Shown here in pieces: positions 1-64,000 of a stretch of 64,000 nucleotides of DNA. The position numbers and the translations under genes are program-made. Source of the DNA: Flavobacteriales bacterium (GTDB taxonomy: Bacteria; Bacteroidota; Bacteroidia; Flavobacteriales_F; PHOS-HE28); the NCBI GenBank assembly GCA_016700415.1, contig CP065018.1, positions 3,244,420 through 3,308,419 on the forward strand, read 5' to 3'. Numbering within the stretch: the first letter of the stretch is position 1; the number at the start of each line of letters is the position of its first letter. The notes below the pieces were generated by a model. That model had not been told where the DNA came from and searched no databases. It saw only the letters and a program-made list of their open reading frames with translations.

Positions 1-933
1 CTCGTCCACCACTCTTGCAACATCCTTCTCGGCATACCCCCGCACGGTTAGGAGCAGTCGGAATTGCCGATCGCTTCCGCTGTCGGTCAGCAGGCGCATC
101 ACGTGTTTGAGGCGCCCTTTTTCAAACAGGTTCGCGTCGTCCACGAGCAGCAGATAGTCGCCTGCCTGACCGCACGTCAGGGTAAGATCTTCATACAGGT
201 CGAGGCTCTTGTCAACGATACATAGAGATCGTATTTTAATGTGTGCAGAACAGTATCGGTTAGTCACCTCCAGGGCCAATCGGGATTTGCCAACGCCTGG
301 TTTACCACGTAGTATTACGATTGAGTGGGAGCCAAGTGCGGATAGAACTTCTTGGACTTCCTTCTCCCTAAATCGGAACTTCGTCTCGTAGCTGGTGGCA
401 TACTTCCCTTGCGACGCATGCCGCTTGAATTCCTCCTTCGAAAGAAGTTGGCCGGTGCCGATCGAAATGCCTAGTTCATCCTTTGCGATATCGACTGACC
501 CTGAGGATAGCTCAGGTGCCAAAATGCTGGGACCGATGATTTCCAGCGGGCATTTGTGGCGTCGTGCCAGCTGTTGCAGTGAGGCATGGTCAGAAGCGCT
601 GAGCCCACGGTTGAGACACAAAACGATTTTGCCGACACGAGGCTTCGCTATGCCGGTGAGTTCCTTTTTCAGGCACTTCGCGTAATCCTTCTTTAGCTTT
701 TGCAGCAACCCCTTGCCCTTCTCTGTGGTGCATTGCATGAAGCCGTATTTCTTGCGCGGAAGTTGGAACCACCCATCGTATGGTGCCACACGGGTCTTGT
801 CCTCTCCTAGCACCCGACCCGTCGCATCTATCGGGGGATAGCCTAGGCGTGGTAGTATCCTTGTACATAGGCGCTCGAAGCGTGCTTGGTTCATGCGCGA
901 GAGCGCACCTTCGATTTGGCTGGTCTTAGACAT
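1..933 (-). CDS. Nuclease (Mrr/PD-(D/E)xK-like)-STAND-type P-loop NTPase fusion, C-terminus runs off the window
   Basis: Hand translation from ATG at 933 is open to base 1: MSKTSQIEGALSRMNQARFERLC...KTRVAPYDGWF...YGFMQCTT, then Walker A GKPGVGKS (283-306) and Walker B YLLLVDD. Not in the ORF track. Confidence 0.8.
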   Translation of the reverse strand, partial: MSKTSQIEGALSRMNQARFERLCTRILPRLGYPPIDATGRVLGEDKTRVAPYDGWFQLPRKKYGFMQCTTEKGKGLLQKLKKDYAKCLKKELTGIAKPRVGKIVLCLNRGLSASDHASLQQLARRHKCPLEIIGPSILAPELSSGSVDIAKDELGISIGTGQLLSKEEFKRHASQGKYATSYETKFRFREKEVQEVLSALGSHSIVILRGKPGVGKSRLALEVTNRYCSAHIKIRSLCIVDKSLDLYEDLTLTCGQAGDYLLLVDDANLFEKGRLKHVMRLLTDSGSDRQFRLLLTVRGYAEKDVARVVDE

Positions 934-986
934 GGAGTTGGAATGCCGCGGTTTTCATCAAATACTTTCATGCAAAGTAGTTCCTG

Positions 987-1430
987 CTAAGCTCTTCGTG
1001 CTATCGCCGCGATGACGCATACTACGGTCAGCCCGGCAAGAACGCCCTTAACCGTGTCGGTCTGTTTACTCGCTTTGACGAAGTTCAGTGTATCATTGAC
1101 AAAGTGCTCGCAGTTGTAATTGAAGGCATCGTACTTCCATCCTATGCGTGAGTTTCCACGATCGATCACGCCTTGGCGCGCCCATTCATCGCCTCGGAAG
1201 GAAGTGATCTCTGTGATCCTGCCAACACGAACGAGGAAGTGATCCATGCGCGTGAAAACCACTCCCTGTCCGACGAGGTTCTCTACAACCCATGCATCAC
1301 CATTGGCGTCATAACCCCAGAACAGCGCGTAGTGCTGAACGAGGTCAAAGAGGCTCTTGGGTGATTTGATAAGGTCAGCGGAGCGCAGGCCATGGTTGGC
1401 TGCAATCTGAAAGGAGTTGTTCCTGGTCAT
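987..1430 (-). CDS. LRAT/NC-domain (permuted NlpC/P60 papain-like) protein with C-terminal hydrophobic helix
   Basis: QHYALFWG His motif, YNCEHF Cys motif, tail VLAGLTVVCVIAAIARR. Start overlaps the DUF2188 stop (TAATG). Confidence 0.8.
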   Translation of the reverse strand: MTRNNSFQIAANHGLRSADLIKSPKSLFDLVQHYALFWGYDANGDAWVVENLVGQGVVFTRMDHFLVRVGRITEITSFRGDEWARQGVIDRGNSRIGWKYDAFNYNCEHFVNDTLNFVKASKQTDTVKGVLAGLTVVCVIAAIARRA

Positions 1431-1654
1431 TAGCCTTTGGGGGGATAAGGGTCTTTGCCATGACTGTCCTTGTCCCGGATCCTACCATCCGGGCGATGGA
1501 TGATCAGCTCGGATCCGTTGTTCTTGGAGATCTCCCGACCGATCTCGATGGCCTTCTTTTGAGTCGGCACGACCACGGTCGCGCGCTTCCCACCTTCGCG
1601 TTTCACCGCCCAGTCGTTTCCGTGCGGGACTACATGTTGGTTCTTCTTTCCCAT
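1430..1654 (-). CDS. DUF2188 family protein
   Basis: QHVVPHGNDWAVKREG...TQKKAIEIGR...ELIIHRPDGRIRDKDSHG matches the DUF2188 pattern. Confidence 0.9.
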   Translation of the reverse strand: MGKKNQHVVPHGNDWAVKREGGKRATVVVPTQKKAIEIGREISKNNGSELIIHRPDGRIRDKDSHGKDPYPPKG

Positions 1655-1676
1655 CTTCGTTGTATGTTTCTGCTTG

Positions 1677-1684
1677 CAAAACTA
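1677..1684 (-). promoter_or_regulatory. Bacteroidota -7 promoter element for the DUF2188-LRAT-NTPase unit
   Basis: TAGTTTTG on the minus strand (TAnnTTTG consensus), about 22 nt upstream of the DUF2188 ATG. Confidence 0.5.
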
Positions 1685-1709
1685 TCTCGCTCTGGGCGCG
1701 GATTTCAGG

Positions 1710-1800
1710 TTGATCGACACTTTCAGTGCGTTGATCGACGATCTTCGGCGATCGATCGACAAGGTTGACGAATAATGTAAATGTATATACATTTGTCAAC
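1710..1800. promoter_or_regulatory. Candidate operator region of the divergent promoter
   Basis: TyGATCGAC at 1710, 1731 and 1752 (21-bp period). Perfect palindrome AAATGTATATACATTT at 1779-1794. GTTGAC/GTCAAC inverted pair at 1764/1795. Confidence 0.5.
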
Positions 1801-1828
1801 CAAGTCCTAAACCCTCAACACAGCACAA

Positions 1829-2896
1829 ATGGACGACGTCCACAGCACCTTCGGCGAGCGCCTTCAACTGGCGCGCAAGATGGCTGGGCTTTCCTATCAA
1901 GGTCTGGCCGACAAGCTGCAAGGCCTCGTGACCAAACAGGCGTTGCACAAGTACGAACAGGACACGATGATGCCTGACAGCGAGAAGTTGATCGCGCTGG
2001 CGAATGCATTGGACGTGACCGTGAACTTCTTCTTCCGACAAGACCCGGTGAAGGTGGAGTTGGAGCATATTGAATTCCGCAAGACGTTACGCCTGCCCGC
2101 CAAGGAGCGCGATGCGATCCTGAGCCGCATCACGGATGAGATGGGCCGCTACTTGGAAGCTGAGCGCTTGATGGGTGCCGGAAAGAGGTTCGTGAACCCG
2201 CTGGCGAAGGAGGACGCAGTGACCGAGCCCGAACAGGCGGAAGAAATGGCGGAACTCCTACGGAGACGCTGGAAACTGGGGGTGGACGGGATACCGAGTG
2301 TGTATGAAACCTTGGAGCAACAAGCGATCAAGGTGATGGAATGCCATGCCTCCAGCCCATTCGATGGCTTGAACGCACGAGTGGACGACCACATGGTGAT
2401 CGTGATGAATGACGAGAAGGAAGTGGTGCGCAAGCGCTTTACCGCAGCGCATGAGCTCGGACATGCGTTACTGAACATTCCGGATGATCTCGATCACAAA
2501 ACCAAGGAACATATCTGCCATCGCTTCGCCGGGGCCTTCCTGTGGCCGCGTGAGCAGTTCATGGACAGAGTGGGGCCAAGGCGCGCGCGCTTCATGCTGG
2601 ATGAACTGGTCGAGTGGAAGCAACGTTGGGGCCTTTCGTTCAAGGCGATCATCCGTCGCTCATACGACCTCGGGATCATTAATGATGCCACCTACAAACG
2701 GTCGCTGATCAACTACAACATGGCGGGTTTCGGCAAGGGTGAGCCGGATGATTACAAGATGCCCGAGCGCACGGTGCGTTTCGAGCAACTCGTTCTTTCG
2801 GGTTTGGCGCAGGACATCCTTTCGCTGAATCAAGCGGCCGACCTGATGAATATGAAGATGGGTGACTTCCGCAAGAAGTACAGCGAAGTGATATAA
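1829..2896 (+). CDS. XRE-family HTH fused to ImmA/IrrE (DUF955) Zn-metallopeptidase
   Basis: N-terminal FGERLQLARKMAGLSYQGLA...LHKYE HTH, and RKRFTAAHELGH HExxH motif. Confidence 0.9.
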   Translation: MDDVHSTFGERLQLARKMAGLSYQGLADKLQGLVTKQALHKYEQDTMMPDSEKLIALANALDVTVNFFFRQDPVKVELEHIEFRKTLRLPAKERDAILSRITDEMGRYLEAERLMGAGKRFVNPLAKEDAVTEPEQAEEMAELLRRRWKLGVDGIPSVYETLEQQAIKVMECHASSPFDGLNARVDDHMVIVMNDEKEVVRKRFTAAHELGHALLNIPDDLDHKTKEHICHRFAGAFLWPREQFMDRVGPRRARFMLDELVEWKQRWGLSFKAIIRRSYDLGIINDATYKRSLINYNMAGFGKGEPDDYKMPERTVRFEQLVLSGLAQDILSLNQAADLMNMKMGDFRKKYSEVI

Positions 2897-3084
2897 TGGG
2901 TGCCACGACGAACCTTGGATCGGAGTCATTGTCCCTTCGGGCCAACCCTGCGGGCGCATGCCTCTGGTCTGCCCATACTTCGTTGTTCCTCGGTCGGAGA
3001 CTTCCAGTATCCTCCCTCGTCACGCCTCGTCTGGCCAAACCATAGTCAAGCGTGACAACCGACCGAGGTTCGTCGAGGCACCCA
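2897..3084. mobile_element. MITE/REP-like element or structured leader bounded by 22-bp imperfect inverted repeats
   Basis: TGGGTGCCACGACGAACCTTGG (2897-2918) matches the reverse complement of 3063-3084 with 2 mismatches. Internal stems 2988-2997/3059-3068 and 3019-3025/3050-3056. Confidence 0.6.
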
Positions 3085-3579
3085 GTCCTGGTCGTGACGG
3101 ATACCAATGTGTTCATTGATCTGATGAGCGTGGATGCCCTTGAGGCGTTCTTCGCATTGTCGTTGGAGGTGCACACGACCGGGTTCGTCACAAACGAATT
3201 GAACAAGGAGCAGTCAGCGTTACTGGTCCCACATATCGGCGGCGGACGAATGCTCATCGATCGCTTCACGGATGTAGAGATCAGGGAGATCATGGAGATG
3301 ACCACACGGAATGTGTTGCACTTCACGGACCGTTCAGTCATTCACTTAGCCGGAAAGCTGACCGCGACGGTCCTCTCCGGAGATGGTCGATTATGGAAGG
3401 AATGCAAGGCTCGGCGGCTGGACGTGCATGGTAGTCTCTGGGTGGTCGAGCAGATATGGGTCAAGCAGCTTGTTCAACCAGTTGCGTGCATTGATAAGCT
3501 GAAAGCCTTGAAGAAGATCAACTCGCGACTTCCGAAGGATAAGATCGATGCGTTGATCGAACGGATCAGGAAAGGATAG
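3052..3579 (+). CDS. PIN-domain (VapC-like) ribonuclease; true start uncertain
   Basis: VVTDTNVFIDL first acidic motif, FTDRSVI and LSGDGRL motifs. Typical partner of HTH-Zn peptidase genes. Confidence 0.8.
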   Translation: MTTDRGSSRHPVLVVTDTNVFIDLMSVDALEAFFALSLEVHTTGFVTNELNKEQSALLVPHIGGGRMLIDRFTDVEIREIMEMTTRNVLHFTDRSVIHLAGKLTATVLSGDGRLWKECKARRLDVHGSLWVVEQIWVKQLVQPVACIDKLKALKKINSRLPKDKIDALIERIRKG

Positions 3580-3633
3580 GTTCTTCACGTGCGCCCCCCA
3601 TCCGCCCCACCTTTGTCCAAAACCCATTCACCC

Positions 3634-4074
3634 ATGATCTGGAAGAAAGGACGCGGCACCCTCGGGCCGCTGGCACCGCTGTTCGGCAGCTGGGAAGCGG
3701 GCGCCGACTCACCGATGGGCAAGGTGCGATGCACGCGCGTGTTCACGGCGGTGCTCGGCGGCAAGTACATCGCGCTGGATTGCGCGTGGCACTTCGGCAA
3801 AGGCGCGTATGAAGAACGAGCGCTCTTCGGCGCGGACAATGGCGTGCTCTCGTTCTGGTCCTTCACCTCGGATGGCAAGCGCAGCAGCGGCGTGCTCAGC
3901 ACTGCGCCTGATATTCACACCGACGCCATCTGTTTCGAGGCGAAGATGCCGGCAGGTATTGCGCGGCAGGTCTATTGGCCCCACGCCGACGGCGGCTTCA
4001 ACTGGGCGGTGGAGAGCAGGACGAAGAAGGGCTGGAACCGGTTTACGCTGCACCATTACCAGGTCAAGCAGTAA
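3634..4074 (+). CDS. Hypothetical protein, possible lipocalin/nitrobindin-like beta-barrel
   Basis: LGPLAPLFGSWE start and alternating beta-strand pattern. ATG at 3634 preferred over GTG at 3589. Confidence 0.55.
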   Translation: MIWKKGRGTLGPLAPLFGSWEAGADSPMGKVRCTRVFTAVLGGKYIALDCAWHFGKGAYEERALFGADNGVLSFWSFTSDGKRSSGVLSTAPDIHTDAICFEAKMPAGIARQVYWPHADGGFNWAVESRTKKGWNRFTLHHYQVKQ

Positions 4075-4181
4075 CGCTGTCCTGACAGCCATCGAACACA
4101 GATCGGCCAGTAGGTGTTCCGAAATCCGATCCTGTCCCGGCCGTTCAACTGGTGGCCGAGAGGCTCCACGAACTCAAACCG

Positions 4182-4523
4182 CTATTTCATTTTTACCATC
4201 GAAAGCACCCTGATCGGGTTCGCTTCTTTGCAGCGGTTCTTCATGCGTAATGGCAGGTAGTCGAAGCGTACACGGAGGCCATCGACCATGAACTCCTCTT
4301 CCAGGTCGGTCGGGTCCAGCAGGTACTCCACCTCTTTGATCTGAATGGTCCACGGGCAGCCATCCTTGGTCGTGGCCTGATGGATCACGCCTATCGTGCC
4401 GTTCTTTTTCGGTATTTCGGCCGGGGGCGATAGCGCTTCCTGTTCTGCAGCAACAGGAAGCTCCTTTTGCGGGGTGCAAGCTGCGAAAGTGAGGGTAGCA
4501 CACAGTGCGAGGAGCATTTTCAT
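4182..4523 (-). CDS. Hypothetical lipoprotein
   Basis: Signal peptide with lipobox TFAAC and a small Cys-containing beta domain. Confidence 0.7.
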   Translation of the reverse strand: MKMLLALCATLTFAACTPQKELPVAAEQEALSPPAEIPKKNGTIGVIHQATTKDGCPWTIQIKEVEYLLDPTDLEEEFMVDGLRVRFDYLPLRMKNRCKEANPIRVLSMVKMK

Positions 4524-4786
4524 AGCGGCGTTTCTTTAGGTGGTCGGCGAAGTGCAACCTGCGTGCCATGTACATGATGATACGCTTCCGATGGAGTTGC
4601 TGTGCAATGTAGCCGAGATCCTCCAGCAACTTGCGGCATATCCCCGCAGCATAGCAGATCTGCGGGTCCGCGTGATGGCATGATCCGGGTTCGATCAGGT
4701 GGGGACCGGTCCGGGATCCAAAGAGTGATGGAATATTATTCCGGCCCTAAGGCGCGGAGGTCATAGTTTGTCCCAAAACAACCTCT

Positions 4787-7741
4787 ATGCGCTCCTTTAC
4801 CTCAGTAGTATCCGTTGCACTCTTTGCCGTGGGCACCGTCGTTCTTGCTCAGGAGGCCCCACAGGCTCCTTCTCCGAACGTGGCCGGTCCCTCGACCTAC
4901 ACCGGGGTCATAACCAAGATACGGGAGGTGCCGTCGCTCTCTTCGCGGTCCATGTTGAACCCTGCAGTGCCTTTGACCGAGGCTCCGAATGACGGGAGGG
5001 CATCCAAGAATCTGGTGGTGCCGGGTAAGGACAGCCAAACGCAGGACGATGTCCTCGCCAGCCATCCGGATCGGCTCAAAGGACAGGTCAAGAGCCGGGA
5101 CGCTTCGCTCGTTTTCGATGTGAACAACAACGTTTCATCGCCATCGGACCCCACGCTGGGTGTTGGTCCTGATCACGTGTTCATCGTTTTCAATACGGGC
5201 TTCATCATCTACGATAAGGAAGGTAATGCGCTTACAGGGCCGTTGAACACGAACAATATCTTTTCCTCAACCGGTTGTTGCGACCTCACCGCTTCCTATG
5301 ATGCCGCGGCGGACCGTTGGGTGTTATCGCTCCTGGGCAACGGGGCCGAGGTTGCTGTATCGGAAGGACCTGACCCGTTGACCACGTCATGGAACCTCTA
5401 CTCGGTGTCCCAGATCAGCGATTATCAAAAGCTCTCCGTTTGGAGCGATGGCTACTACATCACGGACAATACTTCGTCGAACAACAAAGTATGGGCGTTG
5501 GAGCGGTCGGCCATGCTTGCCGGAGCCGCAACACCCGGCATCCAGAGCTTCAACCTTCCCGGCATCGTCACAAGCGGGTTCCAAAGTCCGCAGGTACTTA
5601 ACGTTACGGATGCCAACATGCCCGCTGCCGGCGGTGCTACGGCGATCTACCTGCAGGATGATGCATGGGCCGGGGTCGACTTCGATCACATCAAGGTCTG
5701 GACGATCGATGTGGATTGGGCCACACCGGCCAACTCCTCGGTCTCGGCGGCGACCCAGTTGGCGGCCACACCCTTCATTTCGGTGTTCGATGGCGGGAGC
5801 TTCTCCAACCTGGCGCAACCGGGAGGAGGCACTAGCCTCGATGCATTACAGGCCACGATCATGAACCAAGCGCAGTTCCGCAAGTTCCCGGGGCACAATT
5901 CCGCGGTCTTCAACTTTGTTGTGGATGCGGATGCCACGGCAGGTGAGTTGGCCGCCGTGCGCTGGTACGAACTGCGCCAACCCGCCGATAATGCACCTTG
6001 GGCCATTGAGCAGGAAGGGACCTACACCGCTGAAAATGGGAAACATGCTTGGAATGCGAGCTTGGCGATGGACCAGTACGGCAACATAGGCATGGGCTAT
6101 ACGAGCATGGCCGGGCCCACAACACCAAGCCCTACCAACTTTCGCGTGAGTTCGTACTACACCGGGCGCTTTGCAAGTGACCCGGCCGGTACCATGACCG
6201 TTTCCGAGGAGTTGATCTCAGCAGGCACCGGCAACATCAGCGGCTTCCGATATGGTGATTATGGCAAGATCGATGTGGATCCGGTGAACGGAAAGGAATT
6301 CTGGTACATCACGGAGTATAACCATGGCGGTGGTGGTGCCGATGTGGTCGGTGTATTCCAGATCGCTTCGGACTTCACCAACGACGTGGGGGTGATCACC
6401 ATCGACACACCAACGGACGGGGCGTTGACCAATGCAGAGCCGGTGACCGTTACGGTATTCAACTACGGTCAAGGCCCGGCATCCGGTTTTGATGTATCGT
6501 ACCAGGTCGATGGGGGCGCGGTAATTACCGAGCCGTATGTGGGCACCTTGGCCTCTGCCGTATCGGCACAGCACACCTTCGCCACAACGAGCGACTTCTC
6601 CACCGTCGGTCAGACCTACGCCATGCGGTCGTACACGAGCTATGCCGCGGATGAATTCCACGGGAACGATACCACCACGCAGAACGTGACACACCTGTTG
6701 GGAATTGACCTTGGCGTTACGGCGATCACAAGCCCGTCCACCGGGACCGGATTAACGGCCACGGAGAACGTGACCATCGGGATCACCAATTTCGGTAGCG
6801 TTACCCAGACCTCCGTTCCGGTCTATTACACGGTGAACGGAGGAACGCCGGTGCAGGCGACCTATACCGGGTCCATTGCGGCCGGGGCATCCGCCAATTA
6901 CACGTTCACGGCCACGGCGGATCTCTCCGCGCTCGGCCCTTATAGCCTTGTGGCCGGAACAGAGGCTGTTGATGACGGGGACACGAGCAACGATGACTTC
7001 ACGAAGGCGGTGACCAATAACATCTGCCAACCGATATCCAATTGTGCGGGATACAATGATGGCGTAACGCAGCTCCAGTTGGCGGACCAGAACATCCAGC
7101 CAGCTTGTGGCACCGCGCCTGAAGGGTACAGCTACCAGCCCGACATCGTGTTCAACTTCGTCTTGTCCGACAATCCGTTCGTGTCTTCCTTGGAAATGGG
7201 ATATGACGATTCCGACTTCGCGATCTGGATCGACTTCAATGATAATTTCACGTTCGAGACAAGTGAACGTATCGCAAACGGTACCGTGCCCAATGCGGAT
7301 ACCAACTTTCCGTTCACGGTCAACCTTACAACGATCACGGGTGTAACGCAGGGCATGCACCTCATGCGCGTCCGGGGTACCGATGGGAATAACCTGCTGC
7401 AACCCTGTGCGAACATGAACTACGGCCGTACCAACGATTACACGGCGAACATAACGGGCACGGTGGGTATCGGGACCGATCTTGCCAACGCAGCGAACCT
7501 GAACATCCGCCCATTGCCCGGTGCGCAGTTCTTGCTCACCTATACCACCACCCCGTCCAGCGAGAAGCTGCCGGTCTCCATCTACGATGCGAAGGGCCAG
7601 CTGCTGGCCTACTACACGTTGGACAACGTTGGTGGTGTGTACTCCCGCACGTTGGACATGTCGCACACGAGCGCAGGTGTGTACATGGTGAAGGTGGGTA
7701 CCGCCACGCTGAACGTGGTGAAACGCATCGTGGTGGAATAA
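4787..7741 (+). CDS. Large T9SS-secreted protein (N-terminal propeller-like region, two CARDB/Ig repeats, GEVED-like domain, T9SS CTD)
   Basis: Signal peptide. Two DxGVxxIxxP...VTxxxxNxG Ig repeats. AIWIDFNDNFTFETSERI...MRVR...GRTNDY GEVED-like motif. CTD ending GVYMVKV...KRIVVE. Confidence 0.85.
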   Translation: MRSFTSVVSVALFAVGTVVLAQEAPQAPSPNVAGPSTYTGVITKIREVPSLSSRSMLNPAVPLTEAPNDGRASKNLVVPGKDSQTQDDVLASHPDRLKGQVKSRDASLVFDVNNNVSSPSDPTLGVGPDHVFIVFNTGFIIYDKEGNALTGPLNTNNIFSSTGCCDLTASYDAAADRWVLSLLGNGAEVAVSEGPDPLTTSWNLYSVSQISDYQKLSVWSDGYYITDNTSSNNKVWALERSAMLAGAATPGIQSFNLPGIVTSGFQSPQVLNVTDANMPAAGGATAIYLQDDAWAGVDFDHIKVWTIDVDWATPANSSVSAATQLAATPFISVFDGGSFSNLAQPGGGTSLDALQATIMNQAQFRKFPGHNSAVFNFVVDADATAGELAAVRWYELRQPADNAPWAIEQEGTYTAENGKHAWNASLAMDQYGNIGMGYTSMAGPTTPSPTNFRVSSYYTGRFASDPAGTMTVSEELISAGTGNISGFRYGDYGKIDVDPVNGKEFWYITEYNHGGGGADVVGVFQIASDFTNDVGVITIDTPTDGALTNAEPVTVTVFNYGQGPASGFDVSYQVDGGAVITEPYVGTLASAVSAQHTFATTSDFSTVGQTYAMRSYTSYAADEFHGNDTTTQNVTHLLGIDLGVTAITSPSTGTGLTATENVTIGITNFGSVTQTSVPVYYTVNGGTPVQATYTGSIAAGASANYTFTATADLSALGPYSLVAGTEAVDDGDTSNDDFTKAVTNNICQPISNCAGYNDGVTQLQLADQNIQPACGTAPEGYSYQPDIVFNFVLSDNPFVSSLEMGYDDSDFAIWIDFNDNFTFETSERIANGTVPNADTNFPFTVNLTTITGVTQGMHLMRVRGTDGNNLLQPCANMNYGRTNDYTANITGTVGIGTDLANAANLNIRPLPGAQFLLTYTTTPSSEKLPVSIYDAKGQLLAYYTLDNVGGVYSRTLDMSHTSAGVYMVKVGTATLNVVKRIVVE

Positions 7742-7758
7742 AGGGAGGGGACGAAAGG

Positions 7759-8751
7759 TCAAACCACCACCACCACGTTCCCGACCTTTTCGCCGGAGTC
7801 CACGTAGCGGTGGGCCTCTACGATCTGTTCCAGCGGATAGCACCGGTCGATCACGGGGCGGTACGAACCTGCGGCAGCTAACGAAGCGAACAGCTCCGCG
7901 TCGGCCTGCGTGATCTTCGGGACGGGGAAGAGCACGCGCTTGCCTCCAAGCAGCGGCGTGAGCATCGCCAGCAACGGGTTCTGAAGCCAAGGGCCCAGCT
8001 CGGTGGAGAGGTAGATGCCCTTCGGCTTCAGCAATGGCTTGCAGCGGCCGAAGCAGCTTTTGCCCACGGCGTCGAACACCAGGTCGAACCGCTCCTTGCT
8101 TTGGATGAAGTCCTCCTTCAGCCGGTCGATCACGGTGGTGGCCCCGAGCGAGCGCACCAGCGCCATGTTCAGGGTGTCCGCCACGGCGGTGACGGTGGCG
8201 CCCAGGTGCCGGGCGAGTTGCACGGCCGCCGAGCCGATGGCGCCCGTGGCCCCGTTCACCAGTACTTGCTGGCCGGGCCCCACGTCCGCGGCGCGCAGGT
8301 CGCACAGCGCGTAGTGCGCGCCCTCGCAGAGCGGCGCGCAGGCGGCGTGGTCGTGGCCCTCGGGTTGCAGCGCCACGGCACCTTCGGCATTCACGCACAC
8401 GTATTCCGCATGGGCGCCGAAGCGGTCGTCCTCGGTGAAGCCGAATACGCGGTCACCGACGGAGAAGCGCTGCACGCCGGTGCCCAAGGCGGCCACCGTA
8501 CCGGCGTATTCGCAACCCGGCCGCGTGCGCTTCGGACGCAGGAACCCCGCGTAAGGCCGCACGATCAGGGGCTTGCCGGTGCGGAAGCCGCTGTCGGTGC
8601 GGTTCACGGTGGTGGCATGCACCTTCACCAACAGCTCGCCTGCACGCGGTGTGGGCACGGGCACGTCCATCAGATGCACCACCTCCGGCGGCCCGTAGGC
8701 TGTATGCACGGCGGCGCGCATGGTGGAGGGGAGGGAGGACGATGCGGACAT
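7759..8751 (-). CDS. NAD(P)-dependent medium-chain alcohol dehydrogenase/quinone reductase-like protein
   Basis: YGPPEV...LVKVHATTVN...PG.EYAGTV, VLVNGATGAIGSAAVQLA, HRYVDSGEKVGNVVV. Confidence 0.9.
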   Translation of the reverse strand: MSASSSLPSTMRAAVHTAYGPPEVVHLMDVPVPTPRAGELLVKVHATTVNRTDSGFRTGKPLIVRPYAGFLRPKRTRPGCEYAGTVAALGTGVQRFSVGDRVFGFTEDDRFGAHAEYVCVNAEGAVALQPEGHDHAACAPLCEGAHYALCDLRAADVGPGQQVLVNGATGAIGSAAVQLARHLGATVTAVADTLNMALVRSLGATTVIDRLKEDFIQSKERFDLVFDAVGKSCFGRCKPLLKPKGIYLSTELGPWLQNPLLAMLTPLLGGKRVLFPVPKITQADAELFASLAAAGSYRPVIDRCYPLEQIVEAHRYVDSGEKVGNVVVVV

Positions 8752-8753
8752 GT

Positions 8754-8972
8754 GTGGAAGGTTGCTCGCAATAAAGTAACGATGCCCCGAACCGCCATGG
8801 AACTAAGGAACAACGGAGAGCGACGGGGATGGACGGCTTGCACCGGCCTTCCCGGACCCTGCAGCTCTTCGCGTGTGCTGAAGGCCATGCGCACCCTGTT
8901 GTTCCTGCTCTTCCTCGCACCCGCGGCGGTTCAAGCCCAACCCGCCTTGCCGGACATCCGCATCACCGTGAT
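8754..8972 (+). repeat. Copy 1 of a ~219-bp direct repeat (promoter region plus signal-peptide coding start)
   Basis: Aligns colinearly with 9890-10107 (gtggaaggttgc...gaccctgcagctcttcgcgtgt...catgcgcaccctgttgttcctgctc...gccggacatccgc). Confidence 0.85.
8887..8972 (+). pseudogene. Truncated 5' fragment of the 10022-10513 secreted protein gene
   Basis: Encodes MRTLLFLLFLAPAAVQAQPALPDIRITV, nearly identical to the start of 10022. Homology then stops and the frame runs antisense into the USP gene. Confidence 0.75.
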
Positions 8973-9016
8973 GGCGCACCTTCACCAGCACCTCGCAGCC
9001 AGTGCCCATACCCCGG

Positions 9017-9820
9017 TCATCCTTGGCGCAGCACCAGCAAGGGGAGCTTGGTGTGCAAGGCCATGCGCTTGGCGGTGCTGCTATGGAACAGCCCGTCCAG
9101 AAAGCCACGCTTGCGGTGTATCATGGCCACCAGTTGGATGCGGCCGCCCGATGCCATGTCGTTCACAGTATCCACTACACTGGCGCCATGTACGGTGATG
9201 TAACGGTGTTTGATGCCCTTCAGCGCCGCGTCGATGGCGGTGTGGTCCATGCCCTTCGTGAAGCTCACCGCATTCGTGCGCACATGGGCCACCAACACCT
9301 CGGCACCGCAGCGATGCACCAGATCGATCAGGGGACGGAGCGTTTCCGCTTCAAAGGGTTCGCCGTCCATGGGAAGCAGGATATGCTTGATCGGTCCCGG
9401 CTCCCAATGCGCCGGCACGGTGATCACCGGCAGCCGGGCCCGTTTGATCACGGTGGACGAGTTCCGGCCGATCAGGAGGGTGCTGCTTTTGCCCTGTGCG
9501 CCCATCACGATCAGGTCCCCGCCCTTGCTCGCCGCAATGTCGTTGAGCGCTTCGGGCAACGCCACATATGTGGACACCTTCGCCACGTACACGCGGTCCG
9601 CCCGTTTCCGCAAGCGGCGCTCCGCCTGCCGCAAGCCGCTCCGCGAATCCCGCGCCGGCAACAACGTGAGGTCCGGCAGTAGGGTATCGGGATAGGTCTG
9701 CAGCGTGAAGCTGTTCACCAAGGTGTAGCGCACATCGTCCGTGCCATAGACGTCCATGGCGAAGTGGGCCGCCTTCTGAGCGGTGTCACTGAAGTCGGTG
9801 GGGAGAAGAATACGTGTCAT
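9017..9820 (-). CDS. Universal stress protein (tandem USP domains)
   Basis: MTRILLPTDFS, DLIVMGAQG...IGRNSSTVIK...PVITVP, second domain ending MALHTKLPLLVL. Confidence 0.9.
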   Translation of the reverse strand: MTRILLPTDFSDTAQKAAHFAMDVYGTDDVRYTLVNSFTLQTYPDTLLPDLTLLPARDSRSGLRQAERRLRKRADRVYVAKVSTYVALPEALNDIAASKGGDLIVMGAQGKSSTLLIGRNSSTVIKRARLPVITVPAHWEPGPIKHILLPMDGEPFEAETLRPLIDLVHRCGAEVLVAHVRTNAVSFTKGMDHTAIDAALKGIKHRYITVHGASVVDTVNDMASGGRIQLVAMIHRKRGFLDGLFHSSTAKRMALHTKLPLLVLRQG

Positions 9821-9889
9821 GATCGATCGGTTGGTGTCCTCTAAAGCTCGGAATTTTGCCGGAACCCGGTATGACGATCATCACCTGCC

Positions 9890-10107
9890 GTGGAAGGTTG
9901 CCCGCAAGAAATTAACGACGCGCCGATCCGCCATGGGACTACGGAGCAACGGAGGACGATGGCGGTGAAGGCTTGCATCGGCCTTCCCGAACCCTGCAGC
10001 TCTTCGCGTGTACTGAAGGCCATGCGCACCCTGTTGTTCCTGCTCTTTCTCGCACCCGCGATCGTTCAAGCCCAACCCGCCCTGCCGGACATCCGCTTCA
10101 CCGTGAT
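9890..10107 (+). repeat. Copy 2 of the ~219-bp direct repeat
   Basis: Matches 8754-8972. Confidence 0.85.
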
Positions 10108-10513
10108 CGATGAGCGCGGCCGTCCGCTGCTCCTGGATCCGCAACCCCGTTTCGCGTTCATCCTCACCGCCGACCATCCGTACATGGACGACCCGGCCGG
10201 CAAGCACGAGGGCTGGTCATTGAGCGGGGAGGTGATCCGCGATGGCTGGCGCAAGCGCACGGTGTACAACGTGCTGGAGTGTTGGTGTACGGACCGCAGG
10301 GTGACGCTGCAACACGAAGGTGCGGTGATGCGTTTGATCTTCCCGGACGACCACACGGACAAGCATCGCTTGGTGGAGCGTGGCGCGGGCAGCGGCGCCC
10401 CGGAGGTCATTCCGTTCCGCCCCGGCACGGTGTACTTCATGGACCTGTTGGACGGTCCCGTGGCGCTGAAGGTCAAGCGACGGATGGTGCGGCGAGCGGG
10501 GCTGCGGAAGTGA
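10022..10513 (+). CDS. Secreted hypothetical protein, paralog of the N-terminal half of 11286-12269
   Basis: Signal peptide MRTLLFLLFLAPAIVQA. Shares MRLIFP...PEVIPFRPG...LLDGP with LRIDLP...PEVLRFRKG...LVKGP. Confidence 0.7.
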   Translation: MRTLLFLLFLAPAIVQAQPALPDIRFTVIDERGRPLLLDPQPRFAFILTADHPYMDDPAGKHEGWSLSGEVIRDGWRKRTVYNVLECWCTDRRVTLQHEGAVMRLIFPDDHTDKHRLVERGAGSGAPEVIPFRPGTVYFMDLLDGPVALKVKRRMVRRAGLRK

Positions 10514-10608
10514 GCGCGGCCTCGCCATCCCGGCCACCGTTCCATCACCGGAACATCCGCATTCGGTATATCCGCCATGGCTTAACTTCATCCATTGGAC
10601 CAGCCACC

Positions 10609-11169
10609 ATGCAGCGCCGCCGTTTCATCCTCACCGCTTTGGCGGCCACCGTTTTCGTGACGCTGGCAAAAGCAACCGACCGCATCATCATGTCGATCAA
10701 AAAAGGCTTCAACACACGCGCAGGCGAGACCCGCAACGGCGAGCGCTTCACCATGAAGGGCGTCACAAGGAACACGCTGGACCTGAAGATCGGCAGCGCC
10801 GATACCGATGGCGGCATGGCCGTGTTCGAGCAGATCGGTGAAAGCCCCAACGGCGGCCCGCCGCTGCACGTCCATCCCGCGCAGGATGAATTCTTCCACG
10901 TGCTGGAGGGCGACTATCGTTTCCAAGTAGGGGAGGACGGCTTCCCCGCTTCCGCCGGTGATACGATCTTCCTGCCGCGCAATGTGCCACATGCCTTCAT
11001 CCAGCTCACCGAGCACGCGCGCATGCTGGTGTGCTACCAGCCCGCCGGCGACATGGAAGGCTTCTTCCGCGAGACCGCACAATGGACCACACCGCCGGAT
11101 AAGGAGGAGATCGCGCGGGTGTTCAGCGCGCACGGCATGGAGGTGGTGGGGCCGCCGCTGAAACCGTAG
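10609..11169 (+). CDS. Cupin-domain protein with Tat-like leader
   Basis: MQRRRFILTALAA leader. GPPLHVHPAQDEFFHVLEG and GDTIFLPRNVPHAF cupin motifs. Confidence 0.85.
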   Translation: MQRRRFILTALAATVFVTLAKATDRIIMSIKKGFNTRAGETRNGERFTMKGVTRNTLDLKIGSADTDGGMAVFEQIGESPNGGPPLHVHPAQDEFFHVLEGDYRFQVGEDGFPASAGDTIFLPRNVPHAFIQLTEHARMLVCYQPAGDMEGFFRETAQWTTPPDKEEIARVFSAHGMEVVGPPLKP

Positions 11170-11285
11170 GGGACCGTGAATTGCGGCGCGCCACGACCCA
11201 GCGGGCGCCGGGGGAGCCACGCCCATGGCGGCTCCCATGCACGCAGGGATCGAACCGTGTCGCATCTTCGGTGTACCGTGGCCCG

Positions 11286-12269
11286 ATGCGATCCCTCTTC
11301 CTTCTGCTGTTACTTGTTGCGGCCAAGTGTTCCGCACAACCCGATATGCTGCGGTTCACCTTCACGCTGGCGGAGGATGTTAAGAAGCCCCGCCCATTCA
11401 CCAGGGAACATCGGGTAGAGCAACACTACCGGGAGCGTGTGCCTTACGTGGGCGTGAACGGCACTTGGCTGAAGCCGGATGTGGTCCTCCCGTTGCAAGG
11501 CGGGCCACTGTTCACGGAACCGGCCGCGCATTGGCTCACCTACGCTCCGGTGGAAGACATGGCGGAATCGTTCGTGCTGGTGATCGCGGGGGTGGATACG
11601 CTGCGCATCGACCTGCCGGAGCACATGGATGTGCTGCGCGAACGCGCCTACGCGCGTTGGGACCGCGACACGCCGGAAGTCCTCCGTTTCCGCAAGGGGC
11701 GCCACGCACTGGAGGAACTGGTGAAAGGTCCCTGGTGTACGGAAGCCGCGGACCGGTTGGCACTGCGCATGATCGCCGCGGATGAAGCAGCCTACAGGAA
11801 GGAACTCGTGGAACTGGCGGCGTACTACCGCGCCCAACCTCCACCGGTGCCACCCACCAACAAGGAGCCGCCGCATACGCCAACTGCTGAAGAGATCGAA
11901 CGCGAGATCGCGCAACGGCCCGGCCTGCAGGAAGTGAAAGTGGACAGCGTTGTTGCGGGCAACGTGTGGGTGCGCATCAGCGGCCGGGTAATGCTCACCG
12001 GTGGTTGCGGTAGCGGGATGCCGCTCTATGGCGTGGAACTGCGCAACGATACCGGCTGGGTGGAGCGCATCCCCTTCGAGCTGGAACAAATGGATTGCGG
12101 CCTGCCGTGGGCGGACTGGACGGACCAGCGCTTCATGATCGCACTGCCGGTGTGGCTGCGTGCGAATACCCGCGAAGGAGAGGGCGAACTGAGATCAAGG
12201 AACTATCGCCTGGTGTTCATGGGGGCGAACAGGGAGCGGATGCCCACGGGGCCGTTCCGGGTGGACTGA
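11286..12269 (+). CDS. Secreted hypothetical protein
   Basis: Signal peptide MRSLFLLLLLVAAKCSAQ. Pro-rich linker and a C-terminal beta domain with a Cys pair. Confidence 0.7.
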   Translation: MRSLFLLLLLVAAKCSAQPDMLRFTFTLAEDVKKPRPFTREHRVEQHYRERVPYVGVNGTWLKPDVVLPLQGGPLFTEPAAHWLTYAPVEDMAESFVLVIAGVDTLRIDLPEHMDVLRERAYARWDRDTPEVLRFRKGRHALEELVKGPWCTEAADRLALRMIAADEAAYRKELVELAAYYRAQPPPVPPTNKEPPHTPTAEEIEREIAQRPGLQEVKVDSVVAGNVWVRISGRVMLTGGCGSGMPLYGVELRNDTGWVERIPFELEQMDCGLPWADWTDQRFMIALPVWLRANTREGEGELRSRNYRLVFMGANRERMPTGPFRVD

Positions 12270-12560
12270 CGGGTGCGGCGCTTGGCTCAGCGGCCTCTTG
12301 GCTGCTTTGGCGCATTTGGGGTTGTAGGCCTTTGGCGGCGCCTCGCCGGTATTGGTTTCAGGTGGCGGTATTCCGCCGAGCGTTATTCAGGCTGGCAGGC
12401 CGGTCGGCTGTTGGCTAGGCTGAACAGGCCAATGCGTGGCTTCGGGTTGTTGACAGGGAGCGTCGGGCGGCATTCATGATGGCCGGAGGCCGTATGGCGG
12501 TTGGCACGGGGCACCCCGGATGAAGCTCCGGGGTTGGGCCGAGCGCCGGGGTGGGGACAC

Positions 12561-13250
12561 CTATCCGTTCGGCACTGCCACCACCACCAAACTCTCCGGC
12601 TTATACCGCTTGCCTTCGTACTCCACTTCCGGCTCTTTTAGCACGGTGATGGCGGAAGGTGTAAAGCCGTTGGCGCGAAGGGTGGCTTCCAAATCGGCCT
12701 GTTCGTACATCGCGAAACCGTAAGGTGCGAAGGGCAGCTTTTCCATGGCGCTGCGCGTGCGGAGTACGGCGGTGAAGGTGCCGCCGGGTTTCAGCACGCG
12801 GCGCACTTCGCGGAGGTGTGCGGCGGGGTCGTCCCAGAAGTACACCACGTTGATGCAGAAGATGCGATCCAACTGCGCATCCGCGAAAGGCATCCGGTCG
12901 CTCGCACCGTGCGCGAGGGACAAGCTGCCGGATGCAATGAGCGCTTGGTTGTGCGCGGTGGCTTGTTCCACCATGTCCCGGCTGAAGTCCAGCCCGTGCA
13001 GTCGCAGGCCCTTGGCTTGGCGCGCCAGTTCGCCGAAGAACTGTCCGTTGCCGAATCCGATCTCCAGCACATGCTGTCCCTCGCGCAGGTCCAAGGCTTT
13101 CCACGCACCATCGTACATCGGCCGGTTCGCGGCATTCATGCGTTGGCCCAACTTGCGGGCCATGAAGCCCTGCGGCTTGCGCAGTTGCGCGGCCATCTGC
13201 TGCGGCGTAGGACCTCTGAAGAGCAGGCGCAGGAATTCGATCGGACCCAT
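12561..13250 (-). CDS. Class I SAM-dependent methyltransferase
   Basis: VLEIGFGNG, GLDFSRDM, MPFADAQLDRIF, LREVRRVLKPGG. Confidence 0.9.
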   Translation of the reverse strand: MGPIEFLRLLFRGPTPQQMAAQLRKPQGFMARKLGQRMNAANRPMYDGAWKALDLREGQHVLEIGFGNGQFFGELARQAKGLRLHGLDFSRDMVEQATAHNQALIASGSLSLAHGASDRMPFADAQLDRIFCINVVYFWDDPAAHLREVRRVLKPGGTFTAVLRTRSAMEKLPFAPYGFAMYEQADLEATLRANGFTPSAITVLKEPEVEYEGKRYKPESLVVVAVPNG

Positions 13251-13732
13251 GGTGCAAAGATGTGGGTTGGGTTTTGGCTGGATGGTTCAGGCCGATGAGA
13301 AGAAGGGGGGTGAGGTTGAGCTCACTGGGATCCTTTTGGATGGCCGGAGACCGATCGATGGTTGGCACTCGGGAAACAGGTGAGCGGCGGGGGCTTAGGC
13401 TTCTTGGGCCCCTCATCTCGCGCGAGTGACTTCGCTCGTGCGCATACCCTCTGCACTCACGCCTCATCGTATGCAAACCCCAAGTGCGGGTCGTCACAGC
13501 TCCACATATGCGCCAATACATCATGGACTAAACCTGCACACAGCTGGCAAAAGGCACGAGCGTGGTCCGATATGCATCGGACACTCGCGCCAGAAAGGGG
13601 TTGTGTGAAAAAGGGGCCCGGCCGTTGATCTTGTTTTGATTGACCGAAGACAAGCTCTTGCCCAGATAGAGACGCATTTCTTCCAAACTGATAGAGGCCA
13701 TGAGCGGTTCGTTAAAGAAATAATTTTGAGTG

Positions 13733-14671
13733 TCAGTTCCACTTTTCGGCAACATTCGCTTGGTGCCAAGCCAAGGCGTCGTTATGCAGCCTATACTGAG
13801 CTGACCGGGATTCGCGAATGGGTTTGCCAGCGAACTCATGCAGAAAAGCACAAGACTCAATTTTTAGTACCTGCTTCGGCACAAACACCTTGCGTTCAAC
13901 CGGCTGAATTCCAAAAAGGCCGAGGTCGAATGCCCAATGCAGGGTGGAGGTGAGGGCCAAGCCATTTCGGATATCATCGCTACCTCCGTGCTTCAACGGT
14001 ACCACATGCGCCGCTTCGACTTCTACCAGACCAGAAGGAGTTCGAAGACCAATGCCACTCACGGCGCAAAGGGTATCGTACTCGTAACGGACACTTGAGC
14101 GGAACGCAGTGCCTCGTGCTATCCGCGCTTGCGTGGTGGTGACGCGCTTGATCTCATCGATAGTGGTCTGGAAAGGCTTGAGCGCAATGGTCACCAACTG
14201 TAGACGCGCTTCATTGATCTGCTTCTGAACGACCGGTGGTTTATCGTGCCACACGAGTCCCCAGCGCCTATCTCCGACGAAGCCCAGCAGATCAGCATAT
14301 TCTGGTGTGCCTTGCTTCACGAGTGAGAACCGATACTCCTCCAAGGTGTCGATCCGCCGTTGCATGACGAGCACATCATTCTCCACAGCAAGTGCGCGGA
14401 GCAGCAGCATGCCATTCGTCAATCTGCTTTCAGGCGAGCGTGTGCCACCCCATGTCTGGAATTGATACCGAACGGACGATTCCGTGATCCACTGGGTTCC
14501 CACATAGAGGTCAACATCGAGCTGGCGATCCACCGTGGGAGACTCCTCTTCTGTATGCTCTTCAGCCAAGGCAGGAAGGAATTCCCGCAGGTCTTTTGGG
14601 AAGGCAAGTCCAGCTTGATGGCCTTTCGCCGCTCCGGAGTCGTTATGTGCAAGTCTCTTGAAGAATGGCAT
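13733..14671 (-). CDS. HNH endonuclease with N-terminal EcoRII-N/B3-like DNA-binding domain
   Basis: KRLAHNDSGAAKGHQAGLAFP resembles the EcoRII effector motif KRLSANDTGATGGHQ. C-terminal CAVSG...EAAHVVP...DDIRNGLAL...LHWAFD HNH. Confidence 0.8.
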   Translation of the reverse strand: MPFFKRLAHNDSGAAKGHQAGLAFPKDLREFLPALAEEHTEEESPTVDRQLDVDLYVGTQWITESSVRYQFQTWGGTRSPESRLTNGMLLLRALAVENDVLVMQRRIDTLEEYRFSLVKQGTPEYADLLGFVGDRRWGLVWHDKPPVVQKQINEARLQLVTIALKPFQTTIDEIKRVTTTQARIARGTAFRSSVRYEYDTLCAVSGIGLRTPSGLVEVEAAHVVPLKHGGSDDIRNGLALTSTLHWAFDLGLFGIQPVERKVFVPKQVLKIESCAFLHEFAGKPIRESRSAQYRLHNDALAWHQANVAEKWN

Positions 14672-14672
14672 C

Positions 14673-15446
14673 TCACAACTTCTGCGCGGCCGTCCTGTGG
14701 CGACTGAGCAATTCGGCGTCTGGCTCGAATCCTTTGGACAATATCAGAGGCTTCCCATCAAAGGCAGTGAGCCATTGTGCTTCGGCCAGATTCCCTATTA
14801 ATCCTTCGACAAGGCGAGGTGCTACTTGGACCATGCCGTTGTTAGTGACCCAGAGCAGACCACGATCGAAGGCCTTGTCGTGAAGAGCATTCAGGCAAAG
14901 GCCATTGCGGACGTTCAAACGGTTCGTTTTATCCTTTGCCCAAGGAACAATGTGACTGGCGACAAGAAGCTGGGGCACAGCCAAACCGGTGATGCAGCAC
15001 GTATTGTTGTATGCTGACAAAACACGGCGCCGGAAGAAGTCCTGATTCACACGTAGCTTCACAATTGCTTCGCGCTCCTTGCCTGCAGGTGGAAGGTCAT
15101 CGGTCATCACTCCGGCATATTCCAACAGGTCTTGGCCTGTGTACTTCGCCATCAGGCGTTGGCTCTCGAAGGCGAGGGCTTCCGGGTTATTCGCAAACTC
15201 ACTCCAAACTTCCTCTTCTCCCTTTGCACCATGATCCGCACCCTTGATGTTTCGCACGTGCAACGCTGGGTCAAGCCGAGCGAAATTGGCCAGCTTGTAG
15301 GAGACGGCTCCGACCGACCGACCGATCAGCTTCGCCAATGCCTGCAACTTCGGATTTCGCATGTGGATTGTTCCGAAAGGAATCTGGCTATATAAGTTGA
15401 ATGCGAGAATGTGTTGCTCGCGGTTCCAGTTATCATTCTTCGGCAT
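14673..15446 (-). CDS. HNH endonuclease with N-terminal helical (HTH/winged-helix-like) domain
   Basis: WNREQHILAFNLY...LAKLIGRSVGAVSYKLANF N-domain, then CCITG...ASHIVPW...RNGLCLNALHDKAFD HNH. Confidence 0.85.
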   Translation of the reverse strand: MPKNDNWNREQHILAFNLYSQIPFGTIHMRNPKLQALAKLIGRSVGAVSYKLANFARLDPALHVRNIKGADHGAKGEEEVWSEFANNPEALAFESQRLMAKYTGQDLLEYAGVMTDDLPPAGKEREAIVKLRVNQDFFRRRVLSAYNNTCCITGLAVPQLLVASHIVPWAKDKTNRLNVRNGLCLNALHDKAFDRGLLWVTNNGMVQVAPRLVEGLIGNLAEAQWLTAFDGKPLILSKGFEPDAELLSRHRTAAQKL

Positions 15447-15882
15447 GGGCGTTGTCTGTGGTTGAGAAGGTCATCGACCATTTGATTGTCGGCCCATAGA
15501 GCTGATCAACCGAGTCGCGATCTTTGAAAGCATTCAGGTCGAAGATCGGCGTTTGGATTAAGTGTGCCACATGCCACGCCCAGTAATCAACTAACCATCG
15601 TGAGGCTATGAGCGCGAAATCATGTCCATCCAACTGCGGTCCCCCAATTAATGCCGTTGTGTTGTCCATTGACCAGTATCCCTGAACCACCCCGTGAAAT
15701 CTATGCATCACCTGAAGAGCGGAACTCGTGCAAATCGCACACGCACTTCCATCGGCAAACTGCCACTCATCGCAGTCTGTGTTGTAATGCTCTTCCTCCC
15801 TAAGGTCTAGAACGAAGCGTAAGATGTCATCCTTCATCACGGCATGTTCTTCAATGGTCTGTCCAATGCAGGGATCAGCCAT
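15433..15882 (-). CDS. Hypothetical protein with possible transglutaminase/papain-like Cys-His-Asp triad
   Basis: AICTSSA...GHDFALI...WLVDYW. The stop overlaps the HNH start by 14 nt. Start (15882 or 15837) uncertain. Confidence 0.55.
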   Translation of the reverse strand: MADPCIGQTIEEHAVMKDDILRFVLDLREEEHYNTDCDEWQFADGSACAICTSSALQVMHRFHGVVQGYWSMDNTTALIGGPQLDGHDFALIASRWLVDYWAWHVAHLIQTPIFDLNAFKDRDSVDQLYGPTIKWSMTFSTTDNAHAEE

Positions 15883-16096
15883 TGCAATGCTTCGCGTTCG
15901 TTCTTCGGGGTGGGCTTCGTGGGTTCCATGGTTGACGATTTTAAGGGCAAACTGCCGCTTATAATGTAGCCAGATCAAAGTGCAGATCCAAATCCTGTTG
16001 AAAAGTTTAGTCCCATATTCTCTAATGCCCCAAAGCCCAACTCGCCTTCGCCCAAGCCTACCAAGCCGACCAGCCCAATGCCCCTGAGCCTACCGA

Positions 16097-16143
16097 CCGA
16101 CTCGGCCTTCGTAGCCGAAGCGGCTACTTCGGCGAAGGAGGCG
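16097..16143 (+). repeat. REP-like palindromic unit
   Basis: ccgactcggccttcgtagccgaagcggctacttcggcgaaggaggc, with a related copy at 20744-20780. Confidence 0.65.
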
Positions 16144-16237
16144 GCCGCCGGCCCCAAGGCCGAATACCTCGCCTACCACCGCAATGAGATATTCGCAAAG
16201 TGAGGAACACTTTGTCGTCCTCGCTCGTTCCGAGTCC

Positions 16238-16245
16238 TATATTTG
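16238..16245 (+). promoter_or_regulatory. Bacteroidota -7 promoter element
   Basis: TATATTTG 20 nt upstream of the ATG at 16266. Confidence 0.55.
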
Positions 16246-16265
16246 CAATTCATGAATCGTGAAAC

Positions 16266-16778
16266 ATGAAGAACTCGAATGGAATGCGCCCGCAGGATGT
16301 GGCGGTGCTGTTGAAGATCGTGCGCATGGGCAAGCAGCCTTGGCTGGCCAAGGATTTGGCAGCAGCGCTTCACCTGAGCCCGGCGGAAGTGAGCAATTCG
16401 CTCAGCCGTTCGGCCTTGGCCGGGCTGCTCGATAGTTCGAAGCGCGTTGTGTCGCGGGGCAACCTGCTCGACTTTCTTCGGCATGGCCTTCCTTACGTGT
16501 TCCCGCAATTGCCGGGCGGTCTGGTGCGGGGCGTTCCCACGGCGCATTCGGCCTCGCCGTTGAATGCTAAATTCCAGAGCGAGGAGGCTTACGTGTGGCC
16601 ATCGGGCAAGGGAACGATGAAGGGGCAGGCTATTGCGCCCTTGTATCCCGGCGCGGTGGACGCGGCGCTGGAGGACGAGGACCTGCATCAACTTCTCGCC
16701 CTTGTGGATGCCTTGCGCGTGGGACGCAGTCGCGAGCGCGCCGAGGCCGCCAAGGAATTGGCCAAGCGGATGAAGTGA
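16266..16778 (+). CDS. Winged-HTH protein, AbiEi-like antitoxin candidate
   Basis: MRPQDVAVLLKI...LAAALHLSPAEVSNSLSR HTH and FLRHGLPYVFP...RGVPTAHS. Stop overlaps the next ATG (TGATG). Confidence 0.7.
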   Translation: MKNSNGMRPQDVAVLLKIVRMGKQPWLAKDLAAALHLSPAEVSNSLSRSALAGLLDSSKRVVSRGNLLDFLRHGLPYVFPQLPGGLVRGVPTAHSASPLNAKFQSEEAYVWPSGKGTMKGQAIAPLYPGAVDAALEDEDLHQLLALVDALRVGRSRERAEAAKELAKRMK

Positions 16779-17470
16779 TGCGGGACGCAGTGAACATCCA
16801 AGCTGTGCAGCTAGTGGCCGATGGTCTGAAGGAACTGCGCGACCAAGTGGTCTTTGTCGGCGGTTCGGTGGTCAGTCTCTACGCGAACGATCCCGGTGCT
16901 GATGTTCCACGCCCCACCTCGGACATCGATCTGGTGGTGGTCGTTTCCAGTTATGCGGAATACGAAAAATTGGAGGTGCGATTGCAGGAACTGGGTTTCC
17001 AGCACTCTCCGGAGGACAAGATCCTGTGCCGCTATCGCTTTCATGGGGTGATGGTGGACATCATGCCCACGGATGTCCCGGCCATCGGCCCGACGAATCC
17101 GTGGTTCGTTCCCGGAATGGAGCATGCGGTGGACCATGGGCTTCCGGACGGCGGAACGATCAAGCTGTTGACCGCGCCCTATTATCTGGCCACCAAACTA
17201 GAGGCGTTCAAGGGACGTGGCGACGACATGCGTACGAGCAAGGACTTCGAGGACATCATTTTCGTGCTGGACGGTCGCATAGGGGTCTTGGAGGAACTGC
17301 AGGAGGCTCCGGTGGACGTGCGCGAATACTTGAAGGCGGCGTTCAAGGGGCTAATGAGGCGAAGGGGATTCACTGAAGCGGTTGTTGGTCATCTAGATCA
17401 ACGGGTGGCAGCGGAAAGGTCTGCGCTGGTCTATGAGGTGATCAGTCGCGTAGTGGCAAGCGGCGAATGA
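16778..17470 (+). CDS. Nucleotidyltransferase, AbiEii-like toxin candidate
   Basis: VVFVGGS...RPTSDIDLVV polymerase-beta motif, ATKLEAF, KDFEDI. Confidence 0.75.
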   Translation: MRDAVNIQAVQLVADGLKELRDQVVFVGGSVVSLYANDPGADVPRPTSDIDLVVVVSSYAEYEKLEVRLQELGFQHSPEDKILCRYRFHGVMVDIMPTDVPAIGPTNPWFVPGMEHAVDHGLPDGGTIKLLTAPYYLATKLEAFKGRGDDMRTSKDFEDIIFVLDGRIGVLEELQEAPVDVREYLKAAFKGLMRRRGFTEAVVGHLDQRVAAERSALVYEVISRVVASGE

Positions 17471-17504
17471 CCGTTCCGAAGTGAAGGCCGGTTGCGCATC
17501 CAAT

Positions 17505-17544
17505 ACGCGAACGCCCCCGTGCCGCCGCACGGGGGCGTTCGCGT
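17505..17544. terminator. Strong hairpin after the AbiE-like pair
   Basis: 18-bp perfect stem 17505-17522/17527-17544 with a 4-nt loop. No clear U-tract. Confidence 0.5.
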
Positions 17545-17662
17545 TCGTACCGCCCGGCCTCGCGATGGCGGCCGAACGATCGTCATCGCGAAGCCCGCCC
17601 CCGGCCCCTACCTTGGCCAATGCGGCAGCGGGGCTTCCCGCGCCGCCGTTATGCGGAAGAAC

Positions 17663-18943
17663 ATGGGCAAATACATGTCCGCCGAGCAGGCGGTATCCTT
17701 GGTGAAGAGCGGGCAGCGGGTGTTCGTACATGGCAGCGCGGCCACGCCGCTGGTGCTGATGCGCGCGCTCTTCGCGCGGGCGGCGGAGCTGAGCCGGGTG
17801 GAGCTGGTGAGCATCAGCACCATCGGCCCGCTGGACCTGCAGCAGCCCGAGGTGCAGCGGGCTTTTTTCATGAACAGCCTCTTCGTGAGCGACAACGTGC
17901 GCACCGCCGTGAACGGGCCGCACGGCGACTACGTGCCGGTCTTCCTCAGTGAGATCCCCCGGCTGTTCGAAGGCGTGCTGCCGCTGGACGTGGCGCTGCT
18001 GCACGTGTCGCCGCCGGATGCGCACGGCTATTGCTCCTTGGGCGTGAGCGTGGACGTGGCCCGGGCGGCGGTGCGCAACGCCGCGGTGCTCATTGCCCAA
18101 GTGAACCCGCGCATGCCGCGCACCCATGGCGAGGGGCAGGTACACAGCAGCCGCTTCACGGCGATGGTGGAGGTGGACGAAGCCTTGCCGGAGGTGGATT
18201 ATTCCAGCGCCATCGGCCCGGTGGAGGAGCGCATCGGAGCGCTGTGTTCCGATCTGATCGAGGACGGGAGCACGTTGCAGATGGGCATCGGCGCCATCCC
18301 GGACGCGATCCTGCGCGGGCTGCGGGACCACAAGGACCTCGGCGTGCATACCGAGATGCTCAGTGACGGACTGCTGCCCCTGCTGGACCTCGGCGTGATC
18401 ACGGGCAGCCAAAAGCGCAGGCACCCCGGGCGCATCGTCACCAGCTTCGCCTTGGGCAGCCGTGCGCTCTACGACCGGGTGGACGACAATCCGCTCTTCG
18501 CCTTTCTGGACACCGCCTATGTGAACAGCGGCCATGTGATCCGGCAGAACCCCAAGGTGGTGGCCATCAACAGCGCCATCGCGCTGGACCTCACCGGGCA
18601 GGTGTGCGCGGACAGCATCGGTATGCGCCAGTACAGCGGCGTGGGCGGCCAGATGGATTTTATGCGCGGCGCCGCCTTGAGCGAGGGCGGCAAGCCCATC
18701 ATCGCCATGGCCAGTACGACCCGCACGGGCGCCAGCAAGATCGTGCCCTTCCTCGCGGAAGGTTCCGGCGTGGTGACCACCCGCGCCCACGTCCACCACG
18801 TGGCCACCGAGCACGGCATCGTGGACCTCTACGGCAAGAGCCTGCGCCAACGCGCGGAACTGCTCACAAGCATCGCCCATCCGGACCAACGCGAAGAGTT
18901 GGACCGTGCAACCTCCGAACGTTTCGGACCGAAGTTCCGATGA
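17663..18943 (+). CDS. Acetyl-CoA hydrolase/4-hydroxybutyrate CoA-transferase family
   Basis: VKSGQRVFVHGSAATP, LQMGIGAIPD, DLGVHTEM, SGVGGQMDF, VATEHG. Start reset to ATG 17663. Confidence 0.9.
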   Translation: MGKYMSAEQAVSLVKSGQRVFVHGSAATPLVLMRALFARAAELSRVELVSISTIGPLDLQQPEVQRAFFMNSLFVSDNVRTAVNGPHGDYVPVFLSEIPRLFEGVLPLDVALLHVSPPDAHGYCSLGVSVDVARAAVRNAAVLIAQVNPRMPRTHGEGQVHSSRFTAMVEVDEALPEVDYSSAIGPVEERIGALCSDLIEDGSTLQMGIGAIPDAILRGLRDHKDLGVHTEMLSDGLLPLLDLGVITGSQKRRHPGRIVTSFALGSRALYDRVDDNPLFAFLDTAYVNSGHVIRQNPKVVAINSAIALDLTGQVCADSIGMRQYSGVGGQMDFMRGAALSEGGKPIIAMASTTRTGASKIVPFLAEGSGVVTTRAHVHHVATEHGIVDLYGKSLRQRAELLTSIAHPDQREELDRATSERFGPKFR

Positions 18944-19017
18944 ATCTCCGCGGAGGACGGGATCGCGCGACGGCCTTTCCGGGCGACAACGGCCGAAGGG
19001 TCGCTGCAAAGGTTTTT

Positions 19018-19151
19018 ATCCACAGATGACACAGATGGCGCGTTGCGCTATGGGTACGTCGGCAGCCGACCTTATCCGTGTCATCAACGCCATCTGCGGA
19101 CAACCATCGGCAGCCGGCATTATCGGTGTTCATCCGTGTTCATCCGTGGTT
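19018..19151. repeat. Degenerate short-period inverted repeat element (CACAGAT/ATCCGTG family)
   Basis: atccacagatgacacagatgg ... atccgtgtcatcaacgccatctgcgg ... atcggtgttcatccgtgttcatccgtggtt, between convergent genes. Confidence 0.65.
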
Positions 19152-19177
19152 TAGCTCCTTCTTCAAGGCAGCACCCA

Positions 19178-19984
19178 CTATTCGTGCAACACCAGCAGGG
19201 GCACCGTGGTGTTCAGCGCCATGCGCTTGGCCACGCTGCGGTGGAACAGCTCGTCCAGCCAGCCTAATTTGCGGTGCAGTACCGCCAGCATGCCGTAGTC
19301 CCCGCTGTCCGCCAGAAGGGCCAGGCTCTCGGTAACGTTGGTCCCCGCAGTGGAAGCGGTGCTGGTCTTGATCCCTTTGAAGATATCGGAATTACCGGCC
19401 GATCCCGGTTCCGGCCCGCGGACCACCTCATCCTTGTTCACATGCACGAAGTCGATCCCGGCCCCGTAGTGTTTGGCGAGCTGCACCAAGGGGAGGAGCG
19501 TCTTCAGGTCGGCCACCTCCTCGCGATCGTCCGCGTAGAGGATCTTCCCGATCGGTCCCGCTTCCCATTCCGGGGGCACCACGATCACCGGGCCGCCCGC
19601 GTTCCGCGCCACCACTTCGGCATTGCTGCCCCATTTCAGCGCACCGCCTTCGCCCCGCGTGCCCATCACTACCATGTCCACCGGGTTCTCCTCGGTGTAA
19701 CGTTGGACCACGGCGAACACGCTGCCGTTCGCCACCACGTCCTGGATGTCCAAGGTCTTCCCGGGGTGCAAGGCCCGGATCTCCGCCGTGAAGGCATCCA
19801 GTTCCTCGCGGGCCTGCTGCTTCACGAACCGGATAAATTCCGGGACCAGCGAGGGCCGCGGCACATCGCCGACGGAGAGGAGCAAGGTGAACCGGTTCTG
19901 TTCGGCGCCAAAGGCGTCCAGCGCGAAGAGGACCGCCTTGCGGGAACCTTCGCTCATGTCGGTGGGGATGAGGATCTGTGCCAT
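19178..19984 (-). CDS. Universal stress protein (tandem USP domains)
   Basis: MAQILIPTDMS, DMVVMGTRG...WGSNA...PVIVVP, MALNTTVPLLVL. Paralog of 9017-9820. Confidence 0.9.
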   Translation of the reverse strand: MAQILIPTDMSEGSRKAVLFALDAFGAEQNRFTLLLSVGDVPRPSLVPEFIRFVKQQAREELDAFTAEIRALHPGKTLDIQDVVANGSVFAVVQRYTEENPVDMVVMGTRGEGGALKWGSNAEVVARNAGGPVIVVPPEWEAGPIGKILYADDREEVADLKTLLPLVQLAKHYGAGIDFVHVNKDEVVRGPEPGSAGNSDIFKGIKTSTASTAGTNVTESLALLADSGDYGMLAVLHRKLGWLDELFHRSVAKRMALNTTVPLLVLHE

Positions 19985-20151
19985 CTGTTCAGTTTTATTG
20001 CGGTGATAGGGACCGCTGCCAAACAAGGTACGAACGGGACAAGATGCTGAATTGACGAAGCTCAGCTATGCAAGATCGCGACGCCGTCATCGCTCCGCGG
20101 GGCCTTGTCCGTCGGGTCCATAACTATGTTCCGCGGGATCTGTTAAGGATC

Positions 20152-20589
20152 TCACTTCACCAAGGAGGCGCTCAGCGTAATGGGCACTGCCTTCAGCGCT
20201 TGGCTGATGGGGCAGTTCACCTTGGCTTCCTCGGCGCACGCATCGAAGTCCGCTTGGCTGATGCCGGGCACCTTCGCCTTCAGCACCAAGTGGATGCCGA
20301 CGATGCCGTTCCCGCCATCCACGGGGCCGAGCTTCACTTCGGAATCGCAGTCCAGCTCGTCCGGCGTAAAGCCTTTGTTGCCCAGCACGAAGCTCAGCTT
20401 CATGGTGAAGCAGCCCGCGTGCGCGGCCGCGATCAGCTCTTCCGGGTTGGTGCCGGCCTTGCCGTCCTCGCTTACAAAGCGCGTGTGGAAGGTATAGGGC
20501 GTATCCTTCAGCACACCGCTGGTACTGGTGAGTTTGCCTTTGCCTTCTTTGCCGGTTCCTTTCCAAATGGCCTTGCTTGATCGGATCAT
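20152..20589 (-). CDS. osmC: OsmC family peroxiredoxin
   Basis: MIRSSKAIWKGTGKEGKG, GTNPEELIAAAHAGCF, AKVNCPIS. Confidence 0.9.
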   Translation of the reverse strand: MIRSSKAIWKGTGKEGKGKLTSTSGVLKDTPYTFHTRFVSEDGKAGTNPEELIAAAHAGCFTMKLSFVLGNKGFTPDELDCDSEVKLGPVDGGNGIVGIHLVLKAKVPGISQADFDACAEEAKVNCPISQALKAVPITLSASLVK

Positions 20590-20718
20590 GATGTGCTTTT
20601 TTGTTCGGGTTCGTAGAGGGTCCCAAAGGTAGGGCAGGGGGCAGGGGCGCCTGTTCCGCGGCTGCCGCTCGCGCCTGACGGCATGATGGGTAAATACGAA
20701 CCGTGCTCCGCGCGCCGT

Positions 20719-20780
20719 CGCCGTAGCGCTTTGGCGAAGGAGCCCGACTCGGCCTTCGCAGCCGCTTCGGCGAAGTAGGC
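20719..20780 (+). repeat. Cluster of REP-like units
   Basis: gccgtagcgctttggcgaagg followed by ccgactcggccttcgcagccgcttcggcgaagtaggc (related to 16097-16143). Confidence 0.6.
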
Positions 20781-20802
20781 AGCAGCTACGCCCGGACGAG
20801 TG

Positions 20803-20916
20803 AACCACGGATGCACACGGATAAACACGGATACCAACGTACCGGCCTCACCAGAGGGTCCATTGCTGCTGTCCATGATCTCGGCAATCCGTGTTTATCC
20901 GTGTGCATCCGTGGTT
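20803..20916. mobile_element. MITE-like element with perfect 30-bp terminal inverted repeats
   Basis: aaccacggatgcacacggataaacacggat (20803-20832) is the exact reverse complement of 20887-20916, with a 54-bp spacer. Confidence 0.65.
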
Positions 20917-21023
20917 TATAAAAAACATGGATGGCGATCCCGCCGAACGGCGGGCGCTCAGACGCGAAAGCCCTGCGTTCCGACCATGGGCCATGCTGCC
21001 GGTGCCGTACCTTCCCCACGGTC

Positions 21024-22892
21024 ATGAAGCGCACGCACTGGTTGGTCCTTTTCCTGTTGCTCGGGAGTTTCTCCCGAGCGACGGACCAACAACGGATCGA
21101 CTCCTTGCTGGCCGTGTCCCGGACCATCCCGGTGGCTCCGGCACAAGTGCGGGCCTTGAACCGGATATCGGTGATCTATGCGGGCCGGCGATCCCGATCG
21201 GCCAAGGATTCGTCCATGTTCTATTCCCAGCAGGCCATTGCGTTGGCGCGGCGGATCGGCGATGAAGAGGGGCTTGCGGAGGCGCTCTACGATCTTGGGA
21301 AATACTACGTGGGCGTGGCCGGAAGTCCTGCCAAGGCCACGGAGAACCTGCTGGAAAGCCTTGAACTGTACACACAGCTCAACGACCGGTCGGGCATTTC
21401 CATGTGCCACATGCAGCTGGGCCTGGTCAGCTACATACTGAAATATTACGAGGACGCGGTGAAGAACCTGGACCTCTCGCTCAAGGCGGAGGATAACCCG
21501 ACCGCCACCTACCTGATGGCACTGTCCTACACGGAACTCGACAGCTTTTCGCTCGCCAAGGCGTACTTCTCCCGCGCCATCACCGACTATACGGACCGTG
21601 CGAACGCCGAACGGTTGGCCGAATGCCACTTGTACTTGGGGCGCTTGTACCTACGGACGGGGGCGCTGGACTCCGCCCTGTACTACATGAAGATGGCCAT
21701 GGAAAGCAGGGCCCTGGTCGGGGATCCACGGGACATGGTGCGACCCTATGCGTTCGTGTCGGAGGTCTATCTCCGGTCCAACGATCTTGACCGGGCCATC
21801 CACTTTGCAGAACGCAGCTATGAGCTGGAAACAGGCCAGCAGGACAAGAACCAGGACATGATCAGTTTGATCCAAGCGACCAAGACCTTGAGCGAAGCGT
21901 ACGCCTTGAAGGGGCGCTACGAGAAGGCCTATTTCTTCCTGGACCTGTACAACAAGGCCAGCGACCGGGATGCGAGAGGCAGCATCAAGCAGAAGGTCGC
22001 CGACATGCAGAGCATGTTCGATTTTGAACAGCGCATGAACCTGCAGCAGGTGCGGCAGGAGAAGGACCGGGAGATCGCCCAAGCGCAGATCGCGAAGGAA
22101 AGGATACTGCGGAACGCCTTCCTGGTGGGGACGGTCCTGTTGCTGCTGCTGCTGATCGGGCTGTACAAGCGTTACCGGTTCAAGCGGCGCTCCAATCAGA
22201 CCTTGGTGGAGCTCAATGAGGAGGTGACGCGGGAGAAGGAACGCTCGGACCATCTGTTGCTGAACATCCTACCGGAGGACGTGGCCGAGGAGCTGAAGAT
22301 GAACGGTGAGGCGGCGGCGCGATCCATCGAGCATGTCACGGTCCTGTTCACCGACTTCAAGGGCTTCATCGCCGTGAGCGAACAGTTGGGCCCGAGGGAG
22401 CTCGTACATGCCCTGAACGAGTGTTTCTCGGCCTTCGATGGGATCATGGAGAAGTGGGGCATAGAGAAGATCAAGACCATCGGTGATGCGTACATGGCGG
22501 CGGGAGGGTTGCCATTACCGGACGAGGGGCATGCCCGGAAGGTGATCCACGCGGCCTTCGAAATGCGCGACTTCGTGGAAGCGGAAAAGGCGCGGAAGAT
22601 CGCGGCCGGGGCACCGTATTTCGAGATCCGTATCGGCATGCATACCGGACCGGTGGTGGCGGGCATCGTTGGCGTGAAAAAATTCCAGTATGACATCTGG
22701 GGCGATACGGTGAACACGGCGAGCCGAATGGAAAGCAGCGGCGAGGTCGGAAAGGTCAATATCAGCGGGTCCACCTACGCGCTGGTGAAGGATGATCCGG
22801 AGTTCAACTTCACACCGCGCGGTATGATCGAGGCGAAAGGCAAGGGAGAGATGGAGATGTATTTCGTGGAGCGCGCTCCTGATAGAGGCTGA
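21024..22892 (+). CDS. TPR-repeat sensor / transmembrane / class III adenylate cyclase
   Basis: Signal peptide, TPR helices, TM AFLVGTVLLLLLLIGLY. LFTDFKGF, IEKIKTIGDAYM and YDIWGDTVNTASRMES give a full catalytic set with ATP-type Lys/Asp. Confidence 0.9.
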   Translation: MKRTHWLVLFLLLGSFSRATDQQRIDSLLAVSRTIPVAPAQVRALNRISVIYAGRRSRSAKDSSMFYSQQAIALARRIGDEEGLAEALYDLGKYYVGVAGSPAKATENLLESLELYTQLNDRSGISMCHMQLGLVSYILKYYEDAVKNLDLSLKAEDNPTATYLMALSYTELDSFSLAKAYFSRAITDYTDRANAERLAECHLYLGRLYLRTGALDSALYYMKMAMESRALVGDPRDMVRPYAFVSEVYLRSNDLDRAIHFAERSYELETGQQDKNQDMISLIQATKTLSEAYALKGRYEKAYFFLDLYNKASDRDARGSIKQKVADMQSMFDFEQRMNLQQVRQEKDREIAQAQIAKERILRNAFLVGTVLLLLLLIGLYKRYRFKRRSNQTLVELNEEVTREKERSDHLLLNILPEDVAEELKMNGEAAARSIEHVTVLFTDFKGFIAVSEQLGPRELVHALNECFSAFDGIMEKWGIEKIKTIGDAYMAAGGLPLPDEGHARKVIHAAFEMRDFVEAEKARKIAAGAPYFEIRIGMHTGPVVAGIVGVKKFQYDIWGDTVNTASRMESSGEVGKVNISGSTYALVKDDPEFNFTPRGMIEAKGKGEMEMYFVERAPDRG

Positions 22893-22929
22893 CCGTACCG
22901 ATCACACCGCCCGTGGTCAATGCTCCGTC

Positions 22930-25605
22930 TTAGGGCAGTTGTTCGGTGATCACGGTCGTGGGCGATAAGCCACCGATGTTCAGCAGCAGCAGGTCCCGGT
23001 CGTTGTCCGCACCGGTGTACTTCACCGTTCCGTCCATGTTCGCATCCTCGCGGTGGTAGCCCGTGCTTGTGGCGGTGGGCATCACGCCCCCGACCTCCTG
23101 AAGGATGAGGTCGCGGTCGTTGTTGTCGCCGGTGTACTTCAGCTCGCCATCGCCTTGGCAATCACCTGCCCAAAGCGCGCGCCGTGTACCGATCGTGGCT
23201 TGCGCATCGGTGCCGTACGTGGCGGTGCCCGGTATGCTGAAGTCGACGACCGTCGTGGTGTTGCCCAAGGCGAAGGATGCATTGCTCATCACCCCCAAGT
23301 GGTTCCTGTGGCGAAGAGCGACATGGTAGTTCCCCGCCGCGATGTTGAAGAATACCGGACCGGTCCCGCTGGTGCCGGCCACATCACCGTCGCGTTGCAG
23401 CAAGGCGCTTTTCGTCGCCACCACGGCATATGGTGCCGTGCTGCTCCGCAATTCCACCACCACCCAGTCCACGATGGCATCATCGCCGCTCACGGCCAGC
23501 ACCGCGGACGTCGTGGTCTCCCCACCACCGTTCACATGGGGATAGCCCAATGCGGTGTAGGGTTCAGTGAACGGGATCAGCTCTGCGGCGCGCAGGCCGT
23601 CGCTCATGCGTTGCGTGGCTTCCTCGTAAGGCCCGCCCAATAGCATTCGGGGTGAAATGGCCACACCCGGAGATGCAACGGTCAGGATGGATGGATCCGT
23701 GATCACCGGCGGGTTGAAGTCGAAGAAGATGTTGGCGATGTTCTCGATGGTCGTTCCGGGCACCACCGGGTCACGAGGCTTGATGCGGAAACTCACGAAG
23801 CCATGGCTTGCTGCTTCGTTCACGTTGCTGTCCGGCAAGAAGATGTTCGCGAACGTGAAGCGCAGCACCCCGTGCCCCAGCAAGCTGCGCGTAGCGGCGT
23901 GCGAACTGGCACCCCATTGGATGGACGCAGGGTCCAACGTCGCAGGAAGCGTATCCGTCACGATCACATTGAAGGCGGTGTCCGTTCCGGTGTTCTGGAA
24001 GCGGATGGTGTAACCGATCCTTTCATCGGAGTTGATGAAGTAGAGCTCATCACTGGCGCGCGAGCTGGTGGTGGCCACCTTGTCGTTGGGGTCGAAGCTG
24101 CCCGTTACGGTCACGCTGGTGCTTGCTGTGTTGTTGGCAGCGATCACATCCGTGTTCGCGGTGGAGAACACCACCGAAGCATTCAGCACCGTACCGATCA
24201 AACCCACATCGGGCGGCACTTGCATCCGCACTTGGATGCTCCTTTGGGCGAATGCACTGAGGCTGCCCTGGTCCCATGTGATCGTGTTCCCCGCCACGGT
24301 ACCCGCCGGGCTCGATGAGAGCACTGTTATCGCCGGGTCGAAAGTGAAGGTGGTGACCGTGTTGCCGGTTACCGCTGGCGTGAGGTTCGATTGGCGGATG
24401 GCGTAGTTCAATTCGAAGCCGGGACGCGCCGGTCCACTGGCGATCCTCACCTCGGCATCCAGCGGCACCAAGGAAGTGTCGGCGATGTTCAGCGTTTGCA
24501 TGCCAACAACGTTCACAGGAGCCGGAGGTGTCGGGCAATGCTGCGCGATGTCCGTGGCGATCTGTTCCACGGTGTAGGCACCGGTGGGCAGGTTGATGCT
24601 GTACTTCCCGTTCGATGCCGCGGTGGCATAATAGGGCCCGGGTTGGAATTCCAGGATGGCACCGGGCACGCGCGTCTCACTGCTGCCGCCCATGACGCAG
24701 TCCGCGTTGTTGTCCATGTACACCGTGCCGTTCACATTGCCGCATGCCGGGCCGAGGTCGGGCACGGTCACCATGATCGAATCGCCGCATTGGGCACGCA
24801 GGAAGGTGCCGTTCGGGCCAGAGCCCAGACCGATGATGCGTTGCACCAGCCAGTAATCGCCGGGAAGGAGGCCGGTGAACGTGCTCGTCATGGCGGTAGG
24901 GCCGGAGTATGCGTTCTGCACCACTTGGCCGGTGGAATTTTTCAATTCGAGGTCGAGGACCTGGCCGTGCCCTTCAGCTGTAAGCGCCACATCGAGGCTT
25001 CCGGTTGCCGTTGATGCGCAAGCTCCTTCGATGTTCAACACGGCCATTGCGGGAAAGATCACCGGATACCCGATGTGCAGGGTCACCGATCCCAAGCAGC
25101 CATTCCCGTCGGCATACGCGGTCTGGAATGAACTGCCGGGCGCACCTTGCACCACGACAAGGATGTCGCCGCCCATGTCCTCGGTCACCACGCCCCCGAG
25201 GGAGATCGGGCCCTGGATCGGAAGGTCATAATTCCCTGATGCGAATTGCCACGGGCTGAAGGTGGCGAAGCTGTGCGGATCGCAATACGCCCAAGGCACA
25301 TCCCAGTCCCTGTTCGGAAATTCCGCATAGCCGTCCACTGTGGCCTCTTCCGTGGCCTGTGTGCCCATGAAGTCGGTAACGGTCAAGCTGTAGGTGCCTG
25401 CTTCCACATTCCATAGTTCCGGGGAAGTGGACCCGTTGCTCCAGGCGTAGGTGTAGGGTGGCACACCTCCGCTCGCATAGGCGGATACTTGGCCATTGGG
25501 AACCCCGCAATATTGATGGACAATGGAGAACGTCACGGTAAGCGCGTTCGCTGCACCAGCGTACAGTGCCAAGGCGATCAATAGTTGGTTGCGGAACGAC
25601 TTCAT
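22930..25605 (-). CDS. Secreted SprB-repeat / DUF11 / DUF7619-type protein (array member 6) with dockerin/EF-hand-like C-terminus
   Basis: SGGVPPYTYAWSNG, GSFDPNDK...YTIRFQNTGTDTA, tail with two DxxxDGxxKYTGxxNDRD repeats. Confidence 0.85.
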   Translation of the reverse strand: MKSFRNQLLIALALYAGAANALTVTFSIVHQYCGVPNGQVSAYASGGVPPYTYAWSNGSTSPELWNVEAGTYSLTVTDFMGTQATEEATVDGYAEFPNRDWDVPWAYCDPHSFATFSPWQFASGNYDLPIQGPISLGGVVTEDMGGDILVVVQGAPGSSFQTAYADGNGCLGSVTLHIGYPVIFPAMAVLNIEGACASTATGSLDVALTAEGHGQVLDLELKNSTGQVVQNAYSGPTAMTSTFTGLLPGDYWLVQRIIGLGSGPNGTFLRAQCGDSIMVTVPDLGPACGNVNGTVYMDNNADCVMGGSSETRVPGAILEFQPGPYYATAASNGKYSINLPTGAYTVEQIATDIAQHCPTPPAPVNVVGMQTLNIADTSLVPLDAEVRIASGPARPGFELNYAIRQSNLTPAVTGNTVTTFTFDPAITVLSSSPAGTVAGNTITWDQGSLSAFAQRSIQVRMQVPPDVGLIGTVLNASVVFSTANTDVIAANNTASTSVTVTGSFDPNDKVATTSSRASDELYFINSDERIGYTIRFQNTGTDTAFNVIVTDTLPATLDPASIQWGASSHAATRSLLGHGVLRFTFANIFLPDSNVNEAASHGFVSFRIKPRDPVVPGTTIENIANIFFDFNPPVITDPSILTVASPGVAISPRMLLGGPYEEATQRMSDGLRAAELIPFTEPYTALGYPHVNGGGETTTSAVLAVSGDDAIVDWVVVELRSSTAPYAVVATKSALLQRDGDVAGTSGTGPVFFNIAAGNYHVALRHRNHLGVMSNASFALGNTTTVVDFSIPGTATYGTDAQATIGTRRALWAGDCQGDGELKYTGDNNDRDLILQEVGGVMPTATSTGYHREDANMDGTVKYTGADNDRDLLLLNIGGLSPTTVITEQLP

Positions 25606-27851
25606 TTACCAGCTTCTTTAATGAATGATGCGGTGGTGCTGCCCTTTGTTCCGATCGTCCGCAGCAAGTAGGTGCCATTGGCCAAGGTGGAGATGTCGAT
25701 CCCTTCCGCTCCGGAGGTGAGCGTTGCTTGAAGGACGATCCTGCCGTCCACGGCTTGAATGGTGATGTAGTATGGCGTGCCTCCGCACTCCGGGCAAGAA
25801 GCGTAGATCCGGTCGCTCGCCGGGTTCGGGTACACCTTGGACCCGTCCCTCATCACTTCACCCACCGCCGTACTGAAGTCCGCCACCAGCACGCTCGGCT
25901 CGGTGGTCACCGGCGGGTTGAAATCGAAGTAGATGTTGGCGGAATTGCTGATCTCCGTTCCCGGCAACAGGGGCAGCACCGGACGAATGCGGAATGTCAC
26001 TTGCCCATGACTGCGGCCCTCGTTCACGTTGCTGTCCGGAAGCAGGATGTTGGCGAAGCGCCACTCCACGGTACGGCCGGGTTTGAAGCTTACTTCGAAC
26101 GGATGCGATGCGATCCCTTGTTCAAAGGTTCCCATGTCCAAGGTCGCAGGAAGTACATCGCGGACCACCACGGTGAAGGCTGTATCCGTACCTGTGTTCT
26201 GGAAGCGGATGGTGTAGTCCATCCATTCGTCCTGATCGATGAAATAGAGGCTCTCGCTCGCACCGGTGCTGGTGTGCACCAACTTGTCGTTCGGGTCATA
26301 GCTCGCGGTGAACACGGCATTCCATGTGGCTGCGTTGTTCGCGAGATCGGATTCGGTAATGCTTTGGCTGGCACTTGCCAGATGGCTGAAGGGTAGCCCG
26401 AAGAGCCCAATGTCGGCCGGGACCTGCAGCAGGACGGATGCTTCCACTTGATCAAATCCATTGAGCGCAGGCAAGCTCCAGGTCACCGTATTACCCGCCA
26501 CGGAAAGCGGTGCAGGTTCCGCGCTGATGAAACTCATTTGCGGATCGAATTCCATCGTGGCCGTGATCGATCCGGAAGCTTGTCCACTCGTGTTCCGAAT
26601 ACGCATCCATGTGCTGTGTTCGAAACCGATCCGTGCAGGTCCGGCGCTGATCGTGGTGACCAGGTCCAAGGGCACGAGGCTGCTATCGGCCACATTCACC
26701 ACTTGGTTCACGCCACTAACGACCACAGGTATCGGCTGCACAGTAGGACAGATCGGGTAGAGTTCCGTGCCCGTGCCTTCCACTTCCATGCTGTAACTCC
26801 CATTGGCCAAATTGATCCCGTAATTCCCGTTCGAACTGGTGATCGCATAGAATGGACCCGGTGTGAATTCGATGAGCCGGTGACGCAAGGCCGGATCGTT
26901 CGCATCCTTCACACAATCCTGGTCGTGATCGATGAAGACCTGCCCGCTCACTTGTGCGCATTGACCCAGCCAATCCGGAACTTCCACATACATGGAATCC
27001 ACACAGTAGAGCTGGCCTCCTTCATCATTGGGCACCGTGCCGAGGATATCCGGATCGGTGATGATCCAATACGCTCCCGCAGCGAGGTTGGAGAAGTTGA
27101 AGGAGGTGTTGTTGGATACGTCCTGACCACCAAAGTTGAATTGTTGACTGGGAGGGATCTGTCCATTCAATGTGCGGATGTTCACCCGGAAGTATTGCCC
27201 GGAAGCCACGCCACTCACCGCTACACTGATGCGTCCGTTGCTCCCATTACACGCACCCAGCACACTAGGGATCTGCACGGTCGGTTGCACGAATGTGGAC
27301 GAGAGCTGCAGGTAGGTCGATCCCGGACAGCCACTACCATCGGTCCAATCCACCGTTACCCAGCTCCCCGGGGCCGTATCCATCCAGATCGCGTAGTAGC
27401 TGTATTGGGCACTCATATCACTGAAGTTGCCGAACAAGGTGCCCGGCGTGGTGATCGAATGTGGCTCGGGTCCATGGTGCGGGTCATCCAAGTAGACAAA
27501 GGCATAAGGGTCGTCTCCGGGGCAATTCACGAGGCCGTCGAACCCGCCCTGATAATTCGGGTGAAAGCTGGTCACGAGGATCTCCTCATCGTCCGTGGCC
27601 ATGTCGCTCAGCGCGTCGGTCACAGTAACCGAATAGATGCCCGGTGGCAGGAATTCGATCACCGGGTCGGTGGAACCATTGCTCCACAGGTAGGTATATG
27701 GCCCTGTTCCTCCGGAGACTTCCGCAGTGAGGTAGCCCAGAGACTGGCCGCAAGGTGCATCCGAGGCCTTCCAAATGCTCACTGAAACCGCAGAACATGG
27801 GAGCGAGCAGAGCAGGAATGTCGCCAAGGCGATCGTGTTGTTCCGGTTCAT
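25602..27851 (-). CDS. T9SS-secreted SprB-repeat / DUF11 / DUF7619-type protein (array member 5)
   Basis: SGGTGPYTYLWSNG, ASYDPNDK...YTIRFQNTGTD, CTD VYPNPASD...GTYLLR. Confidence 0.85.
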   Translation of the reverse strand: MNRNNTIALATFLLCSLPCSAVSVSIWKASDAPCGQSLGYLTAEVSGGTGPYTYLWSNGSTDPVIEFLPPGIYSVTVTDALSDMATDDEEILVTSFHPNYQGGFDGLVNCPGDDPYAFVYLDDPHHGPEPHSITTPGTLFGNFSDMSAQYSYYAIWMDTAPGSWVTVDWTDGSGCPGSTYLQLSSTFVQPTVQIPSVLGACNGSNGRISVAVSGVASGQYFRVNIRTLNGQIPPSQQFNFGGQDVSNNTSFNFSNLAAGAYWIITDPDILGTVPNDEGGQLYCVDSMYVEVPDWLGQCAQVSGQVFIDHDQDCVKDANDPALRHRLIEFTPGPFYAITSSNGNYGINLANGSYSMEVEGTGTELYPICPTVQPIPVVVSGVNQVVNVADSSLVPLDLVTTISAGPARIGFEHSTWMRIRNTSGQASGSITATMEFDPQMSFISAEPAPLSVAGNTVTWSLPALNGFDQVEASVLLQVPADIGLFGLPFSHLASASQSITESDLANNAATWNAVFTASYDPNDKLVHTSTGASESLYFIDQDEWMDYTIRFQNTGTDTAFTVVVRDVLPATLDMGTFEQGIASHPFEVSFKPGRTVEWRFANILLPDSNVNEGRSHGQVTFRIRPVLPLLPGTEISNSANIYFDFNPPVTTEPSVLVADFSTAVGEVMRDGSKVYPNPASDRIYASCPECGGTPYYITIQAVDGRIVLQATLTSGAEGIDISTLANGTYLLRTIGTKGSTTASFIKEAGK

Positions 27852-30034
27852 GGATGTGTGGATCTGAGCAAGGTGATGGTGCTGACACCTTCGTTGGTCT
27901 GTAGACGGAGCATGTACGCTCCGGTAGCAGCCGTGTGGATATCAATGGTCTCTTCGCTGCCTGTGGTTCGTCCGTTCAGCACAATTCGGCCATCCGCTGC
28001 AACGAGCGCCCATGGTGCATTGATAGGGGTTCCAGCGGGCCAACTCACACGTACGTGGTCATTGGCAGGGTTCGGGTACAACTTCACTCCATCCCGCTGT
28101 CGTTCCACCATCCCCGTACTGAATTCCGCCACCAATACGCTCGGATCGGTGATCACCGGCTCGTTGAAGTCGAAGTAGATGTTGGCGATGTTCTCGATGG
28201 TGGTACCGGGAAGCAGTGGCAATACCGGTTTGATCCGGAAGGTCACCAGACCGTGGCTCGCGGCCTCGTTGGCATTGCTGTCCGGCAGGTTGATGTTATC
28301 GAAGCGCCACTCCACCACCCTACCGGGCTTGAAGGAAACATCGAATGCATTTGACGCGACACCTTGCTCAAAACTCAGCATGTCCAGGTCCTCGCTGAGC
28401 GTATCGGTAACGATCACGAAGTAGGCTTCAGCCGTTCCTGTGTTCTGGAATCGTATCGTGTAGTCGATGTATTCGTCCACATCGATGAAGTAGTTGCTTT
28501 CGCTGCTGCGCGAACTGGTCAGAGCGGTCTTGTCGTTCGGGTCGAAACTGCCGACCACCGTTGCAAGGACAGTACGCGTGTTGTTCGTCAGGTCCGGTTC
28601 GGGTTCCGTGTTGGACGCAGTGATGGAATGGGTCAAGGTCGTGCCAAGCGCTGTGCCTACTGGTACGTTGGCCACCACATGCATAGCTTCACCTTGGAAG
28701 CTGGTGAATGCGGGGAACTCCCACGTCAACGTATTCCCGATCACCGTACTGGGAGTCGGTATTGCACCGAGATAATCGACCGCAGGATCAAGCGTCATCG
28801 ATACGGAAACAGCTCCGCTCAGCTGCGGTGATCGGTTCCCCACACTACCGTGAATGGTGACATCGAAGCCCGGCCTGGACTGCCCGGAAGCGATGGAAAC
28901 ACCTAGGTCAAGAGGAGCTGTACTTCCATTGGCGAAGTCGATCACGGTCGTGTTCGCGTTCACTGTGAACGGCACGGGTTGGGTTGCGGGGCAGATCGGG
29001 ATCAACGTCGGGTCGGTCTGTTCCAGTGTGTAATTGCCATTGATGAGTGGGAAAAAGAATGACCCAATTGGGTTGGTCAAAAGCACATCACCGCTGGGTT
29101 GAAGCAAGAGTGGACTGTATGGAATGCCGACCTCATCCACATCACGAATGCAATCGCCGTTGGAGTCGTACCAGCTGGTTCCGGAAACCCATCCACATGC
29201 CGGACCAAGGCTCGGGACCGTGAACCAAAGTGTGTCATGATCACAAGGCCCGACAAGCAATTCGATCGTAAGTCCAAGACCCCATGTGATGCCATAGTTC
29301 CCGGGGAATATGGATGTGATCGTCCCGTCCAAGGTACCGGGGTCCACATTCCCGGAACTGACCAATGCCCCGCTCTCATTGACAAGCATGATGTATGCGT
29401 CGTTCACAGTGCTTGGAACTTGGTAGCTCACACTCCCGGTGCTCTGATTGGAGCAAGAAGGCTCAATGTTCGTGATCGTCAACGTAGGCCACGTGGTGAT
29501 CTGCGGGCCGATGATCCCGCTGATCGTTCCGGTACAGCCATTACCATCCGCAAAGTCGTAGGTATAGGTTCCGCTACCGGGGGGGGAGAAGACGAATAGT
29601 CCCTGAACGCTCCCCGGCGCTGGGTCCATGGGTACGCCGTTCACATACCACGGCTCAACGGCACCGGGTGGTGGCTCGAAATCACCCCCCGGGAAGAGCT
29701 GTGCGGGTGCATCGCAATACGGCCAGGGCTGGCCCATATTGATCACATAGGGAATGGAGGCGACAACGGTTTGGTCACTGACCTGATCACTGTTCGAATC
29801 CGTCACGGTCACCGAATAGTTTCCGTTAACGAGGTTCGTGCGGTACCCCTCTGTGTTTCCGTCGCCCCACAGGTAGGTGTATGGTGGCAAGCCACCCGAC
29901 ACGTTCACAACGATCTCCCCGTTCCCGTAACCACAACGCTCGTGGGAAACGAGCAGGGACATGGATAGGGGATCCGCACTGCAAAGTGTCGGAATTGGTG
30001 CGGCAAACAGGAAAAGGCGTAATGCCCAATTCAT
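27848..30034 (-). CDS. T9SS-secreted SprB-repeat / DUF11 / DUF7619-type protein (array member 4)
   Basis: SGGLPPYTYLWGDG, GSFDPNDK...YTIRFQNTGT, CTD LYPNPAND...GAYMLR. Confidence 0.85.
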   Translation of the reverse strand: MNWALRLFLFAAPIPTLCSADPLSMSLLVSHERCGYGNGEIVVNVSGGLPPYTYLWGDGNTEGYRTNLVNGNYSVTVTDSNSDQVSDQTVVASIPYVINMGQPWPYCDAPAQLFPGGDFEPPPGAVEPWYVNGVPMDPAPGSVQGLFVFSPPGSGTYTYDFADGNGCTGTISGIIGPQITTWPTLTITNIEPSCSNQSTGSVSYQVPSTVNDAYIMLVNESGALVSSGNVDPGTLDGTITSIFPGNYGITWGLGLTIELLVGPCDHDTLWFTVPSLGPACGWVSGTSWYDSNGDCIRDVDEVGIPYSPLLLQPSGDVLLTNPIGSFFFPLINGNYTLEQTDPTLIPICPATQPVPFTVNANTTVIDFANGSTAPLDLGVSIASGQSRPGFDVTIHGSVGNRSPQLSGAVSVSMTLDPAVDYLGAIPTPSTVIGNTLTWEFPAFTSFQGEAMHVVANVPVGTALGTTLTHSITASNTEPEPDLTNNTRTVLATVVGSFDPNDKTALTSSRSSESNYFIDVDEYIDYTIRFQNTGTAEAYFVIVTDTLSEDLDMLSFEQGVASNAFDVSFKPGRVVEWRFDNINLPDSNANEAASHGLVTFRIKPVLPLLPGTTIENIANIYFDFNEPVITDPSVLVAEFSTGMVERQRDGVKLYPNPANDHVRVSWPAGTPINAPWALVAADGRIVLNGRTTGSEETIDIHTAATGAYMLRLQTNEGVSTITLLRSTHP

Positions 30035-30039
30035 GGGGG

Positions 30040-32328
30040 TCAGTATTTGGTGAACCGTTTTGTGATCCTGGTGCCGTCGTCGAAATGCAGTTCTGCGAAG
30101 TAGACGCCGGCCGGTAAGCCGGCGGTGTCCATGGAGATGGTAGAACCTTGATGCTTGCTAACGGCGATGGATCGGCCATCCGCAGCGAACAGCCGAAGTG
30201 ATGTGATGGATCCGCTCGTTACTGCAATGGTGATCCGGTCATGCGCCGGGTTGGGCGAGAAGGACACTCGGCGGTCGACTACGTTACCCGCAACGCCCGT
30301 GCTGAACTCCGCCACCAGCACGTTCGGCCCGGTGATCACCGGTTCATTGAAGTCGAAATAGATGTTGGCGGTATTGGCGATCTCGGTTCCGACAAATAGC
30401 GGTTGCATCGGCTTGATGCGGAAGCTCACCAAGCCGTGGCTCAGTGCCTCGTTCGTTGTGCTGTCCGGAAGCAGAATGTTCGAGAAACGCCACTCCACCA
30501 CACGGCCCGCCTTGAAACGAACATCGAACAGGTGGGAAGCCGCACCTTGCTCAAAGCTCGACATGTCCAATGCTGCGCTCAACGTGTCTGTTATGATCAC
30601 GGTGAAGGCGGTATCGTTCCCGGTGTTCTGGAAGCGGATGGTGTAATCGATATGATCGTCCTGATCGATGAAATACTGCGTATCGCTCAGTCCACTGCTG
30701 GTGCGCGCGATCTTATCGTTCGGGTCCAACGATGCGGTAACCACGGTGCCCGCGTTCACTGCATTGTTGGTGTAGTTGCTTTCAGCGAGAGTGTTGGAGA
30801 CGCTCAGGGCATGGACCACCGGCGTACCCACCGCAGTGCCGACAGGAACAAGTGTTTCCACGGACAGCTGTGCTGAACCGAACAGGCCGAATGCCGGAAG
30901 TTCCCACGTCAGCGTGTTGCCCACTACCGTGGTCGGTGCAGGCGTGGCGTTCACATAGTTGACGTCGTTATCCAGGATCAGCGTAATGGTAACAGCACCG
31001 CTCTGTTGCGGAGCGAAGTTGTGGACCAGGGCATGGACGAGGCTGATGGATCCCGGTCGCGCAGCGCCGCACGACGCGAAGGCAACAAGGTCCAACGGAT
31101 GGGTGCTTCCATTGGCCAGGTCGATCGTGGTCCCGTCATCATTCACGGTGAACGGGACCGGCTGGACCACGGGACAAATGGGGATGAGCGAAGGATCCGA
31201 CTGCGTAAGTGTGTAGGAACCGTCAACGAGTTCGAACTGGTAGGTACCATCCGCGCCGGTGAGGGCCCATTCCGGTCCGGGCTCGATCCGTAGCGTGGTG
31301 TAGGGTATGCCAACATCCTCGGCATCGAGCACACAATCGCCATTCACATCGTACCAGCTTGTTCCGGCAACAGTGCCACAGGATACGCCGATGTCCGGGA
31401 TGGTGAACATCACCGAGTCGGCGCAAGTCCCTATAAAGCTCGGCAGCACACCGAAGAGGCAATACTCGTCCACGTCCAGCACGGCCCAGTAGTCTCCCGG
31501 CGCCAGTATGGAGAAGGGAATGTTGAGGCCGGAGAATCCTCCGGGCTGTTCACCCAGACAAGGCGTCTCGTAGACAACCACACCCGATGCGTTCTTCAAG
31601 GCGAAGTGCAGGTCGTTGTCGTTCGGAACTGCGGGCACGTATACTGTGGCCGTACCCGTGGCACCATCGCTACAGGAGCCGCCGATGCCCGAAATGGTGA
31701 TCGCAGGCAATACGACGGGTTCATGGATGTTCCAGAAGAAAGATCCCGGGCAGCCCAAGGCATCGGTGTAGAAGATGTGCGTTGTCCCCGGCGGATCGTT
31801 GATCTCGATCACATACCATTGTCCGTTCTGCGAGATCGATTGCCCCAACACCCCGCTGCCGGAGAACGTTGCCGGTGCGATGGGATTGAGCCCACCGGCA
31901 TCATCGACCGGGAAAAGGGCATATCCCTCACCGTATGTGCATGAACTCATGGTGGCCACCGGGAACACCTGCGGGTACTCGCTCACGAAGGTCACATCGG
32001 CGGAGGCCTGCGCCGTAGTACCGTCATCGTCCGTGACCGTGACCGTATACGTACCCACCGGCAGGTCAAAGATCGTGTTCGTGGTAGCCCCATTGCTCCA
32101 AGCGATCGTGTAAGGCGGAACACCACCGCTCGGTTGGGCCCTCATGGAACCGCGTGCTTGCCCACAGGGAGCTTGACCTTGATAAACGGTGATGGAAACG
32201 GAAAGGCACCAAGCGGATGTGCCGAAGGCCAAAGCCACGCACAGCAATGCTGATCGGTGCAACATGTTCAAGGATCGTGCTGATATGCAGAGCATGATCC
32301 GATCCATGGTGGGTGTGCTTGTGTTCAT
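30040..32328 (-). CDS. T9SS-secreted SprB-repeat / DUF11 / DUF7619-type protein (array member 3); start may be 32265
   Basis: SGGVPPYTIAWSNG, ASLDPNDK...YTIRFQNTGND, CTD FSPNPAHD...GVYFAE. Confidence 0.85.
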   Translation of the reverse strand: MNTSTPTMDRIMLCISARSLNMLHRSALLCVALAFGTSAWCLSVSITVYQGQAPCGQARGSMRAQPSGGVPPYTIAWSNGATTNTIFDLPVGTYTVTVTDDDGTTAQASADVTFVSEYPQVFPVATMSSCTYGEGYALFPVDDAGGLNPIAPATFSGSGVLGQSISQNGQWYVIEINDPPGTTHIFYTDALGCPGSFFWNIHEPVVLPAITISGIGGSCSDGATGTATVYVPAVPNDNDLHFALKNASGVVVYETPCLGEQPGGFSGLNIPFSILAPGDYWAVLDVDEYCLFGVLPSFIGTCADSVMFTIPDIGVSCGTVAGTSWYDVNGDCVLDAEDVGIPYTTLRIEPGPEWALTGADGTYQFELVDGSYTLTQSDPSLIPICPVVQPVPFTVNDDGTTIDLANGSTHPLDLVAFASCGAARPGSISLVHALVHNFAPQQSGAVTITLILDNDVNYVNATPAPTTVVGNTLTWELPAFGLFGSAQLSVETLVPVGTAVGTPVVHALSVSNTLAESNYTNNAVNAGTVVTASLDPNDKIARTSSGLSDTQYFIDQDDHIDYTIRFQNTGNDTAFTVIITDTLSAALDMSSFEQGAASHLFDVRFKAGRVVEWRFSNILLPDSTTNEALSHGLVSFRIKPMQPLFVGTEIANTANIYFDFNEPVITGPNVLVAEFSTGVAGNVVDRRVSFSPNPAHDRITIAVTSGSITSLRLFAADGRSIAVSKHQGSTISMDTAGLPAGVYFAELHFDDGTRITKRFTKY

Positions 32329-34589
32329 GGTCGGGAGAGTTTTTGGAATGGGATGGTATACCGCCGTTGAGCGGTGAACAGCGTGATCAGGTAGATGCCG
32401 TCGCTAAGGGATCCGACATCCACTGATCCGGGCTCGGTGTTGAACATCCCTGAGGCCAGCCTTCGCCCATCCATGCTGGTGATGGTCCACCGCGCGTTCG
32501 GCATACCGCTCAGTGCAATGCTATTGATCGCGGGATTAAGAAAAAGCTTCACCTCGGACAGATGTTCATCAATACCCGTACTGAACTCCGCAGTAAGTAT
32601 GCTCGGCGCGGTGATCACGGGATCATTGAAGTCAAAGAAGATGTTCGCGGTGTTGGTTATCTGCGTGCCCGCTGTGAGCGGAAGGCGCGGGCGGATACGG
32701 AAGGAGACGAAGCCGTGGCTGGCCGCTTCGTTGGAATTGCTATCGGGGAGCATGATGTTCGGAAAAATGAACTTCAGTAGGCCTTGGCCGCTCAACGAAC
32801 GCGTGCCCGTGTGTGAAAAAGCGCCCCACTGCACCGTGGCCGGGTCAAGCGTGTTCGGCAAGGTGTCCGTGATGATCACGGTAAAGGCCGTGTCAGTACC
32901 CGTGTTCTGGAAGCGGATGGTGTAGTCGATCCATTCATCCACATCGATGAAGTACTGCGTGCTGCTGGACCGACTGCTTGTGGTGGCGACCTTGTCGTTC
33001 GGGTCGAAGCTGCCTGTAACGAGCTGGGCCGATGTGGCCGTGTTGTTCGCAAGGTCGATCTCCGGATTCGCGGTGGTCAGTTCAATGGAGGTGTTCAAGG
33101 TGCTTCCGATCAACCCGACATCCGATGCCACCAGGAAATCCACGCGGAAGTCGATCGCTTGAAAGACCGAATTCATCATGAGCTGCGGTGCGGTCCATGT
33201 GATGGTGTTGCCCACCACCGAGGTTGGCGTTCTTGTCGCGTTCAAGTACGTCAGGTCCGGGTCGAATTCCATGGAGAGCGTCACCGTGCCAGGCGAGGCC
33301 GAGGTAAGGTTCTGCAGGTGAATGCCATAGCGCAACTCGAAACCGGGCCGTGCCGGACCGTTCGCAATGGCCACCTCTACATCCAAGGGCACACCGCCTT
33401 CGCAACCGATGTTCAAGGTCTGTGTAACTCCGGCATTGATCGTCACATCTCCCGGGCAAGACTGGGTGAATGTGGGGTTCTGCTCTGTGAACGTGTAGTC
33501 GCCGAAAGGCAGTGCAAGGGTGTAGAGCCCAGTGCTCGATGTGGTCACGTAGGTGGGTCCGGGAGTGATGGCGATGATGCTGGAAGGGATGCGGTTCTCA
33601 CCGCCGTTCCGGATGCAGTTCGCATTCTCATCGATGTACAACTGACCGGTCACCACCCCGCAATCCTCCGTCAACGCGGGTACAGTCACCATGATCGAGT
33701 CCTTGCACTCCAGATAGGAATAGGTGCCCTCTTGAAAGATCCCGAGGGCATCGCTGCTCATAATGAGCCAATAATCCCCTGCTTCCAGATCACTGACCGT
33801 CTGTCCCGTGGTCCCACTAGCAAGATCGTAACTATAGTTCAAGTGACCACAGGAAGAAGGATCGCCATCGGAGCGCCAACGGATGGAGTAACTCGAATTG
33901 ATGTCGGTTCCTTGGCAAGCGAAGGTGAAGGAGCCCGTGGTGTAGTTGGGACAACTGGGAGATACATCGATCACCTGCAGGTCCGGCCAGGTCATTTCGC
34001 CACCAAGGACCACGTCGAAGGTGCCCGGGCAGCCGTTCGCGTCGGTATAGTCGAGTTGGTAGGAGCCGGGCTGCACACCATCAAAGGTCAAGAGTTCCCA
34101 GACGACCCCGTTCGGATCATTGCACGAGGTGGATTGCCCCAAATGCGTTAGTCCCGGACCCGTGAAGCTGTAAGGGTTCGGGCCGTAGATGTCATCTTCC
34201 GGCGGTTGCACACCGGGTTGGTTCATACCTGTAAAGACCGCAAGGTGCATGGGATCTCCCGGACAGTGCATGAGGATCGGAGGCAGGTTCACTCCATAAT
34301 CGTAGCTGTTCAGCAAAGGCACCTCACCGTCCGCTGTGGCCTCGTCCAATTGCGAATCGGTGACCACCACCGTATACATGCCCGGAGGGAGCCCCGGGTT
34401 GTACTGTTCCGTGGAACCATTGCTCCATTGGACGTCGTAGGGAGGGACTCCTCCACTGACATTAGCTATGAGGGTCCCCGAGGCCCTGCCGCAATAGGAG
34501 GGCCTGACCACACTGATCGTGACCGTGAGCGCTTGTATTGCGATGGATGCGAACAAAGCCGTAGTGAAGAGTAGAGGTCGTTTCATCAT
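32325..34589 (-). CDS. T9SS-secreted SprB-repeat / DUF11 / DUF7619-type protein (array member 2)
   Basis: SGGVPPYDVQWSNG, GSFDPNDK...YTIRFQNTGTD, CTD LFLNPAIN...GIYLIT. Confidence 0.85.
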   Translation of the reverse strand: MMKRPLLFTTALFASIAIQALTVTISVVRPSYCGRASGTLIANVSGGVPPYDVQWSNGSTEQYNPGLPPGMYTVVVTDSQLDEATADGEVPLLNSYDYGVNLPPILMHCPGDPMHLAVFTGMNQPGVQPPEDDIYGPNPYSFTGPGLTHLGQSTSCNDPNGVVWELLTFDGVQPGSYQLDYTDANGCPGTFDVVLGGEMTWPDLQVIDVSPSCPNYTTGSFTFACQGTDINSSYSIRWRSDGDPSSCGHLNYSYDLASGTTGQTVSDLEAGDYWLIMSSDALGIFQEGTYSYLECKDSIMVTVPALTEDCGVVTGQLYIDENANCIRNGGENRIPSSIIAITPGPTYVTTSSTGLYTLALPFGDYTFTEQNPTFTQSCPGDVTINAGVTQTLNIGCEGGVPLDVEVAIANGPARPGFELRYGIHLQNLTSASPGTVTLSMEFDPDLTYLNATRTPTSVVGNTITWTAPQLMMNSVFQAIDFRVDFLVASDVGLIGSTLNTSIELTTANPEIDLANNTATSAQLVTGSFDPNDKVATTSSRSSSTQYFIDVDEWIDYTIRFQNTGTDTAFTVIITDTLPNTLDPATVQWGAFSHTGTRSLSGQGLLKFIFPNIMLPDSNSNEAASHGFVSFRIRPRLPLTAGTQITNTANIFFDFNDPVITAPSILTAEFSTGIDEHLSEVKLFLNPAINSIALSGMPNARWTITSMDGRRLASGMFNTEPGSVDVGSLSDGIYLITLFTAQRRYTIPFQKLSRP

Positions 34590-34703
34590 CGGCGGGATCG
34601 GTTTCTATGGGTAAGACGCAAGAAAGCGGATCGGATGTCTCAATTGGTTCAACTTACTGGCCCGACTGCTCGGACAACAACACATCAGAGATCGCTCCCT
34701 GAC

Positions 34704-36887
34704 CTAGTTCTTCACGAAGGTCGAACGCAAGCGATGGCCATCCTCCCGCAAGACCTCCAGAATGTAGATGCCTGCGATCAGTCGGGCCACATCCAGCATC
34801 TGCCGGGTTCCTTGTGCGCGTAGTTCCTGTGCCACCCGTCCATCCGTGCTCAGCAACCTCGTCCCGACCATTCGTTGAACGCTCGTAACGTGAAGCATGT
34901 CGCTCGCCGGATTGGGGTGGAGCCGGAGTCCCTCTTTTCCATTTTCTTGCACCTCCGTACTGAACTCCGCCACCAGCACGCTCGGCTCCGTGATCACTGG
35001 TTCGTTGAAATCGAAATAGATATTCGCGGTGTTCTCGATCACGGTGCCCGGCAACACCGGTTCATTCAACTTGATGCGGAAGCTGGTCAGTCCGTGGCTC
35101 GCCGCTTCGTTCACGTTGCTGTCGGGCAAGAGGATATCATTGAATGTCCATTCCACCACGCGGCCTGCTTTGAAATCAACGGTGCAAGGGTGGCTGCATA
35201 CACCGGGTTGGAAGCTGCTCATGTCCAGCTCGGCGCTTAGTGTATCGGTGATCACCACCGTGAAGGCGGGATCCGTGCCGGTGTTCTGGAAGCGGATCGT
35301 ATAGTCGATGTATTCATCGTTGTCGATGAAGTAAAGCTCATCGCTGGCCCTGGTACTTGTTCGTGCGGTCTTGTCGTTCGGGTCGTAGCTGCCGGTAACG
35401 GTCACGTGTTCTGTGTTGCTGTTGTTCGTGTAGTCCGTTTCGGTCAGCGTGTTCGTTGCACTGAAGGAGCTGGTGAGCACCGTGCCCAATAGCGTGCTTA
35501 CCGGAATGTTGAACTGCACCGAGACGTGCGCGTATTCGAACGAGGTGAATGGCGGCAACTCCCAGGTGAGGACGTTGCCCACAATGCTGGTGGGAACAGG
35601 CGACGCTTCCAAATACGTCATGGAAGGATCGTAGGTGAGCGATGCACTCACGGGTCCGCTCACCTGTGGTGTGGTGTTCCGCACTTGTGCGAAGAGCGTG
35701 TGGTCGAAGCCGGGCCGTGCCCGGCTACCGTTCAGCCATGTGCGCAGATCCAACTCGGTGCTACTTCCATTGGCCAGTTCGATATTCACTGGAGTGCTGC
35801 CGATGATGAAAGGCACGGGTTGCACGACGGGGCAGATCGGCAACAGGGTAGGGTCCGCCTGTTCCAAGGTGTAGTTGCCGTCGGGCAGATCCATGCTGAA
35901 GGTGCCATCGTATTGCGTCAACGCGAAATAGCCGCCGGGTTCTATAGCGAGTACACTATTCGGAATGCCCACTTCACCGGCATCGCGGATGCAATCGCTA
36001 TTCGGGTCATACCAACTGATGCCGGTCAAGGTGCCGCATTCGGTACCGAGGTCGGGTATGGTGAATTGCAGATCTTGGACGCACTGGGCAGGGGGCCAGG
36101 TCGCATGGAGGTCATAGGTGCCCGGAGCAAGGTTCATGAACCGTACACTGTTTGAGGACCAATCCTCGCCGGGTTGCACCAATTGGCCGTTCAGCCGCAC
36201 TTCGATGAACTGTTGGAACTCCTGGGTCTGAAAGTCGAAGAGCGCACTTCCGCCCATACCTCCAGAACAGGATCCTACAACATCCGATTGTTGGAGGTAG
36301 TTGCCCGCGTTGAAGGTGGCAATGTAGGCGTAGCCCGTGCCGGTGCAGCCTAGGGCATCTTCCATGAAGTACGTAACTAGGTCATCTGCACAAAAGCCAC
36401 CGTACACCGGGCGGCCGGAGGGTTGTTCGTAGCCGAGGATATTCGCACCGCTCGGGAACGAGTAGGTCATCGGGCCGGTACCGCTTTGCAGATCATCGAT
36501 CATCAGCATCGCGCCATTGCATTCGCCGGGGCAAGCGTGGCCCATGTACCCGATAATGGGTTCCAGGGCAGAGAACAGCCCACCGTACCCCTCCATCAAA
36601 TTCGCGAGATCATCCACGATGCCGCTTTGCACCGCTGTGGCCAGCAGAGCATCCGTCACGGTCACTTCGTAGGTGCCGGCTTCCAAGTTGGTCAAGCTAT
36701 CGATGGTGGCCGTGAAACCATTGGGTCCGGTCCACGCATAGGTGTAGGGTCCGGTGCCGCCGTATGGAATAGCCCAAGCCGTACCATTCGCGTTGCCGCA
36801 GGTCTCCGGGACCACGTTCACGATCACTTGCAAGGCAGCGCTGGCAGGTAGGGAGAAGGCGAGCGCAAGGAGTAGGAGTATCCGCAT
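34704..36887 (-). CDS. T9SS-secreted SprB-repeat / DUF11 / DUF7619-type protein (array member 1)
   Basis: Signal peptide MRILLLLALAFSLPASA (ATG 36887), GGTGPYTYAWTG, GSYDPNDK...YTIRFQNTGTD, CTD LHPNPASD...GIYILE. Confidence 0.85.
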   Translation of the reverse strand: MRILLLLALAFSLPASAALQVIVNVVPETCGNANGTAWAIPYGGTGPYTYAWTGPNGFTATIDSLTNLEAGTYEVTVTDALLATAVQSGIVDDLANLMEGYGGLFSALEPIIGYMGHACPGECNGAMLMIDDLQSGTGPMTYSFPSGANILGYEQPSGRPVYGGFCADDLVTYFMEDALGCTGTGYAYIATFNAGNYLQQSDVVGSCSGGMGGSALFDFQTQEFQQFIEVRLNGQLVQPGEDWSSNSVRFMNLAPGTYDLHATWPPAQCVQDLQFTIPDLGTECGTLTGISWYDPNSDCIRDAGEVGIPNSVLAIEPGGYFALTQYDGTFSMDLPDGNYTLEQADPTLLPICPVVQPVPFIIGSTPVNIELANGSSTELDLRTWLNGSRARPGFDHTLFAQVRNTTPQVSGPVSASLTYDPSMTYLEASPVPTSIVGNVLTWELPPFTSFEYAHVSVQFNIPVSTLLGTVLTSSFSATNTLTETDYTNNSNTEHVTVTGSYDPNDKTARTSTRASDELYFIDNDEYIDYTIRFQNTGTDPAFTVVITDTLSAELDMSSFQPGVCSHPCTVDFKAGRVVEWTFNDILLPDSNVNEAASHGLTSFRIKLNEPVLPGTVIENTANIYFDFNEPVITEPSVLVAEFSTEVQENGKEGLRLHPNPASDMLHVTSVQRMVGTRLLSTDGRVAQELRAQGTRQMLDVARLIAGIYILEVLREDGHRLRSTFVKN

Positions 36888-37010
36888 GAAATGGTGGTTT
36901 CGGAATAAAGACGCGCAATAGGGTAAATGGTGGTCTGGAAATGCCACTATCGGGCAAGATATAGCGGGGCCGCCCTCCTCTTGCTCCCGTCCATCCACGA
37001 ACTTTGCACC

Positions 37011-37790
37011 ATGTGCTACGGAGTGAAGGCCCGCACGGAGATGTCCCTGCGCATCGCGAAGAGCCGCGGTAACACCGCCGCCGCTGAGCGTTTGGCACAA
37101 CTGCTCAACCCCTTCCCGGAGTTCGACCACCACTTCGCCAACGGCTTTGCGCACCCGGGCATGGTGGTGTACACCGATGCCGCGCCGCGCGATCCGCAGT
37201 TATCCTTTTGGGGCCTGGTGCCCGCATGGGTGAAGGACGACGCCCAGCGCAAGCAGCTCTGGAACCAGACCCTGTTGGCGCGCGGCGAGACCATGTTCGA
37301 CAAGCCTGCTTTCCGCACTTCCGCCATGGGAAAGCGGGCCATCGTGCATGTGGAGGGCTTCTACGAGCACCATCATTTCGGCAAGCGCACCTATCCGTAT
37401 TTCATCCGCCTGCGGGACCGCGACCACTTCGCGCTGGCCGCACTATGGGAGCAGTGGAAGGACCGGGAAAGCGGCGAAGTACTGCACACCTTCAGCATCG
37501 TCACCACGGAAGCGGACGAGCTGATGCGGCGCATCCACAACAACCCCAAGGCGGAAGGTCCGCGCATGCCGCTGATCCTCACGGAGGAGGAAGAGGAGCA
37601 GTGGCTCGCGCCGATCGCATCCCCTGCGGACGAAGCGGCGATCAACGCGTTGATCAAGCCCTATCCGGCGGACGCGCTGTTGGCGCATTCCGTGCGGCCG
37701 CTACTGGGCAAGGCCGGATCCGGCAACGTGCCGGAAGCCAGTGAGCCTTTCGAATACCCGGAGCTACAGCTCGCAGACCCGTTGGCGTGA
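37011..37790 (+). CDS. SOS response-associated peptidase (SRAP/HMCES/YedK) abasic-site processing protein
   Basis: MCYG start gives the required Cys2, then SFWGLVPAW, ARGET, GFYE and IHN...RMPLIL. Confidence 0.9.
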   Translation: MCYGVKARTEMSLRIAKSRGNTAAAERLAQLLNPFPEFDHHFANGFAHPGMVVYTDAAPRDPQLSFWGLVPAWVKDDAQRKQLWNQTLLARGETMFDKPAFRTSAMGKRAIVHVEGFYEHHHFGKRTYPYFIRLRDRDHFALAALWEQWKDRESGEVLHTFSIVTTEADELMRRIHNNPKAEGPRMPLILTEEEEEQWLAPIASPADEAAINALIKPYPADALLAHSVRPLLGKAGSGNVPEASEPFEYPELQLADPLA

Positions 37791-37835
37791 GATCCAAAGG
37801 CCACTTCAGTTTTCATCGAACAATGGATCGACCGT

Positions 37836-38459
37836 CTACGGCTTGAACCGGTACACATAGTTCTTATCCGGGCCGCAGACGGAAGGGCAGGGGAAGCCGC
37901 AAACCCGTACGAACTTGGGATCGCTGCCCAAGGGTTCCGCCTTGCCGCCTGTGATCTTCATGGCCGTCAGGCGCATGGTGGTCTCTCCTTTAGCGGTGTC
38001 CGGGGCGGCTTGGAGGGCTTGGCAACCTTGGAGATCCGTTAGCGCCTCGATCTCCGTGCGGGTGAACGAGGCGGAGTAGGAGGGATGGCCGGATGCCTGC
38101 ATGGATGAACAAGCCGTTTTAGCGTCCTTGGAGTTCAATGCGTTCATTTTGATCACGCCGTTCACAAAGCCTAAGCTGACCTGGTACGCATTGCCCTTGT
38201 TGATCTCGCTGCCATCGGCATGGATACCGATCGCCATGGCGCTGCCGTCCTTATTTTCAGGAGGCACGAGAACGTTGTAGAAGCGTACGGCCATGGCCTT
38301 GTCGTCCTTGAGCATGTCCGCGATCGTGGTGCTGTCGAACAGTGCCTCCGTGAAACCGGGATCAGTTGGCTTCGCGGCCGGTGCGGAGGGTTCCTGCCCC
38401 ATTAGGTTATGGATCGGCATCAGCAGGGCTAATACGGAGGCGGTGGCAAGTAAACGCAT
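37836..38459 (-). CDS. Secreted hypothetical protein with internally duplicated domain and C-terminal CGFPCPSVC motif
   Basis: Signal peptide. FDSTTIADMLKD...AVRFY resembles FTRTEIEALTDLQGCQAL. Cys-Pro-rich tail. Confidence 0.7.
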   Translation of the reverse strand: MRLLATASVLALLMPIHNLMGQEPSAPAAKPTDPGFTEALFDSTTIADMLKDDKAMAVRFYNVLVPPENKDGSAMAIGIHADGSEINKGNAYQVSLGFVNGVIKMNALNSKDAKTACSSMQASGHPSYSASFTRTEIEALTDLQGCQALQAAPDTAKGETTMRLTAMKITGGKAEPLGSDPKFVRVCGFPCPSVCGPDKNYVYRFKP

Positions 38460-38663
38460 GGTGGTTTGGTGGTTTGGTGTAGGGTGAAGGTAGGCTATTC
38501 GGGTAAGCTGGGCGTGCCAACAGGGCCAATGGGCCGAGTTTTCTCATGGCTCCGGATCAATGGGGGCCATCTATCCGGGCGGAACGAAAATCGAAATCCG
38601 CCAAATGGTAAAAAGAGGGTATTCGAGCCCCGGGAACCTTGGCATTACCCTACCTTTTCCCCC

Positions 38664-40523
38664 ATGATCGTTCGGTGGAAACGTGCAATGCGGCATTACT
38701 GGGATCGACCCGCAGTGCTCGGCACGGTCCTAGCCCTTGTTCTTTGGGCCGCTGCGGACCGTACTTGCGCCGCAAAAGTGGATAAGTCCCCCGAGCTGCA
38801 GAAGATCCTGAACGTGGTGGACAGCTTGAAGCAGAACGGCCAGATGGCCCGTGCGGCCGTCCTGCTGGACTCGGCCGTGGTGATGGCACGGGCGGCAGGG
38901 GAAGAAAAATTATTGGGCCGCTTGATGTTGGAACAGGCGGCCATGTTGGAGACGAGGGGCGAGAGCGGGAGGGCATTATCCTTGCTTTACGAAGTTATGG
39001 CGGACGTCCGCCGATCGGGTGACAGTCTGGGTTTGGCCGAGGTGCTCAACAGCATCGGCACCATCCAGCACAACCAGAAGAACTACGACAAGGCCGAAGA
39101 GTACTACCGCAGCAGCGGGGCGATCTATCAGCAATTGGGATCGATGCGGGAAACGGGCAAGTACTGGAACAATCTCGGCTCCCTTTACGAGGACAAAGGC
39201 GACCCGGCCCAGGCGCTCACCTTCTATAGGCTTTCCTTAGGCGTATGGCAGGCCTTGCGGAATACCGGCTGGACGGCCGTCAGCTACATGCACCTCGGCA
39301 CCTGTTACGGCCTGCTGGGCGAGACTGATTCCGCGAGGTACTACCTGAAGCAGAGCATGCGCGATCAGGGCCTCACGAGCAAAGGGTATTTAATGGCTAT
39401 TACAAAGGTCAGGTACGGTGCCGTCGAGAACCAGGCGGGGCGGCGGGGAGAGGCCTTGCGTTTCTGCGCGGATGGGCTTGCCATGGCGGAGGAACAGCAG
39501 GCGCGCATGCTGGAGCAGCAGGCCTGTGAATGCCTCTATGATACCTACGACGCACTGGGCGACAAAGGCCGTGCCCTGGACTACTATCGCCGGTCGATCG
39601 TGTTGCGGGACACCCTCTTCGGAGAGGCCAAGATCAAGGAGATGACCCGCATCGAGATGGACCATGAGTTCGCCCAGAGGCAATTGGCGGACAGCCTGAA
39701 CCGGGCCAAGAAGCAGGTGGAGGAGGAGATGGTCCATCAGGCGGAAGTGACCGGTGAGCGTGAAGCGCGCAACCTCGCACTGTACGGCGCGATCGCGGTG
39801 TTCCTGCTGGCCGCCGGCCTCTGGAGCCGCCTGCGTTTCATGCGCATATCCAGTGCCAGGGTCCAACGCGAGCGGGGACGTTCGGAGCGGCTCCTGCTCA
39901 ACATCCTGCCCGCCACCGTGGCCCAGGAGCTGAAGGACAACGGCAAGGCCATGGCGCGCGATCACCCGTGTGCCACCATCCTCTTCTCCGATTTCAAGGA
40001 CTTCACCCGGATCAGCCAGACCATGAGCGCCCAGGCCTTGGTGGAGGAGCTGGACCATTGCTTCAAAGCCTTCGACCGCATCGTGGCCGCACACGAGATC
40101 GAAAAGATCAAGACCATCGGTGACGCCTACATGTGCGTGGGCGGACTGCCGGGCCTGGCACCGGCAGCACCGGTGGACGTCGTACGCGCCGCTCTGGAGA
40201 TGCAGGCGTTCATCACGGCGCGCAAGGCCGAGCGTGAAGCCAAGGGGCTCAGTGCCTTCTCCATGCGCGTGGGCATCCACACCGGCCCCGTCGTGGCGGG
40301 CATCGTGGGGTTGCGGAAATTCGCTTTTGACATCTGGGGCGATGCCGTGAACACCGCCAACGCCATGGAGCGGAGCGGCGAGGAAGGAAAGGTGAACATC
40401 AGCAAAGCGACATATGAACTGGTGAAGGAGGGCCCGGATCTCTCCTTTACCCCGCGCGGCATGGTGGAGGCGAAGGGAAAAGGGGAAATGGAGATGTACT
40501 TTGTGGGGCGAAAGATCACATGA
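38664..40523 (+). CDS. TPR-repeat sensor / transmembrane / class III adenylate cyclase-like protein (transition-state Arg missing)
   Basis: TPRs, TM, LFSDFKDF, IEKIKTIGDAYM, FDIWGDAVNTANAMER. Start 38664 or 38688. Confidence 0.9.
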   Translation: MIVRWKRAMRHYWDRPAVLGTVLALVLWAAADRTCAAKVDKSPELQKILNVVDSLKQNGQMARAAVLLDSAVVMARAAGEEKLLGRLMLEQAAMLETRGESGRALSLLYEVMADVRRSGDSLGLAEVLNSIGTIQHNQKNYDKAEEYYRSSGAIYQQLGSMRETGKYWNNLGSLYEDKGDPAQALTFYRLSLGVWQALRNTGWTAVSYMHLGTCYGLLGETDSARYYLKQSMRDQGLTSKGYLMAITKVRYGAVENQAGRRGEALRFCADGLAMAEEQQARMLEQQACECLYDTYDALGDKGRALDYYRRSIVLRDTLFGEAKIKEMTRIEMDHEFAQRQLADSLNRAKKQVEEEMVHQAEVTGEREARNLALYGAIAVFLLAAGLWSRLRFMRISSARVQRERGRSERLLLNILPATVAQELKDNGKAMARDHPCATILFSDFKDFTRISQTMSAQALVEELDHCFKAFDRIVAAHEIEKIKTIGDAYMCVGGLPGLAPAAPVDVVRAALEMQAFITARKAEREAKGLSAFSMRVGIHTGPVVAGIVGLRKFAFDIWGDAVNTANAMERSGEEGKVNISKATYELVKEGPDLSFTPRGMVEAKGKGEMEMYFVGRKIT

Positions 40524-40999
40524 AGCCGCTCACTCGGTGCGTTGGTAAGAACATGGCCTGGCTTGGAGCCTTGCTGCAGGTCGTTCCTGCGTTTGTGGCG
40601 ATGCTTTCATTCGGGACCTTGTACGGTCAGGACACGACCAGCGCGGTTGTTACAGGCACGACGATCACAGAAGAGCCTCGCGATGCGGAGGTGATCACCC
40701 CTGTGCGGCTTTCGCAAATGATGGATTCAGCCAAGGTGTATGTCTATGATTGCAATGAACCCGAGATGTATGCCGAAGCCCATGTGCCGGGTGCGGTGCT
40801 CACCGTTTATGATGAGGTGACCGAGGCGAGCCTCCCCAAGGACCATCAGGCCATGCTCGTGTTCTATTGCTACAGCCCCGAGTGCCCGGCCGGGACCAAT
40901 GCGTCAAAGACCGCATTGAAGTTGGGCTATGCGCATGTTTACTCCATGGTGGCGGGGATCACCGGCTGGCAGGATGCCAAATTGAGGACGGAGCCATAA
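40520..40999 (+). CDS. Rhodanese-like domain protein, probably exported
   Basis: YDCNEPEMYAEAHVPGA, FYCYSPEC, GITGWQ, and a hydrophobic N-terminus. Confidence 0.85.
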   Translation: MKPLTRCVGKNMAWLGALLQVVPAFVAMLSFGTLYGQDTTSAVVTGTTITEEPRDAEVITPVRLSQMMDSAKVYVYDCNEPEMYAEAHVPGAVLTVYDEVTEASLPKDHQAMLVFYCYSPECPAGTNASKTALKLGYAHVYSMVAGITGWQDAKLRTEP

Positions 41000-41044
41000 G
41001 CGTTTTCGCGGTCCCCAAAGCCCCGCGTCATTCATCTTTGCCCC

Positions 41045-42250
41045 ATGCGTGTGATCGTCGTCGGAGGGGGTGCAGCGGGTTTCTTCGCGGCGATCAGCGC
41101 CAAGCAGCACCATCCAAGTGCCGATGTGCTTTTGCTGGAGAAGAGCAATAAGCTCCTCGCCAAGGTGCGTGTCAGCGGTGGCGGGCGCTGCAATGTCACG
41201 CATGATCAGCCCAACATCCGCAAGCTTTCGGCACACTATCCGCGCGGCGAGCGCTTTCTGCGGAAGGTGTACGAGTACTTCAGCGTGAAGGACACCATCG
41301 CGTGGTTCGCGCAACGCGGCGTTCAACTGAAGACCGAAGCCGATGGCCGCATGTTCCCCATCTCCGATGACTCGGGCACCATCATCCGCTGCCTGATGGA
41401 CGAGGCCGAAGAGCAGGGCGTGCGCATCGCGTTGCAGTCCGGCGTTGGCGCGATCGACAATGCGACGAACGGATTCAAACTGCGCATGGAAAGCGGAGGC
41501 GAATTGCAAGCGGATCATGTCATTGTTACCACTGGCGGCCACCCCAAAGCGGAAGGCTACGCATGGCTGAAGCAGCTCGGCCACACCATCGTTCAGCCGG
41601 TGCCGTCGCTCTTCACCTTCAACATGCCGGGCGAGGCGATCCGCTCCCTGATGGGCGTGGTGGCTGACCCGGTGCGCGCGCGCATCATCGGCACAAAATT
41701 GGAGAGCACCGGCCCGTTGTTGATCACGCACTGGGGTATGAGCGGCCCGGCCGTGCTACGGCTCAGCGCATGGGGCGCGCGCGTCGTACAGGGCATGGGC
41801 TACCGTTTCACATTGCAACTGCACTGGCTCGGCGGAATGGGGGAGGAGGACGTACGCAATGCGATGGCCCAGGAGGATCACCGACGCAAACAAGCGCAGA
41901 ACGCGAACCACTTCCCGTTGCCGCGCCGGCTCTGGGAATTTTTGCTGGCCAAGGCGGAGATCCCGCTGGAGAAACCCTGGGGCGATGTCGGCAAAAAGGA
42001 CCGTAACCGCTTGGTGGACCTGTTAACGAACGACCGCTACGCCGTGGCCGGCAAAACCACCTTCAAGGAAGAGTTCGTCACCGCGGGCGGGGTGGCGCTG
42101 GAAGAAGTGGACCCGCACACGTTGCAAAGCCGCAAGGTGCAAGGGCTCTATTTCGCAGGCGAAGTGCTGAACATTGACGGCATCACCGGCGGCTTCAACT
42201 TCCAAGCGGCCTGGACCACGGGGTATTTGGCGGGCAGGTTAGTGCGATGA
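41045..42250 (+). CDS. HI0933/YhiN (BaiN-like) FAD-dependent oxidoreductase
   Basis: VVGGGAAG, KVRVSGGGRCNVT, FVTAGGV, DIDGITGGFNFQAAWTTG-type motif. Confidence 0.92.
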   Translation: MRVIVVGGGAAGFFAAISAKQHHPSADVLLLEKSNKLLAKVRVSGGGRCNVTHDQPNIRKLSAHYPRGERFLRKVYEYFSVKDTIAWFAQRGVQLKTEADGRMFPISDDSGTIIRCLMDEAEEQGVRIALQSGVGAIDNATNGFKLRMESGGELQADHVIVTTGGHPKAEGYAWLKQLGHTIVQPVPSLFTFNMPGEAIRSLMGVVADPVRARIIGTKLESTGPLLITHWGMSGPAVLRLSAWGARVVQGMGYRFTLQLHWLGGMGEEDVRNAMAQEDHRRKQAQNANHFPLPRRLWEFLLAKAEIPLEKPWGDVGKKDRNRLVDLLTNDRYAVAGKTTFKEEFVTAGGVALEEVDPHTLQSRKVQGLYFAGEVLNIDGITGGFNFQAAWTTGYLAGRLVR

Positions 42251-42324
42251 TCAACTGCTCTGTCGAAGTTGTTCCTTCGCCAGCGGGGCACGAACTTTGT
42301 CCCTTTCAGATCAAACCCAAGCTC

Positions 42325-42849
42325 ATGACCTTTCCCCGCCCTGCCCTGCTGTTGTTGCTGCTTCCGTTCCTCACGAACGTGCATGCACAGTCCATTGATC
42401 AGTCTGCTTCCAGTATCTCATTCAAGATCGGGAACATGAAGATCAGCAGTGTGAACGGCTCCTTTTCCGGACTGAAGGGCAATGCGGCCTTCGATCCATC
42501 TGATCCCGCAAGGTCGAAGTTCGCGGTGTGCGTGGATGCCGCGACCGTGGACACGGGTAACAAGAAACGCGACAAGCACTTGCGCACCGACGATTTCTTC
42601 GATGTGGAGAAGTACCCGGCGATCTGCTTCGCCTCCACTTCCGTGGAAAAGGCCGAAAACGGGTTCATGGCAAAGGGGAAGCTCACCATGCACGGCATCA
42701 CGAAGGATGTGGAGGTCCCGTTCACCTATGGGAACAGGACGCTTACGGGCACAATCACTGTGAATCGGCTGGACTACGGTGTGGGACCGAGCGGAACCTT
42801 CATGGCCGGTGACGAGGTGGAGATCTCGATCGTTTGCGTGATGAAGTGA
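42325..42849 (+). CDS. YceI family periplasmic lipid/polyisoprenoid-binding protein
   Basis: ATVDTGNKKRDKHLRTDDFFDVEKYP, GKLTMHGITK, NRLDYGVG. Confidence 0.9.
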   Translation: MTFPRPALLLLLLPFLTNVHAQSIDQSASSISFKIGNMKISSVNGSFSGLKGNAAFDPSDPARSKFAVCVDAATVDTGNKKRDKHLRTDDFFDVEKYPAICFASTSVEKAENGFMAKGKLTMHGITKDVEVPFTYGNRTLTGTITVNRLDYGVGPSGTFMAGDEVEISIVCVMK

Positions 42850-42950
42850 ACACGCGGCCCGAACGCTTTCCCGATCGTTAGGCAAGGGCCGGAAGCGATG
42901 TTACGGACCTACAGGGAGGTACTGAACTACCGCATATTACCTTTTGAGGA

Positions 42951-43976
42951 CTACGTGATACGGATCGACGGGGCTTCCTCGGAGATCACGTTTCCTGTCC
43001 ACCGCATGCGGAACGACCGCAACGCGGACAGGCTGATGGGCCCCACGGTGATCATGATCAAGGACCACCAACCAAGGCCGGCGAACACGGCCATTGCCAC
43101 CAATGCCAACAGCCAGAGCGGGTAGGTCAGGAACAACAGGCCGAACAGCACCGAATCGAAGAATACCGTGCCGCGCGTTTTTCCGGCCGTGAATGCCCGC
43201 AAGGGAAAATACCAAGGCGCATGAAGGAGCAGTCCGGCAAGCGCGGGCAGTACCAAAATGATGCGGCACATCGTGCGCAATGCACCCGAACACCGCGAAG
43301 TATCGAGCGATCGCCGTGCATCCACGATCGCTGAAGCCTTCAGTAAGCGATCGCGCAACACCGAATTGAATCCGCGCAGGAAAACCGCTTCCGGCCTCAC
43401 CGGTGTTGCGCTGTGGTCCATCATCTCGCCCGTGCCGATGCACACCTCCATGAACGGTAGATGGTACGTATCGTAGCGCAACCACACCGGAAGCACCCGA
43501 ACGTCCAAGCCGCTCTGCCAAGCGCGATAAGCGATCCTTGCGGTGCCTTTTCCCAAGGGACGAAGCCCTGATTCGTTCTCCGAGTTCCCTTCGGAAAACA
43601 CCAGCACGGAGCCGCCATGCTCCAAATCCTCCTGCGCAAGTAGGAAGCTGTCCTCCGTTCGTCTCAGTTCCGCACGTCCGTCGCTCATGCGGTAGATCGG
43701 GATCATGAACAATGCGCCCAACATTTTCGCGGCACGCGGGTCACGGAACGCATCACCACGCGCCAGGAAGCGCATGCGGTGGGGCAAGTGCGTAGCGATC
43801 ACCAAAGCATCGAAGAACGAATTGGGATGGTTGCTGGCCAGCAAGAGCACGGTATCCACCGGTGGCGCGGAACGCACATCCACACGGATCCGCCCGCAGT
43901 ACAGATACAATGCCGCGCGCACACTGGCTCTCAGCGCCCGGTACATCCACAGTGTCGGATCAATGTCATCCGCCAA
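42951..43976 (-). CDS. PlsC-like phospholipid/glycerol acyltransferase with C-terminal TM helices
   Basis: ASNHPNSFFD (NHx4D), FSEG, LGKGTARIA. Confidence 0.85.
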   Translation of the reverse strand: MADDIDPTLWMYRALRASVRAALYLYCGRIRVDVRSAPPVDTVLLLASNHPNSFFDALVIATHLPHRMRFLARGDAFRDPRAAKMLGALFMIPIYRMSDGRAELRRTEDSFLLAQEDLEHGGSVLVFSEGNSENESGLRPLGKGTARIAYRAWQSGLDVRVLPVWLRYDTYHLPFMEVCIGTGEMMDHSATPVRPEAVFLRGFNSVLRDRLLKASAIVDARRSLDTSRCSGALRTMCRIILVLPALAGLLLHAPWYFPLRAFTAGKTRGTVFFDSVLFGLLFLTYPLWLLALVAMAVFAGLGWWSLIMITVGPISLSALRSFRMRWTGNVISEEAPSIRIT

Positions 43977-44009
43977 AGATGATGCAGTTGCGGACAGGTG
44001 GAATTAGTT

Positions 44010-44104
44010 GCTGGTACAAAGTACCGGGTACTGGGCACAGGGTACAATTCCGCGAAGGTCAACACCCGGTACTCGGTACCTTCTACCCGGTACCCTGTAC
44101 CAGC
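44010..44104. repeat. Inverted pair of degenerate heptamer (GGGTACT/AGTACCC) arrays
   Basis: 44010-44030 matches the reverse complement of 44084-44104 at 19/21. The right arm recurs at 46979-47012. Confidence 0.7.
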
Positions 44105-44108
44105 ACCC

Positions 44109-44903
44109 TCACTTCTGCTCGTTCAAGCTCCAATCGTAGTCCATGTAGCTCAGGTCCGCCTCGGCGTCCAACTTCACCTTACTATACTGGTTGATGAATT
44201 CGATCAACGTGCCGTGCTTCTTGAAATCCCCGCTGAACCAGCTGAAGATCTTGGAGAGTTCCGCCTGGTCCTTGGTGATCTTGTTGTAACGCGGGTTATT
44301 GATGAAATTCCGCGCTTGGTCGTCCAATTGCTCCTGCACGCGCTCTCCGGTGAATGCCTCGTTGCGCAGGGGCGGGCAGCTCATGGAAGCGCAGTTGATA
44401 GCGAAGTGGATCCGCGGTTCCTCGAATTTCCTGCGCAGCACCTTGTTCTCCACATCGTCCAAGCTGTACTCGGTGTCACCGATCTTGAATTTCGTGCCTG
44501 TCCAAACGGTATGCAGCAAGGGCACGCTCAAGGAAGGATCCAGGTCTTTGATGCTCTTCACCGGGTAGTTGTCCACAATGAGCTGCACCGTGAAGGCATT
44601 GTACGTATTGATCCAGAAGGCCAATTCGGCGTTCTTGCTCCACGTGTCCGTGGGGGGCGTGCTGCTCAACAGGTCGCAGTAGGCGTGCAATTTTCCCTTT
44701 TCCTTCACCAAGCCCTTGTAATCCACCATGCCGTCCTTCACATGGGCCTGGAGCAGCACGTTCCAGGTCTTGTGCAGGTCCACGGGCACGCTCGTCTTAG
44801 CCTCGGCACAGGGTGGGCCGTCCATCGGTTCCTCCGGTGCCGAGTTACATGCCAATGCACTGATGAAGGCCAATGCGGTCAGGGGGATGTTCTTCAAGTT
44901 CAT
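44109..44903 (-). CDS. DUF547 domain lipoprotein
   Basis: Lipobox ALAC, LAFWINTYNA, EPRIHFAINCASMSCPPL. Confidence 0.9.
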   Translation of the reverse strand: MNLKNIPLTALAFISALACNSAPEEPMDGPPCAEAKTSVPVDLHKTWNVLLQAHVKDGMVDYKGLVKEKGKLHAYCDLLSSTPPTDTWSKNAELAFWINTYNAFTVQLIVDNYPVKSIKDLDPSLSVPLLHTVWTGTKFKIGDTEYSLDDVENKVLRRKFEEPRIHFAINCASMSCPPLRNEAFTGERVQEQLDDQARNFINNPRYNKITKDQAELSKIFSWFSGDFKKHGTLIEFINQYSKVKLDAEADLSYMDYDWSLNEQK

Positions 44904-45224
44904 TCCGTGTGGAGTTCAATGATCAGTGCATGCTGGCCCGGACCGGACAAAGGGTGTGCCACCGCTATCCGGGCCTGCGGATCTTGTTGGGCTTCCGGAG
45001 ATGTGGTATTTGTCGGAAGAGGACGGGAACCTGACGGTGCGTGCGTGAGGTGTTCATCGCCCTAAAGGGGTTGATGTTCTCTGAAGGCCTGGCCATGCAA
45101 CGGACCTGCTTGTCAGGGATCGTGCGGGCAGGTCGCTCCGTAACGCGCGAACAAGGTGGCTTTGATGTACAAGCCCCGACGGTGGAGACCATCGGGGCTT
45201 GTGCCGGGATCCGAAAATTGCGGC

Positions 45225-46181
45225 TTAGAACACGATCTTCTGCCTGCGGATCCGCGTGCGGTACTTCTTGTTCTTCGAGCGGTATTTGAAAAGCTTATAG
45301 TGTAGCTGTGCTTTCAGAAAGATATAGCCGTCATTGTGGTTCGTGTAGCCCCGTTGTTGGCCGGCAGCCGTTTGGCCGGGGACCTCGCCCAAGCTGGGGT
45401 CCGAGAGATAGGCTGCCATGGGGCCGTGCGCGTCCTCGAGTGCTTGGCGGTCGTAGTATATGCCGCTCACATCGTCGATATAATCGGTGAAGGTCTTCGT
45501 GTATTGGAGTTCCAGACCGATGGTCATAGTCTTGTTCAAGGCCTTGCGGATGCCTATGCCCATGGGGATGCAGAACTGAGTTAGGGAGTATTCGTCCGCT
45601 CCGTCCGGCAGCCCCTGTCCTTCCGTGCCCAGCGGGCGCAATTCCACCCATGCGCCGTCGAACTGGGTCTTCGGATTGAAATGGAAACCGCCCACCCCGG
45701 CGAAGACGTAGAGGCCCATGCGGCTCGGTGCCATGCCTTTTACCCCGCGAAGGTCATACATGTGCCCTGGTTGTTCCTGGAAGGGGTGCCATTCCAAACA
45801 GAGCTGCGCCTCGATGATGTTCGACTTGAAGCTGAGGTTGCGGTTGTGCCTGAACGTCTCCTGGGTGAGGTTGTCGTTTCCGGCCAGTACGCCATAGGTC
45901 CCATTAAAACGCATGGAGACCGCTTTGGCCAGATAGTACCGGTAGCCCAAACTGAGGGCGGGCTTGGTCAGGCTGAACTCCAGGTCCCACACGAAGGGGG
46001 AGCCGATCTGGTTCCGACCGCCGAGTTCGCCAAGGAAATTGGTGACACCTATGCCGACGGTGATCTCTTTCCGGTGGGTCTTCCAGTAGCTGGAATTGCG
46101 GAAATACTGGGCGTTCAGCACATTCGAGAGACCGAAGCATGCCAAGAGGGCCAATAAGGGGAGGGTGTGTTTGGAGCGCAC
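45225..46181 (-). CDS. Outer-membrane beta-barrel protein (DUF6089/PorT-like)
   Basis: GVTNFLGELGG, RNLSFKSNIIE, IPMGIG, KTFTDYIDDVSG. GTG start at 46181 inferred from the signal peptide. Confidence 0.8.
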   Translation of the reverse strand: MRSKHTLPLLALLACFGLSNVLNAQYFRNSSYWKTHRKEITVGIGVTNFLGELGGRNQIGSPFVWDLEFSLTKPALSLGYRYYLAKAVSMRFNGTYGVLAGNDNLTQETFRHNRNLSFKSNIIEAQLCLEWHPFQEQPGHMYDLRGVKGMAPSRMGLYVFAGVGGFHFNPKTQFDGAWVELRPLGTEGQGLPDGADEYSLTQFCIPMGIGIRKALNKTMTIGLELQYTKTFTDYIDDVSGIYYDRQALEDAHGPMAAYLSDPSLGEVPGQTAAGQQRGYTNHNDGYIFLKAQLHYKLFKYRSKNKKYRTRIRRQKIVF

Positions 46182-46281
46182 TTCCGTTTCGATCTGTGCC
46201 AAATATAGAGGAAGGAGACAACTACGGGCCACTTCGTGGCACAATCCTTTAACGAAGCACCTGTGGAGGGGTTGCCTCGTG

Positions 46282-46827
46282 TTAGAGTGTTTTTCCGTTA
46301 AATACGGCCCATGCCGCCACGATCCCGGCGCATACGGACACGTTCAGACTGTGTTTTGTCCCGCCCTGTGGTACCACGATCGCTCCGTCACAGGCGGCCA
46401 CCACGGCCTCGCTCACCCCGTGCAGCTCGTTGCCGAGCACCAAGGCCAACCCTTTTTCCGGGTCCGGGGCCCATTGGGTGATCGCCATTGCATGCTCGGT
46501 CTGCTCCACCGCCCATACCTCCCAGCCTTCCGCCTGCAGCTTATGCACCGCGTCCAACGCCGAGGTATGGTGTACCCAGGGCACGGAGAGCGTGGCCCCC
46601 AGCGCCGTCTTCTCGATCTCCCGGTGGGGCGGCAGCGGCGTGAAGCCGCACAAGTCCAACCCCTCCAGTGCGAAAGCATCAGCTGTACGGAAGATGGAAC
46701 CGGTGTTGTGGCGGCTCCGTACATCGTCCAGGATAAAGCGCAACCGCCGCTTGGCCATAGCCTTGTATCCCTCAGCATCCATCCGCCCGAGTTCATCCAT
46801 GGTCAGTTTGCGGTCAGGCTGCGACAT
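46282..46827 (-). CDS. TrmH/SpoU family RNA methyltransferase
   Basis: LDDVRSRHNTGSIFRTADA, LVLGNELHGVS, KHSLNVSV. Confidence 0.92.
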   Translation of the reverse strand: MSQPDRKLTMDELGRMDAEGYKAMAKRRLRFILDDVRSRHNTGSIFRTADAFALEGLDLCGFTPLPPHREIEKTALGATLSVPWVHHTSALDAVHKLQAEGWEVWAVEQTEHAMAITQWAPDPEKGLALVLGNELHGVSEAVVAACDGAIVVPQGGTKHSLNVSVCAGIVAAWAVFNGKTL

Positions 46828-46831
46828 ATTT

Positions 46832-47084
46832 GTGAAAGCTGAAAAGATGAAAGCTGAAAGTTGAAAACGTGACGGCGAGGTTGCGGCCAAATGAAAGGGG
46901 AAAAGTTGAAAGCGGGAGCGACAGTGTTATAGTAGGCAGTATGCAGTGGCAGTTGGCAGTCGGCAGGGTGCGTCGGCAGTACTCGGTACTCAATACCCTG
47001 TACCCTGTACCAGAAACTCCGATCATCGATCACTACTAAATTCAGATCCGCGTGGATCAGCTCCTTCAGCGTCATCCGCGTTCC
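46832..47084. repeat. Mosaic of short-period tandem repeats in the trmH-mutS divergent spacer
   Basis: TGAAAGC units (46832-46914), GGCAGT units (46935-46980), GTACTC/GTACCC units (46979-47012), and a 39-bp unit (47046-47084) repeated at 53187-53225. Confidence 0.7.
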
Positions 47085-47139
47085 ATTCGGAAAAGATTAA
47101 ATTTCGGGCTGCCCGAACGGTATTGCGAACTTCGCGCCG

Positions 47140-49803
47140 ATGACCAAAGCCTCTCCCGCCGAAACACCCTTGATGAAGCAGTACATGCGCATCAAGGCGC
47201 AATACCCGGACGCCCTCCTGCTGTTCCGTGTCGGCGATTTCTATGAGACCTTCCTGCAGGACGCCATCACCGCCGCCAGCGTGCTCGGCATCACGCTCAC
47301 CCAGCGCAACAACGGCACGGGTACCATCGAGCTGGCGGGCTTCCCGCACCATTCCTTGGACAATTACCTGCCGAAGCTGGTGCGGGCCGGCCATCGCGTG
47401 GCCATCTGCGACCAGTTGGAAGATCCCAAACTGACCAAGACCATCGTGAAGCGCGGCGTCACCGAGGTGGCCACGCCGGGTGTCTCCTTCGCCGAAGGAG
47501 TGGTGGACGGTCGCAGCAACAACTGGCTGGCTGCGATCTGCGGCGAAGGCGAACGCTACGGTGTCGCCTTCCTGGACGTCACCACCGGCGAGTTCATCGC
47601 CGGGGAAGGCGACAGCAAGACCATGGCCAAGGCGATCGAGAGCCATGCGCCCGGTGAACTGCTCTTCCCGCGCGGGGCGAAGCAGCCCTTGGTCGCTGAG
47701 GAATCCGGGCGCTGGCGCAGCTTTGCGTTGGAGCCATGGGCCTTCACGGACGACTTCGCGCGCGAGCGTCTTTTACGCCAGTTTGACACCGCCGGGCTGA
47801 AGGGCTTCGGCATCGAGGAACTGCCCTTGGCCCAGCGCGCCGCCGGTGCCGTGCTGCATTACCTCGGTGAAACGCACCACGACCGCCTCGGCCACGTGCG
47901 GCGCATCGCCAAACTGGCGAACGACGGCCATGTCTGGCTGGACCGCTTCACCGTGCGCAACTTGGAGCTGGTGGCCCCGGTGAACGAGGGCGGCCACACG
48001 CTGCTGGCCGCCATGGACCGCTGTGAAACACCCATGGGCGCGCGTCTGCTGCGGCGTTGGCTGCTCTTTCCGCTGGTGGATGAGAAGGCTATCGGGGAGC
48101 GTTTGGACCACGTACAGGCGCTGTTGGAAGCATCGGTCTTACGGGATGCCATCGGCGACGACCTCCGTGCGGTGGGCGACTTGGAACGCTTGGCCGCGAA
48201 GGCCGCCGTGGGCCGCATCAATCCCCGGGAGCTGCTCCAGATGGCCCGTGCCATTCAGGCCGCCGAGCGGGTGCGCGGTGCTTTGGACAAGGCAGGCGGC
48301 ATTCTAGCGGCTACTGCAAAAGGGTGGATGGTGCCATTGGAAATCGCGGAGCACATCAGCGCGAGCATCGAGCCGGAAACGCCCGTGAACATCCAGAAAG
48401 GCGGCGTGATCCGCACCGGCGTGGATGCCGACCTGGATGAATTGCGCCACGTGACCACCCACGCCAAGGAACTCCTGATGGAAGTCCAGCGCCGCGAGGT
48501 GGAGCGCACCGGCATCACTTCGCTGAAGGTGGGCTACAACAACGTCTTCGGCTATTACTTGGAAGTGCGCCACACACACCGGGACAAGGTGCCACCGGAA
48601 TGGGTGCGCAAGCAGACCCTCACCGGTGCCGAGCGCTACATCACCGACGAGCTGAAGGCTTTGGAGGAGCGCATCCTCAGCGCCGAGGAACGCATCCTCG
48701 CCCTCGAGGGGCAACTCTATGGGACGGTGGTGGAGCGTGTGTGCAAAGGCATCGGGGAGGTGCAGGCCATCGGTACGGCCATTGCCCGGGTCGATGTCCT
48801 GCGCGGCTTCGCTATCAATGCCGCCACGTGGAAATATGCCCGACCGGTGATCTCCCAAGATGCTGTACTGCGCATCCGTGATGGCCGTCATCCCGTGATC
48901 GAGCAGCAGCTTCCGCCCGGCGAACCGTACGTGGCCAACGACCTCACGCTGGACCCGGAGAACGCCCAACTGCTGGTGATCACCGGCCCCAACATGAGCG
49001 GTAAGTCGGCGCTATTGCGGCAAACGGCCCTCATCGTGCTGATGGCCCAGTGCGGCAGCTTCGTCCCGGCGCGCGAGGCCAACATCGGCATCATCGACCG
49101 CGTCTTCACCCGCGTGGGTGCCAGCGACAACCTCACCACGGGGGAAAGCACCTTCATGGTGGAGATGAACGAGACCGCCAGCATCCTCAACAACCTCAGT
49201 GCGCGCAGCCTGCTGCTGATGGACGAGATAGGCCGCGGCACCAGCACTTACGACGGCATCTCCATCGCGTGGTCCATCGCCGAGTTCCTGCACGAGCATC
49301 CCATGCGGCCCAAGACGCTCTTCGCCACGCACTACCATGAGATGAACGACATGGCGGAGACCTTCCCGCGCATCCGCAACGCCAACGTGGCCGTGCGTGA
49401 GGCCGATGGCAAGGTGCTCTTCTTGCGGAAACTCGTCCCCGGCGGCAGCGACCGCAGTTTCGGGATCCACGTGGCCCGCATGGCCGGCATGCCGGAGCAA
49501 GTGGTGAAGCGCGCGGAAAAAGTGCTGCACCATTTGGAACAGACCCATTCAGGAGACCTCGGCGAAGACCTGCCCGGTGAGAAAAAGGAAGCAGGCCCCG
49601 CAGTGCCCAAGCCCGCCACCGCCAGCCTTGGCCGCGAGCCGCAGCTCAGCTTCTTCCAGCTCGACGACCCTGCGCTCGAAGGCATCCGCGACGAGCTGGA
49701 GGCCCTCGACATCAATACACTGACGCCTGTTGAAGCACTGATGAAGTTGAATGAGATCAAGCGGATGGCAGGAGCGGGCCGATCAAGGCTGAAGAAGGCA
49801 TGA
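47140..49803 (+). CDS. mutS: DNA mismatch repair protein MutS
   Basis: TPLMKQY...LLFRVGDFYETF, ITGPNMSGKS, STFMVEM, MDEIGRGTSTYDG, FATHYHE, SFGIHVARMAG. Confidence 0.97.
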   Translation: MTKASPAETPLMKQYMRIKAQYPDALLLFRVGDFYETFLQDAITAASVLGITLTQRNNGTGTIELAGFPHHSLDNYLPKLVRAGHRVAICDQLEDPKLTKTIVKRGVTEVATPGVSFAEGVVDGRSNNWLAAICGEGERYGVAFLDVTTGEFIAGEGDSKTMAKAIESHAPGELLFPRGAKQPLVAEESGRWRSFALEPWAFTDDFARERLLRQFDTAGLKGFGIEELPLAQRAAGAVLHYLGETHHDRLGHVRRIAKLANDGHVWLDRFTVRNLELVAPVNEGGHTLLAAMDRCETPMGARLLRRWLLFPLVDEKAIGERLDHVQALLEASVLRDAIGDDLRAVGDLERLAAKAAVGRINPRELLQMARAIQAAERVRGALDKAGGILAATAKGWMVPLEIAEHISASIEPETPVNIQKGGVIRTGVDADLDELRHVTTHAKELLMEVQRREVERTGITSLKVGYNNVFGYYLEVRHTHRDKVPPEWVRKQTLTGAERYITDELKALEERILSAEERILALEGQLYGTVVERVCKGIGEVQAIGTAIARVDVLRGFAINAATWKYARPVISQDAVLRIRDGRHPVIEQQLPPGEPYVANDLTLDPENAQLLVITGPNMSGKSALLRQTALIVLMAQCGSFVPAREANIGIIDRVFTRVGASDNLTTGESTFMVEMNETASILNNLSARSLLLMDEIGRGTSTYDGISIAWSIAEFLHEHPMRPKTLFATHYHEMNDMAETFPRIRNANVAVREADGKVLFLRKLVPGGSDRSFGIHVARMAGMPEQVVKRAEKVLHHLEQTHSGDLGEDLPGEKKEAGPAVPKPATASLGREPQLSFFQLDDPALEGIRDELEALDINTLTPVEALMKLNEIKRMAGAGRSRLKKA

Positions 49804-52790
49804 AGCCCGAAGTGCCGGGCACACCGACCTCCGCGGACCGCTGGGCGGAGCGCTGGGGCTGGGCGATCATCGCGGCGGCGGTGCTGTTGGTCTATTGGCC
49901 GTTGAGCACCTTCAGCTACGGCATGGTGCAGGGCGATACGCTCGATTGTTGGATGCCGTGGCGCTGGTTCATCGCCTCGGCCTTGCAGGACGGCCACTTC
50001 CCGCTCTGGGACCCCTTCGCGCAATCCGGCTATCCGATCTATGCAGACCTACAAGGCCCCGCGTGGTACCCGATGTCCATCGTGCTGGGCGGCACCATCG
50101 GCCACACGCTTTACACCTTGCAGGCGCTCTTCCTCGGCTACGTCATCGTGGGCGGCATCGGGATGATGCGCTTGGTCCGCCGGATCGGAAGTGATGCGCG
50201 GATCGCCTTGGTCATCGGCCTGGCCTATGCGCTGAGCGGCTTCTTCACCGCGCACGAAATGCACTTCTACGCGGTGATCAGTGCGGCCCTGCTGCCGTGG
50301 CTGATCAGCGCACAACTGCGGCTGATCGAGCGGCCTTCGTGGCGACCGGCGGTGGAGGCGGCCATCTTCCAGGGCCTGCTGCTCACGGGCGGAAACCACA
50401 CTTTTACCCTCATCGGCACATGGCTGCTGCTGGCACTGATCATCGTGTATGCGGTGCGCGCATGGCGCAAGAGCGACCGCGCCTTCGTCTTCCGGTTGTT
50501 GCGTTACGAGGTCCTGTTCGCCGTGCTCACCTTGGTCATGGCCGTCGGTACGATCTACGCGTATGTGGAGGTATCTCCTTATTTGGCGCGGTCCGCGGGC
50601 ATGACCTACAGCGATGCCGCGGTGAACCCCTTCACTTGGCACGCGGCCTGGTCCTACTTCTTCCCTTATGCTGTGGGCACCGATGCGGCCTGGCTCGGCA
50701 CCGATCCCACCATGGCGAACGGCTATGTGGGCGTGCTGGTGCTGCTGTTCACGGTGCTGGCCGTTTTCCGCAGGCGCACCGTGGTGGAAAATGTGATCGC
50801 CGTCTTCGGGATCCTTTGCCTGTTGGCCTCCTTCGGTGCTGCGCTTCCGGTACATCGGGTCCTCTGGTCCGTGGTGCCGGGCTTGGACCTGTTCCGCTTC
50901 CCCAGCTATTACCAATGGTTCACCGCTTTGGCCGCTGCGGTGCTGGCAGCGGGCACCCTTTCCCAATGGCCCGCGTTGATGGCCAAGCGGCCGCGCGTGT
51001 TGAAAGGCGCGATCGGTATCGCTATTCTGATCGTCGGGGCAGCGCTGGTGCGGGCCTGGATGATGCATACGAGCGAGCCGCCGTTCGGGCAGGGCGATAC
51101 GGTTTACGAGCAAATGACCGGCCTCTGGCGCTGGCACCGGGTGCTCCTCGCGGCTCCGGTGTCCTTGCTCGCGCTGATCGGGCTGTGGTGGTGGGCCACG
51201 GCGAAAAAGCGCCGCTGGTGGCCGTTGCTCCTCCTGGTCTTTATTGAGATGGGCTGGGCTACCACGCTCGCCCAATGGAACACCGCCCTCGGCGACTATT
51301 CCCCCGCGATGCTCCAAGGCCGCATCGATGAGCAGCCCAAGGGGCCCGTATGGCCGGAATTGGTGCCGATGGGCAACAACACCGACGGCTCCGCCACGCT
51401 GAAGTACATCTGGAAGAACGTCCAGAATTTCGAAGGAAAGCCCTCGCACGACGGCTTCAATTCCTTCTGGCTGAAGGATGCGAACCGGATCGCGGCGGAG
51501 GAGCCGGGCCTGTTCGCCGCCATGAAGCTCCAACCCTTGGTCTACCTCACGGACAGCGTGGTGCAGGCGGGGCAGTACGATCCCGCAACGGTGGATCCCG
51601 CCAACGACAGCGCACTGGTGGTGCTGGCGGAAGGGGAAGAGGTGAAGGAAGTACTGCGCCATATGCCAAGCGACTTGGTGCAGGTCACCGGCTTCGACCA
51701 CGATGGCATTTCACTGCACGTGAAGACCGCCCATCCCACCTTCGCCATGCTGCAACAAGCCTGGTACCCGGGCTGGACGGCCACTGTGGACGGTGTGCCT
51801 GCCGATATCCTCCGGGCCAACATCGCCTTCTTCGGCATCGTGCTCCCGGCCGGGGAACACGAGCTGCAGTTCCGGTTCGAAAAGCCGGTGGTGCCATGGC
51901 TGCTGGGCATTTCGCTGCTTGTATTCCTCGGGTCGTGCTTTCTCCTGGCCTTCACACGCCCCGCGTCCCTTTCCTCCATCATGCTCAAGGTCGCTTTAGT
52001 GCTGCTGACCTTGACCATCGGCTGGGCGCTTTTCGCACACCGCCCCAAGGCGGAACGGCTTCCCAGGGCTGTTGAAAGCCTACTGCACCAGATCGATGTA
52101 ACCAGCCAAAAGGCTCTGCCCATCGTGATCAACACCGGAAGATACCCTGCGCTCGAACAGCTATTTCAGTGGCGCGAGACACATGCACTGCGCGCCGAAA
52201 ATGCGCAGCGCGCCGGGAAGGTTCTCCGCCACGTGCAACGATACGCGAACACGCCGTTCTGGTGGATGGACGCGGGCCTGCCTGTGGCTCCGGCAGTGAG
52301 GGCCGCGTTGTTGCAACATCTTCAGGTGGACACCGTGTTGCGTGCAGATGGTTTCGACGCCGTGCTGCTGTTGCCCGCTGAAGGAGCGCTGGATGCCACC
52401 CCGCTTCACGACGGTTCCAAGGAAGGTGGCGAATGGCTGGACCAAGCCTCTCCATGGACCGCGGCCTATCGTGTGCCGACCTCCGAACTGTTGGCCCTTG
52501 CTCCGGGCTCGCTGGTGGTGCAGGTGGCCTACCGGTCCCAAGGAGCGTCGGAACCCTCCATCGTCATCGAGCGGCGCCGGGGCGACCGCATCACCGATTA
52601 CGAGAGCTTTCCCCTTCCGCACGGCGGCACCGCCGATAGCCTCCTCACCGCCTGCGTGGTGCGCAACCTGCGGGAACTGCGTCATGCCGACGAGGTAGTG
52701 GGCGTCTACGTTTGGAACAACGGTCCGGACAGCGTTCAGGTACGGGAATTCAAAGTGGAACGCACCGGCCGCGACCTCTCCCGGTGGTGA
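49800..52790 (+). CDS. YfhO-family multi-TM (GT-C-like) glycosyltransferase
   Basis: PLWDPFAQSGYPIYAD, many TM helices, QAWYPGWTATVDG...LPAGEHELQFRF. Confidence 0.85.
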   Translation: MKPEVPGTPTSADRWAERWGWAIIAAAVLLVYWPLSTFSYGMVQGDTLDCWMPWRWFIASALQDGHFPLWDPFAQSGYPIYADLQGPAWYPMSIVLGGTIGHTLYTLQALFLGYVIVGGIGMMRLVRRIGSDARIALVIGLAYALSGFFTAHEMHFYAVISAALLPWLISAQLRLIERPSWRPAVEAAIFQGLLLTGGNHTFTLIGTWLLLALIIVYAVRAWRKSDRAFVFRLLRYEVLFAVLTLVMAVGTIYAYVEVSPYLARSAGMTYSDAAVNPFTWHAAWSYFFPYAVGTDAAWLGTDPTMANGYVGVLVLLFTVLAVFRRRTVVENVIAVFGILCLLASFGAALPVHRVLWSVVPGLDLFRFPSYYQWFTALAAAVLAAGTLSQWPALMAKRPRVLKGAIGIAILIVGAALVRAWMMHTSEPPFGQGDTVYEQMTGLWRWHRVLLAAPVSLLALIGLWWWATAKKRRWWPLLLLVFIEMGWATTLAQWNTALGDYSPAMLQGRIDEQPKGPVWPELVPMGNNTDGSATLKYIWKNVQNFEGKPSHDGFNSFWLKDANRIAAEEPGLFAAMKLQPLVYLTDSVVQAGQYDPATVDPANDSALVVLAEGEEVKEVLRHMPSDLVQVTGFDHDGISLHVKTAHPTFAMLQQAWYPGWTATVDGVPADILRANIAFFGIVLPAGEHELQFRFEKPVVPWLLGISLLVFLGSCFLLAFTRPASLSSIMLKVALVLLTLTIGWALFAHRPKAERLPRAVESLLHQIDVTSQKALPIVINTGRYPALEQLFQWRETHALRAENAQRAGKVLRHVQRYANTPFWWMDAGLPVAPAVRAALLQHLQVDTVLRADGFDAVLLLPAEGALDATPLHDGSKEGGEWLDQASPWTAAYRVPTSELLALAPGSLVVQVAYRSQGASEPSIVIERRRGDRITDYESFPLPHGGTADSLLTACVVRNLRELRHADEVVGVYVWNNGPDSVQVREFKVERTGRDLSRW

Positions 52791-52815
52791 ATTTGCGGGC
52801 GTCAATTACCCGCTG

Positions 52816-52845
52816 TTGCACCGATCATTAAGACCGTTATATTTG
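52816..52845 (+). promoter_or_regulatory. Bacteroidota housekeeping promoter for tRNA-Gly
   Basis: TTG (52816-52818), 19-nt spacer, TATATTTG (52838-52845). Confidence 0.65.
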
Positions 52846-52855
52846 CAGCCCTCAA

Positions 52856-52928
<73 letters not shown>

Positions 52929-52929
52929 C

Positions 52930-52963
52930 AAAAGTGCCCTTCATTTCGGAGGGCATTTTTTTT
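52930..52963 (+). terminator. Intrinsic terminator after tRNA-Gly
   Basis: aaaagtgccct...agggcatttttttt hairpin with T-tract. Confidence 0.8.
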
Positions 52964-52982
52964 GCTTAGCTGCGAACGCAGT

Positions 52983-53062
52983 ATCGCGGGCCTGCCTACC
53001 GCAGGTAGGTTCGAGTCCCGTTTCTCGCTCAAAATGCCTTCCTCCACGGGGAGGCATTTTTG
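52983..53062 (+). repeat. Duplicated tRNA-Gly 3' end plus terminator, with a short palindrome inserted
   Basis: 53008-53034 is identical to 52907-52933 (27 bp). It is preceded by tcgcggg and cctgcctaccgcaggta and followed by the hairpin atgccttcc...gggaggcatttt. Confidence 0.8.
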
Positions 53063-53122
53063 TTTTAGGGCTTGCGGTGGCGGTAAGCGCGATGCATGCG
53101 CTCACCCGAACACCAAAAGCAT

Positions 53123-53225
53123 TTCTCTGCGTCTCCGCGCCTCTGCGTCCAATTACCGATCACCATTCACCGATCACCATACCTCTATCAGCGGAGATCC
53201 GCCCTTTCAGCGTTATCTGCGTTCC
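53123..53225. repeat. Cluster of degenerate short repeats between the tRNAs
   Basis: ttctctgcgtctccgcgcctctgcgtc, ccgatcaccattcaccgatcaccat, and a 39-bp unit similar to 47046-47084. Confidence 0.6.
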
Positions 53226-53270
53226 AACCTGCATTCCATCCTCCACGATTGCGTTCATTTGCACACCCCC

Positions 53271-53355
53271 GCCCGGGTGGTGAAATGGTATACACGAGGG
53301 ACTTAAAATCCCTTGGTCCGTAAGGGCCGTGCGGGTTCAAGTCCCGCCCCGGGCA
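53271..53355 (+). tRNA. tRNA-Leu (TAA)
   Basis: GCCCGGG/CCCGGGC acceptor stem, anticodon loop CTTAAAA, long variable arm, GGTTCAAGTCC T-arm. Confidence 0.95.
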
Positions 53356-53362
53356 CTCTTCG

Positions 53363-54184
53363 ATGCACACCCGTATCGCCCCAACCCCCAGCGGCTACCT
53401 CCACGCGGGCAACGGCGCGGCCTTCGTGCTGGCGTGGAAGCTGGCACGGGAAGCGGGCGGAAAGCTCCTCCTGCGCATCGACGACCTGGATGCCGAGCGC
53501 GTGCGGCCGGAGTACGTGGAGGACATCTTCGAGACCTTGCATTGGTTGGGCGTGGACTGGGATGAAGGTCCTGGGAATGCGGCGGAACTGAAGAGCAGAT
53601 GGTCGCAGCATTTTCGCATGGCGCGGTACATGGAGTTGGTGGATCAGCTTCGCGAAGGCGGTCATCTGTATGCCTGCGCCTGTTCCCGGAAGGAGATCCA
53701 GGACCGCACCGGCTCCGGCGACTATGATGGCCATTGTCGCACGCTGGGTCTGCCCTTCGATCATCCGGACTGCTCGTGGCGGTTGATGTTGCCCAACACC
53801 GGCAAGGTGGTTTGGCATACTTGGCCGGACGGGAAGCCACATGAAGCTGCATTGAATATGCCCGACCCGGTTATCCGGCAGCGTAACGGCCGACCCGCCT
53901 ACCAGATCGCCTCCTTGGCGGATGATGTCCGCTTCGGCATCGACATGATCGTAAGGGGCGAGGACCTGCTGGCTTCCACGGCGGTACAACTGCACTTGGC
54001 CGGTCTGCTCGGCCTGGAAGCGTTCCACAAAGCGTTCTTTCTACACCATTCTTTGGTCTTGGACCCACACGGAGCGAAACGCTCAAAATCCCATGGGGCG
54101 GATTCCTTGTGGGCGGCGCGGAAGGCGGGTGAGGACCCGATGGAAATTCACCGGTTGGCTGACGAACTTCTGCGGGTAGGTTGA
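53363..54184 (+). CDS. gluQ: Glutamyl-Q tRNA(Asp) synthetase-like protein (GluRS catalytic domain only)
   Basis: TRIAPTPSGYLHAGN HIGH motif, LLRIDDLD, CACSR...YDGHC Zn motif, IVRGEDL, KRSKS. No anticodon domain. Confidence 0.75.
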   Translation: MHTRIAPTPSGYLHAGNGAAFVLAWKLAREAGGKLLLRIDDLDAERVRPEYVEDIFETLHWLGVDWDEGPGNAAELKSRWSQHFRMARYMELVDQLREGGHLYACACSRKEIQDRTGSGDYDGHCRTLGLPFDHPDCSWRLMLPNTGKVVWHTWPDGKPHEAALNMPDPVIRQRNGRPAYQIASLADDVRFGIDMIVRGEDLLASTAVQLHLAGLLGLEAFHKAFFLHHSLVLDPHGAKRSKSHGADSLWAARKAGEDPMEIHRLADELLRVG

Positions 54185-54195
54185 CATCTTTGTAA

Positions 54196-54270
54196 ATTCC
54201 TGATTCCTGATTCCTGATTCCTGATTCCGACAAGCCTCTGCGTCGGCGGACGGAATCAGGAATCAGGAAT
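54196..54270. repeat. Inverted ATTCCTG heptamer arrays (probable bidirectional hairpin)
   Basis: (ATTCCTG)x4 ATTCCG at 54196-54229 and CGGAAT(CAGGAAT)x2 at 54251-54270 form a 20-bp perfect stem between convergent genes. Confidence 0.8.
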
Positions 54271-54335
54271 TTGCGGATCAGAAAAATCCCATGCCCCGGT
54301 TCAGGGTCTCGGACTGTTTGTAAGCCAAAATTGAA

Positions 54336-55487
54336 TTAGCTGTCCATCGCAAATGGCCGCACGGACAAGGTGCGGGCCTGAACGGCACCTCGGCTGCGCT
54401 CCACCAATCCGAGTTCCTCCAACTGGGCCAGGTCCCGTTGCAAGGTCTTGGCGTTCAAGCGGGCGTAGGTCAACGCTAGTTCCGGGGAAAGTTGCGTGAC
54501 GGTGGCTGTGGGCACCTTTCCGCGCTGGTCCTGTAGGCTGCGCGCCAAAGCTTGAAGGCGCTCCCCGTTCACTGTGGCGGCGGGGTCCACCATGGTCCGA
54601 AGTTCCTCCTGTGCCATGATGCGGTATTGAGCCTCGGAGACCTCGTTCAACAGCGCTTTCGCACCGTCCGCGAAGCCCCGGACCATATAAGCGATGAAGG
54701 GGACCACGTCGCCGTTGGGCACTGCGGCCTGTGCCACCTGCCGGGCGTACTCGCTGCGGGTAGCGGCGGCGTGGACGGTCATGCGGTGGGCGGCGGGGGC
54801 GGGGATGCCCGCGTTCAAAAGCAATTGGAACTCCACGAGCCGGGCCGTCCGGCCATTGCCCTCAGCGAAGGGGCGGGTCCAAAGCAGGTAGAGGTGGGTG
54901 AGCACGGCCCGGACGATCGCGAAGGCCATGCGCTCTTCCTCATGCTCCGGCTGGAACAAATCGCTTTCTCCCCAAGCGTTCAGCCGCTCCATCATCGGTC
55001 CGATGTCCTCTGGCAGGACGTTGCCCTCCGTGTTACGGTCACGCACCGATCGGTAATCCCCGGCTGCGGCACCGGTGGCGGATGGGATCTCCTTCAGCAC
55101 TTGGGCGTTGAGCACCTGGATGGCCCATGGACCGGTATCCCGGTCGCCGGCCTTGGCCCGTGCCTCGGTCCATTGGACAGCCTTCACCAAGTTCCGCATT
55201 TCGCGCTCGAGGAAGACCTGCGAAGGCGGCAGATGCAGGCTGCCCTCCAGCAGGCGGTCCACTTGGTCTTCGCTCAAGCTGTTGCCGGCCAAAGAAGCGT
55301 TCGCCACGATGCCTTGGAGCATGGCCACGTAGCTGGTCAAGCTCCCTTCTTGAGGCGGGAGTGCGGCTTCGCGGAGCTGTTGGCAGGCCGCCGTGGCCTC
55401 CCCGAGCAAGAGCCAGACCGGATAGGGAACGTTACGCGGGTCCCAACGGAAGCTCAACCAGGGATGTGTCTGCTCATAAGTCCGCAT
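54336..55487 (-). CDS. Fic-domain protein with degenerate active site and C-terminal wHTH
   Basis: LWTRPFAEGNGRTAR instead of HPFxDGNGRxxR, and KTLQRDLAQLEELGLV wHTH. Confidence 0.85.
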   Translation of the reverse strand: MRTYEQTHPWLSFRWDPRNVPYPVWLLLGEATAACQQLREAALPPQEGSLTSYVAMLQGIVANASLAGNSLSEDQVDRLLEGSLHLPPSQVFLEREMRNLVKAVQWTEARAKAGDRDTGPWAIQVLNAQVLKEIPSATGAAAGDYRSVRDRNTEGNVLPEDIGPMMERLNAWGESDLFQPEHEEERMAFAIVRAVLTHLYLLWTRPFAEGNGRTARLVEFQLLLNAGIPAPAAHRMTVHAAATRSEYARQVAQAAVPNGDVVPFIAYMVRGFADGAKALLNEVSEAQYRIMAQEELRTMVDPAATVNGERLQALARSLQDQRGKVPTATVTQLSPELALTYARLNAKTLQRDLAQLEELGLVERSRGAVQARTLSVRPFAMDS

Positions 55488-55658
55488 GAATGTCCAAAGA
55501 TGGACTCATTGCATAGCGTTGATAAACGGGATGATACTGATGTTTTGAACAAGTATATGTCCGTGAAGATGTCCCTAATTCAGTCCACATCAATATCTAC
55601 GCATAAAATCGCGGGATCTGAGCGCCTGAAAGCGACAAATATGCGTTGGGTCACCGGT

Positions 55659-56303
55659 TCAGGCGGCCCAGATGATCACCATGATGCTGAAGAACATCGC
55701 TGCCCCTCCCAAGATCATGGCAGCTAGGGCAAAACCCTTTCCACGGTCTTCGCGGTCGCGGCATTGGCGGGCTGAGATCAGCCCCAGGACGAAGGCGACC
55801 ACGCCGCCGGCGAGCAGGATGAAAATGCTTTGTGAGGCAATGCCCACCACCACGGTTGCGATAGCGATTGGGAGGGAAGCGATGGCCTTGGCGTTCCAAC
55901 GGTGCTTCTCCGGGGTATAGTAGGAGGTGGTGTCCTGCACGGATACGGAAGGACGATCCATGGTGCGGAACATCGCATTGGTTTCCATAGCTGAGATGCC
56001 CGGTCCGGATAGCGCATCGGTCGAACTCTGGAGTGGGCCGCCGGATGGGGCTGCGGTGGGGACTGCAGCGGACAGCGGCCCTTCGTTGCCCGATCCAGTT
56101 CCCCGTTCCGTGAAATGTTCGTTCACAAGAGCTTCTTCTTCTGGAAGGACGGATGCCGATGTCCCCGCCCGGTCGCGGAGATGTTCTTTCGGCACGGGGC
56201 CTTGCTTCCGAAGCCAGGCATATTGTTGCGCCTGCCGGGGTCCCGCACAGCCCACGGACAGACCAAGGAGGAGGGTCAGAAGAAGATCAGTCCGGCGTTG
56301 CAC
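55659..56303 (-). CDS. Lipoprotein with C-terminal DUF4190-like TM pair
   Basis: GTG start, LLLGLSVGC lipobox, tail GKGFALAAMILG. Confidence 0.65.
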   Translation of the reverse strand: MQRRTDLLLTLLLGLSVGCAGPRQAQQYAWLRKQGPVPKEHLRDRAGTSASVLPEEEALVNEHFTERGTGSGNEGPLSAAVPTAAPSGGPLQSSTDALSGPGISAMETNAMFRTMDRPSVSVQDTTSYYTPEKHRWNAKAIASLPIAIATVVVGIASQSIFILLAGGVVAFVLGLISARQCRDREDRGKGFALAAMILGGAAMFFSIMVIIWAA

Positions 56304-56489
56304 GGCGAAATCTACCCGGAAGAGGCGAGCGCCCGAAGGCGGGTAACGCAGGTCTTCAACCGCGGGCCATGGACAACCGCACCGAGGGTAGAGTAGACCT
56401 CCAATACGAGCTGCCGGGACTTTTCGCCGGAAAGCCGTCCCCATGGCCGAACTTTGGCCCCGGCGACCGCTGTGTAGGCGGGCGGCCCA

Positions 56490-57239
56490 ATGATGAACAT
56501 GCGCTTGCGTGCCTCACTTTTCCTTCTTCTGGCCCTGCTCGGCCTGCGTAATGCCCATGCTCAGCTTGGCGTCACCACCTTCGGCTTACAAGTGAAACCG
56601 GTGATCCCTTTCAGCTTTTTCGAGCCGGTGAGCAACTTGCAGCTGGAGCACCTCAATTCCACCCTCACGCTCACGGGTGGTTTTGCGTTCGGGATGACGG
56701 TGCGAACGGGGATCACCAAGGCCATCTCATTTGAGGTCGGCATCGACCAGATCACCCGGCGGTACGACTTTGCCATCGCCAACGACACCAATGGCTACTC
56801 AGACTCCGGCAAACTCCGCTTCGTGGGCTATGAAGTGCCCGTTACTCTGCTGGTATACATCCGGTTGGGGGAGCGCACGTGGATGAACAACGCCTTGGGC
56901 GCCAGCGTGGACTTTTATCCCGGGGACGCGAAGAAGGAGTTGGAGTATGCGCAGGCCTACTATTTCCGCCGGAACTGGGCCCAAGTGGGCGTGGTGGGGA
57001 ATATCGGCGTGGAGTACCGCACGGAGAAGTCCGGCTATTTCTACCTCGGTGCCACCTTCCACCGTCCGTTCGGCGAAATGGCCAAGGCCGATGTGACCTG
57101 GTTGGACCGCTATACGGGCTTGACGCCGTACCGCATGAGCACCTTCCTCAGCGGCAGCTACCTCACGGTGGACCTGCGCTATTATTTCCACGAGGACCCG
57201 GACAAGGTCAAAGTGCGCAAGAGCCGGCGGCGCCGATGA
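56490..57239 (+). CDS. Outer-membrane beta-barrel protein (PorT-like)
   Basis: Signal peptide, amphipathic strands, LRFVGYEVPV, terminal LTVDLRYYF. Confidence 0.75.
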   Translation: MMNMRLRASLFLLLALLGLRNAHAQLGVTTFGLQVKPVIPFSFFEPVSNLQLEHLNSTLTLTGGFAFGMTVRTGITKAISFEVGIDQITRRYDFAIANDTNGYSDSGKLRFVGYEVPVTLLVYIRLGERTWMNNALGASVDFYPGDAKKELEYAQAYYFRRNWAQVGVVGNIGVEYRTEKSGYFYLGATFHRPFGEMAKADVTWLDRYTGLTPYRMSTFLSGSYLTVDLRYYFHEDPDKVKVRKSRRRR

Positions 57240-57254
57240 CGTGGGCGCGGTTTG

Positions 57255-57326
57255 GGAGGTGCAGGAATTTATGGAGGTGAGGGAGGCGAGGGAGGTCAGG
57301 GAGGTAATGGATGTGAAGGAGGTGAA
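57255..57326 (+). repeat. Eight tandem 9-nt units, consensus GGAGGTGAG
   Basis: ggaggtgca ggaatttat ggaggtgag ggaggcgag ggaggtcag ggaggtaat ggatgtgaa ggaggtgaa. Confidence 0.8.
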
Positions 57327-57395
57327 AGGGCGGACCATGTTGGACAGGTTCAAAGTCCTTAGCCAACTTTGCACGCTTCAACGAACGAAGGGATC

Positions 57396-57788
57396 ATGAA
57401 CGAGCGGACATTGGCCTGGGCATCGGGCATCTTATTGCTGGCCGTGGCCTTGGGCGCTTTCGGCGCGCACGGCATACAGGACCACGTGGATGCACAGGCC
57501 TACCACAACTGGACCACGGCGGCCCAATACCAGTTCTACCACGGCTTGGCCCTGCTTGGCTTAGCGGCGCTGGAAGGGCGGCTGGCCTCACGTCTGGTGA
57601 GCTTCGTGCGTATCATCTTTCTGGTGGGCATCCTTTGCTTCTGCGGTTCGCTTTATCTTTTGGCGGCGCGGGATATCCTTGGTATCCAAGGGCTTGTCAA
57701 GGTGCTGGGGCCGATCACCCCGCTGGGCGGACTGATGTTCATGGTAGGCTGGGGAGCGCTCCTGATAGGTTCTTTCCGGAAACCTTGA
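57396..57788 (+). CDS. DUF423 (YgdD/TMEM256) membrane protein
   Basis: ALGAFGAHG, AAQYQFYHGLAL, FCGSLY, GPITPLGG. Confidence 0.92.
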   Translation: MNERTLAWASGILLLAVALGAFGAHGIQDHVDAQAYHNWTTAAQYQFYHGLALLGLAALEGRLASRLVSFVRIIFLVGILCFCGSLYLLAARDILGIQGLVKVLGPITPLGGLMFMVGWGALLIGSFRKP

Positions 57789-57824
57789 ACTGATGCCGGT
57801 CACCCCCCTAATAAGGCCGTGAAG

Positions 57825-57832
57825 TACATTTG
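57825..57832 (+). promoter_or_regulatory. Bacteroidota -7 promoter element for pckA
   Basis: TACATTTG 26 nt upstream of the ATG. Confidence 0.55.
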
Positions 57833-57858
57833 CACCTCCTAAATCGAACACTACGAAG

Positions 57859-59475
57859 ATGAACGAGTTCGGAACGAAACCGAAGAACGCCGACCTGTCC
57901 AAGATCGGTCTGAAGAACTTGGGTGACACCTATTGGAACCTGGAACCGGCCGAGCTGGTCGAGCACACCATCGTGAACGGCCAGGGCGTGCTGGTGGACA
58001 GCGGTGCCTTGGCGGTGGATACCGGTGAATTCACCGGGCGCAGCCCCAAGGACAAGTTCTGCGTGAAGGACGGCACCACGGAAAACACCGTGTGGTGGGG
58101 CGAGGTCAACATCCCCATGGAGCCTGCCACCTTCGAGCGGCTGCGCGAGCGGATGGCCGCATACATGATGGGACGCGACTCATATGTTCAGGACGCTTAT
58201 GTCTGCGCCGATCCCGCCTTCCGCCTGAACCTACGCTTGGTGGCGGAGCTGCCTTGGAACGCCCTTTTCGGGAACAATATGTTCATGCGCCCCACGCGCG
58301 AGGAGCTGGCGGACTTCATGCCCGAATGGAACATCATCTGCGCTCCGGGCTTTCTGGCCGACCCGAAGGTTGACGGTACGCGCCAGCACAACTTCGCGGC
58401 GGTGGACTTCACCCGCAAGATGATCCTGATCGGTGGCACCGCCTATACCGGCGAGATCAAGAAGGGCATCTTCAGCGTGCTGAACTTCATCCTGCCCCAG
58501 GACCGGGACGTGCTGAGCATGCACTGCTCGGCCAACATCGGCAAGGACGGCGACACGGCGGTGTTCTTCGGCCTCAGCGGGACCGGCAAGACGACCTTGA
58601 GCGCCGACCCGCAGCGCCGGCTCATCGGCGACGACGAGCACGGCTGGGGCAAGAACGGCGTGTTCAACTTCGAGGGCGGATGCTACGCGAAATGCATCGA
58701 CCTATCCCAGGAGAAGGAACCCGAGATCTGGGACGCCGTGCGTTTCGGTGCCTTGCTGGAGAACGTCGGCTTCGAGGAAGGCAGCCAGACCAAAGTTGAT
58801 TTCAGCGACAAGAGCAAGACCGAGAACACCCGGGTGAGCTATCCGTTGGAGCACATCGAGAACCATGCAGTACCCAGCATGGGAGGCCATGCGAAGAACA
58901 TTTTCTTCCTCACCTGCGATGCGTACGGCGTACTGCCTCCCATCAGCAAGTTGACCCCGGGACAGGCGATGTACTGGTTCCTTAGCGGCTACACCGCGAA
59001 GGTGGCAGGTACCGAGGCCGGGATCACCGAGCCGAAGACCGTGTTCAGCGCCTGCTTCGGTGCGCCCTTCCTGCCGTTGCACCCCACCAAGTACGCCGAC
59101 ATGCTGGGCGAGCGGATGAAGGAACATGATGTACACGTCTGGTTGGTGAACACCGGCTGGAGCGGCGGCGCGTACGGCACCGGCGAGCGCATGAAGCTTC
59201 GCCATACCCGTGCGATGATCACTGCAGCCCTGCGCGGGGAACTGGAGAAGGTGGAGTATGCCAAACATCCGGTCTTCGGGGTGAACATGCCGAAGAGCTG
59301 CCCCGAAGTGCCGGCCGAGATCCTCGACCCGCGCAACACTTGGAAGGACAAGTCCGGATACGATACGCAAGCGGACCAACTGGCGGAGGCCTTCCAGAAG
59401 AATTTCGACAAATACAGGAAGAACGCCAGCGACGAGATCATTGCCGCCGAGCCCAAGTCCCGTGTGAAGGCCTGA
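57859..59475 (+). CDS. pckA: Phosphoenolpyruvate carboxykinase (ATP)
   Basis: TGRSPKDKF, YTGEIKKG, SMHCSAN, FFGLSGTGKTTLSAD, LIGDDEHGW, NFEGGCYAK, ENTRVSYP. Confidence 0.97.
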   Translation: MNEFGTKPKNADLSKIGLKNLGDTYWNLEPAELVEHTIVNGQGVLVDSGALAVDTGEFTGRSPKDKFCVKDGTTENTVWWGEVNIPMEPATFERLRERMAAYMMGRDSYVQDAYVCADPAFRLNLRLVAELPWNALFGNNMFMRPTREELADFMPEWNIICAPGFLADPKVDGTRQHNFAAVDFTRKMILIGGTAYTGEIKKGIFSVLNFILPQDRDVLSMHCSANIGKDGDTAVFFGLSGTGKTTLSADPQRRLIGDDEHGWGKNGVFNFEGGCYAKCIDLSQEKEPEIWDAVRFGALLENVGFEEGSQTKVDFSDKSKTENTRVSYPLEHIENHAVPSMGGHAKNIFFLTCDAYGVLPPISKLTPGQAMYWFLSGYTAKVAGTEAGITEPKTVFSACFGAPFLPLHPTKYADMLGERMKEHDVHVWLVNTGWSGGAYGTGERMKLRHTRAMITAALRGELEKVEYAKHPVFGVNMPKSCPEVPAEILDPRNTWKDKSGYDTQADQLAEAFQKNFDKYRKNASDEIIAAEPKSRVKA

Positions 59476-59495
59476 TCTTTCCCGGCCCGACTTTT

Positions 59496-59533
59496 GAATG
59501 CCCGTTCCTACCGGTCCGGGCATTCTTAGTTTT
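59496..59533 (+). terminator. Intrinsic terminator after pckA
   Basis: gaatgcccg / cgggcattc stem followed by ttagtttt. Confidence 0.65.
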
Positions 59534-59556
59534 ACCGACCAGCGAACCAGTGAAGG

Positions 59557-61014
59557 ATGATCAAGTGGAGGTTATTGACGACGGTGGGGGCGCTCATTGC
59601 CTTTCTGGGGCTTACGGCCCAGGACGATCCGCAGGCGAAGGTGAATTACCCCGAAGACCTGCGGGAGGATTTTTCGATCATCCGCCAGACGTTCGAGCAA
59701 GCGCACCCGGACCCCTACAGATACCTCAGTAAGGCGGAGTTGGACCGGTTGTTCGATGCTGTCGCGGCCTCGTTCACCGGCCCGTTGACGGGAGAGGGCT
59801 ATATCGCGGCCACGCTGCCGGTGTTTACGGCCGTCGGTGATGCGGGCACCCTGCTTGCCCCTCCGGCCCCGCTGGCCGAGGCCTACGAGCACACCGTGCC
59901 GCTGATCCCGTTCACCGTGGCGGTGATCGGTGGCCGCCTTTACTTGGATGAAGAACTGAAAGGCTTCCGCAGCCTGCCATCGGGCTGTGAGCTGCTGCGG
60001 ATCAATGGTCTTTCGGCCACCGATCTGTTAGCGAAGATGAGGAGCGCACAGGTGGCTGAAGGAGCCGACACCACCTTGCTGGACCGGAGCATTGAGCGGG
60101 ATTTCCCCGTGCTGTACCGGCGCTATGTGGAACCTGCGGAGAAGTTCGACATCACCTTCAGGGCCGGTGACGGTACCACAGGGGAGAAGGAACTTTTCGG
60201 GCTCACCAAGGATGAGATGCGGCAGACACACACGCCCAAAGGTTATGACCTGCAGCCGTGGCGCATGGAGGAGCTTCCAGGCATCCGGGCCGCATGGCTC
60301 ACCTTGGGCACCATGGACAAGAGCGAGTTGGAGCGCCAACGGATCACCCCGGAACGCTTCCTGAACAATGCGATGGAAGCATTGCGCAAAGAGGATGTGT
60401 CCACGTTGGTGGTCGATGTGCGGGGGGCCGGCGGCAACGACCTGGGTCTCGCCGAGCAGGTGTTCGCCATGATCGCGCAGGCCCCTTACAGGGTGGTCAA
60501 GTCCATATCCATTCGCAGCGGCCGGGTCCCGGACTCGTATCGATATGCCGCGCCGGCCCCGGATTTTTTCGCGTCCGTAGGGGCCATGTACCTGCCAGAG
60601 CTCAAGGGCAGGAGGGAGTTGAAGCCGGACGATCCGCGGTTGATGCTTGTTCAACCTGTGTCCAATGCTTTCCAAGGCAAAGTGTACGTGGTCTGCGACG
60701 GGCTCACCACCGGGGCCGGTGCTGCTTTTGTCATGCTGGCCAACCGCAGTGGCCGGGCACGCACCGTCGGGGAAGAGACCGGGTCCAACGCATCGAGCTT
60801 TTGTAGCGGTGAGGTCCTTGAAGTCACGCTACCACGCAGCGGTTGCATCCTGCATGTGCCTTTGAAACGCTATGTTCCGGAAGGCACACCGGATGGGCCG
60901 ATGGACAGGGGGGAGATGCCCAAGTATAAAGTGCCGCAACGTCCTGAGGACCTGCCCCAGGGAACGGATTCCGTGCGTGAGGCGCTGGTCCATCTGATCA
61001 CCGAGATGCAATGA
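59557..61014 (+). CDS. S41 (tail-specific protease)-like secreted protein lacking the nucleophilic Ser
   Basis: HPDPYRY, LVVDVRGAGG, KVYVVCDGLTTGAGAAF, RTVGEETG. Confidence 0.75.
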   Translation: MIKWRLLTTVGALIAFLGLTAQDDPQAKVNYPEDLREDFSIIRQTFEQAHPDPYRYLSKAELDRLFDAVAASFTGPLTGEGYIAATLPVFTAVGDAGTLLAPPAPLAEAYEHTVPLIPFTVAVIGGRLYLDEELKGFRSLPSGCELLRINGLSATDLLAKMRSAQVAEGADTTLLDRSIERDFPVLYRRYVEPAEKFDITFRAGDGTTGEKELFGLTKDEMRQTHTPKGYDLQPWRMEELPGIRAAWLTLGTMDKSELERQRITPERFLNNAMEALRKEDVSTLVVDVRGAGGNDLGLAEQVFAMIAQAPYRVVKSISIRSGRVPDSYRYAAPAPDFFASVGAMYLPELKGRRELKPDDPRLMLVQPVSNAFQGKVYVVCDGLTTGAGAAFVMLANRSGRARTVGEETGSNASSFCSGEVLEVTLPRSGCILHVPLKRYVPEGTPDGPMDRGEMPKYKVPQRPEDLPQGTDSVREALVHLITEMQ

Positions 61015-62141
61015 GGCCTTGTGCCGCCGGTGTGTTCTTCATCCCGGTCATCTTCATCTTATTTCTCACGTCGGGTTGCGGTCAGGTAGAGAAGCCTTCC
61101 GGATCGGAAGGTTGGAGGCAGGAACCGATGCACCATGCCCGGTTCTTCCAGATCTGGGAGCGCGGAAGCGACCGCATGCTGCTCACCTTCGGTCCCGGGG
61201 GAAACACGGACACCACCGGAGTTTTCGTGCAGGCAGGAGACTCGTTGGGACCGCGATCTCCGTCAGGCGCTGTGTCCTTCAGGAAACCCTTGCAACGAGT
61301 GGCTTTGCAAAGCACCACGCATGCTTCCTTCATCACCATGCTGGGCTGTGCCGATGCGGTGGTGGGTTGTGCCCACACCGGGCAATTGCTCGATGAAGCG
61401 CTGGTGGAAAAGGTCCGCGCGGGCGAGGTGAAGGAGATCGCCTCCGCGGACGGTGTGGACCGCGAGCGGATCTTGATGCTCGCACCGGACGCGCTCTTCA
61501 CCTATCCCTACGGTTCCGGCGATAAGTCACTGTCGAACGGTGCCGTGCCTGAGGTGCCCGTAGCGGAATACCTCGAAGAGCATCCGCTGGGCCGTGCGGA
61601 ATGGTTGAAGGCGTTCGGCGTTCTGCTCGGTCGTGAAGCATTGTCGGACAGCTTGTTCGCGGGCATCGAGGAGCGGTATGAGAAGGCCAGGGCTTCCGTT
61701 CCGGCGAAGGAGGCGAAGCCTTTGGTGTTCTTCGGGAGTGCATGGAAGGGCACTTGGTCCGTCCCGTCCGGCAACAGCTATATGGCCCGCTTGATCGGTG
61801 ATGCGGGAGGGCGGTATCTTTTTGCGGACCGGAACGCCACGGGCAATATCGATATAGATCTGGAGACCGTGCTGCAGGAGGGAGCGAAAGCGGACCGGTG
61901 GGGCCGGATCCTGGTCCAGGACGGCCCGGTGACCGCAGCGGACCTCGCTGGCGATGATGCACGCATCCTTCAGCTTCGCGTATTCAAGGAGCACGGTTGC
62001 TTCTATGCCAACAGCGCCCAGAGCGATCTTTTCGGCCAAGCGGTGCTCGAGCCGGACGTGGTGCTGAGGGACCTCGTCCGCATCTTCCACCCGGAGCTGG
62101 AAAAGAAGCCGGAGCCCGTGTACTACAAGCCGGTTCAGTAG
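61011..62141 (+). CDS. Cobalamin/iron-complex ABC transporter substrate-binding lipoprotein (BtuF-like)
   Basis: Lipobox LTSGC, EYLEEHPLGRAEWLK, DAGGRY, PDVVLRDLVRIFHPE. Confidence 0.85.
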   Translation: MRPCAAGVFFIPVIFILFLTSGCGQVEKPSGSEGWRQEPMHHARFFQIWERGSDRMLLTFGPGGNTDTTGVFVQAGDSLGPRSPSGAVSFRKPLQRVALQSTTHASFITMLGCADAVVGCAHTGQLLDEALVEKVRAGEVKEIASADGVDRERILMLAPDALFTYPYGSGDKSLSNGAVPEVPVAEYLEEHPLGRAEWLKAFGVLLGREALSDSLFAGIEERYEKARASVPAKEAKPLVFFGSAWKGTWSVPSGNSYMARLIGDAGGRYLFADRNATGNIDIDLETVLQEGAKADRWGRILVQDGPVTAADLAGDDARILQLRVFKEHGCFYANSAQSDLFGQAVLEPDVVLRDLVRIFHPELEKKPEPVYYKPVQ

Positions 62142-62605
62142 CGGACCTGCACCTTTTTCAGCAGCTTGGCCAAGAGCCAGGCGGGGCCGATCAACAAGAA
62201 CTGCAGGTCTTTCAGGAAGCTCGGCTTCTTGCCTTCAATGTGGTGCCCGATGAACTGGGCTATCCATGCAACGACGAACACCACGATGCAAATGGCCCAT
62301 AGCGGCCACGGCGCATGCCCTTCCAACCATTGTGAAGCACCCAAGCACAGCGACGCGAACACCGCCATGCCGACGAACAGAAAAAGGGAATGGCGGATGT
62401 AGAAGATGTAGAGGGCCAGCAGGGCCAAGTTCACCACGGGGATCGGCCCCAAGTAAGGGACCGGGATGCTGGGGATACTGGTGAGCAGGCCCACCACGGA
62501 AAAGAAGATGAGGGGTACTGCGGTCCAGTGGATAGCGACGTTCACCGGGTCGCGGTGGCTTTCGCCGTATTCATCGAACCACTGTTGGATGGGGCGAGCC
62601 GCCAT
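62135..62605 (-). CDS. DUF962/Mpo1-like membrane protein
   Basis: YGESHRDPVNVAIH...P, QFIGHHIEGKKPSF...FLLIGP. Confidence 0.9.
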   Translation of the reverse strand: MAARPIQQWFDEYGESHRDPVNVAIHWTAVPLIFFSVVGLLTSIPSIPVPYLGPIPVVNLALLALYIFYIRHSLFLFVGMAVFASLCLGASQWLEGHAPWPLWAICIVVFVVAWIAQFIGHHIEGKKPSFLKDLQFLLIGPAWLLAKLLKKVQVRY

Positions 62606-62617
62606 GAGTCTTTGTTT

Positions 62618-63139
62618 TCAGGAAAGATAGCGTTCGCGAACAATGCGCAGGTGGTGCTCGGAATGGCCGGCGATGATCCAGCCTAGCGCGGGGACGGTGA
62701 CGTGCTTCCCGTTCGCGGTGCCGCTGCGGCCGAGCGCCTCGGCGTCGAAGCTTTCGAACAGCTCCACGGTGGACCGTCGTACGGCTTCCAGTTCACGCAT
62801 GATGTCCTCGATGTCCCTACGTCCGGTGCGCGCTTCTGCCTGGTACGCGTCCTCGTCCATCCCCGGCAGGTCGGCATGTTCGTTCCGCGCGATGCACAGG
62901 GCGCGGTAGGCGAACACTCGCTCCGTATCGATGATGTGTTGGAAGACCTCCTTGGTCGTCCATTTGCCCGGTGCATAGCGGTATTCCCAACGGTCGCCGT
63001 GCACCAATTCCCGGGTTTTTAGTTCCTGTTCGGTGGCGTGGCTGAGCGCCGAAGCGAGGTCCTCGCCTTGGGCAGCAAGCAAATACGCACCGTGATAAGC
63101 CGGAAAATCACCGGGTCGAGGTCTTTCTATCCTGTTCAT
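62618..63139 (-). CDS. DinB family protein
   Basis: YRYAPGKWTTKEVFQHIIDTERVFAYRAL, IAGHSEHH. Confidence 0.9.
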   Translation of the reverse strand: MNRIERPRPGDFPAYHGAYLLAAQGEDLASALSHATEQELKTRELVHGDRWEYRYAPGKWTTKEVFQHIIDTERVFAYRALCIARNEHADLPGMDEDAYQAEARTGRRDIEDIMRELEAVRRSTVELFESFDAEALGRSGTANGKHVTVPALGWIIAGHSEHHLRIVRERYLS

Positions 63140-63212
63140 GCTGTGAAGGTATGCGTCGGCTCATTGCGAAAATGCTCACTCGTTGTTGGCCTCCGCCGCG
63201 GTCCCACAGTGG

Positions 63213-64000
63213 TCAACGCGTGATCTCCACCGCCTGTACCTCCGGCGCTCCCACCACTTCTTTCAGCACGGTGAACCAGCCCCGGAACGTGCGCCACCAA
63301 TTGGCCTTGGTGCAGTGGGGATCCGTCAAGGAAACGACGCCGACCGCCACCGAGGGGCCGCATGCCGCTTGGAACAGATCGCGTGATCGCCGGGCATGGA
63401 CGCCCACGGTGGCCACGTCGAAAGCGGTGATGCCGTCCTTCCCGGCCTGCTCCGCGAAGGCGTGGGCGTTGCCCCAACTACGGCTGCGCGGTCTGCCGAA
63501 GGCGGGCACGGCGGTGATGCGGTCAGGAGAAAGGCCGAGTTCGATCAGTTGGTCGCGCGCGGACTGGGCATAGGTGGGCCAGGCGGGTCGCGACGGCGTG
63601 TTGGGGAATGTGAATTGGGAATTCCGCTGCAAGAAATTGATATTCTCCTCATTGATGGACATGTGCCCGACGAAGATCTCGGGCGTGCCGGGGTCCATGT
63701 GGATCGTCCAGGCCTCTACTCGGACCCGGGTCACCGCGTCTGGAAGTATGGCCTGGTACAGGTTCGGTCGGGGCGTGACGGGCATGTCCAGTAGGGTGTC
63801 CCTGTCGGCGATCAGCCGAAATCCCGCGCCGTTGGTCCCGCTGACGTCGATGGCGACGGTTCCCTGTTCTGGATCGTGGAGTTCCACGTCAACACCTTCG
63901 CCTGAGCTGAGATAGTAGGCGAACACGCGAACGGTACCGGTGGTGTAGATGTGTGCATAGGCGCTGTCCTGTGCCAGCTGAGCCGCCTCCTGAAGTGCTA
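63213..64000 (-). CDS. YdcF/DUF218-like protein, 5' end outside the window
   Basis: Frame open to the window edge. TYAQSARDQLIELG, RSWGNA, VATVGVHARRSR, WWRTFRGW. Confidence 0.7.
   Translation of the reverse strand, partial: ALQEAAQLAQDSAYAHIYTTGTVRVFAYYLSSGEGVDVELHDPEQGTVAIDVSGTNGAGFRLIADRDTLLDMPVTPRPNLYQAILPDAVTRVRVEAWTIHMDPGTPEIFVGHMSINEENINFLQRNSQFTFPNTPSRPAWPTYAQSARDQLIELGLSPDRITAVPAFGRPRSRSWGNAHAFAEQAGKDGITAFDVATVGVHARRSRDLFQAACGPSVAVGVVSLTDPHCTKANWWRTFRGWFTVLKEVVGAPEVQAVEITR

What the first reader, a model, noticed from the sequence alone, without database searches (positions are those of the whole stretch)
2894..3084. Inverted-repeat-bounded structured insert sits right after the coupled start codon of the PIN toxin
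The peptidase stop overlaps an ATG (TAATG, 2894-2898) that is in frame with the PIN domain. Directly after it comes a segment bounded by 22-bp inverted repeats (2897-2918 / 3063-3084, 2 mismatches) with one in-frame TAG at 3043. Removing 2899-3081 (183 nt) gives ATG CCA GTC CTG GTC GTG ACG GAT = MPVLVVTDTN, a canonical PIN start. The right arm has a mutually exclusive partner (2988-2997 pairs with 3059-3068), and the fallback GTG at 3052 is buried in stem 3019-3025/3050-3056. Inference: either a MITE/REP insertion that silenced the toxin, or a conditional RNA switch or excisable element that gates toxin translation.
Basis: partly seen in the sequence, partly recalled or inferred. Interest (0 to 1): 0.7.

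Follow-up and report, generated by a model that had tools for sequence, protein, structure and literature searches.

The report
Hairpin insert splitting antitoxin-toxin gene pair
A roughly 188-base hairpin-forming piece of non-coding DNA has landed exactly at the junction of a regulator/peptidase gene and its partner PIN nuclease (toxin) gene in a wastewater Flavobacteriales bacterium. It is a fixed, single-copy, mobile-element-like insertion, not a demonstrated RNA switch or intron, and the toxin gene still looks functional.

Summary
TAATG at 2894-2898, the 22-nt inverted repeat (2897-2918 / 3063-3084, 20/22) and the in-frame TAG at 3043 are all present.

It is a true insertion. The syntenic sister lineage L028 (86-90% nt identity) and more distant orthologues (L007, L026) have overlapping or abutting genes (ATGA, TGAtATG) and a 165-aa PIN starting M-x-x-VVTDTN. 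The insert is therefore 186 nt (2899-3084) or 189 nt (2899-3087), not the proposed 183. It has no target-site duplication.

It is single-copy in this organism and invariant in every same-species contig inspected. One full relative (L023, 80% identity, unrelated intergenic site) and fragments in other sludge organisms show a small family. The family has an invariant 40-nt apex, 7 compensatory stem changes and cUNCGg tetraloops. There is no Rfam hit.

Metatranscriptome contigs run unspliced across both junctions, and no DNA or RNA joint was seen. PIN remains under purifying selection (dN/dS 0.10). The proposed alternative pairing is not conserved.

Best reading: a MITE-like hairpin element of an undescribed family, fixed between antitoxin and toxin.

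The parts
1788..1795 (+). Bacteroidota-type -7 promoter-like motif TACATTTG, about 34 nt upstream of the peptidase ATG; the likely operon promoter
   Evidence: TANNTTTG scan; no such motif lies inside the insert. Promoter use is inferred.
1829..2896 (+). HTH (Xre) + ImmA/IrrE (Peptidase_M78/DUF955) fusion protein, 355 aa; the predicted antitoxin/regulator
   Evidence: Pfam HTH_3 1.2e-9 and Peptidase_M78 3.7e-12. NCBIfam 'spr1629 family repressor/antitoxin' 2.2e-36, below the curated cut-off.
2894..2898 (+). TAATG stop/start overlap
2897..3084 (+). 188-nt hairpin element measured from inverted-repeat end to end. Relative to empty sites the inserted DNA is 2899-3084 (186 nt) or 2899-3087 (189 nt).
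2897..2918 (+). left arm of the terminal stem P1
2946..2954 (+). small hairpin CCC-UGCG-GGG (cUNCGg tetraloop). The loop is UUCG in L023 and UACG in a third copy. A second cUUCGg hairpin lies at 2934-2942.
2955..3052 (+). long imperfect arm (rod) with compensatory changes relative to L023
2982..3021 (+). 40-nt apical core identical in L023. Its first ~22-32 nt (2973/2982-3004) also match contigs of other organisms; beyond 3001 those copies carry small insertions.
3063..3084 (+). right arm of the terminal stem P1
2896..3045 (+). 49-codon ORF opened by the coupled ATG, ending at TAG 6 nt before GTG 3052; a possible relay ORF (inferred)
   Evidence: Peptide conservation with L023 merely follows the nucleotide core.
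3052..3579 (+). PIN-like nuclease gene (COG2405/DUF3368 family). It is 175 aa from GTG 3052. Gene callers start it at GTG 3094 (161 aa) or later (GTG 3109, 156 aa; ATG 3124, 151 aa). The ancestral start is displaced.

Best explanation
A non-autonomous, hairpin-forming (MITE-like) element of an undescribed small family inserted between the stop codon of the HTH-ImmA/IrrE antitoxin-like gene and codon 2-3 of the COG2405/DUF3368 PIN toxin-like gene. It became fixed in this activated-sludge Flavobacteriales species. It is transcribed as part of the operon mRNA and is not removed. It separates the PIN body from its ancestral translationally coupled ATG and buries the region in a stem of about 22 bp plus a long arm. 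PIN must therefore now be made from a secondary start. The most plausible is GTG 3052, reached by termination-reinitiation after the 49-codon ORF that begins at the coupled ATG; GTG 3094 is the alternative. The likely net effect is less toxin per antitoxin. Such an insertion site is tolerated, or even favoured, in a toxin-antitoxin-like pair. Shown: the insertion, its single copy, the family, the conserved folded structure, co-transcription, and an intact, constrained PIN. Inferred: the mode of mobility, the start codon now used, and reduced translation.
For: Empty sites: L028 (syntenic, 86-90% nt) has GTAGTATGAAGCTGGTCGTG with an ATGA overlap; L007/L008 have TGAtATG and L026/L027 have ATGA. 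Orthologues are 165-166 aa and start M-x-x-VVTDTN. All six displayed same-species loci (NCBI, ENA, Logan) carry the identical insert, and 24 contigs encoding the same PIN protein were read. Three ~3.8-Mb single-organism contig sets give only one piece at >=80% likeness. Family: L023:8341-8530 is 80% identical over 139 nt at an unrelated SiaC/Wzc intergenic site, and further contigs in runs X4, X5, X8 and X14 share the core. Structure: 56 consensus pairs, 7 with changes on both sides against 0 in slid controls. RNA contigs 2838-2999, 2816-3050, 3026-3241, 2738-3073 and 2949-3098 cross the junctions without joints. PIN dN/dS is 0.10 and peptidase 0.066 versus L028. PIN has 2 conservative unique changes. 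The start codons at 3052 and 3094 are predicted to be paired. Earlier agents' notes, which I did not check, report other MITEs in the same genome.
Against: There is no target-site duplication in either full copy. The conservation pattern, with an invariant apex, covarying stems and cUNCGg loops, is the reverse of a typical MITE, where the ends are most conserved. It suggests selection on a folded RNA or single strand. No expression data show which start codon is used. RNA evidence comes from low-depth contigs (2-5x) that could include DNA carry-over.
Confidence: 0.55

Rival explanations
1. The family is a functional structured RNA module acting in cis in transcripts, for example an RNase III processing or mRNA-stabilising hairpin comparable to transcribed Correia, ERIC or REP elements. 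Here it was retained because it uncouples antitoxin and toxin stoichiometry.
For: The 40-nt apex is invariant while the stems change by compensation. Three different cUNCGg tetraloops (UUCG, UGCG, UACG) occupy the same hairpin on the + strand. The element is low-copy rather than amplified. It is co-transcribed with the operon. A different insert sits at the same junction in L025, which suggests selection for uncoupling.
Against: Only two full copies are known. In both, the minus strand folds 13-15 kcal/mol better, so the functional strand is unclear. No Rfam match. The L023 copy lies beside IS debris, not in an obvious mRNA. No processing ends are visible in contig data.
Confidence: 0.22
2. 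The insertion silenced the PIN toxin, which is now an unexpressed gene on its way to decay.
For: The ancestral start is displaced and both fallback GTGs are predicted to be paired. Gene callers disagree on the start: 151, 156, 161 and 175 aa. The window branch has slightly more non-synonymous change than L028, roughly 10 versus 5, which is not significant.
Against: The ORF is intact and the candidate catalytic acidic residues are kept: D and E are invariant, the latter in the TNEL-equivalent motif (only E and L invariant), and both D are invariant in FTDRSV and SGDG. dN/dS is 0.10. Unique substitutions are no more numerous than in other lineages. RNA contigs extend into PIN.
Confidence: 0.12
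3. The insert is an excisable or self-removing element (an intron-like RNA, or DNA excision) that conditionally restores the MVLVV start.
For: The insert length is a multiple of 3 (186 or 189). The terminal stem brings both junctions together. The ATG is retained at the left edge.
Against: No joints appear in 11 DNA runs or 4 RNA runs. At 188 nt it is far below group I or II intron size, and no ribozyme family was hit at E<=10. The L023 copy is not inside a gene.
Confidence: 0.03
4. It is an independent small-RNA gene or a retron-like ncRNA (terminal a1/a2-type stem, small hairpins, long hairpin) that happens to lie here.
For: The architecture resembles msr-msd. It is single-copy per genome.
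Against: No ORF of at least 200 aa in the 64-kb window or in the 12-kb L023 locus looks like a reverse transcriptase. The only YADD ORF is a universal stress protein. RNA depth equals that of the flanking mRNA, so there is no abundant discrete RNA. No internal promoter motif.
Confidence: 0.04

Closest known systems
Bacterial MITEs and hairpin repeats that are co-transcribed with flanking genes (Neisseria Correia elements, enterobacterial ERIC/IRU, REP/BIME); comparison from my own knowledge
   Same: Size of 100-200 bp and terminal inverted repeats. It folds into a long RNA hairpin, lies between or at the edge of genes in an operon, shows presence/absence between close lineages, and can change the relative expression of neighbouring cistrons.
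   Different: No target-site duplication (Correia elements duplicate TA). Single copy in the genome instead of tens to hundreds. The apex, not the ends, is the best-conserved part. No sequence similarity was found in the plasmid or phage collections or in Rfam.
Rickettsia palindromic elements and other in-frame palindromic inserts
   Same: A palindromic element inserted inside or at the edge of a coding region with a length that is a multiple of 3, and the host gene stays functional.
   Different: This insert carries an in-frame TAG (3043), so it cannot simply be translated as an extra loop. It sits at codon 2-3, not in a surface loop.
Three-component HTH + DUF955 (ImmA/IrrE, COG2856) + PIN-like (COG2405/DUF3368, DUF4411) toxin-antitoxin-like modules (Matelska et al. 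2017, PMC5499597)
   Same: The host locus has this architecture. The HTH-peptidase fusion lies directly upstream of the COG2405 PIN, overlapping or abutting it in the orthologues checked.
   Different: In this species the pair is split by the hairpin insert. In L025 the same junction holds an unrelated G+C-rich insert.
Intervening sequences (IVS) of 23S rRNA
   Same: An extended hairpin inserted into a transcript, whose basal stem is an RNase III-type substrate.
   Different: Those are in rRNA and are excised without religation. No processing is shown here, and the host is an mRNA.

Membership tests
MITE (non-autonomous DDE-transposon derivative) | Terminal inverted repeats | tested here: met
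   22-nt arms, 20/22 complementary. L023 has 20-nt arms, 18/20.
MITE (non-autonomous DDE-transposon derivative) | Target-site duplication flanking the element | tested here: not met
   Window flanks are ...GATATAA | GTCCTGG.... L023 flanks are ...CAGCACT | (C)TGGGAC.... No direct repeat appears under any boundary choice.
MITE (non-autonomous DDE-transposon derivative) | Multiple copies in the host genome | tested here: not met
   One piece only in three ~3.8-Mb single-organism contig sets at >=80% likeness. No second copy in the 64-kb window by BLAST or by covariance model.
MITE (non-autonomous DDE-transposon derivative) | Presence/absence polymorphism with a clean empty site in relatives | tested here: met
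   L028, L007/L008 and L026/L027.
MITE (non-autonomous DDE-transposon derivative) | Autonomous insertion sequence with matching ends | not testable with these tools
The genome-contig scan with the arm motif gave only 8 single chance hits.
Known RNA families (Rfam 15: riboswitches, ribozymes, 6S/6S-Flavo, introns, sRNAs) | Covariance-model match | tested here: not met
   No relevant hit at E<=10 on either strand, for the window copy or for L023. ARAGORN found nothing.
Riboswitch-like two-conformer RNA switch | Mutually exclusive pairings both conserved among relatives | tested here: not met
   2988-2997 / 3059-3068 is perfect in the window. In L023 the partner reads CCGTTGGAGG, with 3 central mismatches to the invariant core.
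Self-splicing intron / excisable element | Junction molecules lacking the insert | tested here: not met
   No joints in DNA runs X1-X5, X8-X10 and X14, nor in RNA runs X25-X28. RNA contigs span both borders. Contigs cannot exclude rare events.
Retron ncRNA (msr-msd) | Adjacent reverse transcriptase gene | tested here: not met
   No RT-like ORF in the window or L023. The only YADD ORF is Usp.
Ssn-related motif (SRM/NTS) hairpins | Match to the published SRM degenerate motif (PMC11893778) | tested here: not met
   Zero matches on either strand of the window and L023.
HTH-DUF955 + COG2405/DUF3368 PIN three-component TA-like module (host locus) | HTH and Peptidase_M78 domains upstream of a PIN-like COG2405 protein on the same strand | tested here: met
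   Pfam hits. Precomputed PF11848 on all PIN homologues. The family profile hits VapC6 2lcq at 6e-4. My own hmmscan of the single window protein did not reach PF11848. Toxicity was not tested.

The most novel reading that the evidence does not exclude
The element may belong to an undescribed class of low-copy, horizontally moving structured RNA modules: a terminal stem of about 22 bp, cUNCGg hairpins, and a long arm with an invariant 40-nt pyrimidine-rich apex. On this reading it inserts without target duplication and works inside mRNAs as a processing or translation-relay 'intervening sequence'. Here it would convert a directly coupled antitoxin-toxin pair into a relay (peptidase, then a 49-codon ORF, then GTG-started PIN) that tunes toxin dosage.
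Probability: 0.12. Interest if true: 0.6.

Novelty: new member of a known kind. Interest (0 to 1): 0.33.

Why it matters
Small hairpin repeats are common in these high-G+C sludge Flavobacteriales. One more insertion is not surprising in itself.

The case is tidy, though. It has a datable insertion with a clean empty site, placed exactly at the translational-coupling point of a predicted three-component toxin-antitoxin-like module. The toxin gene remains under purifying selection afterwards. A relative carries a second, unrelated insert at the same junction.

It therefore offers a natural experiment on how far antitoxin-toxin coupling can be loosened. It also adds a hairpin family whose conservation pattern hints at RNA-level function: invariant apex, covarying stems and UNCG loops. 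If that hint holds, it would add to the few bacterial examples of mobile RNA structure modules acting inside operon mRNAs.

Tried and rejected
- **Whole-genome tools.** Copy number was therefore estimated by laying three single-organism contig sets.
- **Genome-contig scan.** The apical core would have been the better pattern.
- **Other collection scans.** A viral-contig scan with the core found only an unrelated phage coding sequence. The metagenome scan with the core found one true relative, L023, and four chance hits. Plasmid and phage blastn found nothing.
- **Finding copies through spurious ORFs.** Searching the 5.8-billion protein set in two frames gave nothing. Exact look-ups of L023 ORFs were not on record.
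- **Covariance model R1.** It found no further copy in 248 kb of held sequence.
- **Known RNAs and motifs.** Rfam, tRNA/tmRNA, the Ssn SRM motif and a literature search for the core sequence were all negative.
- **Retron idea.** Rejected because no reverse transcriptase is present.
- **6S RNA idea.** Rejected because there is no 6S or 6S-Flavo hit and RNA depth equals that of the flanking mRNA.
- **Translational bypassing.** Rejected because there are no matched take-off and landing codons (read from the sequence).
- **Second empty site.** Laying the window organism's contigs on L023 failed because the flanks are too divergent.

Full report
**1. Observation**

- The 355-aa HTH + ImmA/IrrE (Peptidase_M78) ORF runs 1829-2896 and ends in TAA. 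The TAA overlaps an ATG (TAATG, 2894-2898).
- The 22-nt arms 2897-2918 and 3063-3084 are 91% complementary.
- The arm motif occurs only at these two places in the 64-kb window, against 0.01 expected.
- The ATG frame is the PIN frame and is closed once, by TAG 3043-3045.
- The 10-nt pairing 2988-2997 / 3059-3068 exists, and so does the stem 3019-3025 / 3050-3056.
- The segment folds far better than shuffles. The + strand gives -84.2 kcal/mol, z -4.3. The - strand gives -95.8 kcal/mol, z -5.6.

**2. It is an insertion**

The downstream protein belongs to the COG2405/DUF3368 PIN-like family. All homologues carry a precomputed PF11848 hit. The family profile reaches VapC6 (2lcq) at E 6e-4. My own hmmscan of the single window protein did not reach PF11848.

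Thirty homologue clusters are 165-167 aa, and those I read start M-(K/R/I)-(I/L)-VVTDTN. Only the window's species and one other lineage have odd gene calls: 151, 156, 161 or 175 aa in the window's species, and 151 aa in L025.

Junctions in the orthologue loci:

| Locus | Relation to window | Junction |
|---|---|---|
| L007/L008 | more distant orthologue | ...GTGATCTGAtATGAAGATCGTCGTCACC |
| L026/L027 | more distant orthologue | ATGA overlap |
| L028 | closest; syntenic over 2.9 kb at 86% nt, PIN at 90% nt | ...GTAGTATGAAGCTGGTCGTGACGG (ATGA overlap) |

The window therefore carries extra DNA between the stop codon and codon 2-3 of PIN.
- It is 186 nt (2899-3084, with 1 nt of ambiguity) if the ancestral junction was TAATG-GTC-CTG. 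That restores MVLVVTDTN and 165 aa.
- It is 189 nt (2899-3087) if aligned strictly to L028.
- No direct repeat flanks the insert under any boundary choice.

**3. Copy number and population**

All six displayed same-species loci (NCBI, ENA, Logan) carry the identical insert in the same place. In total 24 contigs encoding the same PIN protein were read.

Twenty wastewater, sludge or bioreactor DNA runs from 2017-2021 hold all sampled words of the region. Four further runs from 2025 appear.

Three ~3.8-Mb single-organism contig sets (X1-X3) put only one piece on the element, even at 80% likeness. The same tool picked up 22-nt matches in other runs. The element is therefore single-copy and fixed in this organism.

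**4. A small family exists elsewhere**

Metagenome runs contain contigs from other organisms that match the apical part of the element and have similar but not identical flanks.

A scan of JGI metagenomes with the 19-nt core gave one full relative, L023:8341-8530. It is 80% identical over 139 nt. It lies in a 750-nt intergenic region between a SiaC-family gene and a Wzc-type gene, which is unrelated to the window's locus.

Comparison of the two copies:
- They share an invariant 40-nt apex (window 2982-3021).
- They differ mostly in the stems, and do so by compensation. Of 56 consensus pairs, 7 changed on both sides and all cells remain paired. Partners slid by 1-3 columns give no compensatory pairs. 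With only two sequences, and a structure derived from them, this is suggestive rather than proof.
- The small hairpin at 2946-2954 has a cUGCGg loop here, cUUCGg in L023 and cUACGg in a third copy. This is an RNA-type signature on the + strand.
- Against that, both full copies fold 13-15 kcal/mol better as the minus strand. The functional strand is not settled.
- The proposed switch partner (3059-3068) has three central mismatches to the invariant core in L023.

**5. What it is not**

- No Rfam family matches either copy at E<=10.
- No tRNA or tmRNA-like fold.
- No plasmid or phage similarity.
- No Ssn-related motif.
- No reverse transcriptase in the window or in L023. The only YADD ORF is a universal stress protein.
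- No further copy in 248 kb of held sequence with covariance model R1.
- The arm motif found only chance hits in 185,579 species genomes.

**6. Transcription and excision**

Metatranscriptome contigs of the organism cover these spans:
- 2838-2999
- 2816-3050
- 3026-3241
- 2738-3073
- 2949-3098
- 3081-3363

They cross both borders of the insert at the same low depth as the flanking genes. There are no joints. No DNA run shows a joint either.

The only Bacteroidota-type -7 motif nearby is at 1788-1795, upstream of the peptidase gene. None lies in the insert. The insert is therefore read through as part of the operon mRNA. Nothing indicates splicing or excision, although contigs would hide rare events.

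**7. State of the toxin gene**

The PIN ORF is intact. The invariant acidic residues are kept: D and E are invariant, the latter in the TNEL-equivalent motif (only E and L invariant), and both D are invariant in FTDRSV and SGDG.

It has 2 conservative unique substitutions at sites invariant in 14 other homologues. That is no more than other lineages have.

Against the empty-site sister L028:

| Gene | dN | dS | dN/dS |
|---|---|---|---|
| PIN | 0.041 | 0.39 | 0.10 |
| Peptidase | 0.020 | 0.31 | 0.066 |

Either the insertion is very recent or PIN is still expressed and useful. The 'silenced toxin' reading is not favoured.

**8. Mechanism (inferred)**

The ancestral arrangement relied on stop/start overlap. 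Now the coupled ATG opens a 49-codon ORF that runs through the hairpin and stops at TAG 3043, 6 nt before GTG 3052. GTG 3052 is in the PIN frame and would give the complete PIN with a 10-residue N-terminal extension.

Both GTG 3052 and GTG 3094 are predicted to be base-paired in the free mRNA. A ribosome translating the 49-codon ORF would melt that structure. A termination-reinitiation relay is thus the simplest way to keep PIN expressed, probably at a lower level.

The long hairpin could also protect the upstream cistron from 3' decay or serve as an RNase III site, as known for REP, ERIC and Correia elements (my own knowledge). None of this was tested here.

**9. Host locus and context**

HTH + DUF955 + COG2405 PIN is a previously predicted three-component toxin-antitoxin-like system (PMC5499597). 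The peptidase also resembles NCBIfam 'spr1629 family repressor/antitoxin'.

A relative, L025 (GCA_016713865.1), has an unrelated, very G+C-rich insert of about 105 nt that replaces the stop, the ATG and 1.5 codons at the same junction. This junction has therefore been hit at least twice, which fits tolerance of, or selection for, uncoupling.

Earlier notes of this scan report several other small hairpin and MITE families in the same genome. I did not check them.

**10. Verdict**

The feature is a fixed, single-copy, MITE-like hairpin insertion from an undescribed small family, at the coupling point of a toxin-antitoxin-like pair. It is a new member of a known kind.

There remains a modest chance, about 0.1-0.2, that the family is a functional RNA module rather than selfish DNA.

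Noticed in passing
L025:1935-2040 (GCA_016713865.1, JADJOG010000039.1): A different insert of about 105 nt and roughly 85% G+C, hairpin-forming, replaces the peptidase stop, the PIN ATG and 1.5 codons at the same junction. It encodes a Gly/Pro/Ala-rich stretch. With one frameshift in a G-run it would fuse the peptidase and PIN into one protein. It is unrelated in sequence to the window's element.
   Followed up: partly
L023:8553-8700: Twenty-two nt downstream of the L023 copy lies a reading-frame remnant (GKGHADQNMAIIRRNALTMCKR...). By tblastn it hits only ISAs1-family transposase C-termini, weakly (best E 7e-3). The L023 copy therefore sits in insertion-sequence debris.
   Followed up: partly
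L023:8832-8899: This 50-70-nt stretch resembles (80-90%) a sequence in the window's own organism at which contigs of run X1 break. That suggests a repeat, perhaps an insertion-sequence end, elsewhere in that genome. It is not present in the 64-kb window.
   Followed up: partly
runs X4, X5, X8 (contigs of another organism): Two copies of the 22-nt core GTTGTTCCTCGGTCGGAGACTT lie 150 nt apart on the same strand. One copy carries a 21-nt A+T-rich insertion just before the core. This suggests tandem or composite versions of the element in another sludge organism. The contig sequences could not be fetched.
   Followed up: no
window 1-1654 (minus strand) and L028, L026: The divergently transcribed nSTAND3-like NTPase (1261 aa in full), LRAT/NlpC-P60-like and DUF2188 genes are syntenic with the HTH-peptidase/PIN pair in L028 and partly in L026. 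This supports a conserved multi-gene, defence-like island.
   Followed up: no
window 3589-4074: The 146-161-aa ORF just downstream of PIN has no Pfam or NCBIfam hit here. The equivalent gene in L007 carries a precomputed BsuBI_PstI_RE hit. Its relation to the TA-like pair is unknown.
   Followed up: no

Follow-up and report, generated by a model that had tools for sequence, protein, structure and literature searches.

Tandem genes for T9SS-type surface proteins in an uncultured Flavobacteriales bacterium and their probable reshuffling at a DUF7619-coding segment

Proteins exported by the T9SS lose their sorting domain by cleavage and are then attached to the cell surface through the newly formed C-terminus. 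SprB, the gliding adhesin of Flavobacterium johnsoniae, comprises several thousand residues with many repeats, carries a type B C-terminal sorting domain (CTD) and has SprF as its partner. [quoted passage not shown] The surface virulence factors of Porphyromonas gingivalis diversify via domain rearrangement and allelic exchange (PMC5266723), and the FLO/ALS adhesin families of yeast form chimeras via ectopic recombination (PMC3512402). Here we describe six tandem genes from an uncultured wastewater Flavobacteriales bacterium, located in a 64,000-nucleotide stretch of DNA (the window), and their products belong to an ordinary adhesin-like gene family. A literature search returned no publication on this protein family, and DUF7619 was confined to a single work (preprint and PMC version). 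With a probability that we put at roughly 0.7, the array encodes six Sec-exported, T9SS-sorted, rod-shaped surface proteins from an old multigene family that has been reshuffled by unequal crossing-over at DUF7619.

Gene order, domain layout and the C-terminal tail of g1

The ORF list of the window contains six minus-strand reading frames of 727-891 aa within 22930-36887, in agreement with the six same-strand genes of a preliminary description of this DNA. From the first gene to the last, all on the minus strand, they are g6 (34704..36887, 727 aa from the ATG at 36887), g5 (32325..34589, 754 aa, with the layout of the other paralogs), g4 (30040..32328, 762 aa counted from the first ATG), g3 (27848..30034, 728 aa), g2 (25602..27851, 749 aa) and g1 (22930..25605, 891 aa). 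The likely true start of g4 is Met22 at 32265, which gives a normal signal peptide and a length equal to that of the ortholog; public gene calls put the start at Met62, whereby the signal peptide is lost. The 4-nt ATGA overlaps noted earlier at 25602 and 27848 and the 5-bp gap at 30035-30039 are present, while the overlap at 32325 exists only with the first ATG of g4. The array is convergent with a TPR-adenylate/guanylate cyclase gene (20931..22892, plus strand), and g6 is divergent from an SRAP peptidase gene (36927..37790, plus strand), with 39 bp between the start codons. Another CTD-bearing cargo is encoded elsewhere in the window, at 4787-7741.

In metatranscriptomes, all six genes are represented by contigs, and the g4/g3, g3/g2 and g2/g1 junctions are spanned; these contigs are unstranded and of low depth, may contain DNA, and cover the flanking genes at similar depth. 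With three junctions bridged by RNA contigs, the genes are probably co-transcribed, as the proposed co-expression implied. Two RNA-contig joints connect the DUF7619 segment of one paralog with that of another (28297>35370 and 32720>35106); with flanks of only 22-24 nt, they were treated as assembly chimeras. A sigma-70 scan gave one promoter-like site versus 7.4 expected, with a tool that does not cover Bacteroidota promoters, and a terminator scan gave 12 terminator-like sites versus 11.9 expected.

The paralogs are ordered as signal peptide, SprB, variable region, Ig-like domain, DUF11, DUF7619 and C-terminal module. Pfam matches to SprB (only one repeat scored per protein), SdrD_B/CarboxypepD_reg (weak), DUF11 and DUF7619 (E about 1e-40, ranging from 1e-40 to 1e-43) were obtained in all six genes, and a hydrophobic N-terminus with an A-x-A-like site, read by eye, indicates a Sec signal peptide in each. 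The DUF7619 segment occupies 28145..28543 in g3, and its equivalents, likewise on the minus strand, lie at 23692-24093 (g1), 25899-26297 (g2), 30331-30726 (g4), 32607-33005 (g5) and 34986-35384 (g6). Type A CTDs (PF18962, Por_Secre_tail) score above the Pfam cutoff of 27 in g2, g3, g4 and g6, and the CTD of g5 reaches 32.5 with TIGR04183 (cutoff 23); no type B CTD (TIGR04131/PF13585) was matched in any of the six proteins. The common layout described earlier thus holds throughout for signal peptide, SprB, Ig-like domain, DUF11 and DUF7619, but the sorting domain is found in only five of the six, g1 being without one. The reported Cys anchors proved sound: among 132 family members, C107, D163, G166, C167, C194 and C264 (numbered as in g3) are either invariant or conserved to 90% or more. 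K502, D544, N615 and N624, candidates for the Lys, Asn and catalytic Asp/Glu of a CnaA-type isopeptide domain, are invariant across 132 family sequences, and a weak TIGR04226 match was obtained. The domain matches also support the earlier view of T9SS-type cargo in which an Ig-like stalk carries the variable N-terminus at its distal end; the highly conserved DUF7619, predicted to be isopeptide-stabilised, would lie cell-proximal, with the variable domains facing away from the cell.

The AF2 model of g3, the paralog chosen for modelling, strings together seven sandwich domains, all of them beta (mean pLDDT 89.5, low in the first ~20 residues); in it, the variable region (residues 92-278; 29201..29761, minus strand; pLDDT 83.4) is predicted to form two Ig-like sandwiches. 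A fold search with the full-length model recovered generic multi-Ig rods only, T9SS-secreted GhpA and the S-layer protein 7ptp included, and the best PDB matches of the variable region were titin, CEACAM, RAGE and the GhpA base (E about 1e-4, TM 0.25-0.38). The variable region has no Pfam match, and its fold search against the PDB gave weak generic Ig tandems and no known adhesive, lectin or binding fold; a sequence search with DUF11 plus DUF7619 against the PDB returned nothing significant. Since two Ig-like sandwiches match no known binding fold, the "binding tips" of the preliminary description are not supported and stay conjectural.

Where the other paralogs have a CTD, g1 ends in a 247-aa tail (22933..23673, minus strand), a module that lacks annotation and contains two dockerin-like Y-T-G-x-x-N-D-R-D loops. 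No T9SS sorting domain was matched in g1 at E<=0.01, nor with the tail alone at E<=10, and the tail matched nothing in Pfam (even at E<=10), NCBIfam or the PDB. A dockerin identity was rejected, as no family model matched at E<=10 and the likeness, read from the sequence, consists of two D/N-rich loops. Relatives of the tail amount to 9,702 cluster representatives at E<=1e-3; it is C-terminal in 119 of 120 matches, sits on unrelated passengers, and never occurs together with PF18962 among the matches examined. Of 11 other tail-bearing members seen, 6 come last among the family genes, as g1 does in the window, and three tail-bearing members have a further family gene downstream. A T9SS sorting domain can apparently give way to another kind of C-terminal module, both very widespread and unannotated, which we regard as a more promising lead for new biology than the array.

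Divergence of the paralogs within and between species

Mean identities over the 15 window pairs are 0.41 for SprB, 0.28 for the variable region, 0.38 for the Ig-like domain, 0.39 for DUF11, 0.66 for DUF7619 and 0.26 for the CTD. The uneven divergence along the proteins that had been proposed is borne out by these values (variable region about 23-28%, DUF7619 about 65%), but the "conserved stalk" is not, as DUF7619 alone is conserved, the Ig-like domain and DUF11 are ~38% identical, and the CTD has diverged as much as the variable region. Same-genome paralogs (0.39/0.23/0.37/0.40/0.64/0.30 for SprB/variable/Ig/DUF11/DUF7619/CTD) are no closer to each other than cross-genome non-orthologs are (0.38/0.23/0.36/0.40/0.61/0.28). 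For every window paralog and every head region, the nearest relative resides in another genome, with heads 50-76% identical. In the head tree, g2, g3, g4 and g5 each fall inside a clade of other-genome genes (SH-like support 99-100), and g2, g4 and g5 are each paired with a single one of these. Among orthologs, the variable region is 0.58 identical versus 0.71-0.80 for the stalk; cross-species orthologs are ~74-75% identical in nucleotides, which places synonymous sites near saturation.

Within the species, nucleotide identity of the array is 99.89-99.98% across six independent assemblies (5-17 differences per 10-20 kb), and at least 0.98 of the sampled array words are present in at least 20 sequencing runs from 14 studies. 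None of the SNPs among the assemblies lies in a variable region, the nearest being a third-position change at g6 residue 90. "Hypervariable" was thus the wrong word: with 58-76% identity to cross-species orthologs, in an array 99.9% identical in six assemblies, the variable regions are anciently diverged, not fast-changing. Of the two origins offered in the preliminary description, duplication plus divergence is correct, whereas a search for recent gene conversion within the window found none, the paralogs being 62-78% identical in nucleotides with a longest exact match of 27 nt.

The array is fixed within this species, whereas from species to species arrays vary in content and in their number of copies, so that the earlier question of whether the array is the same in number and sequence across relatives is answered by near-identity at the first level and by difference at the second. 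Loci hold 1 to 9 copies, one contig at least 13, and at least 545 family copies were counted in species-representative genomes. A locus with two flank genes in common with the window (L034) has only 2 copies, and the SRAP gene of the window is 87% identical in nucleotides to the one adjoining an unrelated 8-gene array (L021). The lineage turns up repeatedly in metagenomes of activated sludge, wastewater, freshwater and sediment, from 14 studies. We are dealing with a large lineage-specific surface-protein family of uncultured Flavobacteriales, annotated no further than the domain level.

Offset inheritance around DUF7619

At the DNA level, cross-matches between paralogs (62-78%) are restricted to the DUF7619 segment, and for every pair of window paralogs the longest stretch of exact identity, 14-27 nt, lies within it. 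When synonymous-codon identity was compared with the expectation from codon usage, the excess of identical synonymous codons was highest in the whole gene in a 72-nt segment at the 3' end of DUF7619 (ANIYFDFNEPVITDPSVLVAEFST in g3, 28115..28186, minus strand; equivalents on the same strand start at 35027, 32648, 30369, 25940 and 23736), with observed/expected ratios of 1.41-1.62 versus a median of 1.04. Mean pairwise identity of this segment, the putative recombination junction, is 0.76 among window paralogs (range 0.58-0.89).

A similar CTD is shared by only 2 of 76 cross-genome head-orthologous pairs. Among CTD-similar pairs with known neighbours, the downstream heads are orthologous in 7 of 15, compared with 24 of 2,731 background pairs (Fisher p=7e-11, odds ratio 99, for pairs that are not independent). 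DNA homology blocks begin and end in DUF7619. The stretch from DUF7619 and CTD of g3 to head and DUF7619 of g2 (25864..28553, minus strand) is colinear with positions 2521-5214 of locus L012 over 2.7 kb (75% nt), where the upstream head is g1-like and not g3-like; the head ortholog of g2 there (L012:3224) is 76% identical in the head and 88% in DUF7619, and its CTD is at the background of 0.24-0.36. Residues 1-646 of g6 are colinear with L007 7775-9764 (74% nt), and homology ends at the DUF7619 end. The head of g5 has its ortholog in L054:9722 (62%), while its CTD matches L050:12124 instead (60%), downstream of which lies the g4 ortholog; the head ortholog of g4 is L050:14407 (70%; SH-like support 99). 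Residues 273-638 of g1 are colinear with L012 1830-2932, L019 and L010, where the genes end in type A CTDs. Loci L071 and L039 differ by a one-unit indel with its junction in DUF7619 and by a block replacement flanked by two DUF7619 segments. On the sequence comparisons, a head is not inherited with its own CTD, the CTD travelling with the head of the next gene; the earlier reading had overlooked this decoupling, as well as the different tail of g1.

Blocks bounded in DUF7619, unit deletions joined there and the synonymous peak together argue for unequal crossing-over at the DUF7619 3' end; since all copies conserve this domain, the breakpoints can be assigned to DUF7619 or its edges and no more finely. 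The unit of inheritance runs from DUF7619 through the sorting domain and the intergenic gap to the next head and the next DUF7619. Unequal crossing-over, and occasionally replacement, from the DUF7619 segment of one tandem copy to that of another would generate chimeric genes and alter copy number, and may also be how g1 came to bear a 247-aa module in place of a type A sorting domain. As exact matches between window paralogs extend over only 14-27 nt, such recombination would be rare now, and no event was seen within the species. This picture of array evolution is testable, with recombination confined to one conserved domain-coding segment and export tags and heads reassorting; it reveals no new kind of system.

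Alternative readings and comparison with known systems

A reading close to the view taken earlier sees in the N-terminal ~200 residues hypervariable binding tips that are subject to diversifying selection (adhesion, phage escape) and arise through ongoing gene conversion. The variable region is indeed the least conserved part of the head (0.23 among paralogs, 0.58 among orthologs), and in the L005 assembly five clustered substitutions give g2 the paralog-like FDFNDPVIT instead of FDFNPPVTT, a possible micro-conversion; yet the 99.9% identity of the array among six assemblies, its near-identity across 20 runs of 14 studies, variable regions free of SNPs and 58-76% identical to orthologs, and no long identical tracts between paralogs make this improbable. 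A diversity-generating or phase-variable locus was rejected on the same 99.9% identity and on the annotated genes from 17.5 to 44 kb, which, as previously noted, include no RT or recombinase; upstream, short imperfect inverted repeats were found but no convincing invertible-promoter repeats. Programmed, integrase-free exchange, with the DUF7619 3' end as docking site and the CTD plus next head traded within and between species, would be compatible with a synonymous excess that peaks exactly there (up to 1.62), with the L039/L071 block replacement and with SRAP-adjacent arrays wholly different in content despite 87% SRAP identity. Recurrent homologous recombination alone, however, would also lower synonymous divergence at the junction, and with no dedicated recombinase nearby, an identity of just 0.58-0.89 over the 72 nt and no within-species variation, we consider such a programme quite improbable. 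A broader device, in which the DUF7619 3' end would be kept alike in its DNA as a recombination site, cassettes of CTD plus next head exchanged within and between species, and heads re-addressed between two routes of surface attachment, the type A CTD and the undescribed 247-aa tail found instead in g1 and in thousands of other Flavobacteriales proteins, strikes us as doubtful.

We infer an adhesive function; in activated sludge, the proteins would most likely serve to hold the cell to particles, to flocs or to other cells. They might instead serve as a structural coat, spacers or scaffolds (a protective or sieving layer, or a T9SS cargo platform) made of structurally redundant paralogs, for which the plain chain of Ig-like sandwiches without recognisable ligand-binding domain and the 7ptp match speak. 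We hold this to be unlikely, as distal variable domains, an isopeptide-type stalk and a C-terminal anchor define fibrillar adhesins (bioRxiv 10.1101/2025.04.25.650565) and the many separate head lineages kept over long times point to differing specificities and not to redundancy. One heteromeric fibre of all six products, with g1 as base or anchor subunit as in pilus operons, would suit coupled, probably co-transcribed genes and the last position of the tail-bearing member in 6 of 11 other cases, but was rejected as scarcely credible because arrays differ in their number of copies (1 to at least 13); many arrays lack any tail-bearing member, three tail-bearing members precede another family gene, and the tail sits on thousands of unrelated enzymes.

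As rod-shaped surface proteins of an old family reshuffled by unequal crossing-over, the reading that we prefer, the window proteins share with fibrillar adhesins (bioRxiv 10.1101/2025.04.25.650565) a signal peptide, a distal N-terminal region, an Ig-like stalk of predicted CnaA-type domains with DUF11 and DUF7619, and a C-terminal sorting domain. The Ig-like stalk and surface anchor of that class are thus found, whereas a recognisable distal ligand-binding domain or known adhesive tip domain is not; in addition, long tandem stalks there contrast with one DUF11 and one DUF7619 here, and the genes stand in multi-gene tandem arrays. As in T9SS type A cargo (gingipains, RemA), a type A CTD scores above the curated cutoff in five of the six proteins, but g1 has the other 247-aa tail, and the CTD has a descent separate from that of the protein it belongs to. 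An N-terminal SprB-type repeat (PF13573) and a predicted T9SS dependence recall SprB, from which the window proteins differ in size (~730 aa; 727-891), in their single scored SprB repeat and in their type A CTD. GhpA of Aureispira (PDB 9flp, 9flw, 9fly), also a T9SS-secreted Ig-domain rod, is among the best matches to both models, yet the likeness is that of generic Ig chains (TM 0.13-0.38, 12-16% identity), and GhpA has ~5,000 residues and forms hooks. Finally, with the P. gingivalis factors and FLO/ALS the array has in common surface paralogs with common conserved segments and new combinations via homologous recombination; the differences are that the exchange point here would be one domain-coding segment just upstream of the export tag, and that the events appear old (blocks ~75% identical in nucleotides) and lie between species, not strains.

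Layout and uneven divergence of the array

The six paralogs lie on the minus strand and follow one another in transcription order as g6 (34704-36887), g5 (32325-34589), g4 (30040-32328), g3 (27848-30034), g2 (25602-27851) and g1 (22930-25605). The coupling of these genes claimed in the preliminary description is borne out by the coordinates: genes overlap by 4 nt at 25602 and at 27848 and lie 5 bp apart at 30035-30039, while the overlap at 32325 holds if the first ATG of g4 is used and is lost if g4 starts at Met22 (32265). Met22 is likely the true start of g4, giving a normal signal peptide (MLHRSALLCVALAFGTSAWC) and a length that agrees with the ortholog. In public gene calls g4 starts at Met62 (701 aa), with its 5' end (32145-32328) covered by a 61-aa antisense ORF; such a start costs the protein its signal peptide and some of the SprB repeat and is therefore probably a miscall. 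The sole sizeable intergenic gap, of 114 nt, follows g6 and holds, immediately past the stop codon, a terminator-like hairpin and a T-rich run (34684-34703, minus strand). Terminator-like sites overall are as numerous as shuffling predicts; this hairpin may separate or attenuate g6 transcription. The array is transcribed, with RNA contigs over all six genes in four activated-sludge metatranscriptomes, and single RNA contigs spanning each of the g4/g3, g3/g2 and g2/g1 junctions, although unstranded, of low depth and possibly derived from DNA, fit co-transcription.

In Pfam searches all six proteins match SprB (one repeat, at the N-terminus), SdrD_B or CarboxypepD_reg (weakly), DUF11 and, very strongly, DUF7619 (E 1e-40 to 1e-43). 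[quoted passage not shown] A further type A cargo gene (4787-7741, plus strand; CARDB, GEVED and Por_Secre_tail, 984 aa) lies 15 kb off the array. TPR-adenylate/guanylate cyclase paralogs flank the array region (20931-22892 and 38466-40523, both plus strand), the latter adjoined by a gene for a 207-aa protein without a Pfam match (37836-38459).

Six-way alignment of the paralogs confirmed that divergence is uneven, with per-region identities of 0.18-0.72: about 0.45 in the SprB repeat and 0.22-0.29 in the gap-rich variable region of about 200 residues past it. The Ig and DUF11 domains reach 0.35-0.43 and DUF7619 0.6-0.72, and the sorting domain stands at 0.18-0.25. The stalk is thus not conserved as a whole, DUF7619 being its only truly conserved part, nor is strong divergence special to the N-terminal region, as the sorting domain is equally diverged. 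The cysteine anchors of the variable region did hold up: across 132 family members, conservation is complete or no lower than 90% for the lone Cys, the D-x-x-G-C motif and the cysteines that follow.

Ancient paralogs and decoupled heads and tails

Every window paralog, and every region of its head (the part ahead of DUF7619 and the CTD), has its nearest sequence in another genome, the variable region included. Variable-region identity to genes at loci of other genomes (L-numbers, with position) is 76% for g2 (L012:3224), 73% for g4 (L050:14407), 63% for g6 (L007:7726) and 58% for g5 (L054:9722). In the head-region tree, where placements cover g2, g3, g4 and g5, each of these four falls inside a clade of other-genome genes with SH-like support of 99-100, and g2, g4 and g5 each have one such gene as their partner. 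Window paralogs share no exact nucleotide match longer than 27 nt. Sequence comparison shows that the paralogs are ancient. Same-genome paralogs are no more similar than cross-genome non-orthologs, so that there is little concerted evolution. Across 103 cross-genome ortholog pairs, identity is 0.58 in the variable region, 0.67 in SprB, 0.76 in Ig, 0.71 in DUF11 and 0.80 in DUF7619, so that the region termed hypervariable is indeed the fastest-evolving part of the head but still clearly conserved.

The sorting domain behaves differently, as its identity in ortholog pairs is at background (0.29 vs 0.28). Only two of the 76 head-orthologous pairs with comparable CTDs have similar CTDs, and the heads are unrelated in 75 of 77 CTD-similar pairs. 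Where neighbours are known, the downstream heads are orthologous in 7 of 15 CTD-similar pairs vs 24 of 2,731 others (odds ratio 99, p=7e-11, the pairs not being independent), and among 25 head-orthologous pairs orthology never extends to the downstream head. Our main new result is that a head is not inherited with its own CTD, heads and tails being decoupled.

Individual loci contain such offset blocks, with junctions in DUF7619. Window 28553-25864, from residue 494 of g3 to its end and through residues 1-663 of g2, is colinear with L012 2521-5214 at 75% identity, and upstream of this block L012 carries a g1-like head in place of that of g3. Homology of g6 to L007 ends at residue 646, and g1 residues 273-638 match genes with ordinary terminal CTDs in L012, L019 and L010. 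The closer pair L039/L071 differs by a whole unit, missing from one array with the junction inside DUF7619, L071 7034-7471 being covered by alignments to both the first and the second gene of L039; a further block of about 2.1 kb is replaced, with two DUF7619 segments at its ends. Family-wide, the excess of identical synonymous codons, after correction for codon usage, is highest in the last ~22 codons of DUF7619 (observed/expected 1.41-1.62, against 1.12-1.36 in the rest of DUF7619 and a gene-wide median of 1.04). The simplest reading is unequal crossing-over, and occasionally replacement, between tandem copies at DUF7619, the only segment similar enough for recombination. The stretch between successive DUF7619 segments is therefore inherited as one, the unit comprising a CTD, the intergenic gap, and the next signal peptide and head.

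Distribution of the array and its family

That the array differs among relatives, as the preliminary description anticipated, is true between species and fails within the species, where it is near-identical. At least 15 metagenome contigs carry the same array, the six retrieved ones matching the window at 99.89-99.98% identity across 10-20 kb, and at least 0.98 of the sampled array words are present in 20 DNA runs from 14 studies of activated sludge, wastewater, freshwater and sediment. None of the few assembly differences falls within a variable region; the closest alters the third position of codon 90 in g6. In g2, a cluster of five substitutions within 12 nt of the L005 assembly (25906-25917, residues 645-649) turns FDFNPPVTT into FDFNDPVIT, the motif of g5; gene conversion over a short tract at the 3' end of DUF7619 could account for it. 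In g5, the window is unlike all six other assemblies and an RNA contig at four clustered positions (32538-32562, residues 676-684; T in the window and C in the others on the coding strand, A vs G on the window plus strand), changing FPNP of the CTD to FLNP. The window's source may differ here through a variant of the strain or of the assembly. Two metatranscriptome contigs link DUF7619 segments of different paralogs (28297>35370 and 32720>35106), but their flanks span just 22-24 nt, and such contigs most likely reflect chimeric assembly at shared words rather than recombinant molecules.

Scanning species-representative genomes turned up at least 545 encoded relatives, almost all of them from uncultured Flavobacteriales MAGs. 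Tandem arrays of 2-9 copies occupy most 22-kb loci. The contig JADJTW010000003 (overlapping loci L036 and L050) carries a run of at least 13, and in several MAGs more than one contig bears an array. L034 has two flank genes in common with the window and an array of only two copies. The eight-copy array of L021 is bordered, at the same border, by a SRAP gene 87% identical in nucleotides to that of the window, and none of its eight genes is orthologous to the six window heads; homology of the two SRAP genes (36979-37790 and L021:1989-2800) ends at the gene edges on both sides.

The 247-aa tail of g1 (22933-23673, minus strand) has no Pfam, NCBIfam or PDB match, and yet matches 9,702 representatives of 50%-identity clusters at E<=1e-3 and 2,324 at E<=1e-30. 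Among the 120 best matches it is strictly C-terminal in 119 and never occurs together with PF18962, the type A CTD. Its passengers are unrelated and comprise peptidases (trypsin-like, M36, reprolysin-like and subtilase), kelch and delta-60 repeat proteins, a glycoside hydrolase and lysyl oxidase with MAM. An alternative module for sorting or anchoring at the C-terminus would be distributed in this way, and the tail is a candidate for one. Like g1, the tail-bearing member is the last family gene of the array in six of 11 others seen, and a family gene lies downstream of it in three.

Predicted structure and comparison with known systems

The AlphaFold2 model of g3, built from 132 homologs, is confident (mean pLDDT 89.5) and all-beta, a string of seven sandwich domains whose PDB matches are only generic rods of Ig-like domains. 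Among these is GhpA, the grappling-hook protein that Aureispira secretes by the T9SS. Modelled alone (pLDDT 83.4), the variable region forms two further Ig-like sandwiches, the first with a long loop of lower confidence; in the PDB it is closest to tandems of titin, CEACAM and RAGE and to the base of GhpA (E about 1e-4, TM 0.25-0.38), and no lectin, CBM or enzyme fold was found in this search. DUF7619, a close relative of DUF11/CLIPPER, is among the new Pfam families predicted to hold an intramolecular isopeptide bond, and in DUF11/CLIPPER a Lys-Asn bond that stabilises fibrillar-adhesin stalks was shown experimentally (bioRxiv 10.1101/2025.04.25.650565). Residues K502, D544, N615 and N624 of DUF7619 are invariant across the family.

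From established knowledge of T9SS and fibrillar adhesins, the proteins would be exported via Sec and then the T9SS, the CTD would be cleaved and the C-terminus fixed to the cell surface, and isopeptide bonds would harden the DUF7619/DUF11 stalk. We infer that the variable Ig-like domains are stabilised by disulfides and point outward, each paralog perhaps with its own binding specificity in flocs. The proteins fit T9SS type A cargo and the pattern of fibrillar adhesins, albeit without a recognisable adhesive domain; a SprB-type gliding adhesin was rejected for them, and a DGR, shufflon or phase-variable locus for the array. Recombination at shared segments is already well known from tandem families of surface proteins, such as P. 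gingivalis surface factors (PMC5266723) and yeast FLO/ALS (PMC3512402), and the present array adds well-supported evolutionary detail to this known type of surface family.
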